DNA of 64,000 nt from Octopus vulgaris (lineage: Eukaryota): the NCBI GenBank assembly GCA_951406725.2, contig OX597820.1, positions 101,246,001-101,310,000 on the forward strand. The letters run 5' to 3'. Of this stretch, positions 1 through 64,000 are shown in pieces; the first letter of the stretch is position 1; every line of letters begins with the position of its first letter. The notes below the pieces were generated by a model. The model saw nothing but the letters and a program-made list of their open reading frames with translations, searched no databases and was not told the origin of the DNA. The position numbers and the translations under genes are program-made.

Positions 1-984
1 GAAAGGTTTTAAGAATTTAGGCATACTTTTTGGGATTACTGAAACACTTGAGAATCACACACACACACACACAAATGCACATGCGCATGCGCACACACAC
101 ACATACACACACCACGCACACAATGTACTTCTTTCAGTTTCTATCTACCAAATCCACTCACAAGGCTTTGGTTGGCCTGAGACTATAGTAGAAGACCATA
201 TTTAGTAGTTGCCCAAGGTGTTATGCACCTTAATCACTAAGTCATGTGCTTTCATACACACACACATATATGTACGTATATGTGTGTGTGTGTGTATCTT
301 TGTGTCTGTGTTTGTGCTTCAATGCTGCTTGACAACCAGTGTTGGTGTGTTTATATCCCTTTAACTTAGCAGTTTGGAAAAAGTACCAGGCTTGAAATAA
401 ATAAGTAACAGGGTTGATTCATTCGACTAAAAATCCTTCAAGGTGGTGCCCCAGCATGGCCACAGTCAAATGACTGAAACCAAAAATAAAAGATAACAGC
501 AAAACATTTAGAATTACTAATTATTTGGAGATGCCCTCCACATAAGTATGATTTAATATTAGAAAATATTTGATAGGCTGTGGTGGGCATGTGTAATGTC
601 AGTGACTATCTGATGGTGAACTGTTGTTGATAAAACAATTTACACTGTAGGTGTCATTAGCTTGATGTTTCCCAAACTCTTGTATAATATTTGGTGTGAT
701 TGAGTTTTGTGTAAACTCCAACCTTGAAGTTTTCTTCTATACATCTTTCAATGATGTTATTAATTTTTAATTTTCCCACCTCCTCACCCTCCTTTTCTCT
801 CATGTTATTCTAAATGGTGAATTATAAAATAACAAGATTTTACAATTTTATCAATGAATAATGATGTATATATTTTCATTGTTAATCAATTAATGTACAA
901 TTCTCGGGGATGAGATGGAAGTGAGAGAAAGAGAGGGGAAAGAAGGAAAAGACCATTTACACTAAAATGATTTAGATTATTGCT

Positions 985-1236
985 TGACGTGGCACGTTAA
1001 AAGCACCAACCAATCGTGGCTGCTGCCAGACTCCCCTGGCACCTGTGCCGGTGGCACGTAAAAAGCACCCACTACACTCACGGAGTGGTTGGCGTTAGGA
1101 AGGGCATCCAGCTGTAGAAACACTGCCAGATCAGACTGGAGCCTGGTGCCGCCTCCTGGCTTCCCAGACCCCGGTCGAACCGTCCAACCCATGCTAGCGC
1201 AGAAAACAGACGTTAAACGATGATGATGATGATGAT
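985..1236 (+). mobile_element. RTE-family 3' end with (GAT)n tail
   Basis: Shares ggcacgtaaaaagcaccc..ggaagggcatccagctgtagaaac..gacgttaaacgatgat with the RTE at 30616. Confidence 0.85.
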
Positions 1237-2574
1237 ATTTGTTCATTGCATTATAATCTAGATATTTCGCTACTTATATTTTTGCCACAAATGTAAAAAA
1301 AAAACCCCAAAAAACGAAAAAAAGAAAAGAAAATGTAATTCACTAAAATAACAATTTTTATAACTTGAGTCAACTTCAGTTTTAGGAATGTTGTACATCA
1401 TCTGTTTGTTCACCGTCAGTTTATTTGGAAATTCTTTAACAACCAAAATGTATTTATTAGTGACATTCTTTACATACCAATATGTTCTTACTTTTCTTTT
1501 ACATCAAAGAAGCCCACTCACCCATTGCTGTTGAGGAGATTTTGAGATTTTTAACGATCAACAGTTTAATTTCAGTCAAAATTTCTTACTAATTCTTCCT
1601 TTGATTTAAAACTTTGTTCAGATTTTAAACTTAATCTGTATGTTGATCTTTCGACAGGTTTTGGGATTAGTACCATGTCACCTGTTATTTAAACTTTAGT
1701 AATCAGGATGGTCAGCAGTGTATGTTTCTTTTGGATAATTGCCCTTTACTTTTTGGTCCTATATGTTGTAAATAGAAGCTTGAGCTCTTTTAGGCTCTTA
1801 TAGTATCATACACACTTCAGATAAAAAAAAAATAATAAAATAATGATTCTTTGTTGAATGTGAAATAATTCCTTTTAGGAATGGAGAATCTCACAGCAAA
1901 TAATGCTAAAGATATCATCATCATCATCCTTTAACATCTGTTTTCCATGTTGGCATGGGTTGGGTACATTGACCAGCTCTGGCAAGCAGGAGAGCTGCAT
2001 CAGGTTCAAATTTGGTTTGGCTTGGTTTCTACAGCTGAATGCCCTTCTAATGCCAACCACTTTACAGTGTATGCTGGGTGCTTTTAACATGGCACCAGCT
2101 TGAGTGCTCTTACGTGGTGCAGGCATAAGTGCTTTTCACATGACACCAGCACAGGGTTCTTGTAGGCCAATCCTCTTTATTAGGTGAAGTGGCATTAACA
2201 CTTCTCCTGTGGAGGATGGGGGTCTTATTGAGTACAGCAATGCATCAGATATCTTGATCCTTTGTCCTCTCCTTGTCCTTCAGTATTTTGTCCCATGTCT
2301 TCCTGGGTTCCCCTCTTTCATGAGTTTGCATGTAAATATTGGGTTAAAATCCCTTTGGATAAAAAAGATACTATTACTCAGTTTTATTTGCTCAAGTTTA
2401 ATCGTTCCAAAAAGGAACTATTTCATGTTTTCTCTTGAAGTTTCTAAATTTTTATGGCGTCTTCATTAAATGCTTATTTGTTGGTGTTCAGTACCCCTAA
2501 GGATGCTGATTAAATTGAGAAAAGAAAATGAGGAATAGAAAACCGAAGTTGATTAGTGAACAAATTGGTTTTCT

Positions 2575-2800
2575 CTTTCTCTCTTTTCTCTTTTACTTGT
2601 TTCAGTCATTTGACTGCGGCCATGCTGGAGCACCACCTTTAGTCGAGCAAATCGACCCCGGGACTTATTCTTTGTAAGCCCAGTACTTATTCTATCGGTC
2701 TCTTTTACCGAACCGCTAAGTGACGAGGACGTAAACACACCAGCATCAGTTGTCAAGCAATGCTAGGGAGACAAACACAGGCACACAAACACATACACAC

Positions 2801-2857
<57 letters not shown>

Positions 2858-3031
2858 TATATACATATATATACGACAGGCTTCTTTCAGTTTCCATCTA
2901 CCAAATCCACTCAAGGCATTGGTCGGCCCGGGGCTATAGCAGAAGACACTTGCCCAAGATGCCACGCAGTGGGACTGAACCCGGAACCATGTGGTTGGTT
3001 ATCAAGCTACTTACCACACAGCCACCCCTGC
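2575..3031 (-). mobile_element. SINE family A
   Basis: Reverse complement of the 17777 copy with an expanded (TA)n. Confidence 0.9.
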
Positions 3032-5744
3032 CAACTCCTTAAGTTCATGTGCAAACTATAAAACACTGAAAAAAGTTGTAAGAACAAAGTTATAAATATA
3101 TATATAAGTTAAAGAAGGAGGGCCTATGACCTTTGTAATCCATCCTCCAGCCTGGTGAGATTGATGTGGCTGATGTCCAATTTGAACACCTGCTGGTAAA
3201 TTTTGCAACATTGTTATGCTGCATTCTATTGAATGACACCCATTGCTATTGTAGCAGAAAAATATCTATTTCCAAAGTGAAGTTGTCCACAAAATATATT
3301 TGAATCATTTTAGGGTCCTGTTTACTATGAAAAGGATCTGTTCATTGATTTGTATTTATAAAATATTGTTCTCTTTTAAATCTAATCATAATAATGAATG
3401 TATAGGGTAATAAAGGACCTTCTTAAAAGTTGCTTGAAATTTCCATAAACCACTTCTGTAGTGACTTGTAAATTAAAGACCATCAATATGTTAGACTAGA
3501 ATAATGGGATGAATAATGAAATGCTGGTTGGATTCTTTGTTTGGTCAGTTAGTTGACCAAACAACAACAAAAACAAACATCATTATCATTGTCATCAATC
3601 TTTTAATGACAGTTTTTAAAAAAATTTTTTCATTATGGCTTTTGTGAGATGAATCTGATGTACAGTCTCTTGTTACTTGCCTCAATCCTTTATTGTCTTT
3701 GTTTGTAAGACCAGGTTTATACTATCTGGCTACCACTTCTCATGTTTCCATCAGGAACAAGTAACTTCCAGTGTTGGTTTACAGCACTTGTCGCTCCACA
3801 TTCAGTGTCCATTTACATTACTATCATACTGTTATTTCTCCCACAAACATTGACTGATACTTGCAATGTCCTGCTGCTCTCCCATCTCACTCTACATTGC
3901 TTATTTTGCACATTAACCATTTACCTGTTCAAAGTATTGTCATGAGTTTGTCTTAAACTGCTGTACATATTTTCGGACCTTTAGTTAACCCTTGTTTCAT
4001 ATGCTCTGAGTAACGTAAATATTTCCTTTCATTATTCCTAAGTTAATCTGATGGTTGAAATAATGAGAATGTGTACCATATATGATGCATAGACATCAGG
4101 GAAATATATCCATTGTATTTCATTTGAGACACAGGACTGGCAAAGAGTTAATGTTATGCATCCAATGTGTTCTTCTGTATCCTCTATAGATTAATGCTGT
4201 GTCCATGTCCTACCATATAGTATTATACTTCTTTATATACTTCATAGTTTCCTTTTTGAAAAGAGAAACACTTTCCTACCACCATAAGTAGCAGCTACTA
4301 TAGCTTCTGTTCTTTTCTTATGTAAGCTACTCAGCTTTCCCCACACAAAAACTATCTTCTGCATCTCTCATTTGGCTGAACACTGAAAAAGGCTTCATTT
4401 CATAGTTGTCTTTCTTACTAATTATTTTTGCACATATTGTGTAATTCAGGTTTCACTTCAATCTTATAGACATTCCACTATAATTTTGCTATATCCATTG
4501 TTTACACCAGCTATACAGTCTGAGTTTGCATTCACTTTTTTCCAACATAATAAGGCCACTTTCTCTGAAGGTAATATACCCTCTATTATTGGCTTTCATG
4601 TTGGGCCTTACCATATTGATATCTAACCCCTTACTCTGTCAAATGTAATGCTTATTTATTCACATTGTTTTAAATTAATCATCTGTTATCTCTTACCTTC
4701 AAGAGTGACGTTGTAGGATAGGTATGAGGGGGCCAGAGCTGGAAAGTTTCATCATAAGACAATCAGAATATTTGGACTAGATATGACTAGTTTGTAAAAT
4801 TTTCTGCAGCTCCTTTAGCAGTTTCTCATATGAAAACCAGGTCAGCAGCCTGTAAAAGTTCTCAGTGACATATTTCCTGAACACTTGCACTGTTATCTTC
4901 AAATTTAAAATTTAAAAAAAAATTGTTTTTTGATTAAGAGTTTATACCCTCTCTGATGGGACTGGTTTATTTTGGATGTAATGTACAGATGCCATTTTTA
5001 GCAGTATGTCTGTAAAAAGGTACCTGACGTTTATGGGTATTGTATTTTTAATTTAACAAAATTTAGATTTATACAGTGGAAATGCTTGTAAAGAACACTG
5101 AATACATTTGCTATTATCAACCATTTAAAAAAATTTTTTTAAAGAATATTTCTTTGAACTTTAAAATGGTTGATTTATATGAACATTAAATTATACACAA
5201 ATATGTAGTTTATAAATTTTGCACAAGTTTTTTTTTATTTATTTTAAAACAAAATCTACATTTATTCAAATATTTCTTCTGATAAATTTTTCAAAACTTT
5301 TAAGTATTAAGCAACTCTTCTGAATATTTACAGAATTTTTTCCCCTCCTTGTCTTTGATCTGTTTGAGATTCACATCAAATAACAAATGAGTAGCTCATG
5401 ATCATTTCATCATTATGTTTATCATGATGTGAGTTATATAATCACCAACTACATTTTGGAATATCATTAGGTTTTGTTGTAAATTATAGATACATGAATC
5501 TCACCGCATGATCTTTCTTCCCGAAGAAATTTTTTTACAACTAAAAGTTATTTCAGTATCACAGTTGAATGTCCTAAATAATTAGTAGTTTATTGATAAA
5601 TCAGTTTTACAGTATTACTGTTTTATTTTTTTTTCTCAAACTGATTTATTTTTTTACTGTTTTGCCTCGATTTTTCTTCTTTCCTTACATTTTTAGACCA
5701 AAATATATTGTACTGATCGATGTTAATTTGAAGTGTATATATCA

Positions 5745-6150
5745 GGTGGAGGCATGGCTTTGTGGTAAGAAGCTTCCTTCCCAACCACATGGTTCCAGGT
5801 TCAGTCCCACTGTGTAGCACCTTGGCCAAGTGTTTTCTACTATAGCCTCAGGCTGACCAAAGCCTTGTGAATGGATTTGGTAGAGGGAAACTGAAAGAAG
5901 CTCGCCATATAAATATATATATATATATATATGTTTGTGTGTTTGCCTCTCAACAATCGGTGTTGGTGTGTTTATGTCCCTGTAACTTAGCAGTTTGGCA
6001 AAAGAGACTGATCGAATAAATATCAGGCTTAAAAATCGAAAATAAATGAGTACTGGGGATGATTTATTCGACTAAAAAGTCTTCAAGGCAGTGCTCTACC
6101 ATGGTTGCAGTCTAATGACTGAAACAAGTAAAAGTCGTCAAAAGATAAAA
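5745..6150 (+). mobile_element. SINE family A (diverged)
   Basis: Head, microsatellite and tail all recognisable. Confidence 0.85.
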
Positions 6151-6389
6151 AATACATCCTTGTACATTCTATCACTCATAGCATATATTTTGTGAGTTTA
6201 AGAAATGTATCAATTATTTCACTTGGCAATATCTTATTTGAAGTTCAAAAAGTCGATGCAAAAGAAAGGGAATGAAAAATCTCAGATATTTTAAACAAAG
6301 TTGACATTTAAGACATTTTATGGTGAAACTGGCATTGGTGGTCACAAGTTTCATACATAGCACTAGATACCTATTATGCATATGTATAT

Positions 6390-6987
6390 ATGAATTGATG
6401 CTGTCTCTAGTGGTCAAGCATCTATCATTGACAAGACCAAGGAAGATAGAAATCACATGATCTTGTGGTCTTGGCACTGGGGGTAGCAAGGATTTATTTC
6501 CCCACAAGCGATATAAACGAGTGCATTTTGCATCAAAATCCCATGTTAGAGTTTCTCTCGTGGCAACTAATGCAGTATAGTTTGTTCTAATAGAACATCC
6601 ATGTTATTACCTCTCATTATGAATACTGCCTCTGTCACTAATGAATATTTTTTAGCAAGCTCACTGGCTAATTGTGGCACCAGTGCCCATTCTGGCACTG
6701 TTATTCTATATACTGCTGGCAGGTAGATGAATCTCTGCTATCTCTAGTGGTTGAGCATCCATCATTGACAAGACCAAAGAAGGCCAAAATCATGTGTTCT
6801 GGTGGTCTCAGCATTGGAGGTGGCAGGGATTTATTTCCCCTTTAATAATATAAACAAAAATGCATTTTGCTCCAAAAGCCTATATGAGAGTTCCTCTCAT
6901 GGTAGCTACAGCAGTATAGTTTGTTCTAACAGAACATCCACATTTAATTGAGGATAAATATTAATACTGCTTTTGTTGTTAATGAAT
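6390..6987 (+). repeat. Diverged tandem duplication, period ~340 bp
   Basis: tctctagtggt..catt gacaagacca..ggatttatttcccc..gcagtatagtttgttctaa occurs twice. Confidence 0.85.
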
Positions 6988-7110
6988 ATATATATATATA
7001 TTGAAGTTTGTATGATTGTGTATAGAAGAATATATTAATCAATGAAATTCCAACTAAATCTGATTTTCATGTTTTATTATTTGCAAATTTTACAATTTTA
7101 CAATGTTGAA

Positions 7111-7161
7111 ATAAATTAGTACTTTCATGCATCAATCGGGTTTACACAATCATCAGGTTTA
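7111..7161 (-). ncRNA. Hammerhead ribozyme motif abutting a MITE insertion
   Basis: Minus strand reads taaac-CTGATGA-t-tgtgt..atgca-t-GAAA-GTAC-TA-atttat. Core intact, palindromic stem III, stem I with one mismatch. Confidence 0.55.
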
Positions 7162-7910
7162 CCATAAAAACCCATGTAATTTTTTTCACTAAAATTAAAA
7201 TAAACTTTAGGGGTGCGTAAATCTACATGAGTAGATTGTTTCCAGAATTTTTTTTGAAATTTTTTTTGTTGAAAAAAGACATACAAAACTTAAACATTCG
7301 AACTGGAAGTTGACTCATTTAATGCCAGAATAGGTTTTTACAGAAAAAATAGTGACTTAATTATAATGAAGTTGACTATTATTTATGCTGGATGTTCTGG
7401 TGGTCTCAGCACTGGAGGTGGCAGGGATTTATTTACTCTTCCTATATAAATTTACTAAAATCATTAATGTTTATTAGTAATCAAAATTAATTTGCAACAC
7501 CTATGCATTGTTTTTGTTCATAATTCTTATCAACAACTTTTCCTGTGATCATGATTTGAGAAGACATACAGCAGTATGCTAAAGATCGGACATAATCTCC
7601 TGTGGGCAAGAAATGTAAAATAAAGTTTATTATAAATAGAACAAACACTTCGTAATTTAATAGCTTTTAATGTGATACCTGTTAGACAGAAATTATTTTT
7701 ATTTAATGAAAATTTAATAAAATCTAATCATAAGTAAGTGAAATTATGCTAAATACAACTAAATTGAAAACTTTTTCCCCTGGCCATATTGATAATTCTG
7801 AAAACTTTTGGGTGCGAATTTTCATGAGTAGAAGTGTTTTTTAACAAATTTTATCCTCAAAATCACCTGTGTAATTTACACAGGTGTGCAAAATACATGG
7901 GTTTTTACGG
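7162..7910. mobile_element. pogo/Tc2-like non-autonomous element
   Basis: TIRs ccataaaaacccatgta / tacatgggtttttacgg with TA duplication. Confidence 0.85.
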
Positions 7911-10379
7911 TATGTAGTGACAGTCGTGTTCCACAATTGACAACTGAGTGTGTATGTATATATATGTATATATCAAAAGGATGTGTTATAATACTATTCC
8001 ACAGCCATACCAACAATCCAACATACCTCCATCATCAGCTGTCCCATGAATATCTGTAGATGAAAAACTTCTCTAAATAATATCAACTCAGCTAAATACA
8101 GAAATAACATGATAACCTATATATTTAACTTATATATTAGCAGTATCTTGTGGATTGACTAGAACATCTGTAACTCATGTATCAAAGAAGTTGCACTTTA
8201 CAACTATTATTTAATCACTAGAAAAATAGATCTTTGTGACTTTTGAAAAGAAGAGGATTCTGTTTCAGGTTAGTCCCTCCTCCTGATAAATATAGAAATT
8301 TACTTGGATTCTAGTGCTTTTCTTTCCCCAAAAGTGTTTTGTGATTTTTGAATATCACAGTCTTTCTGTCTCCTCTCTTGGCAACATTGTGTATGTCAGT
8401 GCCTTTGATAATGGTTTTTATTGTTTGATTATTTTATTGGGCTGAGGTTGGTTACATGTAAAGGAACACAGCATAAACGCATTCAGGTCACCGAGTTTTA
8501 GACTGATATAAACATATACACAGGCATGTACAAATGGACAAACATATACAAGTGTGTGCATGTACACACACATACACATGTCCACACACACATACGGTTC
8601 TAGGTTTCTGCACAGCTTCCCTCTACAAATTCTATTTATAAGGCATTGGCCCATCACTGGCTACATCAGAAGACATTTGCTCTTGCTGCTGCTGAGAGGT
8701 CAAATCCAAATAACTTCATTTTGAGGCAAACTTTTTAACTACGCAGCCATGCTAGTATTATAAATAATGCATTAATATTCCTTTATCATTTTGTAAGTTT
8801 TTAAAACTTGTGTGTCGTATGGAAGATGGCAACGCATATTCTATACACAAAAGTATATCAGGGTTTTGAAAGTGTTATAAGTATGGTGCATGTATGTAGA
8901 AATGTATTTAAGGTAAAAGAACTTTTAAAAAAAAAAAAAAAAAAAAACCTGCTTGTAGCTGAAACTGGCTTCATTGATTGATTCTGAATAGAGTTTCATT
9001 TAAAAGGATGCAGGGTGTTTTCCAATCAAGAATGAAGGGAAAAAAATACTAAGTAAATCTGTACCTGATTTTGTATTGTAGTAGTCTGCCTATTATAACC
9101 TGTTGATTGAAGGATGAAATAAATGAAACCAAGAGAGAGAGAGAGAGAGAGAGAGAAGTGGATGTAAAGGAATAGAACACAGAAGGTGTTTTGGAAAGGC
9201 AACAAGGAGAAAGGCAGATGTCATTGAGAAAAGTATAAGAAAAATAAATGTGTCAGATGTAAAAGTACCTGGTGAACTTAGTGATTGTATGACAGCACCT
9301 GTACTTCATCTTTTATGTTGCTTTCTTTGCTCATAGAAGTAAAACTCTCATATGGGGAAAATAAATAACAGATGTTTAAATATCTATCATTTAGAACACC
9401 TGAAAGGAAAGTTGTAAGTTAACAACATGTAAATAATGCAGCAATTTGTATATATTAGAAGTTCATTCAAATCCAAGCTGGCCAGTTGTATTTTAAGAGG
9501 ATGCGAGAAAATATATATATTTTTAAAGAATTCAGAACAATAAGTTATGAAATTTAGTTTCTATTTTTATCTTTCATTGAATATCAAATTGTCATAGGTA
9601 CAAGCATGGCCATGTGGTTAAGAAGCTCTCACATCAACAATGTGGCTCTGGGTTCAATCCCACTGCAAGGCACCTTGGGCAAGTGCTTTCTGCAATAGAC
9701 TCTGGTTGATAAAAGCCTTGTGAGTGAGTCTGGTAGACAGAAATGGAAAAAAAAAGTAATGCATGTATGTGTGTGTATATGAATCAGTTCGTATTTTCCC
9801 CGGTCTTGTGTGTGTTTTCTGGTTGTAAGCAAAGGCTTTGCTGACAGTATTGAATGTGTTGTTTACTTGTAGTCCACTTGAAAGCATCTCTAGGCTGCTT
9901 CTCCACAGCATCATGTCCGGACAGTTTGTTGTTCACTTGACCAGTAGATTATTATCTCACTCAGAAACAGGCAGGGATTAATGTCAGGAAGGGCTGTAGA
10001 AAATTCTTCTCTAGTGTACTCTTGTCTAGCCCATGCAGAAAAGAAAAGTACACACTAAAATGGTGAGGATAACAATGCCATGGAATGCTAGTATCTACTA
10101 TATATTTTCATTCTAAATTCAGAAAAGCCGAGGGATTTTTTTCTTTTTTTGTAGTTTTGAATTTTAATTCTGCATTTGTATGCATATAGTTCCTTCCCTA
10201 TTTCTCTTATTGCTTTTGACGGCTTATTTGAAAATGTTCATATGAGCACATGGCTTCAAAGTCATCATGGGTGGCAACAGAAGAATTTCATAGGTTACAG
10301 GTTGTGCAAATCTAATTTCAGGAAATATTATTAAGAGAATATTTTTTGTATTTCAGTAGATCAGTAACAATAATGTGCA

Positions 10380-10410
<31 letters not shown>

Positions 10411-10411
<1 letters not shown>

Positions 10412-10790
10412 AATCCTTAAATCCTTTAGGCTGAAGGCCACGGCCATGCTGGGGCACCACCGCTGAATGAGCTACACTAATATGTGAATCCACCTCTGAT
10501 ACGTGGCACTTGGTCAACAAGGGAGTTCGATGCCGATTCCCGCATCTGTGTCTCCTGTCGTGAGGTAGGTTCATCTGGGACCCCTGACAAGAAGAGATCA
10601 AGTTTAGTTTTAAAGAAACCCACATCCACACCATGCAAGTCTCTCAGGCATTTAGGGAGGATGTTAAAGAGCTGTGGTCCTCTGAAACCCAAGCTGTTGC
10701 AGTATCTGGTCTTGTATTTTGATGGTGATGTTGGAATTTTTGGCACCATGCAGTGGCGCCCCGTTTTGGCTGCCATGGGTTTTGCAGTAA
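10411..10790 (-). mobile_element. 3' end of a second CR1/L2-group LINE
   Basis: ORF 10477-10776 contains SLGFRGPQLFNILP..FKTKLDLFLSGVPDEP. Short 3'UTR ends in (aaggattt)2 next to (TA)n. Confidence 0.8.
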
Positions 10791-10973
10791 ATTACTAAAT
10801 CATCCATAACTTTTGTATTATCCTCTCAAATTATACCAAAATCTCAGGCAATAACAAATAATATCGTATTTATTGTCTGTGAAAAATTATAGAATATAAA
10901 ACAACTTTGATAAAAAATTATATCTACTTTTCTGACAAAAACAATGCCATTCTGAACATTTTGGCCGCCACTG
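10791..10973 (-). mobile_element. Tc1-like terminal fragment
   Basis: TA + cagtggcggccaaaatgttcagaatg end on the minus strand. Confidence 0.5.
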
Positions 10974-11300
10974 TATATATATATATAATATATAATGTGT
11001 ATATATATATATATATCATGATCATCATCATCATGGCTGAGGTTCATGCTGTTATGTTTGTGTATTTGTTTTGCAAAATTCTTGATGTGAAATCGTGTGT
11101 TGAAACAGATATTGTTATATTTCGGGATGGTCTTTTATTTTTTTTTTTCTGACAAATAAACACACACACTCTTAAGCGTTATTATTGTTCTTATCTTAGT
11201 GTCCTTTGTCTTAAATCTTTTGTCACACTTCCTGTGACCTCTTCAGCGACTCTCCATCCCATGTGTATCAGCTTGTTCTATTCATATATATATATATATA

Positions 11301-12033
11301 TATAATTTCAACAATTGAGGGTAAAATTAATTAATTAATCAATTTCACCAAGTATTCAGTATACAAAGGGACCATTTAAGGCGAATTCAAATTATTACAT
11401 TATATAAAAGGGCTTAGTAAAATAAATTACTTTGCCGCATACTGAACTCATTAGAAATAGCAGCTAAAAAAACTTTTTTAAAACTATCTCCAATACTTAA
11501 AGAAAACCTCTCTCATATAGTGTTTGCTCAATTCAACTCACGAAAGTATGGGGGTAGAGACATTAAAAAATCAAATGCAAAGGTTATTTGAGAACGTACG
11601 TTTCAAGATTAGTCAAAATCGACACTTCTATCATCAGCTCAGAACTCCCTGGTTTGGATTTGAAAACACTGAAAGTGGGAGCATACCCTTTCGGCCTGTT
11701 ATCGCTTCTGAAGATCTGCTCAAAACTAACAGTGCTAGCAAATTCAAATATTGCAAGCGAAGAATTTCTGCTCTCCCCTTTCCACCAGCGTGGGTTAAAA
11801 TCAGCAAACACTATGCTTTTTTCGGTAAAATCCGAGGCATTATATAGAGAGAGATGAATTATAATTTCAACAATTGAGGGTAAAATTAATTAATTAATCA
11901 ATTTCACCAAGTATTCAGTATACAAAGGGACCATTTAAGGCGAATTCAAATTATTACATTATATAAAAGGGCTTAGTAAAATAAATTACTTTGCCGCATA
12001 CTGAACTCATTAGAAATAGCAGCTAAAAAAACT
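11301..12033 (-). mobile_element. Non-coding hammerhead-bearing retroelement (Penelope pseudo-LTR or retrozyme-like), partial tandem
   Basis: Apparently identical 174-bp direct repeats at 11301-11474 and 11860-12033 (offset 559). Hammerhead in the unique part; (TA)n on both flanks. Confidence 0.7.
11589..11641 (-). ncRNA. Minimal type-I hammerhead ribozyme motif
   Basis: Minus strand reads tgag-CTGATGA-t-aga..gtcg attt tgac..tct-t-GAAA-CGTACG-TT-ctca: intact core, 4-bp stem I, stem II, palindromic stem III, GUU cleavage triplet. Confidence 0.72.
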
Positions 12034-13607
12034 CTATTATATATATATATATATATTTAAATCTGGCAAGTTGGGCAGATTTCTATGGTTACAATTTTAA
12101 TTTATTGATAATGTTGTTAACTTTATTAATACTTCTAATGCAGTACATATTTGAAGTTGGCTATCAATCAGAATGAGTGAATATGGCAAATATTCATATT
12201 TTTGGAGGATTTTAATAGCAATAAATAAAAAAATTTTAAATCATTACGCTTATTGTTTGCTGACTTTAAGGGTAAACATTTCTCTATTCTATACTGTTTT
12301 TTTGTTTGTTTTTAAATTGGTATTTATAGATTATTTATGATAACTTGGATTGCTGTCCTTGTTATTTAGACTACAGTCCAGCTCGAAGAATCTTAATAAT
12401 GAGTTCAAATATCTGTTTATGTTTTTTTTTTTTTCTTTTATTGCATTATTGTATTCTTGAACATTTGCATATGAAAGTATGAAATAATTTACTGTATTAG
12501 TTTATTTATATTGGCTGGACTAAACAAATATCTTAATGCATCCTTATCTGCATAAATGTCAAGTAAATAATATATTTCATGATTTTATGGAAAATCAAAC
12601 AGTGCTCTATCAGAACTTTTCTCACATTAGCTGCATTGAAATACTGCCCCTGCTTAATAAAATCTCTCTCTTTCTCTCTCTCTCACACACACACACACTC
12701 CTCTGCACTGATGTAAATGAGTGCACTTGTTTATGCACTCCGATACGTAACAAAATATTAAAATCTCCTATAACTTCTAAAGGGTTCTTAGATCCTTCAC
12801 CCTTTAGTATTTAAACCAGCTATTTCTTCTGGTCCAAATACTCCACCTGTCTTACGTTCATTCAAACTGGTCAGATCCAGCCTCTTGTACCTACCCTGCA
12901 ATATCATTCTAAAATTAAACAATCACATCATCGAAATCAGGAAGCTACAGGATAATGCATGATTAACTCAAAACAATGAATGAATAAGCATTATATTTGC
13001 CAGGGCCATGTCATGCTGGTACCCTTCAAAAACACCCAGCACATACATAGTAAAGTGGTTGACATTAGGACAGTATCCAGCCATAGAAACCATGCCAAAT
13101 CAGATTGAAATCTGGTGCAACTCTCCAGCTTGCCAGCTCTGCTCAAACCATGGAAAACAGATGTTGAAGGATGATGATGATGATGATTTGACAGAGTAAT
13201 CTGAATTATGAAATGATTAATGAAGACTTCTTTGTAATGTGTTGCTTTGAGAGAAACAATGTCAGTCTGGTAGAACTAGTTGTCTTTCAGGCTGTTGGTA
13301 AATGGGCTGGAGGGTAAGTGGGTCTACCTGAAATTACTGGTGAAATGAATAGATAAATGAAGAAATGTCTCGATCTGGAATTGAATGGATGTTATGGATT
13401 TTGCTTACCACTATTATGCTATGCTTCTATGTGTATGTGCATAATCCATGTTCATGTAAAGATTTAAATATTATCCTCAAGCATCATCAATGCATGATAT
13501 CTTCAGTAAATGGGTAATTTCTTAAGATGTTGCAGTGGAGTTGAGTAGTTAATGATTTAATGGTCAAAATGTAACATTGACATGAACCATCTTGCGAAGG
13601 AGGAAAT

Positions 13608-13772
13608 ATGAGTGGCTGTGTGGTAAGTAGCTTGCTAACCAACCACATGGTTCCGGGTTCAGTCCCACTGTATGGCATCTTGGGCAAGTGTCTTCTGCTA
13701 TAGCCCCAGGCTGACCAATGCCTTGTGAGTGGATTTGGTAGGTGGAAACTGAAAGAAGCTTGTCATATATAT

Positions 13773-13810
<38 letters not shown>

Positions 13811-13997
13811 TTGTGTGTCTGTGTTTGTCCCCCTAGCATTGCTTGACAACCGATGCTGGTGTGTTTACGTCCCCGTCATCTAGCAGTTCAGCAAAAAGAG
13901 ACCAATAGAATAAGTACTGGGCTTACAAAGAATAAGTCCCGGGGTCGATTTGCTCGACTAAAGGCGGTGCTCCAGCATGACTGAAACAAGTAAAAGA
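13608..13997 (+). mobile_element. SINE family A
   Basis: High similarity to the 17777 copy; short deletion in the tail. Confidence 0.9.
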
Positions 13998-14190
13998 AAA
14001 AAAAAAAGAAAAAATATATATTATATATATACATATATATATATATCTATATATAGTTATGGTATATTCTATTAAAAATGTAGTAGAGTACAGTATAAAG
14101 CTCGTCCACTGTCAGATTTACCCTCTGCTATCCAGTGGTAGTATTATACGTACTTCCAGGTTTGCATTTGGGCATTTGTTGTGTGTGAAT

Positions 14191-14815
14191 AGATAGAGAA
14201 AATTGGGGTAACAAGAAGGGGTAGAGTTGGACATATATTTATTAATCACTGCAATTGTTTCCATGCAGCATTTTTCTCCAGATGTGCAGGTACTTGATTA
14301 TGCAACTGTTTCCCTGCATTATGAGATCTAGTTGTGTTTCTTCAGGCGATATGTAAGTATTATCTCCTTAAGTTTAAAATTCTCAGCTACAAGAACATCC
14401 TCTCAGTTTGTCATAGCCTGAATTTAGTAGTAGTCACAGCTTATCAGGGTGTGTTATTGCTGAGGGGCCATTGGCAAACTGCTTTGCCAACAATCCTTCA
14501 GCAGCAACACACTCTGATAAGCTCAGTGATTACTACTAAACAGCAACAGTACACCCTGATAAGCCCAGTGACTACTACTAAATTCAGGCCATGACAGAGA
14601 GGATGTTCTTGAAGCTGAGGATTTTAAACTTACGAAGACAGTATTTACATATCGCCTGAGGAAACACAACTAGATCTCATAATGCAAAGAAACAGTTGCA
14701 TAATCAAACCTGCACACCTGGAGAACTACACTGCGTGGAAACAGTTGTAGTGATTAAAAAATAATTGTCCAACTGTACCCCTTCTTGACTCTAATTTTCT
14801 CAATTATCTATCTAT
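14191..14815. repeat. ~620-bp imperfect fold-back palindrome
   Basis: Arms pair from gagaaaattggggt/actctaattttctc inward to ttggcaaa-ctgc-tttgccaa (~14472-14491). Confidence 0.9.
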
Positions 14816-15450
14816 CTCTCGTGTGTGTTTGTATTTCTGTGGACCATTTAACAATATATGCTGAAACACTTCTGATTGCAAACAAAGCCAACTCATGGAC
14901 TCTGTTCACTGGTGGTAACGAGGAGTGCAATTTTGATGACTATACTGTTGTTTAGCCTGTTTCAGCCTTGGCTGAGTTGACCAATAAATCAAAAGCATTC
15001 TAATCATGACCATCTCTTTTTTTGTGCCTAGGACGTTATTCTCTAAAGTACCCTCCCTTCTTTTTCTTTAAATAAATGTATTTTAAGGGAGATTTAGCTG
15101 TTATTTCCTGTAGGTCAGACAATCAGGCAGAGGTTTCTTTGTTGGCTTGGCAATGGTAGGGTGCGGAGGAAGAGGACAGCAATGAGAGTGGCAATGTATT
15201 TTCTCACTAATTTTCATGTTTTAGTTTGCTACAGCTTGACTTGTCCTCTTAATAGCATTTGTCAGCTAGTATCATTTACATTTGCCTGCTATTTCAAATT
15301 CTTCATTACTAAACATGATTTTCTTTAATTTTTCTCTTTTTCAGTTTTAGTAATTAGGTCTCAGATTTCATTTCTTGAAGTATTTGAGCTATAATTTTCA
15401 TTTGATATTTTCATTTATATATATGAATATGTGTGTGTGTGTGTGTGTGT

Positions 15451-15788
15451 AGGCGTGACTGTGTGTGCTTAGAAGCTTGCTTCCCAACCACATGGTCATG
15501 GGTTCAGTCCCACTGCATGGCACCTTGGGCAAGTGTCTTCTACTATAGCCTAGAGTGGATTTGGTAGACGGAAACTGAAATATATATATATGATATTTAT
15601 GTGTGTGTGACTGTGTTTGTCTCCCCACCATCATTTGAAAACTGATGCAGGAGTGTTTATGTCCCTCTAACTTAGTGGTTTGGCAAAAGAGACCGATAGA
15701 ATAAGTAGTAGGCTTACAAAGCATATATCCTGGGGCTGATTTCTTTTACCAAAACCCTTTAAGGTAGTGCTCCAGCATGGCCACAGTC
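15451..15788 (+). mobile_element. SINE family A, followed by an RTE-type tail fragment (to ~15875)
   Basis: Similarity to both families. Confidence 0.8.
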
Positions 15789-15877
15789 TGGTGCAGCTTC
15801 TCAGTTTGCTAGCTCTGGTCAAACCGTCCAACCTATGCCAGCATGGACAATGGACATTAAATGATAATGATGATATA

Positions 15878-15969
<92 letters not shown>

Positions 15970-17454
15970 CTAGTTTCTTTCAGTTACTGTCTATGAAATC
16001 TACTCACAAGGCTTTGGTTGGCCTGGAGATAGAGTAGAAAACAATTATTGAGGGTAAATCTAAAATCATGTGGTTGATAAGTGAATTTCTTTGCCAGTAC
16101 AACTATGCCTGCATATCTGCATCTTGCAAATCTGTGCTACAAAATTCAGTAATTGTGTGTGTGCATGTGTGTTGTTGGAGAAAGTGTTTTATAATTGGTT
16201 GACCTTTCTGAAGGCAACTACTGTATTTTATGGCGTATAATGCCCAAGAAAATATAACATGCACTCTTAGCCAGAAGAGAAAATTTCTTGCAAAAAAAGA
16301 AAAAAAGAAAAATTAAGAAATCCAAAGACATTAAAAGCTAGACATAAAATTTTTTATTCATTCTTAACAGGAAATATATCGGCATTTATATTATTGTATA
16401 AAAAATTAAAAAAATAAAAACAACAAGCAAATAAAAGAAAATCATAAGCTTCATGTTTAAAAAATAATTACCATCATCTCATGGTTTAAAAACAAACAAA
16501 AAAAAATTACCATTATCTCATATTCACTGTCTCACTTACTCCCCATCTCTCACTCTCTCATTCTTGCAGCCTCCACCCATCCGCACTGTCAGTTCTACTC
16601 CCATCCATTTTTCTTCATCTTGTTCTTTGTGGATCTACACAGACTCCTAATCACCATTATTTTTATCTCTTCCTCACTCCACTCTTACCACCTCCTTTCT
16701 TCTAAAATATAAGTAGCCGTGTGACCCCTCTACAGCAAGAAGCCTTTTTCACTTCAGCCCTTTTCCTTGTACTTTGATCCCTCATCTCCTAGCACAAAGC
16801 TACTTCTCTCAGGGGGTTCGTAGTCTTGCAAGGAAGCTGCATGGCAACCTTCTTGGGGATATAAGAAAAAGCACTGTGAAGTGATTGGTGTTAGGAAGGG
16901 CATCCAGCTTTAGAAACCATGCCAAAGTAGACAATTGAGCATAATGCAGTCCTTGGTCCTCTTAGTTCATATCAAACTGTCCAACTCATGCTGTCATGTG
17001 ACAAAGATATTAAATGATGATGATGATGATGATGATGATTCTAATTTTTAAGCTAACAAGCCAATACCAAAATATTTATTGTGAAATCGGATGGAAAGAT
17101 ACAGCAAATAGAAATGAATAAACAGAAGATACAAGAATACTTTATTATGCCTTATCAATTGTTACAGTATCTAAAATAGAATTACCTATCTGCACCTGGT
17201 GACTACAGTATCCCCTTTGAGCCTCTAAAATAGGCTAGCCCACTTGTGCCCAGTGGCTACTGTATCCACCCCTTTGAGTATCTCAAATAGATTTACCCAT
17301 TTTCACTTGGTGACTCTTTTTGGTGGCAGTCTCACTAAAAATACATTGCAAAGGCATAACCTTTACATGTAAATATCTGTGTATATCATCATCATCATCA
17401 CTCAAGCAGTTGACTGTGCTTGACCTCTGACTGACAAAGTGGAAGTGTGCGTGT

Positions 17455-17570
<116 letters not shown>

Positions 17571-17776
17571 CTTTTGGTTTACATTTGCTAGAATCCATTC
17601 TCAAGGCTTTTATCAGCCTGGGGCCATAGTAAAACACACTTGGCCAAAGGTACCATAATGGGGGACTGAACCTGAAATCAAGCGGTTCGGAAGTGAACAT
17701 CTGTTCCACCCAGCCATGCCATTAGTGTGCTAATTAATATTGTTTTGCATTTATGGATTCCCTTTTAAATAACATA

Positions 17777-18168
17777 GGCGCAGGAGTAGCTGTGTGGTAA
17801 GTAGCTTGCTTACCAACCACATGGTTTCGGGTTCAGTCCCACTGCGTGGCACCTTGGGCAAGTGTCTTCTACTATAGCCTCATGCCGACCAAAGCCTTGT
17901 GAGTGGATTTGGTAGATGGAAACTGAAAGAAGCCCATCGTATATATGTATATATATATGTATGTTTGTGTGTCTGTGTTTGTCCCCCCAACATCGCTTGA
18001 CAACCGATGCTGGTGTGCTTGTGTCCCTGTAACTTAGCGGTTCAGCAAAAGAGACCGATAGAGTAAGTACTAGGCTTACAAAGAATAAGTCCTGGGGTCG
18101 ATTTGCTCGACTAAAGGCGGTGCTCCAGCATGGCCACAGTCAAATGACTGAAACAAGGAAAAAAAAAT
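17777..18168 (+). mobile_element. tRNA-derived SINE family A, near full length
   Basis: Head with A/B-box-like gctgtgtggtaag / gggttcagtccc, internal (TA)/(TG) microsatellite, tail ggtgctccagcatggccacagtcaaatgactgaaac. About 20 copies in the window. Confidence 0.9.
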
Positions 18169-19557
18169 TTTTTTAAATAGTCATTCAAACTACATAAATT
18201 TTTTTTTTAATACCTTATTGTATTTTAAACAATTGTGCTCAACAGTATGTGGTGTGCCTACCCTGTAAAATATGTTAATGTCATTGTAGGTGATGACAAT
18301 TCAAGTTCACCGCAATTTTTATATAATTATATTCATTTCCATCTCTTTGAAATGCAAAGTGATTTAAAAATAAATGGCTCATTGAAACCATGTTTTGCTA
18401 ATGTATATTGCTGCTGTTTTGTTGTCTTCTGACAAGCTGTTTTCTGATTTGCTTTTCCTGTTTGCTGAATACCTCGACCTTGCAGTCTTATTTATTGTTC
18501 TTTAAACTAGTTTGTAAATGGATTTCAAAAGATTACTAATGTATGCATAGCATGTGTAATACTTATTTTTGAAGTATGATCTCATAGTTAAAATATTAAA
18601 AAAAAACAAACAAGAAAATCATGTTGATATGTAGCTATATCGCTAATTGCTTTTTTTCTTGTAAAGACATTTAAAAATACACAAAAAAAATGCTTATAGA
18701 TTCTAGATCCCTAAATCTAGTGGGTGTTTATTGATTTACATTTGTGCATTTTTAAAGCAGGTAAAATGATGGTTCGTTATGAAGAATTTCCTTGTCAAAG
18801 CATAACAAAATGAAAAATGGATTTAATTAATTTGATTCTTGATCTGGGTTAATCGAGAATAAATTAGAAAAAAACTTTGTATGTGATGTTACCATCATTA
18901 TTGCTATTGTTGTTGTCGTCATCATCATCATCATTGCCATTGTTTTAGCTTATTTTTCCATGTTGTGATGGGATGGATGGGTTGTCACGGTCCAAATCAA
19001 TTCTTATCCAGACTTGCTGCCCTCATATGTGGTCACATGTATATTCCATATTTGGCATGGATTCCCTAGTTGGATGCCCCTCCTAAGATCAAACATTTTA
19101 CAGAGTATATTGGATATGTTTTACTGTGATGTAGTATGCTAGAGAGATGTCCCTCTGTTGGCAAAACTGAAGAATCATCTCAGTTCTATGTTGTCCTTGA
19201 TTGTTCACTGGCACCAGAGAGATTCCTTGATCCATGATAAGACTAAAAAAAGTCCATCTTCCTTGTGTTATCTCCATTCATTTGTTCCTTTCTTTCCCAC
19301 ACAATGTAGAAAATGATACTCATGCATTCAATCATGTGTTGTTATCTCAGGTCATGTAGGAGGTGTTGTAGAAGAAATGGGCATGGTAGAAGAGAACCGG
19401 AGTGATAAGAGTGAGAGTGTGTTAAAGGATATAGTAACAAGAAAGAGAGGGTGGGAGAGAGAGAGTAAGCAAGCAAAGCAGAGAAGGTAAGAATGAATGA
19501 TAGGAGAGAGTGAGAGAGAGAGGGTGATGAAAGGGGTAATAATGGTAAATTGGGAAT

Positions 19558-19930
19558 CATCATATCATCGTCATCATCGTTTAACGTCCGTTTTCCGGGT
19601 TGGACGGTTCGACCGGGGTCTGGGAAGCCAGGAGGCTGCACCAGGCTCCAGTCTGATCTGGCAGTGTTTCTACAGCTGGATGCCCTTCTTAACGCCAACC
19701 ACTCCATGAGTGTAGTGGGTGCTTTTTACGTGCCAGGGAAGTCTGGCAGCGGCCACGATCGGTTGGTGCTTTTTACGTGCCACCGGCACAGAAGCTGGTT
19801 AAGGTGGCGCTGGCATTGGCCACGTTCGGATGGTGCTTTTTACATGCCACCGGCGCAGAAGCCAGTCAAGGTGGCGCTGGCATCGGCCATGTTCGGATGG
19901 TGCTTTTTATGTGCCACCGGCACAGAAGCC
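19558..19930 (-). mobile_element. RTE-family 3' end
   Basis: Same conserved tail with about 3 internal tandem units. Confidence 0.85.
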
Positions 19931-21815
19931 AATATGATGGAAAAAAGGGGCAGTGAAGTGAGGGCCTCTTGTACATTAGAATACATTTCCCTGTCTCTGC
20001 TCCAGCATTGCTTCAATTTCTCCAGTTCTGTCCTTGAAAACAGCATGACAAATACAGTAAATTACTGTAGCAGTACTTATTGTAATTTCACTCCAGTCTT
20101 TACTATGTATTGTTTTCAAAGTGTAATGTATCAACAATTAAAGCTTTATATCCACTTGTGTTCTAGCTACTCCATCACAGTTATTCCCTGTAAGTTTAAA
20201 TTTCCTCCTTATCATCTTGTTGATATTTATTGTCATTAGACAGTTGCTGTACCCTTTTCTTTGTATGTGTAACAGATAAAAGGGCAACTGGTTGAGTCTG
20301 TAAGGGTGTCAGCAGATATGTTGGTAGATAAAAAAGAATTGTGTCACTGGCTTGTGGTTTTTTCATTACTAGTAATAGGTCACAAACAACCCAGTTCAGT
20401 TGTTAGCAGATCCCTTTTGTAAGTAAAGTTTGCTACCATAAAGTACAGGCATGTCTGTGTGGTAAGAAGCTTGCTTCTCAATCACAATTCTAGGTTCAAT
20501 TCCACTGCATGGTACTTGGGTAAATGTTTTCTACTATTGCCATGGCTGACCTAAGCCTTGTGAGTGGACTTGGTAAATGGAAACTGAAAGAAGCCCAGCA
20601 CACACATGCACACAAGTGTGCAAATACAATATAATTCACATGTACTTTGTTAGTTTACCATAGCTTATTGTGATCCTACTACAGGTACAGTTTGGTGAGA
20701 AATGGTTTCTATGAAACTGTCTGAAACAGTATGAAACCAGTCCCAATGCATTGTGAAAGCCATCCATCAGCTTATGACTAATGCAGTTTGGATTGTTGTC
20801 GTTATTCTTATTACTTTTGTAAGTTCTGTGAAAGACGAACAGTGTTATTGTTATTCTTAAACAATTTCTTCGTCAAATGATATGATTAAGTTTCCTATGT
20901 GACCAAATTCACACAATACCTATATTTTATCTCCTTTCTGTGTAATGTCTTCATTTTACCGATTATTATAGCTCCATACATCAGAACCATTTTTCTAATA
21001 TCAGAAGCCATTCTCTTGCTGATGCCACTTTATCTCGGTTTTCATTGGCAATTTTTCTTCAGTTGTAATTGCTTATGCTTGTTTAACTTAAATTAAACCT
21101 CAACATTGTATAAGCACACCGGAAAAAGTGTTTAAAAATCTTTGTTTATATTTCATATATGTAGCTAACCTTGTTTTGGTGTGGAACTGTTTCGTTTGAA
21201 CATCACGTGTGATTTGATGTTATCATCATTCTACCGAACCCATACCAATGTGGAAAATAGATGTTATTTTGTCTTTAAAATTTGATTTAATCTTTTCTTT
21301 CATGAAGTGTTACATTAAAAAAAATTTTTAGATTTTTATAAACACAATTTCTTGTTCCTTTTCATATAATTTTATTACTCGATTTTTAGCAAGGAGAAAT
21401 TGTCAGTTAATTAATGTTTTATATGGAAATTTACATAGCTCTTTTGGCTTTTGTTAAAAGTTGAAAATGTAAGATTAAATCTTTGACTTGGTAAAGACTG
21501 AAATAACTTGTTTTCATTTACACTACCAAATACAAAGAATATTTTGTTCTGCATGTATTACACTAAATTGTATCAGATTGCACATCTGTCTGCAGGAAAT
21601 GTATAGCAAAACACAGGACATGAACATTGAGAATTTCACAATTTTGGTTTTGATAGGACTTTGTGAAAGATGATCTTCAGTGAAGGTTCTGAAATTACAG
21701 GGTGGAGCATAAACACAAGCTACACAATTAAAAGTTAATAAGTTTCAAAATAATGTGTGTCCTAATATAAATCACAGTAATAGTATGGAAGGAGAGAATT
21801 GAATAAAAATATTTT

Positions 21816-22044
21816 TTAACACTTTAGCATTGAAACTAGCCATATCTGACCCATATTATTCTACCTGTTTTATGTTCAAACCAGCCAGATCCAACCTCTC
21901 ATGCATACCCTACAATGTCATTCTAAAAATAATCAATTATGTTGTTGAGATCTCAAAGATCTGAGATAATGCACATTTAATTAAAAACAGTATTTATAAA
22001 TAAGCATTATATTTGACAGATTAATCTGACTACTAAAGGGTTAA
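21816..22044 (+). mobile_element. piggyBac-like MITE family E
   Basis: TTAA ends with cactttag/ctaaaggg TIRs. Other copies at 22335-22565, 34610-34837, 48408-48950, ~12798-13215, ~4625-4785. Confidence 0.8.
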
Positions 22045-22334
22045 TGTGATCCTGACTAGCTTTCACAGCAGTTTTCAATCTTGGAATCAGTGTTTTACTG
22101 TAATACATCTGGAACTCAATCTCACAATCCAGACAGATATGTTTTCAAATTATCTGAAGGTCTGTGAAGACCAGAGCAAATTTATGCTTTGTGTTATCAG
22201 CCTTGAGAACAAATCAGAATATTGTGGTTTGTTCTGTTTTACTGATGAGAAAATAAAGAGAAAGTTCTCCTTTCTGCCTATGCATTCAGCCTGTGGTTCA
22301 TTCATTCTGAATGTAAACTTCATTGTTTAACTTG

Positions 22335-22565
22335 TAAACCTTTTAGCATTCAGTTTACACTTTCAAATGTAATGCTTATTCATTCACATTGTTTTGAATT
22401 AATAATGCATTGAATCAATAATGTATTGGAATTTTGATGATGTGATTGTTTATTTTTAGAATGATGTTGTAGGGTAGGTGTGAGAGGCCAGATCTAGCTG
22501 ATTTGTACTGAAAATAGGTTGAATATTTTGGCTGAATTTCACCAGTTTAAATGCTAATGAGTTAA
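22335..22565 (-). mobile_element. piggyBac-like MITE family E, inverted relative to 21816
   Basis: Reverse-complement similarity along the whole length. Confidence 0.8.
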
Positions 22566-23184
22566 ATCATTCTAACACAAAAACGTATAGTCGTTGATAT
22601 GCTACATTCTAATATAATCACAAGCATAATCTTTCTGTTCAAGTGACCCACCCATATGTTCCAGAACTAACTTCATTTGCTTTGCCATTAGCCATACCAT
22701 AATACCTTGTTATAAAGATTTTATCAATGAATATAATAGTATAAAACATTTCTTATGAGAGTTTTGTGGAGTGGTTATCAAATTCTAGTGAATTTCTTTT
22801 AATCTTTTTGTTTGCTCTGGGGAGCTGCCATTCTGTGGATTTTTAAGGAAATATATTTTTAGATATCTTTTACAGGTCATCATCTCATGGTTGTGGAATA
22901 CACAGAGGGTTTCTCTAGATTTTTCCATTACTAATTCTTATCGATACTTTGGGGCCTTGTATAATTTTCATTTAAGTGTCTGGCTCCTATACCTTTTCTG
23001 TAGATTTCAGATTATAAAGACAGTAATGGGTTCAAGGTCAAGAGTTAATAGTCACTTTCATTTTCAGTATTAAATCTTTAGTGTCGCTGTTCAAACTTGC
23101 CCTCTGCAATTATGGATCTTCTATGTAATTGATATTAATTGTAAATGTTGTGTATTTATAGCTTTTTGTTGTGTATTTATTTAA

Positions 23185-23325
<141 letters not shown>

Positions 23326-23344
23326 TAAGTATTGTCTTTTGTCT

Positions 23345-23665
23345 TTTTTTTTTGTTTCAGTCATTGGACTGTGGCCATGCTGGGGCACTGCCTTGAAGTG
23401 TTTAGTCAAACAAATTGATCTCAGTACCTAATTTTATGTCAGATACTTATTCTAGCAGTCTCTTTCCTGAACCATTTCCAGGGACGTACACAAACTAACA
23501 CTGGTTGCCAAGCAGTATGTGGGAAGCCAACACAAAAACACACACACTCAGATATATATATATAGGGCTATAGTAGAAAACACTTACACAAGGTGCTATG
23601 CATTGGGACTGAACTTGAAACCATGTGGTTGGAAGCAAACTTCTTACCACACAGCCAGCCTGTGC
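23345..23665 (-). mobile_element. SINE family A (diverged), ~20 nt downstream of the exon 1 donor
   Basis: tgtttcagtcattggactgtggccatgct through cttcttaccacacagcc. Confidence 0.8.
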
Positions 23666-23917
23666 ATGCATACTTCCTTAAACATTTTGTCCTAAATGAT
23701 ATTTAATTTTACGCTCTATAGTTAGGAAAATAGTCTTTAATCTCACTTATACCATCTGAATCAAGGGCCATATGCTCTGTAAATTTAGATATTTGGTTTA
23801 ATTGTGAAGAAAAATCTTCAATTTAACTATGCATGACATACTGCTGTGATCTATTTTACAAAATCAATGGACAATTAAATTTTGTTAAGCCTGAGGTCAA
23901 TACTGAACAAGCAGATA

Positions 23918-24620
23918 TTGGGTCATCCCATAAATAACGCAGTTTTTTTTATACTTTTTTATTTTTCAAAACTAAGATAAAGTTCTTTTTTTAATCTAAA
24001 ATATACTCTCCTTCATTTTCTACAATGCTCTTACATCTATCTTGTAGGCTTGCAAGGCCCCTCTTCCAAAATTCACCTGATCATGAAAAAAAATACACCT
24101 CCAGTACTCTTCTGACCTTGTCTACAGAATTCATATTTTTTCCGTCCAAATGATTTTGAAGACTGTGGAATAAATTATAATCAGATAGGGCAATGTCTGG
24201 CGAGTATGGTGGGTGGAGCATCATTTCCCATTCGAACTGCTCCAGCCTTTGGAATGTCATCCTCACTGTATGTGGATAAGCATTATCCTCATGAAAGAAC
24301 ACCTTTTGTCTTGAAACCAAACAGTCATTTTTCTTCTAGCACTGACTTAAGCCACTCAAGCTGCTCGCAGTAGATTCCTTTGTTATTGTTTGGTTTGGAT
24401 TTAAAAGTTCAAAGTAGACTAAACCTTTCATATCCCACCAAACAGATAACAACACCTTACATGGGTGAAGACCTTTAGCCTGGAATGATGGTGTTTCTCC
24501 TATCCCTACCCACTATCTTTGATGTTTGACATCTTTATAGAGAACCCATTTCTCATCACCAGTCACTATTTGGTTGAAAAAAGGTTCATTCGTGAGACAT
24601 GCCAGCAAAGAAGAGCATAC
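23918..24620 (-). mobile_element. Truncated mariner transposon (3' half)
   Basis: TA followed by a TIR-like end ttgggtcatcccataaataacgc. DD34D-type motifs TGDEKW, HEDNA, HPPYSPDIALSDY. Confidence 0.88.
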
Positions 24621-24999
24621 TTCCTTTTTAAATGGTAGGGTAGGATCTAAGCTTGATGTAGTTGTTACTTTTAGCAGGTTGAGTGGACCACATAAAGGAT
24701 CTCTCAATGACTTGCAGACAATGATGTAGGGTCTTGACCTGCTTAAAATAGCTGCCTTCTCTACTGCAAATATTTTCCAGTCTTTAGGATAAAGGTTATG
24801 TATTATAAGTAAATCTGAAAATTTCATTCAGTAAGAAAAGCGACGTCTATGGCTACAAATATCAGTTGTATGCTTTGTTCCAGTGGATATTTTTGTTTGG
24901 CTTAGGCTCAGGCTAGCCTATATCAACAGCTGTAACTTGGTTTCCAGTGATAAACATATATACACTCCAAGAATACAAAACAAGATCTTTATCCTTCAT

Positions 25000-25370
25000 C
25001 TTTTGCTTGTTTCAGTCATTAGACTGCGGCCATGCTGGGGCACCACCTTGGAGAATTTTTAGTTGAATGAATTGACACCAGTACTAATTTTTTAATAAGC
25101 GTGGTACTTATTCTATTAGTTTCTCTTTGCTGAACTGCTAAGTTACGGAAATGTAAGCATACCAGCACTGATTATCAAGTGGTGGTAGAGGGTAAACAAA
25201 GACACACACATGCACACATGCACATGCACACCAGGCTTCTTTCAGTTTCTGTCTACCAAATCCACTCACAAGGCTTTGGTCAGTCTGAGGCTATAGTAGA
25301 AGACACTTGCCCAAGGTTCCATGCAGTGGCGCTGAACCAGGAACCATGTGGTTGGGAAGCAAGCATTGTA
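25000..25370 (-). mobile_element. SINE family A
   Basis: Family similarity. Confidence 0.85.
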
Positions 25371-25860
25371 CCAAAACAATTGTTCAGTAAAAAGATTTTT
25401 GAAGACTCATGTTATAAATCAGTTTACTACATGATAACCTATCAACTCTAAAGTTTGAGATCATTTGAGAATGCTACCTACAGTAGAATGGAACCCTTCC
25501 AAAGGAATGATTTATTTCTATTTGGCTTCATAACATGAATTCAGAACAGAACTGATTGCTGGTTATGGACACTATTACTCTGACTAAGAGCATGTTTAAA
25601 TCCATTCTGAACCATACAGTACATTGGTCCAATGGTTCGCAAACTGATAAATACTGGCCCCACACCTCACCTGCACAGACCTGGAGGAAACACTGCATTA
25701 TTCCTTTCCCATCTGTCATATTCACTGGTTTCTTTGGATTGTTTCTTTGGCATGCTAAATGAATAAACCTCAACTCTCCTCCAATTCTGAAGGAAAGGGA
25801 TTCTGTGAGTGATCTCTCCATGATTATCACAGCGCAGTGTAGCTGATTCTCAGAGAGAGA

Positions 25861-25917
<57 letters not shown>

Positions 25918-26607
25918 GGGAAGGGAAGGAGGAGAAGAATTATCCTGACTGCTTTGATTGTTATTTTATTTATTGGCTTTAGAAGGATGATGAGCAGAGT
26001 TTTCCTTGATGGGATTGGAGCCCAAAATGCAAAGAGCTGGAATGATTACCATAAAACATTTGTCGAATGCTCTAACAATTCTGCCAACTCAGTCACTCAG
26101 TGCATAAGAGACATTTATAAATTCTGTAATGAGAAATGGTCTTATAAGCAAGGGATTGGATGACCTGCTCATGACATGTGTATTTAAATCTGCAGCTGGC
26201 ATTTCTTTGTTTCTGGGTCGAACATTTTATTAAAGCTATCCAGGAATCTAAGTATGTTACCCACCCAGGGAGAATTATCTTCCAGTCTCTAATCATTGAC
26301 ATTTTAAAAACCCTTAGGTTGAGAAGAAACTTACACTTTTTTATTCTCAGTCAAAAAATTGTGAAATCTACTGTTTTCATGTTGGTGGATGTGGATGTGG
26401 CTACATATATGTATACATATATATGTTTTATTTTTTTCATTGCTTTTAATCATTGGACTGCAGTGCTGCTGAGGCACTGGTGATCATATAAACACCAACA
26501 CTTATCTCAGACTAGAATTTATTTAGTGATCTTTATTTGTTTAACTACTGAGTTATGAGACATAGAGGTACAATGAATACAACACTGGTTTTTAGGTTAT
26601 TTCTCTT

Positions 26608-26646
<39 letters not shown>

Positions 26647-27302
26647 CACACAGCAGGCTTCTGCACAGTTTCTATGTACCAAATTCTACTCTAAAGGTAT
26701 TGGCGAAAAGGCACTGTGTACGGTGGAATTGAACTTAGAACCACACAGCTGCAAAGCAGACTTCTCAACTGTAAATCCATGCTTAGTCTTGTATGTACAT
26801 GTGATACAGTGAATTTTGTTTAATTGGAACAGATCTGTGTGCAAGTACTTTTGCCCAACCTAATGGGTTATTTCCTAATTATATAAATTTTTATGGACTA
26901 AATCTGAAGGACAAAACAAAAGCCAAACTACTGTTTTTAGACTTTTGAAAACAAAAAAAATATTAGCTGTGTGTGTTAATTGGAAATCTATTTTAGCAAA
27001 TCTGGAAACAATGGACTGCTCTTGAGACACATAAACACATGTATATTTATTTGTTCTTTGCAATAGAGGGCAAATTATGAGCAAAAATAAAAAAAAAAAA
27101 AGGTTTGTAATAATGAAGTCATTGAGGCCAGAGGTATGGTTAATGACTGGGGTATGGTGCAAGGCTACTTGGCAGGTTGACCACATAACTTTGCCCATTT
27201 CCATTTTACCATTGCTTAATATGGTGACTGTGTAACGTACAGGCACGTTTTTCTTTTAAAGTTTAAAGCAGCATTCTTTTGTTACTTTTGCTACCTTTTC
27301 TA

Positions 27303-27707
27303 TCTCTTTACTCTTTTACTTGTTTCAGTCATTTGACTGTGGCCATGCTGGAGCACCGCCTTTAATCGAGCAACTCGACCCCGGGACTTATTCTTTTGTA
27401 AGCCCAGTACTTATTCTATCGGTCTCTTTTTGCCGAACCGCTAAGTAACGGGAACATAAACACACCAGCATCGGTTGTCAAGCAATGCTAAGGGGACAAA
27501 CACAGACACACAAACACATACACATACATACATATATATATATATGACAGGCTTCTTTCAGTTTCCGTCTACCAAATCCACTCACAAGGCTTTGGTCGGC
27601 CCGAGGCTATAGTAGAAGACACTTGCCCAAGGTGCCATGCAGTGGGACTGAACCCGGAACCATGTGGTCGGTAAACAAGCTACTTACCACACAGCCACTC
27701 CTGCGCC
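27303..27707 (-). mobile_element. SINE family A, young full-length copy
   Basis: Near-consensus sequence ending ..gccactcctgcgcc. Confidence 0.92.
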
Positions 27708-27719
27708 TTGTCCAAAATA

Positions 27720-29270
27720 TGAGGGTCAGCTGAAAAGTTTGTAGGCTGACCAAGATACTCATGGGATGTAACCAAATGTGGTTTATTTTTCAAAATAGTC
27801 CCTCTTGAGGTCCACACACTTCCATCGGTGTTGCAATGCTTGGTTCCCATTGGTGAAGAAGCTTTCTTCCTCTTGGTCAAAAAAGTCACCAACAGCAGAT
27901 ATAATGTCATCATCACTGTGATACTGGTTCCCAGCCAAGTGTTTTTTCATGTTGGGGAATAAATGATAGTCAGATGAGGCCAAATCAGGAGAATATGGAG
28001 GGTGATCAACCTGTTCAGAGCCACAATCATGCACAGCAGCCATTGAAACCAAGGACTTATGTGCTAGAGCATTGTCCTGATGAAGTAAGACCCCTTTTGT
28101 CCATTTTCCTGAGTGTTTGCTCTTGATAGCCTTTCATAACTGCTTTAGAAAATTGGCATAGTACTCCCTATTGATGGTGTGGTCCTTTTAGAAATAGTCA
28201 ATAGACACAATGCCTTTTGCATCCCAAAGAACTGAGGCCATCATCCTTCCTGCTGATGAAACAACTTTGGCCTTCTTTGGAGTAAATGAGGAGGGGTGTT
28301 TCCACTACATAGATTGTCTCTTTGTCTCAGGCTCAAAGCGATGAAGCCAACACTTATCCTGGCTTAGGAAATGTTAAAGCAAACTATCTGGATCTACTTC
28401 AAACAATGTCAGATTTTTCTGTGATGTGGTCAGCCTAGTGCACTTTTGATCAGGTGTCAGAAGATGTGGGTATGCACTGAGGAGGAACCTTCATCATGCC
28501 AAGTTCACTGAGCAGAATATCCTTGACTCTCTTATGGGATATGCTAATAGCATTTGCTAGTTGATTTATAGACAATCACCTGTCATCCATCACCATGTGG
28601 TAAACATGACCAGTGTTTTCCTTGGTGATGGTAGTTGCAGGATGACCAGACCTTGGGTCATTTTCAGGACTCTTCCTTCTCCTCTTAATTTCAGCTGCCC
28701 ACTTTTGCACTGTTGATAAAGGTGGAATGTTATCCCCTAATCTAGCAACCAATTACGAAGAGAAGAGAAGAGAAGATGAAACCAATATACTGACCATAGT
28801 CTGTCAACCCTATGTGAAAGGCCTCTCCGAAAAGATACAAAAGATATTTGGCCCATATGACATCAGCACAGTATTCAAGAGTAATACAATACTTAGCAAA
28901 TATCTCCTTTGAGTAAAACCACCAATAGAAGAGAATATGATCGAAGACTACATGTACTCCATCCCATGCAGCTGTGGTAGGTTATACAAAGGTGAAACAT
29001 GCTGCCCCCTCAAAATAAGGGTAGAGGAACATTGTAAAGCTGTGACATGTGGAGATACTTGACAGCAAGACAATGCCAAATTTTGTCCATTTTCTAGAGA
29101 AGTCACTACTAGTTAGTTTTGAAGTCTTCTTTGAACAGTCAAATGTCAGTTCACCTGGAAAGAAACATTGGAATTATTAAGAAGAAGAGTTGAAATTAAT
29201 GCATAGAAAATTTTACAGCTGTAGCATCTCTCCTTCATAGTCAGCCTATGAACTTTTCAGCCTACCCTCA
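27720..29270 (-). mobile_element. Near full-length degenerate mariner transposon
   Basis: 31-bp TIRs (tgagggtcagctgaaaagtttgtaggctgac, 4 mismatches), TA duplications at 27718-19 and 29271-72. Transposase remnants MDKIWH (ATG 29090) and HPPYSPDLASSDY..F..MK; frameshifts and stops. Confidence 0.92.
28741..29055 (+). mobile_element. Penelope-like element fragment (GIY-YIG endonuclease region) nested in the mariner
   Basis: Translates as PYVKGLSEKIQKIF...YMYSIPCSCGRLYKGETCCPLKIRVEEH with one stop, typical of the PLE linker plus GIY-YIG. Confidence 0.8.
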
Positions 29271-29569
29271 TATTAGTACCTCTTTCTTTCCTTCAGGATG
29301 TAATACATCGACTTTCTTCTTTGATTTTTCTATTTTTATTTTGCTCTTAATTTTCACTCTGGATTACCATATTGATGCGGACAAATAAAGTCTGTATTCT
29401 GTATCAACAATTTCAAAGGAACATCTAAATTGCCAACTGACACAGATTATCCTAGAAATAAAAGAACAGCCAGTTAGTTTGCTAAATAACAAAGCTGTTG
29501 CAATTTTTACTGCTTTCTGCTTGACTAAATACTTGTCTATGTCCCTCAGTCATCTCTCTCCATTTATTT

Positions 29570-29607
<38 letters not shown>

Positions 29608-30579
29608 CAGACAGAACGAGAGAAGAATGAGAACTAGTGCTTTGAAAGCTAACTTATTGTTTATGCCAATACTATGGAATGATTATCCCATACTGAAATC
29701 CAGTTATGGTAGCTGTAGATTACCCTTTGCACCATATATCATGAATGTGCCACATTGTAGCAGCTGTCCTGTTTAAATAGCAGTGTATTCCGAATAAACA
29801 GCTGAGTCAGTTAATCAGAATCGACAACTATATGTGCATATGTGTGTGTGTGTGTGTGTGTGTGTTATGTATAATATTTTAAGGCATGAAATTGTAGCAG
29901 TATTCAGGACCATTTTGAGGCCACCTAGACTGGTGATATTGATGAATCTGATGTTCAGTTTGAATATAGATTGGTCAACATGTAAAGGGAAAGATTAGAA
30001 AATTATCATCATCATCATACGTCTGTTTTCTATGCTCACATGGGTTGGATGGTTCGACAGGAACTGGTAAGGCTGGGGTTGGGGCACATCAGGCTCCTTT
30101 GCTTGTTCTGGCATGATTTCTGTGGTCAGATGCCCTTCCTAATGCTAAACATTTTACAGCGTGTACTGGGTGCTTTTGATGTGGTACCAGCATAAGTGCT
30201 TGTAATGGGACACCAACACTGGTATCAATTCTGTTGTGGCGGATAGGTCTTCTTGAATACAGCAAGGTGCTAGGTATCTTGATCCTTTATCATCTTCTTC
30301 ATAAGGCTCAGTGCTTAGTAAAGTGTGATGTATTTAGTAAAGGCTTAATGTGAGATCTGAGATGGGGGTGTGCAATTAGGTTCAAAGAAGCAGCAGTAAT
30401 TGTAGTTGAGACAGAAGAAGCAGAGAAAGGAAGTAGAATGTTTGTGAGACAGTGGTTTTAATGTATTGGCAAATGGGTCTAGCAGCAGCATAGTCCAATA
30501 TATGTAAATATTTCATTGCATGAAGTTATTGCTACACCTGAAGGGGAAGCTTAGTCTTTGTAATATAGTTCCGATGATG

Positions 30580-30615
<36 letters not shown>

Positions 30616-30617
<2 letters not shown>

Positions 30618-31722
30618 TCATCATCATCATCGTTTAACATCTGCTTTCCATGCTGGCATAGGCTGGATGGTTTGATTGTGGAGTGGTGAGCCAGATGGCT
30701 GTACCAGGTGCCAATCTGATCTGATAAATTTTCTACAGCTAGATGCCCTTCCTAACGCCAACCACTCCATGCCACGGCACAAAGGCAAGCCAGGCGCTTT
30801 TTACGTGCCACCTGCACAGGAGCCAGTCTGGTGGCACTGGCAACAGCCACACTTGAATGATGCTTTTTATGTGCCAATGGTACAGGAGCCAGTCAGTGGC
30901 CCTGGCAACGATGATGCTCAAATGGTACTTTTAACGCTCCACTGGCACAGGTGGTACTGTCATTGGCCACAACAGCGATTTCACTTGCCTCAACAGGTCT
31001 TTGCAAGTGTAGTTTATTGTCCAATGATTGAAGGGTACTCTTAAATGGGCTGGTTACACAGCCCTAGCATAGGCCACGGTTATGGTCTCCCTTGGCTTGC
31101 CGGGTCTTCTCAAGCACAGCATATCTCCAAAGGTCTCAGTCACTTGTCATTGCCTCCGTGAGGCCCAATGCTCGAAGGTTGTGCTTCACCACCTCGTCCC
31201 AAGTCTTCCTGGGTCTACCTCTTCCACAGGTTCAACTGCTAGGGTGTGACACTTTTTTTCACAGCTATCCTCATCTATTCACAACACATGACCATACCAG
31301 CACAGTTGTCTCTCTTGCACACCACATCTGATGCTTCTTAAGTCCAACTTTTCTCTCAGGATGCTTACACTCTGTTGTGTATGCACACTAACATTACACA
31401 TTCAGCAGAGCATACTGGCTTCATTCCTTGCCAGCTTACGCATGTCCTCAGCAGTCATGGCCTATGTTTCACTGCCATGTAGCATGGTTGTTCGCACACA
31501 TGCATCATACAGTCTACCTTTTACTCTTAGTGAGAGGCCCTTTGTCACCAGCAAAGGTAGGAGCTCTCTGAACTTTGCTCAGGCTATTCTTATTCTAGCA
31601 GCTAAACTTTCATAGCATCCACCCCTGCTACTGACTTGGTCGCCTAGATAACAGAAGCTATCAACTACTTCTAGTTTTTCCCCCTGGAATGTGACAGAAG
31701 CTGCTCTCTGCACATTTTCAGT
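30616..31722 (-). mobile_element. RTE-clade LINE 3' fragment
   Basis: Remnants LEVVDSFCYLGD, ARIRIA.AKFRELLPLL, GRPRKTWDEVV. 3'UTR has ~65-70-bp tandem units and a (GAT)n tail. Confidence 0.88.
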
Positions 31723-32734
31723 GATATATATATGAAGGTATAGCATTTCTGTACCCCCATCCAAAATTACTATATTAACATCATTGTCATTGATGGCAGT
31801 GTTTCTTTATAGATTTCAGTATCTTTGTGAGAAAAGTTTTTAGAAATAAATGGGTAGAACTCTACAATGTTGATATGAGTGAATTTGCTTCTATACTTAT
31901 TCTTGGTACGATGCAGTTAGGATATTGCTGTTATTTCAATGCCATATGTTGGTGGCTTTTGTCAACAATATCATTTAATGTGTTTACTAACTACACAAAA
32001 TTCATTATTCACAGGACTTAGCAGCCTGCAATTTGGGTTTACAGGAAAAGTTTGCTTGCCGTCAGTTTGGGTGTTATGTAACTTTTGTTTGCCTTAGCAT
32101 TTTATCCTTATGTTTGATGGTAGATTAGCTGCTATAAGCTTTTCGTTACTGATGTCTTTCATTGCAGGTATTGATATTTATTTTCCTATATGTTGTTTTG
32201 TCAGGAGTTCATTGTTGTTCTTATCTACTTCATGTTTTTGGTTTTGTCTGCAGATTCATGTGGTCTGCTGGATTTCCTAGTTGTCTTTATGTCTGAAACT
32301 GAGTTTGTGCTGGAAATAACTTCTGTGAATACTGAAAGACTGATGTGTTAACTAATATTGAACCACCATAATGTGACCAGGCAATGCAAACTATGTACTG
32401 CCGAGAAAAATCATATAATAAACATGTAAACTGACACTTTAAACAAAAATGCAGAAATAGTATGCAAATGCCATCATTAGAGCAAATTTACTTGAAGAAT
32501 TCAGTGGAATGAAATGCAACTGGTGTACCAGTTTCAAAGACACGACTGTCTTTCTGTAAACTGATTGCAATTTTATAACAGACCATCTTTTGATGCTGAA
32601 TGTCAACAATTCCATTATCATTAAAGCTTTCATTGTTGATACATCATGTGAGGAATGCTTTTTGGTACAAAACTTGAAATAACGGAATAGTACTCTAAAA
32701 GTAAAGTTGTGTGTATGTGTATAAAAGTGTATGT

Positions 32735-33316
32735 CATTATCATTATCGTTTAACGTCCGCTTTCCATGCTGGCATGGGTTGGACAGCTTGATTGAGAACT
32801 GGCAAGCCAGGAGGCTGCACAGTCTCCAGTCTGATTTGGCAAGGTCTCTACAGCTGGATGTCCTTCCTAACATCAACCACTCTGAGAGTGTAGTGGGTGC
32901 TTTTTACATGCCACCAGCACAGGAACCAGCCAAGTGGTACTGGCATCAGCCACATTCGGATGGTGCATTTTACATGCCACTGGCGTGGGTGCCAGTCAGG
33001 TGGCACTGGCATCGGCCATACTCGAATGGTGCTTTTTATGTGCCAGTTAGGTGGCACTGGCATCTGTCACATTCAAATGGTGCCATTTATGTGTCACCAG
33101 CATGGGTGCCAGTCAGGAGGCACTGGCATCAGCCATGACTATAGGTCTTCATAAGTATGGCACATTGTCCAACAATTGAAGGTTGCTTTTAAACGGGCTA
33201 GTTATGCGACACTGGCATTGGTCACGACTACCATCTCACTTGGTTTACTGGGTTTTCTCAAGCATGGCTTATCTTCAAAGGTTTCAGTCAATTGTCATTG
33301 CCTCTCTGAGGCCCAA
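32735..33316 (-). mobile_element. RTE-family 3' end
   Basis: Same tail with about 4 tandem units; extends to the ORF end region. Confidence 0.85.
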
Positions 33317-33343
33317 TATATATATATATATATATATATTTAT

Positions 33344-33489
33344 TTATAAAATATTATTAGAGACAAAACCACTATTTTGCAAAACAAACAAGGAAAGACT
33401 TAATCAATACATAAAATTTTATGTATTGATTAAGTCTTTCCTTGTTTGTTTTGCAAAATAGTGGTTTTGTCTCTAATAATATTTTATAA
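33344..33489. repeat. Perfect 146-bp palindrome with no spacer
   Basis: Centre between 33416 and 33417 (ataaaa|ttttat); arms complementary by eye. Confidence 0.92.
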
Positions 33490-33568
33490 TATTTTACTAT
33501 AAAATTGGATTTAATCCTAAATCTGATTTTTTCCCTGTAAATTTGGATTTATTCCCTAATATTTATTA

Positions 33569-33867
<299 letters not shown>

Positions 33868-34546
33868 AATATTTATGTATGTGTATATATATACATATAA
33901 GTGTGTAGTGAATATATTTATATGTGTGTGTATTTGTATCGTTGTAAAAATGAGAAAACACCCAGAAATTTGAACTTTGAAACAATAGCAGTAATGAAAT
34001 ATTAATAAATTTTCTTTTCTTTAAATAGCTTTCAATAGCATTTCCTCTAAAATTTCATGAGAAAATATAAAAAAGCATATTTTCTGTATCAGTAATTGCT
34101 ATGGTATTAATTACTTTAGTAATATAGCATATCCTGGCTTCTATAGGATGCTTTATTACTGAAAAAAAAAAAAAGAAAATCAAATAAAAAATTTTTTAAC
34201 TTTTGTAATCTTAACAAGAAATTGTATGTTTTTTAGAAATATTTGTTTTGGTTTAATCTTAGAGATTTATAATTTCGATATATATATATTATATATGCAC
34301 ACACGTGACTGACTTACTGGGAAAAATATCTTCATGGGATTCTAAAGAAGCCGTTATGTTTCTAGAATATGGGTAGTCTTCTAAACTTGTTCTCCTCCAA
34401 AATGTATTGGATTACTAAATCTTGTATTAGTGACATTCTTTGGATATTTCTGAATGTCACATGTTTAGGTAGAGGAGGGCACTGCATAGTCTCAGCAAAT
34501 AATAAGAGATTTCAATCTAATCTCTGCACCTTTTTTTCCTTTTCTC

Positions 34547-35385
34547 TTAACCGTTTTGATACTAACCCCTCAGAGACTGCTCATGGTTGTATGATATAAA
34601 ATTACTGCTTTGACCCTTTAACATTCAAATTAGTCTGTCAAATGTTCTGCTTATTCATTCACATTGTTTTGAATCAATCATGCATTATCTGGTAGCTTTG
34701 AGATTTTGATGATGTGATTGTTTATTTTTAGAACAACCTTTTAGGGTAGGAGTGAGAGGCTGGAGCTGGCCAGTTTGCTCATAAAACAGGTAGAATATTT
34801 GAGCCAGATGTGACCAGTTTAAATGCTAAAAAGTTAATGTGATGTAAATTAAAACCTTGCATCAAAATTGCATGTTTATTTATGCTCCAAACACCAGCTT
34901 AAAAATGACAAAGTTATTTTACTGAACTCTTTATCATATACTAGCAGTATTGCCCGGCGTTGCTCGTGTTTATTTCGACCCTTTAGAAATGGGATTTTTG
35001 AAAAGTAAAAATTTTGCATTATGTAGCTTATTATTTTCTCTTTAAGTGAATATTTTTCTGGTTGAAATACACCAAAAAATGGCGACACAGCAATCAAAAA
35101 ATCGTAAAAAATAAGGATTTTCATAGAAAATGTAAATAACTTTTGGTGTTAACATGGTCCAATTTGAATTTTATCTTCTACGGAATGAAGAGCAAGCCTT
35201 CTTCTATCATACTCTCAATTTTGGTCAACTTGCACTGCATGGTCTAAGAGGAGATAGTGTTAGTTGAAGGCTACCAAACCTGCCATACACAGACAACTTC
35301 AGCTTTATATATATAGAGAGATTTTCAAAATGAACTGAAATATAAGCAGTGTATTTCAACAGAAATATGGTAACAAAAGGGTTAA
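34547..35385. mobile_element. piggyBac-like MITE hosting a family E MITE (34610-34837) and a Helitron
   Basis: TTAA-ccgttttgatac ... gtaacaaaaggg-TTAA; related to the neighbouring MITE at 35659-35888. Confidence 0.75.
34941..35321 (-). mobile_element. Non-autonomous Helitron
   Basis: Minus strand starts TC(tctctatatatataaagctg) and ends with a GC-rich subterminal hairpin-like segment plus CTAG. Inserted between A and T with no TSD. Confidence 0.8.
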
Positions 35386-35658
35386 GTTTCAGCTATAATT
35401 AAATGTACATGAATTACACACTTTTGTAAATAGAAGTGTTTTTGCAGAGCTTGTTCAAGTCATTAATATGTTGCTGTTTTCTGATCAATACAGATTTTCT
35501 GAGATTAGGATTTTAGTTCTTATTTTATAATGAAAATGAGTACTTATTCTTATCGAGCTTATTTCGTAATATCCTTTGTTTGTGACCTTTTGAAATGTAT
35601 GATATGGTATACCTTTATAAGCAGCACCAGTTTTTTTAACCATCTCTGTGATTTGTAA

Positions 35659-35888
35659 TTAACCCTTTCGATAGCAATGTGGCCGAAACCGCCTCTAGCT
35701 CTGTAGTGCAAATGTCTTATTTTCATAAGTTTTACATTAAAATCGTCCACCAAACCTTAGTCACAATTTATGTTCCTAATCCTAGCTTAATGATAACTAA
35801 GTTATGTTACTAATTTCTTTGTTATATTTAAAATTAATTGAAAGAAACACAGAGCATCTTAAAATAAATACGGTGACGAAAGGATTAA
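35659..35888. mobile_element. piggyBac-like MITE
   Basis: TTAA-ccctttcg ... cgaaagga-TTAA. Confidence 0.8.
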
Positions 35889-36676
35889 ATACACTGCAAG
35901 AAATGTAAGCAGTTGGCAAAAAAAGAAAGAATTGACTTGACCTGAATTTTGACCCTAGTTGGGATCTCTTCAGAGAATAGACATCTGCTTCTGTCTGAGC
36001 AGAGAGAGAGAGAGATAACTTATAACTATTTCTCGCCAGTAGATGGTATGTTTTTACAAAATTTGTTAGTCTAGTTGCCATAAATAGTGTTTGTGCTGGC
36101 TATATAGTCAGTATTATTAATAATATTGACTATGTAGCTAGCAAATGTTATTAATTATTGATACAATAAATGGTGTGTGTTCAATATTCTGAAATGTATA
36201 TAAAGCCACATAAGTTATTTCGCTATCACTGTGATGTATAATTGAACAGACTTAGACAAATGTAAACAAATCGACAGAAAAGAAATGGGGGATTGTCCTG
36301 ATATAGTTTAATTGTAGATGAGATAGTGTTAGAGACTTCACACACTTTTATCTATTCATAGAAAGGTATATAACTCATGACTATAATAATTATGGTCATG
36401 AAACCACACTGATATAGCATTAAAAAACAATGGAAAAGAAACTAGCTTCCATTCCTGATATGAAGACTGAGAAGCTTATGCTCTAATGTTTCTTCTACAG
36501 ACTTCTAGTAATGTCTGCATGGCTGTGTGGTTAAGAAGTTCATTGTGGAACTAAATGGATTGGGGTTCAGTCCCATCCTCCTTCATGGCTGGTGTTCTTT
36601 ACTAAAGCCACAAGTTTACTAATACCTTAGGAGCAAAGTTTACTGACAGAACCTGAAGAAGCCTGTCATATATATA

Positions 36677-37885
36677 CAGGGGTTGGACAAAATAATGGAA
36701 ACACCTTAAAATTTCAAACAAATTTATTTTAATATGGAGTAGGACCCCTTTGGTAGTAATTACATCTTGAATTCTATGAGGTATGGACTCGTACAAAGTT
36801 TGAATTGTTTCCAAAGGAATTTTTGTCTATTCTTCAGCTAAAACAGTCTCCAGTTCTTGTAGTGAAGGTGGTGGAGGATATCGACTCCTTACTTGCTTTT
36901 CTAAAATGCACCATAAATGTTCAATAATATTGAGATCTGGAGACTGTGGTGGCCAGATAAGATGTTCAACTTCACTAGAATGTTCCCTGTGCCATTCAAG
37001 TAACAACTTTAATTGTTGGACAAAACACATCGCTAAAATTGCCAAGAAGGCTGAGGGTGTCTTGGCATTACTCACCAAGTCCTTTGTGAGCCGCTCTCTG
37101 GCTATCTATCTGTGGCTCTATATAGCTATGGTAAGACCTAACCTGGAATTTGCATCACCAGTCTGGAACCCCTATCTTACCCAGGATATTAATCGTCTGG
37201 AAGCCGTTCAGCGACGTGCTACCAAAAGAATACCCTCCATCAAGCATTTGCCATATTCTGAACGCCTTACTTCCCTGGGCATGGACACATTAAAACTCCG
37301 ACATTTGGCAGCTGACTTGGCAGACACCCATAATATTATTAACCATCTTACAAACAATAACTCTGAGCACCTTTTCAAACTCCACCCATCTAACACCCGT
37401 GGACATATTTACAAAGTCAGAAAACAGCACAGCTCCCATGACTTTAGGAAACATTTTTTCACGCTGAGAGTTGCTGAAGCATGGAACAAACTGCCGGCAT
37501 CAGTTGTTAGTTGTCGGAGCACTGCATCCTTCAAAACTTCCATGCTTTCTGAGATTTGCCAACACTACACCTGATTTTCTCCCCTCCATACACACACAAG
37601 CATGTATCTGACTCATACATTGTTCGCTTTCCAGACATTTGTACATTACTGCATATACTTTATACGCACTTTCTGACAAGTTGTGGTGCACCTGAGCACT
37701 GTATACAATAATTTCATTATTATTATTATTTAGCTGTGTGAATTGGTGCATTATCATCCTGAAAGATTGTGTTTCCCTCCAGAAACAGCTCCGCAACCAT
37801 AGGATGAATTTGATCATATAAAATGCTTAAATAGTCTTGACTATTAATTCTGCCATGAAGGGAAACTATTGGGCCAGCGGATTTC
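36677..37885 (-). mobile_element. Tc1-like transposon fragment interrupted by a CR1 LINE
   Basis: TA + caggggttggacaaaataatggaaacac end. FQDDNAPIHTAK and WPPQSPDLNIIEHLW motifs lie on either side of the insert. Confidence 0.9.
37012..37728 (+). mobile_element. 5'-truncated CR1-group LINE (ORF2 C-terminus, 3'UTR, (ATT)n tail)
   Basis: Open frame to the stop at 37574 with VRPNLEFASPVWNP, LEAVQRRATK, NTRGH, FFTLRVAEAWNKLP. (att)n tail; ttta at both junctions. Confidence 0.92.
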
Positions 37886-38168
37886 CAAGATATAGGAAGC
37901 AAACTTCTTACTACGCAACCACTCTTGTGCCTATATCTACAAATATGTTTCAATTATTTAACATGTATTTGCTGTTCTATAATTTCACTCAGAAAATGTC
38001 TTGTGAATTAGTAATTTAAGAAAAAAAAATCAATGTATGTAAAGTTCCATATGAAACTTTCAAGAATTACATTATATTTAGGCCTTCATATATCAATATA
38101 ATATAATGATTAAGAGCATGGTTTTATAAGTACTTTTGTTTTCTTAATGTTTATTATTTTTTTCCCAG

Positions 38169-38248
38169 GTATTATCAGGTACGAGTTGGTTTAAAGACAC
38201 CTGCAAAATTACCATGTAAAACTGAAGTCTCTCTTCCCAAAAATACAG
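38169..38248 (+). CDS. FAM135A: FAM135 coding exon 2 ((G)YYQVRVGLKTPAKLPCKTEVSLPKNT)
   Basis: Acceptor ttttcccag, donor G|gtatgt, 80 nt. Completes the phase-2 Gly codon of exon 1 and gives the FAM135 motif QRGYYQ.R. Confidence 0.92.
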
Positions 38249-39618
38249 GTATGTTTTTCAGTATCTTTATATGTAATTGCTATTGCTTGATGTCTGTTTT
38301 TCCGTGCTGTCGTGGTTAAGACTTTTGATAGCATAGTTTCTTTTGAATTTATGATTATGGTTTCTGAAAGAATGTGATCAAGTTGCAGCAACAGCATAGT
38401 TGGGTACTTTTTTTTTCAATAAATTCTGTCACTTCATAAAATCTAACCCTGTGCTTGTTCACGCAACGGCTGATTTCAAGCATTAAGGACAAACGAACTG
38501 CCATCATTTAAATTATATATATTTGTGTCTCCTTGTCTTGATATTGAGTGATTGCTGTAAATGAATGTCATCAATTTTCAATATTCTGTGTAAACTTGTC
38601 TGACCATGAGGAAATATCTTGCTTGGAAATGGTAGTGGTTGGCAACAGAAAGGGCTGCATCCAACCATAGAAAATCTGTCTCAATAAATGATGATGTTGA
38701 TGAGATTTTGCCTTGGCCGAAAGATATTAGTTATCTAGATACAAAATCTTCTTTTTTTTCCCATTGTTGTGATAGAATGGACTTAATATGTTTCTTGTGA
38801 CACCAACACTGAAGAGATTACCATAAAGTTATCAGAACTGTCTTCAATCTCTATTAGTTTTATTTTGAAGTGACCATGTCTTATTGATTACTAATTGTGT
38901 ATACCAAATTAATCAAACATATTTCATTATTTATCTAAATTTATGTATGTAAAGGGATACATCAAAGACTCTATTTCAAAACAAGAGCAAATAAATTGGT
39001 TAATTTTTAATTGTATTTGAACACACTCAGCGGGATGATTGCCTGTCAGAAATGATAGGGAAAATAATGCATGTTTTTGTAAAGTACAAAATGGTCTATA
39101 AAACGTTTCTGCTGTTATCTATAGTTGTTATCACCATCATCATCGTCTCACGTCCATCTTCCATGCATGCATGGGAAGGACAGTTCACAGGAGCTGGCCA
39201 GGTAGAAAAACTACCCTTTGCTACTGTGTCTGTTTTGGCTGGGTTTTTATGGCTGGATGCCCTTCCTAACACCAACCACTCCGCAGAATGGACTCAGTGC
39301 TTTTTACGTGGCACTAGCACAGGCAAGGTTAGTTTTGGCATGAATTTTACAGCTGGATGCCCTTCTAAATGCCAACCACTTTACAGTGTGGACTGGATGG
39401 TTTTTATGTATGGTTTATTTTTGAAAGTTAGAGGAAGAAGGGCAAATGCCCTTGTCTATTTACAAGAACTCTAAGGCTCTGTGTGTATGAATGCACCCAC
39501 ATATGTGTTGGTTTCTGTTTGGATTTGCTTATTTTCACATTGATACCCATTGCCTAGTGGTGGTCTATCTTCTAAAATTAGGTTGTTTAGTGCAAAGAGT
39601 AATCTACAAATGTAATAT

Positions 39619-39817
39619 TGGTTTCAAATTCTGGCACAAGGCCAGCACTTTCAGAGGATGGGGTTAGTCGATTATGTTAACCTGATACTTACTTTATCGC
39701 CCTCAAAAGGATGAAAGGCAAAATTAACTTCAGTGTAATTTGAATTCAGAACTTAAAGACAATGAAAATGCTTCTATACATTTTGCCTGGCATGTTAATG
39801 ATTCTGTCAGCTCGCCA
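39619..39817 (-). mobile_element. Second tRNA-derived SINE family (related copies ~49228-49425, 25960-26090, 45943-46063)
   Basis: Minus-strand head ggcgagctgacagaat..ttctgaattcaaatt, followed by tttgcctttcatcctt. Confidence 0.75.
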
Positions 39818-40578
39818 TCTTATAAATACAACTGTAATATTTCTGAGTATAAATGCTACCATCAATATTAGCTATTGTTATGTCCATATTTCTCTGCAAT
39901 TTGTGGTTGATTGGCGCTCCAGCCATAACCATCTCATCTCTCTCTTAGGTATAAGGAATCTAAGACTATGTATGTCTTCTAAGATGGTAGCATGTATTTT
40001 GAGGGAGATTTTGGCTATTATTTCTAGCAGGTTGAGCAACTACATAAAGCAAAATTTTTCAAACTTTGTCTTCAGCATACCACTTTTAATGTGTTCAGTA
40101 GTGTTGGTGTGCCCTGTTTGAAGAATATAGTGTTACATAGTTGGATACCATACAACAGGAAATTGACATGTATTATGTGTTTTTAATTTGATTTAATTTA
40201 ACTTAATTTAAAGGGCTCATATCCGTTCAAGTTTTATATAATTGACTGTTACTTCCCCTAAACTTTCTAGCCTGTGCCTGTTGGAAGAAATCAGTTTCAT
40301 TTAATTTAATGTTACATTTTTAATGAGATAAATGAGCTTAGCTCTTTCTTACAAGTAACTTAATTTTAGGTACAGCTTCAGAGAGTTACACCCTTATAAT
40401 ATTCACAGTTGACATCATTAAATACAAGTTTTTGGTTATAAACATTGCTGAAAGCCTTTGTTTCCAATGATGAGCAGATAGGAACAGCTATGGGTTCTCT
40501 ACACACTTGCTAATCAAAGAATACCAGAATTTTGTTAAGGAAGAGGTTGAAAAAATTTTTTTGCTCTGGATTCATTTA

Positions 40579-40972
40579 CATGGCTGTGTGGTAAGTAGCT
40601 TGTTTACCAACCACATGGTTCCGGGTTCAGTCCCACTGTGTGGCACCTTGGGCAAGTGTCTTCTACTATAGCCTCGCGTCGACCAAAGCCTTGTGAGTGG
40701 ATTTGGTACACAGAAACTGAAAAGAAACCTGTTGTATATATGTATATATATATATATGCGTGTTTGTGTGTCTGTGTTTGTCCCCCTAGCATTGCTTGAC
40801 AACCGATGCTGGTGTGTTTATGTCCTGTTACTTAGCGGTTCAGCAAAAGAGACCGATAGAATAAGTACTGGGCTTACAAAAAGAATAAGTCCCGGGGTCG
40901 AGTTGCTCGATTAAAGGTGGTGCTCCAGCATGGCCACAGTCAAATGACTGAAACAAGTAAAAGAGTAAAGGA
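40579..40972 (+). mobile_element. SINE family A
   Basis: Near-consensus sequence. Confidence 0.9.
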
Positions 40973-41298
40973 GTATATATTCCATAAACTCTTATTCTTA
41001 TTGCAGTTTGTCTGGAACTGATTGAACGAATTGCTAGTCCAGTTCACTAATCTTAGGAAAGTAGGTATCTAATTCCTCATAGAGTGAAACAAAATGCTTC
41101 TGGACTTAACATACTGGCATCATTGATGTCTTCTACTTCTGTACATTTATCAGTTCTTTCACTTCAAATCCAACTAAAATACTGAGCCATGGTAACATCA
41201 CCATCATCATTATTATCATCATCATCATTTAATGTCTGTTTTCCATGCTGGTATAGGTTGGTTGATTTGTCTGGATCCATCAAACTGCAGGGCTATAC

Positions 41299-41702
41299 TC
41301 TCTCTCTCTTTTACTTGTTTCAATCATTTGACTGTGGCCATGCTGGAGCACCGCCTTTAGTCGAGCAAATCGACCCCGGGACTTATTCTTTGTAAGCCCA
41401 GTACTTATTCTATCGGTCTCTTTTGCCGAACCGCTAAGTGACGGGGACGTAAACACACCAGCATCGGTTGTCAAGCAATGCTAGGGACACACACACAAAC
41501 ATATACACACACATACATATATATATATATATACATAGATACGACAGGCTTCTTTCAGTTTCCGTCTACCAAATCCACTCACAAGGCATTGGTCGGCCCG
41601 GGGCTATAGCAGAAGACACTTGCCTAAGATGCCACACAGTGGGACTGAACCCGGAACCATGTGGTTGGTAAACAAACTACTTACCACACAGCCACTCCTG
41701 CG
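41299..41702 (-). mobile_element. SINE family A inserted in an older RTE-type tail (41205-41815)
   Basis: Near-consensus; host sequence resumes at 41703. Confidence 0.9.
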
Positions 41703-41855
41703 GCTGTGCTGAGCTCCAGTGTGCGCTTTGGTTTGTTTGCCATTGCTGGATGCCCTTTCTTATGCCAACCACCTTACAATCTCCACTGGATGTTTTTATC
41801 ATTCCACTGGCACTAATGGGGTCGTCAAGTAAGTGGCAAGACAGAACTCCACCAT

Positions 41856-41905
<50 letters not shown>

Positions 41906-42081
41906 AGATTAGGGAGGATGAGGTGGCTTTATACATTTTTATTATGCAAATTGTTATATTCCTATTATATGAATAATTCAGTAAGAAGTGTATCTGTTCT
42001 GGTATATTAAAATATAAATATATTCATTCTGCTTTTGAATTTTCCTGTTGTATATTTTGTTATTATTATTTTTGTTTTCAG

Positions 42082-42221
42082 AAAACCCTCATGTCCTTCC
42101 AGCTAGTATTATCAATGGGGTAGCTGTTAGCAAGACCTTTCAAATTCTTTATCGTAACGAAGATGTTGTTGTAAATGATATCATTCTCTTTCGGATACAT
42201 GTTCTTGTTGACAGTTCCAAG
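42082..42221 (+). CDS. FAM135A: FAM135 coding exon 3 (ENPHVLPASIINGVAVSKTFQILYRNEDVVVNDIILFRIHVLVDSSK)
   Basis: Acceptor ttgttttcag, donor AAG|gtaagg, 140 nt, phase compatible with exon 2. Contains the FAM135 motif SKTFQILYRNE. Confidence 0.93.
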
Positions 42222-42617
42222 GTAAGGACTCTTCATTATTTTATTTACTTTCTGCACTAATAACTAGCACTAGACATTTTATTAATTTCACTGTATTCAT
42301 AATATGGTCTTAATTTGGAATTTCCTAAACTACCATCTTCCAATTAATCTGTTAGTAAATTGCTTTCTTATGATGTAATCTGGATGTTTTTAAAGAAAAT
42401 CAAGCAAATAATATTTTGAAAGTTATATTTTGTAGAGTTTCTGAATTGTATGTCTTCTCATAGAAATTGCTTAATCCTATTGAAGCTATATTTCTTAGGA
42501 GATGACAGCTTGTTTCAATTAAATCAAGATCTTAGAAGGGGTTTTTAATAACTGTATATATTGTTTGTTGTTGATTAATTCCAGGTCAATCTGATTGAAC
42601 AGATCTATGGTCTAAAG

Positions 42618-42867
42618 CAGTGGTTCTCAACTGGGGTCTATGTGACCCCTGGTGGGGGTGGGGTGGTGGTCGGTGTAAGATTTTTTTTTTTAAGTAAAAT
42701 AGTAAATTAGGGATCCTCAGCAATATTTTAAAGGTCTAAAAATATCCATTTAAATGCATTTATTATAAGAAACAGCTAGGTTTTCTTTCTCTAACGTTTT
42801 ACATAAGTCAACTTACACAAGTTGTGTCAAAAACAAAAAAAAGGTAAAAAATGGTTGAGAACCACTG
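42618..42867. mobile_element. hAT (Charlie-like) MITE
   Basis: TIRs cagtggttctcaac / gttgagaaccactg; perfect 8-bp TSD gtctaaag. Confidence 0.92.
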
Positions 42868-43182
42868 GTCTAAAGTATTCCAGCTGTGACATTATTTAAA
42901 TGTGTCATTTCCTTTTTTGTTATAAAACCACAAGGTGTAGTTAGAGGTAGATTTGGCTGCTATTTTATATAGGTAGAATATTATGCTGGTGTTGTCCAAA
43001 CGTTATTTCACAGTATCATTTAAGTTGTAATGTGATATTGAGCAAGATTTTAATTTAAATTTGATTGCCTTAATTTGAGCTGTGCCAATGCAATTTGTAT
43101 TAAAAAGCTTAAAGTTTTAAAAGTAATAATTTTATTTGTTATCCTTTTATTCGTATTTTCTTTGAGAAAGACAGGCAAAGGC

Positions 43183-43680
43183 TGAATAACACTGTGTGAC
43201 AAAATTTGATTTTCTTTTTGTCTTTGGTCAGTAAGCGTTACTTCCTATTTCCTTCTATCTAGAATTCAAAAGAAATGACTTTTCTTCCCTTCAAACTTTG
43301 CTTTTGTGACCTGGACATCTATGTTTTGAAACTGACCTATTTTCCATTACATTTCAGACAGATTCAGTGCTGAGTTGCTGAAACAGAAATATTGTTATAG
43401 CAAATATTCTGCTTAATAGCACAGATCTGCTTATCATTTGCTTCACCATAACCATGTCCCTTAGGGGCTGACAATATGTGCATCTCTGATCATAAGCAGG
43501 AGCAGTGGGGGAATATCATAGCCATGTGTTGCGAGGGATTCATTGGGCTTTGAATAAATGTAGCAAAAGTAAAGTTTGAAGGAAATAAATATTAGCCATT
43601 TTTCATATTTTCTAGGGCTAAGCAAATAGGAAATAACAGTTGCTACCCAAGGACAAAAATTGTGTTAAACAGTGTAATTT
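43183..43680. mobile_element. Old MITE with ~130-bp degenerate inverted ends
   Basis: acttcctattt..cttcaaactttgcttttg is mirrored by caaaagtaaagtttgaagg..aaataggaaat. Confidence 0.6.
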
Positions 43681-45619
43681 CTAAATTTGAACCTTTGCAA
43701 AAAGTTTTGAAGCGGGTATTTTACAATCCTGTAATCCAGTTATTTCGTTATTAACTAGAGTTGCTACTAACTTTGCAGTTAGGTCAATCAGTTCAGCTTG
43801 TCAAATTATTCATTGAGGTGCTTTAATGATAATCTCCAGTTAGTCCACATGAAACTTTCTATATGAACATAGTTTCATTTCTGAAATCTTAATTTTCTCT
43901 TTGATACCACATGCATTTTACTTCCTTAATCTGTTGTTGTTAATGATTAGCATTTCAGTGTTAATAACTAGTGATGTTTATCTGGCTTAGCGAAGAAGTA
44001 TCTGCTAGTGAAATTATTCTTCACATTCAACAACTGATTCCTGACAATTGAGTCAAGTGCTACAAGTGAAACTATATTGGTTTTCACTGCTATTTTAGGG
44101 GGATAATTACTTATAATCTCTTATACTCTCACCCATGTCCCTTATGTATATGCCTTTATTTCTCTTGCTTTCTGTGCCCAGACCCCTGTTACTCATCACT
44201 CAATCCTTTCCTCTTATCAATCACACTGTACTAGGCTGTCAGTGTGACTAAAGTCAGTAGTGGATCTTGTCTTCTGTTTACTGCACATTGCACTCTCTCT
44301 ATATAACTTATGGAGCTTTTTCTAAAACAAATTGCAAGTTATTATTCAGAATTATATTTTGATCATTTTTCTTCCTTATAAAGTTTGAAAATAGATAATT
44401 TTTTATACTTAAATCTAGATAACGTTATTGGTTGTACTGTTATTTGTTTCAGTTTGTTCATTTTTAATCATAATCTTTCATGTGGTTTAACCCCATTGCC
44501 TAGGTACATTTAGCAGAGTTGACTTTGTTGCAAGGATTCAGGTCAGGTCTTTAGTCTAAAGATAATTCCATCCACCCTCCTATCCATTACAGAGGCTTTG
44601 ATTATAATCATGGGTGCTGCCTTTTTTTTTTTCCTGCAATTAAACGATAAAAAAAAAAATGAAGAAAAGCCATATTTTGAAACCCAGCAAAATTGACTTT
44701 GAAGGGCGTCATGCTCTAATAGAGCTGTTATTGCACCATTGCACATGCTGTTATTGTGGAATCATTTGTTTGATAATTTATTGTTGTTATCTGTATAGTG
44801 CTGCTAACAGGGTTGGGGCCGTGTATTTCTATCTGTAGATGCAACTGTGTGACAACTGCTATGCTTACAATGCAGTTTATACGAAGGAAGAAGAACTTTC
44901 ACAGGTGGGTATTAATTTTAAGGTATAGGTCCTTGTTTTACACACCTTGCCTGTAAGTGGGTTAAAAGCTATGCAATTTTATTTTATGAAATCGTGTATG
45001 CATACCTTTAAAAAAATAGAGAAATGGAAAATGGTATATTGCAAACACATTATTCCATTTGCACCAGACTGTTGCTGCATGTTTCATTGATCCCCTCTCC
45101 CCAACCATTATTATTTTCATTTTATAGTTCTTAATTGTAGTCCCTCATTATGTAAAGATTAATTTATAATTTCTCATAAATGCAAACGTCCACATACATG
45201 TGCCAATACAAAATCTTAGTTGGCTGAGATTATCACAGTATGTCATAGGATCTGTGAGTCTTATGTCATAAGTTTAGGATTGTTATGGATATATTTTCTC
45301 AGAATAATTATTTCTTTATTTTTTCTCAAATCAGTTGTGATTTACCAATCATAAATTTTATAGGTTTTATTTATTTATTTATTTATTTTTTGTTTTTTGA
45401 AGTTTGATAAACCATTATCAACTGTAATCAAACAGATCCGTGACATGAAGGAGTTAAATTCTGAAACTACTAAAGATTCATTGAAGTAGGTTCTTCTGGT
45501 TTCTGTCAAGAAGAATTTGAGATCAGCATTGCTAAATATTTGGAGAAGGGAGAAACAAGAAATTCCATTTATGTGCATTATTGTAGCTTCTTTTATTTAT
45601 TTATATATATCTGTAATGA

Positions 45620-47757
45620 GTACAACAAGGAATTTAGTGGTCAGGTATGAGTTCACCAGGGTTTGGTTATCAATCTCCTCCGATTTTTCATAGTTCTCCT
45701 GGCCTTAACAGAAGAATTTAAGACTGGTTGCCCATGCGAACTCCTCTATGCTGAAGACCTTGTCTTTATAGCTGAAACTGTAGGAGAATTAGAAATGCAA
45801 TTTCAGGTGTGGAAACAAAACCTGAATGCAAAAGCTTTAAAATCAAATTGAGCAAAGGCTAAAGTTCTTGTAAATAGGAAAACAGACAGGACACTAATCC
45901 CTTCAGGTGAATGACCCTGTTTGATATGTAGAGAAAATGTAAATATATTTCTTTACTGCCCACAAGGGGCTAAACATAGAGGGGACAAACAAGGACAGAT
46001 AAAGGGATTAAGTCGATTACATCGACCCCAGTGCGTAACTGGTACTTTATTTATCAACCCCAAATAGACATTTTATACATTGTACTCAGTGAAAACTATG
46101 GACACAAGAGGTGCAGTGGAATCACAGGAAGGTTAGCAGAGAAAGTAAACTTTGTGGCAGATGCATAAATGCAATAAGCACTAAGAGCATACAAGAAAAA
46201 AATTTTCTGTAATGTCCAGAAGGATCTTTAGAGGTACTTTATTGCTTCTTTTATTTAGGAGACCTAATTAACTATGGAAGCAGATGTTCAGAAAGAATAG
46301 ATTCTAGAATAAGAACTGGCTAGACAAAGCTCAGAGAGCTATTACTTCTGTAACAAAATGCCTGTCTCTCAGAGTGAAAGGCAGATTGTATGATGCTTGT
46401 ATATGGACAGCAATGCTATGTTGCTGTGAAACTTGGACCTTGAGTGCAGAGAATGTGTTTAAGACTAAAGAGAAATGAAGCCCGCATGCTCCACTGGATG
46501 TGCAAAGTTAGTGTGCATGTATGACAAAGTACAAATGTACTGAGAGAAGAATTGAGTATAAGAATCATTAAATGTGGTGTACAAGAGAAAAAGAAGGCTA
46601 TGTTGATATGGTCATGTGATGTGGATGGATGAGGACAAGCAAGTACTGATCTCTAAACATGAATGGAACCTCTGGAAGAGAGAGAGACCCCAGGAAGATG
46701 TGAGATGAAGTAGTGAAGACCAACCTCAAAACATTGAGCCTCACAGAGAGGAGATGACAAAAGTCTAAGATGAATGGCAATATACTCTGCTTGAGTAAAC
46801 CGTCCCTCTCCTTCTCTGGCAAAAATGAGGACCTGCCAATCCTTCCCTCTACCACACATCTTCTAACACCCATCTCTCCTAATTGCAGTCCTACTCACTT
46901 ATTTCTACCATTTATTCCACCCCTACATTTCACATTGTATCCCTATTATTGTTCCTTATCACCTTTTCCCCCACCTCTTCTGCCTCTATCTCCTCTTCCA
47001 CCTCTTTCTCCTCCTTTGCCTTCCCTCATCTGCACTTCCTCCCTCGCCTTCTTCTTGTCCTCCCTCTCATCTGTACTCCCCTACTTATCACCATTCTCTC
47101 ACCCATCACCCTCCTCTCACCCCTCACCCTTTTTTCAACCTTCACCCTCTTCTCACCCCTTGTCCCTTTCCCTTTTGCCTCTCCCGTCCCACCATCTACC
47201 CTGCCCTCACCACTGCCTCCCCTCCCTCCTCTCTGCCCTTACTACCACACCACCTCTCCGCCCTTACTACCACACCGCCTCTCCTCCCTCACTACCCTCC
47301 CCACACTACCCCTTCCCCAATACCCGTCCCCCAACACCTCTCCTCTTCTCCTCACTCCTCCCCATCCCTCCCACATACCCTTCACAATCTCTCTCTCTCT
47401 CTCTCCTTCCCTCCCTCTTTCCCTCCCTCTCTCCCTCTCTCCCTCCTCCCCCTCTCCCTTTCTCCCCTCTCTCCCCCTCCTTTTCTCTCCCCCTCCCCCT
47501 TTCTCTCTCTCTCCCTCTCTCCAGCAGTGGAAACTATCTCCTCTTCAAGCAAGATAACCTGTTCCTGTCCCTCCTTCAATACAATACTCCATTCAGTTGA
47601 GGAGTCTTGTTTTATGCGTACTCAGTGTCATGTAAGAAGTACACTCTGTAAAGTGACTTTTTGTAGAAACCCTGCCAAAGCAGACAGTTGGTTTGTCAAT
47701 TCCTGTCAAATTATCCAACCCATGCCAGCATGGGAAACATGTTAAACAATGATGATT
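45620..47757 (+). mobile_element. Degenerate RTE LINE (RT to 3' tail) with a SINE fragment (~45943-46063) and a long CT-rich tract
   Basis: ALTEEFKTGCPCELLYAEDLVFIAE (RT YADD-like motif), downstream similarity to the 31 kb copy, tail ccaacccatgccagcatgg..gatgat. Confidence 0.8.
46800..47522 (+). repeat. Polypyrimidine low-complexity tract
   Basis: Strong C/T bias over ~700 bp. Confidence 0.9.
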
Positions 47758-47774
47758 TTATATATATCTTTTTC

Positions 47775-48153
47775 GTTTGTTCTTTTTTTCACTTGTTCCA
47801 GTCATTAGGCTGCAGCCATGTTAGGGCACCTCCTTAAAGAATTTTGGTTGAATATATCAATGTATCAATGCCAGTACTTATTTTTTAAAGCTTGGTACTT
47901 ATTCTATCAGTCTCTTTTACCGAACCACTAAGCTATGGGGACATAAGCACACCAGCATCAGTTGTCAAGCAGTGGTGGGGGACAAATAAACGCACACACA
48001 CACATGGCAAGCTTCTTTCAGTTTCCATCTACCGAATCCACTCACAAGGCTTTTGTTGGCCTGAGGCTATAGTAGAAGACACTTACCCAAGGTGCCACGC
48101 TGTAGGATTGAACCTAGAGCCATATGTTTGGGAAACAAACTTCTTACCACACA
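47775..48153 (-). mobile_element. SINE family A
   Basis: Family similarity. Confidence 0.85.
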
Positions 48154-48560
48154 GGAGTAGGATTTCATTATTTTCATACTTGTTATTGTACTTATGATAT
48201 ATTTATTGGCATCTTTGCTGAAATGTTTAGATGTGTTCTCTACTGTTTTTTTTCTCAGAGCATCTAGATGGGTGTAAAAAAAAAAAAAATAAAGCATTAA
48301 CCATCGTAAGTCAATAATAGTATTTTGATATTTCAACCAGGAAACTAATATTTTTCATTTACCCTTTCACTGCAAAATTAAATTCCATGGTTATTCCAGT
48401 AATGACATTAACCCTTTAGCCATATCAGGCCCAAATATTCTACCTGTTTTATGTTAAAACTGACCACATCCAACCTCTCACATCTACCTTACAATGTCAT
48501 TCTAAAGTTATACAAACACACCATTGAAATCTCGAAGCTACAAGATAATGCATAATTAAT

Positions 48561-48884
48561 CTCTTGGACTGGAGATACGTAAAAAGCACTATCCGAATCG
48601 TGGCCGATGCCAGCGCCGCCTCGACTGGCTTCTGTGCCGGTGGCACGTAAAATGCACCAATCCGACCATGGCCAATGCCAGCCTCGCCTGGCACCAGTGC
48701 AGGTGGCACGTAAAAAGCACCCACTACACTCATGGAGTGGTTGGCGTTAGGAAGGGCATCCAGCTGTAGAAACATTGCCAGATAAGACCGGAGCCTGGTG
48801 CAGCCTTCTGGCTTCCCAGATCTCCGGTCGAACCGTCCAACCCATGCTAGCATGGAGAACGGACGTTAAACGATGATGATGATG
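48561..48884 (+). mobile_element. RTE-family 3' end inserted into a piggyBac-like MITE
   Basis: MITE sequence resumes after the (gat)n tail. Confidence 0.85.
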
Positions 48885-51779
48885 AATTCAAAGCAATGTG
48901 AATAAGTAAGTAATACATTTGACAAAGCAATGTGAATGCTAAAGAGTTAAATATCTGTCAAAAAAAAAAAAAAAATTTTGGTAGATTCTGCAAGTCCTGT
49001 TGTTTCAATAAACTTGACATTTCTCAACAGGAAGTAGTTTCAAGCATGACATTCCTCTACGAAAGCTAGATTGGTATATAAAACAGCTTTCTGCAGTTAA
49101 GGGTGACAAAATTTTAAGTAGATAAATCCACAGTAAAAGGGCCTAATTTTTGTTTTTTGTTATATTTCTAAGGGCTTAGAATCAATCCACTCTCTTTTTC
49201 TCCAGTGTAATGTTTTGTTATAAATAATGGTTTCACATTTTGGCACAAGGCCAGGAGCTTTGTGGGAAGGGGTAAGTCAATTACATCAACCCCAGTGCTC
49301 AACTGGTACTTACTTTATGACTCTGAAATAATGAAAGGCAAAGTCGACCTCTGAAATTTGAACTCAGAATGTAGTGACGGATGAAATGCCACTAAGCATT
49401 TTGCCCAGAGTACAAAATATTCTGTTATAATAATAACAATATGAAATAAGTAACTTACTGTTATTGTTTTCTTTTCTTTTAAGAATTCTCATAACCCATC
49501 ACTTATATCCTGCTTATTTACATTTCTAAGCATCTGCTATAGCTACCTCAATTCCCTGACGTTCATGCCTTGAATATTTACCACTTTTTACCACTTAGAA
49601 ACTGCACTTGCCCTTAGTAGTTGCACCCTTTTAGTAGTGAACCTCAATTGATCCACAATTTCAACCCATAGTTATTACAATTATAAAATCTTCCTGATGC
49701 TTAATTCCAATTAATTTCTATTAATAATTTGTGTTGTGTTAGTCAATGTTATGACATCAAATGAAAACTTTATATATTTTGCAGGATAAATGTTAATGTT
49801 TGCTTGATGATATGCAACTTTATTTATGTAATAGTTTTATTTGTTTTATGATATTTTTCTTTATAAATGTATTATTCAAGAATGTATGATGTTCTTATGT
49901 CTTTATTTAGAAAATACTTAATTGAAGTGGAAAATGGCTCAGAGTTGACAATCTGATTGGTAGAGAATGTTATTTCTAATGTCATCTTATGCTGCAGACA
50001 ATAATATCTGTCTACAGACAGTTGAGACTAAAAGTCTTTCTAATGTCGGAATATTGGATTCATAGAATGAGAGATGGATTGGAAAAATTGGAAGCAGTAC
50101 CAAATTGAACTATTGTTTTTGTTTTTGTTGTCATCATCGTCATCATTAATTTTAGCATCTATTTTTCCATGCTTGCATAAGTTGGATAGAATTAATTGAG
50201 GCAGATTTTCTACAGCTGGATGTCCTTCCTGTTACCAACCCTGATTCCAAGCAAGCTAACACTGCCCCATGTCCGGACATGTTTCCACAGAAGAATAGAA
50301 ATGAATGATACTCCTTGTATGTTGGTGACACTTATTTGTAGCTATGTAACAATGTCAAAATAAGAAGACAAACACACACAACAAGCTTCTTTCAGATCAG
50401 TTTTCATCAGCCAGATCCACCCACACGACTTTGGTTATCCTTAGGTTGTAGTAGTAGATGTACAATGTGACATGTAGTAAGATTGAACCCAAAACCACAT
50501 GGTTGGAAGCAAACTTTTTTTTAACCATACATTTGGAGCCATAATCTTGCCTTTGTTCTGCCCTATCAAAATCGGTCTGTTCAAAACAAATAAGTATTGG
50601 AGATGTAATTAACTTATAAGAAAATAGTAATAATGCTGTGTTGAGAGTATTTGTTCAGAGCAAGCAGATGAATGGCCTGTTTATATTAGTTTAAGGTTTT
50701 ATTAACTTCTTATCAAAGGACACCACACGGAACAAATAGTCTGGCATGTACGTCCATTCAAATATTTAGAGTTGATCCTTAGCTGTGGCAGAGTTTCTGT
50801 GCTGTAGTCATACTTCGAAACAAGCTTTTATTGTATTGATAATCTATTGTGTTATGTGTACATTGCATGTATTGATAACTTTAACACCAGCACGTGATTA
50901 CTTACTACATTTGTAATCAAGCAAAAATGAATAACAATCGCTCTAAAGCTATTAAGGACTTTTGTTTGATTTATTGCTCTGTCTCACAATGTAATTCCCA
51001 ATACACAAGAGTTTGGTCTCTAATTAATAAGCAAATTATTTCTCCTTGTAGCTTCTTGTATTATAACATGGATATGTTTGCTTGTCGAAACAGTTCTTCT
51101 TTCTTACCTGCTTAGCATAACATGAGGGGCATTTAAGCATTCAGTGCAAGTCAACAACTGTGAAGTTTAAACAAACGTGGTTGATGATAAATAATGTGAA
51201 ATAGCAATAAAAAAAAAATTAAGGAAAAGAGAAAGAATTTTGTGATGAAGTTTAAAATTTATTTTTGTCTGTGATGAAGACTTAAACTCTTATTAACAAA
51301 CTGTATTTAATATTTGACAATGTTAATATGTAATTTGACTACAAGGATTAAAAAAAAAATGTTTAGGTGCAGACATGGTCCTGTGGGTGAAAAACTTGCT
51401 TCTCAACCATGTGGTCTTGGGTTCAGTCCCACTGTACTGCTGTACAGTGGGCAAGTATCTTCTACTGTAGCACTGATTGACCAAAGCCTTGTTAGTGTAT
51501 TTGTCAGATGGAAACTGAAAGAAGCCTATCATTCATATATATATATATATATAAATATTAAAATTTCTAAGTCTCTCTAAAGGAGACTATGGTCAGCTGT
51601 ACTGGATATTAATAGTTATTGCCAAGCTAATATGGCAGTCCAGAAATATAGGATGAATGCTGGTGTTGATTAGCTCTAAGAGGCCATCGCCTCTAGCTAG
51701 CTATGTGACACACGGACCTGTGTCCATTATAACCTTTGAACAGGGGAGGTCAGCCGCTTTCCCTTGCTGGTCAGGCATT

Positions 51780-51818
51780 TGCAGACTAGTTTCAGGGTAT
51801 TTGTCCCTTATCAATGCA
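51780..51818 (-). ncRNA. Degenerate hammerhead ribozyme motif
   Basis: Minus strand reads tgca-TTGATAA-ggg acaaata ccc-t-GAAA-CTAG-TC-tgca. Stems intact; two transitions in the CTGATGA core. Confidence 0.55.
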
Positions 51819-52347
51819 GAGCAGCCGAACCCAGCAGTGGTGGGCAACAAACAGAACACAAAACTAAGGCACACACACACACACACACATATATATATGT
51901 ACATGTGTGTGTGCCTTTGTTTTGTGTTCTGTTTGTTGCCCACCATCGCTTGACAGCTGGTGTTGGTTTGTTTTTGTTCCTGTAACTTAACAATTTGGCA
52001 AAAGAGACTGATAGAATAAGTACCTGGCTTGAAAAAATAACTACTAGGGTAAATTTATTTGATTAAACCCTTTGGGGCAGTACTCCTGCGTGGTCACTGC
52101 CCAGTGACCAAACCAAGTTAAAGAGATAATATACTAGGGTATGAAATCGAACAGAGTTATTTTCAAGATTATTTTATATGATTATTCTGACCTGATAAGG
52201 TTTGCTTGTATGTCATGTATGTGCATGTGTGTGTGTATATCATAATTCACCATCACTAAAAAGAGACTAAAGGTGCTATGAGCACCAGCATTGCTATATG
52301 TATGTATATATATATACACACACACACATACACAGTGTACATACATG

Positions 52348-52892
52348 TCATCATCATCATCATCATCGTTTAACGTCCACTTTCCATGCTAGCATGGATT
52401 GGATGATTTTGACTGAGGGCTGGCGAACCAGATGGCTGCACCAGGCTCCAATCTTGGTCTGGCAGAGTTTCTACAGCTGGATGCCCTTCCTAATGCCAAC
52501 CACTCAGAGAGTGTAGTGGGTGCTTTTTATGTGCCACCGGCATGGAGGCCAGTCAGGTGGTACTGGCAATGACTTCGCTCGGATCTTTTTACACATGCTA
52601 CCGGCACAGGTGGCAGTAAGGCGACGCTGGTAACGATCACGCTCGAATGGTGCTCTTTTATATGCCTCCAGCACAGAAGCCAGTTAGCTGCTCTGGCAAC
52701 GATCATGCTTGGATGGTGCTCTTGGTGCCCTACTAGCATGGGCACAAGTGCCAGTAAAGCGACGCTGCTAACGATCACACTCAAATGGTGCCTTTTATGT
52801 GCCACTGGCACGGAAGCTGGTTAGCTGCTCTGTCAACGATTACACTCATATGGTACTCTTTGCACTCCGCTAGCACGGATGCCAGTCATCTA
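52348..52892 (-). mobile_element. RTE-family 3' end with about 5-6 tandem units
   Basis: (cat)n followed by the conserved tail and repeated ggtgctctttta/ggcaacgatcac units. Confidence 0.85.
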
Positions 52893-53122
52893 ATTTGATT
52901 TTGATTTACATACATATGTATGTGCATACATGTATATATATATATACACACAAATTCCTCTTCCTCTACCATTCTCCTGTCTTTGACAGAACCACTCTCC
53001 TGTCTTTGAAAACACCTTTCTTCACCCATTTCCTTCCGGTCTTTCAAAATGTGACCTCATGTGTACCGTTGGTGATTTTTTTTTCCTCTGTCTTCCCTTC
53101 TCTGGGTCTTTCCTTCTCCTAT

Positions 53123-53158
53123 GTTTCCGACAAAGAGCTCCGCTCGAAACGTTAAAAC
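53123..53158 (+). ncRNA. Degenerate hammerhead-like motif in a Penelope-like 3' fragment (~52955-53236)
   Basis: gttt-CCGACAA-a-gagc tcc gctc-GAAA-CG-TT-aaaac. Stem II and GAAA intact; core differs from CTGACGA at two positions. Confidence 0.45.
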
Positions 53159-53262
53159 CTGAGCGTCCAATAATACTATATTTGTTCCACGTCCTCGCGT
53201 TGTTGTGTTTTTTTGTGCTTTCTTGTTTGGATTAACTATATATATATATGTAAATATGTATG

Positions 53263-53308
<46 letters not shown>

Positions 53309-53520
53309 GATATCATCATCATCATTTAACGTCTGCCTTCCATGCTGGCATGGGTGAGACGGTTTACTAGGAGCCAGAATTCTGTGACTGTTTTGGCAGG
53401 ATTTTTACAACTGGATATGTGACACACATACATATATTATATATATATGTATATATATGTTTACATTTATGTATTTGATTTGCAAGATTCCTGATGTGAA
53501 ATTGTGTTGAAACAAATATT

Positions 53521-53885
53521 GTTGTATTTCAGGATGGTAATTTTTTTTTTTTTTTTTTTTGCCAAATAAACCCATGCTCTATATAGTTTTTCTTCACTTC
53601 AGCGTTATTATTGTTCTTATTTTAGTGTCCTTTGTCTGAAATCTTTTATCGCATATCTTGTGACCTCTTCAGCAACTCTCCATCCCACATGTCCCCCTCC
53701 TGTTCTGTTTAGTCCATGGATTTCAGCTGGAGAGTTATTGAAGAGGTCACAGGCTGATTTGTGACAAAAGATTTAAGACAAAAGACACTAAAATAAGAAC
53801 AATGACAAAGCTGAAGTGAAAAATGAGTATATAGCATGTGTTTTTATTTGGCAAAAAACAAAAAAGACCATCCTGAAATATAACT
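53521..53885. repeat. Inverted pair of a repeat also present at ~11050-11280
   Basis: Arms ~53521-53682 and 53728-53885. Confidence 0.85.
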
Positions 53886-53914
53886 ATATATATATATATG
53901 TCCAACCCATGATA

Positions 53915-54263
53915 ATCATCATCATCATCGTTTAGTGTCCGCTTTCCATGCTAGCATGGGTTGGATGGTTCAACTGGGGTCTGGGAAGCCAGAAGGCTGC
54001 ACCAGGCCCAGTCTGATCTGGCAATATTTCTACGGCTGGATGCCCTTCCTAACGCCAACCACTCTGTGAGTGTAGTGGGTGCTTTTTATGTACCATCGAC
54101 ACAGGTGCCAGACGAGGCTGGTAAACGGCCACGATCGGACGGTGTTTTTTACGTGCCACCGGCACGGAGGCCAGGCGAGGCTGGCAATGGCCACAGTCGG
54201 ATGGTGCTTTTTATGTGCAACCGGCACGGAGGCCGGTCGGGGTGGCACCGGCAACGGCCACGA
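53915..54263 (-). mobile_element. RTE-family 3' end
   Basis: Same tail; close to the reverse complement of the copy at 60075-60439. Confidence 0.85.
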
Positions 54264-54316
54264 ATATATTGATGATGATGGAAATGGCATGGAACTAATT
54301 GGAATGTAAAGCACCA

Positions 54317-54360
<44 letters not shown>

Positions 54361-54671
54361 CTATCCCAAATTAAATACACAGCTGAAAGAGCTATTTATA
54401 GTTTCATGCTATTTTGATATTTGAACAAGCATATTTGTAAAATATGCCATGTATCGTAAAGCAGTCTTTCAGGCTACACACACACACACACACACATACA
54501 GAGTTTACTAATCTGTTATTAAGATCACCAAAAACACTGCATTCAGTGACAGATTAAACTAAAAGTAGCAAAATTCTAAATACTGTGTATATTAATTAAA
54601 ATGATATCCATCCATCCATACATACATACCATCCATACATACATACATACATACATACATACATACATGTG

Positions 54672-54845
54672 TATTTAGAATAATAAGGTAGTCAGAATGT
54701 TGGATGATTATATATATTATTTTTATCTATTTACATTTTTATCGTCTTCCGATAATGGAAGAAAGTGCTAAAAATGTAAATAAAATGTAAAAAATTAAAA
54801 AATTTATATAATCATCCAACATTCTGACTACCTTCTTCTAAATAT
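54672..54845. repeat. Imperfect AT-rich palindrome between microsatellites
   Basis: aaggtagtcagaatgttggatgattatata is mirrored by tatataatcatccaacattctgactacctt. Confidence 0.85.
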
Positions 54846-55227
54846 ACATTATCTGTACATCACTTCAAAAACTCTCTCTCCCCCCATATATATATATATA
54901 TATATACATATACATACTTATTCTCAGAATTTCAATAGGTCTATAGTATTCACCAGTGTAACTTGCCTAGTCCCTTGCAAATGCTGGGTGTTATTATCTC
55001 TGTTACTTTTGTAAACCATATGATTTGCATGATGCTGTTGTTAGTATCCAGAAACCTAGAGAAAGCTTTAAACATCTCTAGTAAATATGTTCAAACCTGA
55101 TTTAATGACATCTGCCTTTGTTATACTCATGTAAAAGGTTAGAATTAATCACATAATAGATCTATCATAATACGTACAATTGTTTGAGATATGTCTGTTT
55201 TTAGAATCTGAATAACAGTCAGACTTC

Positions 55228-55289
<62 letters not shown>

Positions 55290-55754
55290 GTATGCAGAAA
55301 CTAAAGCAAATGATTTAAATCAACCATATTGCATTGTTATTCCTGATGACTCTGTAGAAGCACTTGCTTGATGGAGGTTGCAATAATTATCTTTAATATC
55401 CTCAAAGAAAATTTGCTTTCAGGAAATTCTCCTTAATAATCTAAGGAAAGTATTAATGCCAGAATCATGTTTTGTAATTAAGATGATTTTTTTTGTCTTA
55501 ATAGCTTTGATAGATATTGTTGTTTTATTATTAATATGATGTAGTAATGGCATCATTACTGAATCTAGACATCTCTGAGTATTCAGATATAGTCTTATCA
55601 TTTATTATCTGTTAGATTTCTTTGTTAGTTTCAAAAACTGTTGTGAAAAAGTTTCATATTTTATGAGTAATTTGTATTCTTCTTTGAATAAAAATGTCAA
55701 ATCTCAGCACATATCCTGACTTAGAAAGCATTAGTAGATATTACTGTATTTTCC

Positions 55755-56882
55755 AGTGGCTTTATGGTAAGATGCTTACTTCCCAACCATATGATTCTGG
55801 GTTCAGTCCCACAGCATAGCACCTTGTCCAATGTCTTCTACTATAGCCTCAGGCTGATCAAAACCTTGAGAGTGGATTTGGTAGAGAGAAACTGAAAGAA
55901 GCCCATCATATAAATGTATATGTATGTATTTATGTGTGTGTATGTGTGTGTGTCTGTGTTTGTCCCTCTGCCATCACTTGATAACTGATGCTGGTGTGTT
56001 TATGTCCATGTAACTTAGTGGTTTGTCATAAGAGCCCAATAGAATAATTACTAGACTTACAAAGAATAAGTTTTGGGGTTGAGTTCTTTGACTAAAACCC
56101 TTTAAGGCGGTGCTCCAGTATAACCACAGTCAAATGACTGAAGCAAATAAAAGAATACAAGTCAATGTATTATGTGGTGTAAACATGTAATGTAAGCATT
56201 GAAACTATGGACTATTTTGGTCCTCCAAAGTTGTCTTGCTGTATAAATTGACGGACCTTTCTTTGGCTGGCAGTTTGGTTGGAAAAATTTGACTCACATG
56301 CTGGAAGTAGATGATTTGAAATGTAGTCCCTGGGTGTAGGCATGACTGTGTGCTTAAGAAGTTCCAAAATATGTGCTTTCAGGTTTAATTTCGTTGTGTG
56401 ACCCCTTGGGCAGTTGCCATTTGGCACAGCTGATACTAGGCTGATCAAAACCTTGTGAGTAGATTTGGGAGATGGAAACTGAAAGTAGCTTGTTACATTT
56501 ATCTGTTTCAATCACTAGACTGTGGCCATACTGGGGTACTGCCTTGAAGAACTTTTAGTTGAATGAATTGACTTCAGCCCTTATTTTTCTTTTAAGCCTG
56601 GTACTTATTCTATCGGTCCTTTTTGTTAAACTCTAAGTTACAGGGATATAAACAAACCAACACCAGTTGTCAAGTGGTGGTGGTGGGGACAAACACAGAC
56701 AGAAATACATACACACACATAATGGACTTCTTTCAGTTCCCATCAACCAAATCAACTCACAAAGCTTTTGTTGGCTTGAGGCTATAGCATAAGACACTTG
56801 CTCAAGGTGCCCTGCAGTGGGATTGAATCTAGAACCATGTGATCGGGAAGTAAGCTTCTTACCACACAGCCATGCCTGTGCC

Positions 56883-56924
<42 letters not shown>

Positions 56925-57022
56925 CATAGGCATGGCTATGTGGCAAGTAGCTTGCTTACTAACCACATGGTTCTGGGTTCGGTCTCACTGTGTGGTGCCT
57001 TGAGCAAGTGTCTTCTACAGTA
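55755..57022. mobile_element. Cluster of four SINE family A copies (+55755-56155, +56335-56490, -56500-56885, +56921-57022)
   Basis: Family similarity in alternating orientations. Confidence 0.8.
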
Positions 57023-57034
57023 GCTTGCTGAGTC

Positions 57035-57341
57035 TTCTGCAGCACAGCATATTTTCAGAGGTCCCGGTCACTAATCATTGCCTTGGTGAGGCCCAATGTT
57101 TGAAGGTCATGCTTCACCAACTCATCCCAGGTCTTCCTGGGTCTATATATATATAGTGCCCTGAGAGAAAGGTTGGACCTAAGAAGCATCAGCTGTGGTG
57201 TGCAAGAGTGACAACTGTGCTGGTATGGTCATGTGGCGAGAATAGATGTTGATAGCTGTGTGAAAGAGTGCCACACCCTAGCAGTTGAGGGAACCTGTGG
57301 AAGAGGTAGACCCAGGAAGACCTGGGATGAGTTGGTGAAGC
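57035..57341. mobile_element. Two RTE ORF fragments in opposite orientation joined at (TA)n
   Basis: 57035-57145 is minus strand and 57158-57341 is plus strand; both contain the GRPRKTWDELVKH coding segment. Confidence 0.75.
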
Positions 57342-57381
<40 letters not shown>

Positions 57382-57769
57382 CATACATACATATATATAT
57401 ATGTATATATTTATATATTATGTGTGTGTTTGTTTTTCTTTGTTTTGACATCATGTGATGATTGTAATGTGTATGACCTTCGTACAAGTTGTTGTTCTTT
57501 TTCCAATCTTCTTTGAAAACATGTCTGTCCATGGGGGAATGTTACCTTGCCTGTAAACAGGTGAGGGTTAGTGACAGGAAGGGCATTCAGCTGTAGAAAA
57601 TCTGTCCCAGTAGATTCTGCCTGATGATGATGATGATGACAATGAAGTTCCTGTGCTGTTAGATGCCAGAAAATTGGTTAGTTAATTGCTATATTAGTTA
57701 GATAGATATATAGACAGACAGACAGACAGACAACTAAATAGATAGTTAGATTAGATAGATAGAATAGAT

Positions 57770-57849
<80 letters not shown>

Positions 57850-58314
57850 GTTGTTTGTTATTTATGGATTCTTAATTTTGCTTTTTTGTGCTGTACACCA
57901 TTATTTTCAGTTAAATTCCAATAGTCCTTTTAGTTATGTTTACATTATTTTTCAAGGATAATATGTATTACTTTGCACATGTGTAATAGGTCTGTCCTTA
58001 TATGGTAGTGGGTATCTTATTTGTGTGTGTGTGTGTGTGTGAATCAATGTCAAAATTATTTACTCACTAAAGCTAGATATTAAAATAAGGACAGGTTTGT
58101 TTCCATTGTTATTTAATTTATCAGGAAAGCATTAGTTTATGATATTGCCCCATGAGATGTTAAATCCTTTTACGCGTGCCTCTTAATTTAATTTGAGCTT
58201 TAGTAAGCCTTGGGTTGCATTCAGTAAGGAATGAATTTTAAAAGCTTAAAAACACAAGGAAGAGAGAAAGAGAGAGATAGATAGATAGATAGAGAGAGAG
58301 AGACAGAGAGAGAC

Positions 58315-58375
<61 letters not shown>

Positions 58376-59559
58376 ACTTTTTGTGATCACTACAGATATT
58401 AATTTATAGAAAGGCTTAAATTAAATTCAAGAAAATGATTGCATTGTCAATTTCTATTCAGTTCAATGGCAAATATTTATTTTATGATTGTAAATACAAA
58501 GAATTTGTATGTGAGTTAAGAGTTTTAGTTTGTTGATTGCAAAGATTAGAGTGGGTTCCTGTGTGAGGGACATGATGATTGGCTGAAAATATATGCCACT
58601 TTTTCTTTAAATGAGACTGGCTTGTGATAGAAAGGGCCATAAAAGCACTAAGTTCATCATTTCCTGTGCAAACTCTACCTCAGACAAGTTAAACATTACT
58701 GATATGTCTGTTTTCTTGCTATTCTTTTTGTTTGTTTTTGTTTGTTGGTTATGATATGAAGAAAGGACCTCGAAGATTAGTGAGGAAGTGGGGGAAGAAA
58801 CTACTACAAAGGGGGCTGTTGTAAGAAGCAGCATAACCATATATGGAACTATCCTTAGACTGCTGATTTAATCAAAATACTTGCAACTGAGGGGACTCTG
58901 TTTAAGGTAACCAGTAGCCCAGTGGTTGTTTTAACCCTTTACCTGTTTAAAGTGTTTTCAAAAGTTTGTCCTTAATGTCCATACCTGTTTACAAACTTTG
59001 AGTTAGTTCTTGTTTTATACATTCTGAGTAATATAAACTTACATTTCATGAGTCCTAGGATACTCTGGTGGTTGAAAGCAAATTGGGAATGTGTTACAAG
59101 TATGATGCATGGATTCCAGGAAATATGTACTGTGTGTCACATGTAATACACAGAACATGCAAAGGGTTAACCCAGGTACTGGATAAAGTCTGCTACTCAA
59201 GAATAAATACAGCCCATTGGATGGGCTTCTACATTGTTTTTATCTGTCCAGTTGCAGTCACAAGTTTTGGGTTAATTCAAGGCAGTGGCACAGGACACCT
59301 AGACAAAGAGTCACACTGTAGGATTGAGTTTTGGATCATATGATTGCAAAGTGAACTTAATCATACAGCTATGATTGTGACCCTATTTCAGCCTATTTGT
59401 GAACAGCTCATGTAGAAGCAAGGGTATCAAAGAAGACAGCTGACTTCTCTGACTCACAGAACCTGTGAGGGATTTTTGAAATTCTCTTCTTTCTTTCTTC
59501 AAGTAATTAAGTAAAATCTTAACCTGGCAACCCAAGTGAGAGGCTGTTCGCTAAACTAA

Positions 59560-59802
59560 TATGCTGCCGTGAGTGTCACCAGACGACACATTCTGGAGAT
59601 GATTTTATTCCATGCTTTCTAATCTATGGCGTTGGCCTTAGCATGTTTGAAGTCAAGGCACTGTGACTTCAGTCTTCCTCAGTTTGTTTTGCCCATATCT
59701 TCTTTGGTGCATTGTGCTGGATTCTCCAGTGCATTTGGTGTTGCCCCCACAGATGTTGGTGTGGTAGTCTTCTAGTGCTCGTTCTTCAGATGTAGCCAAC
59801 AT
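59560..59802 (-). mobile_element. Old RTE-like ORF2 C-terminal remnant
   Basis: Minus frame VGYI*RTSTRRLPHQHLW..APKKIW resembles the RTE GH..R...RLP...RPRKTW region. Confidence 0.45.
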
Positions 59803-60074
59803 TGCTTATAATATATCTGGAAATGGAGAGACATAGTAAACCCATCTATAGCTTCTACCAAGGTGTGTTAGTAGTTGTGGATTGGAAATGTTTTATAGTC
59901 TTGAAGTTCTACCACAGAAATGAAATTATTACTGGTAGGTGGTATAAGGATGTTGGTTATTTGAACCTCTTAGTTGGAATGTTGTCAGGTAATATGTACT
60001 TAACAAAATTCTGAAATGTTAGGGCAATGATTTATGCATTGAGTTATAAGATAAAATATACAAATATAAATCAA

Positions 60075-60439
60075 AATTGAAATCGATATCGATCAACATC
60101 AATGGAAATTGTAGCTGTGATACCAGTGCCGGTGGCACGTAAGAGAACCATCCAAACGTGGCCGTTGCCAGCGCCGCCCTGACTGGCCTCCGTGCCGGTG
60201 GCACTTAAAAAGCACCATCCGATTGTGGCCGTTTGCCAGCCTCGTCTGGCACCTGTGCCGGTGGCACGTGCAAAGCACCCATTACACTCTCAGAGTGGTT
60301 GGCGTTAGGAAGGGCGTCCAGCCATAGAAACATTGCCAAATCAGACTGGGCCTGGTGCAGCCTTCTGGTTTCCCAGACCCCAGTTGAACCGTCCAACCCA
60401 TGCTAGCATGGAAAGTGGATGCTAAACGATGATGATGAT
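60075..60439 (+). mobile_element. RTE-family 3' end
   Basis: Conserved tail, 3 tandem units, (gat)n end. Confidence 0.85.
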
Positions 60440-61077
60440 AAATGTAAGATAGAATACATGTTTAAAGAAGACCTTTTGCAAATATCGCTGTAGTTTGTGT
60501 AAAGAAGGACATCTAGCTGTTAAATACTGAAAAGGAATGAACAAATCAAGATAATAAAGGATAGATGGTACTCTTTAGTCTTGATAGAAATAATCTCTCT
60601 ACTGTCAGCAGCACAATAAACTACTCCTAGGTCTTGTTGAAAAGTGTTTTGTGATAGGAGGACATCCAGTGATGGAAGCCATGCCAAATGAACAAAATCA
60701 AAACAACAGAAATGGGTGGGTTTTTCTCTGTTGCTGTGAGTGTTTGGTGATGAAGGACCTTGGTGAGTTGTCAGAAACCTGCTCAATTTATCCTAGCATG
60801 GGAAAATGGTTATGAATGCATTTTTGATCCTTTTAGGGATCAGAAGTGCCTATAACATTGATTCCTAAATTTGATTTCTGTTGAATTAAGCCAATGTTAC
60901 ACAAATCGTTGCAGAGTTAGGATACCTTTCCTATTGCAGATTACCTAATGTAGAATAAAGTATGGCGTTGATGACACAGTGGAATACTTGGTATAAATTC
61001 ATTATCAATGAACTTATACTCAAATATTCTGTTTATCAAATGTAATTACATGAAATATCCTCTTTGGAAATTTTCAG

Positions 61078-61148
61078 GTTAATGAAACACTTGAATACTT
61101 GGGACTACAACTGGTTGTGGAGTTATGGTTCGTCGAAGAAGAACAAGA
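61078..61148 (+). CDS. FAM135A: FAM135 coding exon 4 (VNETLEYLGLQLVVELWFVEEEQ)
   Basis: Acceptor ttttcag, donor GA|gtaagt, 71 nt, phase 0 start matching exon 3. The L.VELWF segment fits the next FAM135 block. Not called in this frame by the ORF track. Confidence 0.85.
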
Positions 61149-62509
61149 GTAAGTATTCGAATGTTTGTGTGTTTATTGTTGTAAAATTGTTCGTTTTTGT
61201 ATGCCATGCATTAAATTCTGGTTATTATTCTAAAACTGCACTTTCAATATTATGAAATAACTAGACTAAACCCACTCAGCAAAAAGTTGATTTATAATAC
61301 AGTCAGAAGGAAAAACATTGAACATATGATTTGATTTTGTGTTTAATAATGGTATTTAAGTTGAGCATGACTTGAATTGTTTAGTTTTTTTTTTCGATAA
61401 AAATATCTGAAAATAATTGTGTTTTTTATGCACAAGACAAATTGTAGCTTATCTTGTTAAAAGAAAACAAACGTCTTATCAACAAGTATGTAAATGTTAA
61501 GATCATGTGACTTAGTGTTTCTCAGGATTAGAGCAGGATAAATAATTTGTTTTAAGGAAGCTATTTACTTTTGTTATTTGGGCCATTGATACTGATAGTT
61601 TTGCATTTGACCTACTCTCTTTTCTTGTTTGATGTTAACGGTTAAGTTTATATTTATTGTTTATATTAACGGTTAAGTTTATATTTATTGTGTGACTTAA
61701 CCTGATGTTACTATGGTTACCTTTCTGTTGATATTGTTACTATGTAATCCTACCCTACTCTGATATTACTGATACTAATGAGTCAGCTGGTACTGTTCCT
61801 GTTACAACCTTATTGAGTAGCTTTGAGTGGCTTTGATCAATTCTGATAAAGAGAAGAACGTGATGCTGTAGACTAAATTAGACTCCTTTGCAAACTGAAT
61901 TTGTGTCTTGGTTGCTTCTTGTGGTCAAAATCACTTCACTTACACTGATGATATAATTGGGAAATGCATCATTTCTGTATGAAAGGCATTGTGCTAGTAA
62001 GAAAGCAATTCTGAGCAAACAGACAAATTACACAGGTGTAGATGGTTAAATATTTAGCAGTGACACTCAACCTCAACACACTGTGTATATTCTACTGTTT
62101 GATCACGTACTCCAGTACACTCCAGATGTTATGAATACTGACTCTTTGATCACATATTCCAGTATAACACAATTACTTTATACAGAGTGAGAACCCTGTT
62201 ATCTTAGTAACTAAGTGGTGTATCAATTACATTTCCACTGTTGTTTCCATCAATGTAACATTGTTGGTTTCGTTTTGTTATGTGTTCTAGGTTTTATGGT
62301 CTTGATTTTGATAAACATAGCTTTCTTTTGTTGTTGGGTAGTAGTCTTGATACTTTTAATAGCGAGGTTCAAGTATTTGAAAGAGTATATTTGATTGATA
62401 GATTGTTAGATTGATCTTGTAAATTCAAAAAGAATTGTTGTACCAAGCAGGATTCAAATAAGGAGCTTTAATTCTAAGCTAAGGGTAGTAATATCCTTAT
62501 TCATTAAGC

Positions 62510-62634
62510 CAGAGGTTCCCAACACAGGGCAGTGGAACATTTGATACTGGGCTTAACAGAAAGAATAAATTCTAAAATCTTATTTGTATTTCATTGACTA
62601 TTGCAGTCTGCAGAGTGTTTTTGCAGTGTGGATG

Positions 62635-62682
<48 letters not shown>

Positions 62683-63159
62683 TCAAAATAAGCAATAAGA
62701 ATGACTCCAGTAATTTGGTACGATCGTTTCGTACTACATCATTTTATTAAATGTAAGTATTACAACAGTTTTAAAAGGTTGAGCACTCATCAGCCAATTA
62801 TAGAGGTTTTCCATTAATACAAACATTTTCATATCAATTGGCAACATTATATAGAAGGTAGATATATAGACAAAGATGTGGATTTAAATTTTAAGAACAT
62901 TTGAGGTAGTGGAGCCCATCAACTGACTGACTAAGATTCAGTTGTTCCAGACTACTGTAAGGTTCTGAGAGGGAAGAACAAATGAAAGGAGACAATAAAG
63001 ATAAATTTTTGCTGAACTTATATATATATAATATAAATTCATTGTATATGTAATGATTAAATTATATATTATGCACTTCTTTGTGTTTTGTTATGTGTGT
63101 GATCCTCCAGTCCATGGAAAATTTGTCTTGCTTGAAACCGGTCTGTTTGGAGACTGCTG
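62510..63159. mobile_element. hAT (Charlie-like) MITE carrying a (TA)n-embedded hammerhead insert
   Basis: Imperfect TIRs cagaggttcccaac / tttggagactgctg; perfect 8-bp TSD cattaagc (62502-09, 63160-67). Confidence 0.8.
62715..62797 (-). ncRNA. Minimal type-I hammerhead ribozyme with enlarged stem II loop
   Basis: Minus strand reads ttgg-CTGATGA-gtgct-(~45 nt)-agtac-GAAA-CGATCG-TA-ccaa: intact core, stems I and II pair, palindromic stem III, GUA triplet. Confidence 0.8.
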
Positions 63160-64000
63160 CATTAAGCTACTGGCATAAGACCAAGTAATGTTTCAATTTT
63201 AGGTTAATTTTAGGTTATTTCAATTTACTTTTTAATAATAGCCTGCATCTTGAACTGATTTTGTAATCAGCAAGTATTTTATGTATGGCTGAGAAGCAAC
63301 ATATACATACAGTAAAGCAACAGTGCATATAGCACTTACTGATAACTCAGAGTTAGTCAGTAAGCTTACTGCTCCATGTAGCTGTCATTACTGAAAAGTA
63401 AATACAAATGACCTAGAATTAGATCAGTGACTTTGTAGATAAGGACATTACTACATTTATTTAGTTTAGGACTTAGTATTTCTGGATTGAATCCAGGAAT
63501 ATGACATCTGATGATGATTATAATTTGTGTTGACTGTAATGGTGTGAAGGAATAAATATTGTAAATATACTCTTTGAAGTTGAGGCTAATTTCTGTATTT
63601 GTAAATTAAATGTGTTTCATTTTTCATGAAATAGTAATAGAGCAAGCAGATGGCAGACCAATTTATCAAGGACATTACAGTTGTTATTTCTAGTAGGTCC
63701 CGTAGACGTAGAGCTTTCATGGCCCATGACCAATAAAATGGTAACAGTTGTCAAAGCCTGTTTCCATAAGTTTTTTTTTTTTTATAATATGATTTGTTTA
63801 TTTAATATAATTAAATATTAAAAATAATTTCACTTGAAGAGGAAGCAGTATATATATCAGGGAAGAACAAGATAGCTATGTCAATATTGCAGCATGGAAG
63901 GTGTTTATAAGCCATTTAAGAAACACACAAAAACCGTTAGATTCACTTCAACATTTAAATTTAATTTGTCAAAATATTTTTGTTGCTTTGAAACCGCGAC

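Follow-up and report, generated by a model that had tools for sequence, protein, structure and literature searches.

The insert at positions 11301-12033 of the window, by which we mean the whole 64-kb stretch of octopus DNA that was analysed, is very probably a young dispersed copy of a high-copy, non-autonomous Penelope-like element (PLE) family of the non-LTR retrozyme type. We lean, with modest confidence, towards a unit-length circular RNA as the template from which this family is copied; the insert itself is probably a dead-end daughter copy. Retrozymes are a known type of family whose life cycle (circle, helper reverse transcriptase (RT), reinsertion) has been inferred. With what appear to be thousands of copies, a fixed junction, an apparently selected structure and young identical repeats, the octopus family would allow this life cycle to be tested on existing octopus assemblies alone.

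Results

A partial head-to-tail tandem of a non-coding unit

The insert consists of the following parts.

11301-12033, minus strand: whole insert, 733 bp, equal to 1.31 head-to-tail units
11301-11859, minus strand: single full 559-bp unit, 34% GC, without a credible ORF, its RNA predicted to be highly self-paired
11301-11474, minus strand: copy 1 of the 174-bp repeat, the 3' part of the unit, with three predicted hairpin domains and without the hammerhead
11860-12033, minus strand: copy 2 of the 174-bp repeat, a second unit that is truncated at its 5' end, pseudo-LTR-like
11859-11860, minus strand: head-to-tail junction, common to other, divergent family copies

The two repeats are identical at 174 of 174 positions at an offset of 559, with mismatches immediately beyond both ends, which bears out the description in the sequence-only reading of identical 174-bp repeats and about 1.3 head-to-tail copies of a 559-bp unit. 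The end of copy 2 corresponds to position 11474 and falls within the loop of a predicted hairpin (11481-11464). The minus-strand hammerhead and the asymmetry of the predicted fold, both described below, point to minus as the RNA sense, which would make 12033 the 5' end of the element and 11301 its 3' end. No second copy of the unit was found elsewhere in the 64-kb window.

The longest reading frames in the unit have 101 codons (minus strand) and 108 codons (plus strand), and neither has a Pfam match. None of 60 longer candidates and not the single candidate of similar length proved to be a protein relative of the 101-codon frame, a result that counts as weak evidence. Across the family, single-base deletions within this frame are common (11619, 11751 and 11817). 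A tRNA search of the 64-kb window found none. The unit, first read as non-coding, thus remains so, a low-GC sequence (34%) with neither Pfam nor protein relatives and no tRNA head. An ORF encoding an RT and a GIY-YIG endonuclease is absent between the pseudo-LTRs, and the insert is not an autonomous PLE. Nor was a PLE ORF found attached to the unit, an arrangement that the sequence-only reading had said would make it an ordinary pseudo-LTR.

A high-copy family with a shared junction

The 559-bp unit is present in 20 of the 24 sequencing runs listed, which span seven studies and three organism labels, and at least half of the sampled words are found in 18; none of the runs that hold it is recorded as RNA. 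We aligned the contigs of 4 of these 20 runs to positions 11030-11900, excluding the (TA)n at 11272-11313 and the right flank. Two of the runs, X1 and X6, are guessed to be DNA, and about 2.7 billion contig letters were read from each. Summed contig depth over 19 bins between 11330 and 11899 had medians of 9.5e5 and 1.1e6 in these two runs (minima 2.1e5 and 1.4e5), compared with depths of 44, 54 and 64 for the three flank contigs longer than 700 nt that were listed, so that the ratio of unit depth to flank depth is 2,500 to 20,000. This points to a family of thousands of copies as an order of magnitude only, because overlapping contigs overcount and summed depth is not copy number. The family is high-copy in two organisms.

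Depth does not dip at the junction; over 11840-11899 it is 7.8e5 and 8.9e5 in X1 and 1.17e6 and 1.10e6 in X6. Contigs that fit both 174-bp repeats are few (28 of 11145 and 20 of 10413). Among the 31 records listed, with 22954 further rows beyond them, X17 records 15 and 16 and X6 record 22 bridge the junction by a 31-letter rule, the two X17 records differing at 25 and 10 letters, and four more traverse it with fewer letters. Loose ends within the unit, among the 24 rows of such ends listed, are short and lie on one to nine contigs each, and the longest listed contig on the unit measures 630 nt. Summed depth over the repeat part is 1.5-1.7 times that over the remainder of the unit.

Since the junction is not private to this locus, a purely local 174-bp duplication is ruled out, and a chance joint of truncated PLE ends becomes unlikely. 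A single-copy unit, which the sequence-only reading had named as an outcome that would undo it, is likewise at odds with the number of runs that hold the unit and with a junction found in divergent copies; what we find is a family of many copies whose units are arranged head to tail.

Two runs guessed to be RNA contain the unit, including the hammerhead region. Their unit depth relative to DNA lies 3.6x and 23x below that of a neighbouring repeat; contig depth is a poor measure here, and these values speak neither for nor against a circle.

A minimal hammerhead motif on the minus strand

11589-11641, minus strand: type I hammerhead motif, made up of a 4-bp helix I, CUGAUGA, helix II, GAAA, helix III and U17

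In this motif, 11641-11638 pairs with 11592-11589 to form helix I (4 bp), CUGAUGA starts at 11637 and G12 is at 11604. Helix II is interrupted (3 bp + 4 bp), helix III has 2 bp with a palindromic loop, and N17 is the U at 11593, which places the predicted cut between 11593 and 11592. A U at position 17 is less well cleaved than C or A. The repeat unit contains a type I core, and it contains the PLE minimal architecture of a short helix I, a long helix II and a palindromic 15.2-16.2 with loop 3. Helix II has U.U at its base (alternatively a bulged U plus a weak A-U), so the G10.1-C11.1 pair that follows an extra nucleotide at 9/10.1 in the PLE minimal consensus, as given in PMC4209133, is absent. 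With U17 and without G10.1-C11.1, the putative ribozyme looks weak.

A structural descriptor, composed only after the motif had been seen, has one match in the 64-kb window and none in 400 dinucleotide shuffles, both strands being searched; a loose hammerhead pattern gave 41 rows with 10 distinct starts, of which 11637 alone passes the descriptor. Rfam returned no hits on the 64-kb window at gathering score, hence no hammerhead, and on 11200-12100 at E<=10 it returned seven chance hits (E 2-10), none of them a hammerhead. The minus-strand hammerhead first noticed from the sequence alone thus holds up as a type I core with a palindromic helix III, but one that is Rfam-negative.

Folding predictions place the active shape above the minimum. 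The minimum free energy fold of the isolated 53-nt motif is not the active shape (z +0.58), and within the circle the active hammerhead fold lies 3.7 kcal/mol above the minimum-energy fold. Two palindromic helix III strands are predicted to pair at -9.8 kcal/mol, which fits a dimer model. Because the hammerhead lies outside the 174-bp repeat, the insert carries one hammerhead only, and at 1.31 units the locus falls short of two successive units that each have a complete hammerhead.

In collections of metagenomes and prokaryote genomes, neither a hammerhead pattern nor a 23-mer had any hit. Thirteen hits to a loose core pattern in viral contigs were set aside as chance, having at most one helix I pair and being unlike the unit outside the pattern.

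A strand-asymmetric predicted fold that family variants spare

11506-11855, minus strand: predicted long rod, with the hammerhead near its apex and closure within 5 nt of the junction

The minus-strand circle is predicted to have 63% of its bases paired and to fold at -152.2 kcal/mol, compared with -115.4 +/- 5.5 for 40 shuffles (z -6.7), as expected of a highly self-paired RNA. Pair probability exceeds 0.9 for most of the rod helices listed, the weakest having 0.40 to 0.70. Folded as a linear molecule, the unit has a z of -10.1 on the minus strand and -3.5 on the plus strand, with 30 control strand-windows (8 shuffles each) ranging from +3.3 to -6.5; the predicted energy of the linear unit (-157.0) shows that it folds as well as the circle. 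The strand-asymmetric fold contains 23 G-U pairs. The four main domains leave out 7% of the unit, and the 3' end of the insert falls there, a location as compatible with a fixed linear end as with an unpaired priming site.

To relate family variation to the fold, we used 26 in-unit substitutions from the 40 rows listed of 176, 14 flank rows being left out. On the minus-strand fold 13 of them keep a pair, 11 fall on unpaired bases and 2 break a pair, compared with 8.8 breaks expected (P 0.00035); on the plus-strand fold, which served as a control, there are 6 breaks (P 0.10). The mean refolding cost of the variants is 0.02 kcal/mol versus 1.17 kcal/mol at random placement (P 0.027). As family copies are related rather than independent, all of these P values are optimistic. 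One candidate G-C to A-U double change occurs at 11364/11437, and none of the 26 listed substitutions lies in the hammerhead core. The sparing of minus-strand pairs by variants and the strand asymmetry of the modelled fold point to selection on the RNA.

Target site and a probable single template

11277-11304, no strand assigned: left target, a 6-nt word followed by C and (AT)n; candidate target-site duplication (TSD), copy 1
12033-12056, no strand assigned: right target, the same 6-nt word followed by (AT)9; candidate TSD, copy 2

Tracts of (AT)n occupy 11284-11304 on the left and 12039-12056 on the right, so that an insert inside (TA)n, as originally proposed, is found to be bounded by the microsatellite on both flanks. 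The candidate TSD of ~24 bp, with a one-base indel, is uncertain because it is mostly (AT)n microsatellite. The tail of the left (AT)n shares a 4-letter microhomology with the start of the repeat, the presumed 3' end of the element, and TA-like words occur six times within the 559-bp unit. The 5' word of the unit (11840-11859, minus) also resembles the left target (11278-11300, plus) at 15 of 19 letters; as the predicted rod has this word paired to 11506-11520, the resemblance is probably fortuitous.

At 11363/11922 both repeats carry a minority allele, with ~9% of the depth in X1 and almost none in X6. The 95% upper bound on the divergence of the two repeats is 1.7%, though the family is variable, and a random copy would match at all seven sites shown with P ~0.009 if the sites are independent. 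These observations fit an origin of both repeats from a single template, or from identical units that lay side by side in a tandem transcript.

A cluster of A-to-G changes at the junction

One of the junction-bridging contigs, X6 record 22, is 630 nt long and has a depth of 21.7. It spans 11662-11858 and 11388-11583, with 40 printed letters linking 11858 to 11337. We compared these letters by eye with 11859-11895 plus a 3-letter insertion carried by ~1/5 of the family depth. On the plus strand 14 of the 17 Ts are changed to C and none of the 23 other letters is changed (Fisher 3e-8), which is A-to-G on the hammerhead strand; the two aligned pieces of the same contig differ at 33 and 28 letters. 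One of the three unchanged As has a 5' G and two have a 5' A. ADAR disfavours a 5' G context (PMC5625713, PMC2873906) and octopus hyper-editing is exceptionally high (PMC5625713).

X6 record 22, a single contig from a run that is only guessed to be DNA, suggests an ADAR-edited RNA that was reverse-transcribed into DNA, and it gives a hint of an RNA intermediate of hammerhead polarity. Editing so dense may require an inverted partner copy rather than the rod of the unit itself. We put forward, tentatively and as somewhat short of an even chance, that a more-than-unit-length retrozyme RNA was hyper-edited by ADAR, reverse-transcribed and reinserted, and that the octopus genome keeps the DNA record. 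If this is true, strand-specific A-to-G clusters in genomic copies would be direct proof of an RNA intermediate and would reveal its polarity. Editing of RNA would then act as a heritable mutator, helping to explain why retrozymes and PLE hammerheads have long been noted to be heterogeneous in sequence. Should the edited genomic copy be genuine and have others like it, it would be direct evidence of retrotransposition for a retrozyme, and it would link the strongest known animal RNA editing to sequence change in the germ line. No description of ADAR write-back in retrozymes was found in the open literature, searched by title and abstract start.

In X1, extra T>C changes also occur at a loose end, carried by 5 contigs, that precedes 11753. 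In the RNA-guessed run X17, A>G and T>C occur at 27 and 32 places versus 14 for C>T and 15 for G>A, on few contigs; this excess, unlike the DNA-guessed runs, fits A-to-I editing on both strands. We do not claim a family-wide A-to-G bias, as the 26 listed variants comprise 12 A/G and 9 C/U on the hammerhead strand.

Discussion

Relation to known retrozymes and Penelope-like elements

At sequence level the octopus family likely works like an animal non-LTR retrozyme, with cleavage and the circle being predictions. The animal families described in PMC7229834 and bioRxiv 10.64898/2026.07.22.740005 share with it a head-to-tail, non-coding unit that bears a single type I hammerhead, a GC content under 45-50%, a self-paired predicted RNA, thousands of copies and a possible TSD of >4 bp. 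The preprint presents retrozymes as PLE derivatives of 51-972 bp, a range that includes our 559 bp, and axolotl HHR_Amex2 is also reported to have U.U at the base of helix II. There are differences. The octopus unit is longer than the circles of 170-400 nt in PMC7229834, its own circle of 559 nt being only predicted, and its hammerhead has a PLE minimal or atypical build rather than the canonical one of non-LTR retrozymes. The preprint ties activity to two hammerheads; the octopus locus has one and would be classed there as a monomer derivative.

PLE hammerheads, as described in PMC4209133, have a short helix I, a longer helix II and a palindromic helix III, and the minimal hammerheads of PLE pseudo-LTRs resemble ours in a helix I of 4 bp, a helix II of 7 bp in all, a small palindromic helix III suiting a dimer, and a partial tandem. 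The octopus insert differs from those pseudo-LTRs in having no ORF between its repeats, in placing the hammerhead outside the repeat and in its lack of G10.1-C11.1. A bias towards (TA)n, partial tandems and non-autonomous head-to-tail forms are all described for PLEs in PMC8557442. Among these, Chlamydomonas MRC1 is alike in being non-coding, with pseudo-LTRs, head-to-tail insertions and microsatellite targets; unlike the octopus unit, most Chlamys and all Naiads are reported there to lack canonical hammerheads.

In the open literature we found no description of a cephalopod retrozyme or of this octopus family; the supplementary hammerhead lists of PMC4209133 may include cephalopods, and the family may sit in Repbase or Dfam as an unclassified or Penelope repeat. 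The sequence-only reading had proposed a recently mobile non-autonomous family. The multi-copy, head-to-tail and non-coding character of the unit and the exclusion of a local duplication uphold that part, and a Penelope origin is likely only.

A model for mobilisation and its alternatives

For the preferred reading, a circular template, we propose the following sequence of steps. Tandem source copies would be transcribed through on the hammerhead strand, and two hammerheads, paired through the palindromic helix III, would cut at U17; scarless ligation would turn the 559-nt product into a self-paired circle. An autonomous Penelope-like element would then supply the GIY-YIG endonuclease that nicks (TA)n, and the nicked end would anneal to AUUAUA, an unpaired word located at the junction. 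From there an RT would copy one full round plus 174 nt (1.31 rounds) and halt in a hairpin loop, and joining of the second strand would leave the ~24-bp duplication. Cleavage, circle, helper and priming are inferred from PMC4209133, which includes a circle model for PLE hammerheads, and PMC7229834. An insert with one hammerhead only would not release a unit-length RNA by two cuts, which is why we regard it as a probable dead end. Poor cleavage in vitro of minimal PLE hammerheads (PMC4209133) and cleavage of only 1/9 frog dimers (bioRxiv 2026.07.22.740005) count against the circle; the expansion of Penelope in coleoids (PMC8967140) counts in favour of the reading.

The main competitor keeps the same non-autonomous Penelope-like family and dispenses with the circle, the template being linear and the hammerhead weak or vestigial; we consider it rather unlikely, though it deserves a hearing. 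The linear RNA could be an uncut read-through of a tandem source, or a 559-nt RNA that ends at AUUAUA, with re-initiation at the 3' end of the same or a sister RNA. The weak features of the ribozyme, a linear fold as good as that of the circle and a 3' end at a structural boundary all suit it, as does the greater depth over the repeat part, which is what copies sharing one 3' end but truncated at the 5' end would produce. Partial tandems are also formed by PLEs that lack hammerheads (PMC8557442). The linear template accounts less well for a junction that divergent copies from two organisms have in common, the rows listed showing no accumulation of loose ends. Re-initiation by an RT often leaves scars, and scars of that kind are unlike the shared junction. 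The intact hammerhead core, spared by all 26 listed variants, also argues against a linear template, and two repeats that are identical at a minority allele are most simply explained by one molecule.

Debris of an autonomous Penelope-like element, in the form of two 5'-truncated pieces of its 3' end or pseudo-LTR (559 and 174 bp) joined by chance, is a reading that we regard as largely refuted and hence very unlikely. Its attraction is that the geometry is that of a PLE partial tandem and the hammerhead architecture is of PLE type (PMC4209133 and PMC8557442), and the 893 loose-end rows and 69 joints beyond those listed leave room for a rare coding partner. A chance joint, however, would be private to the locus, and 11859/11860 has family-level depth in both DNA-guessed runs; the 101-codon minus frame, which has neither a protein relative nor a Pfam match and in which deletions are common, also speaks against it.

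We regard as highly improbable that the hammerhead is a passenger, either of a satellite that spread as DNA, through unequal exchange or by DNA circles reinserting, or of a 174-bp duplication confined to this locus. Contigs cannot separate large arrays from dispersed copies, and head-to-tail units with microhomology at the ends would fit reinsertion of a DNA circle. Against such spread count the strand-asymmetric fold, variants that spare minus-strand and not plus-strand pairs, the clustered A-to-G changes of the hammerhead strand, and a (TA)n target that carries a candidate duplication; the shared junction excludes the local duplication.

Other repeats in the window

A crude exon scan of the window found no convincing host exon. 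The left flank of the insert (11057-11261) belongs to a different high-copy repeat, MITE-like and bearing inverted arms, that has matches at 53466-53889; this repeat shows opposite-strand joints near 11118/11252 and matches of 74-80% in both orientations near 53.5-53.9 kb. At 14212-14787 there is a long fold-back element that encloses a 42-bp direct repeat; its nested inverted repeats have arms of 80, 114, 29 and 41 nt with a complementarity of 80-97%.

An abundant SINE-like family of ~400 bp with microsatellite ends, its copies 70-94% alike, is found at 2570-3030, 5740-6160, 13610-14020, 17775-18165, 27296-27708, 40580-40977, 41294-41708 and 55755-56161, among other places. A second repeat family, at 19743-19931, 32896-33093, 52603-52860 and 54078-54234, is built of tandem subunits of 51-67 bp (and 137 bp).

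C-terminal fragments of a LINE ORF2 lie at 36804-37574 (plus strand) and 10477-10791 (minus strand); of the 15 relatives of fragment 37038-37571, the four named proteins belong to Octopus vulgaris, at 88-93% identity, and to O. sinensis, at 72%, so that this one repeat makes an octopus host probable. Finally, 27783-28133 (minus strand) is a Mariner-like transposase fragment with a weak DDE match, and 24513-24827 (minus strand) holds what we take to be another Mariner-like transposase fragment.
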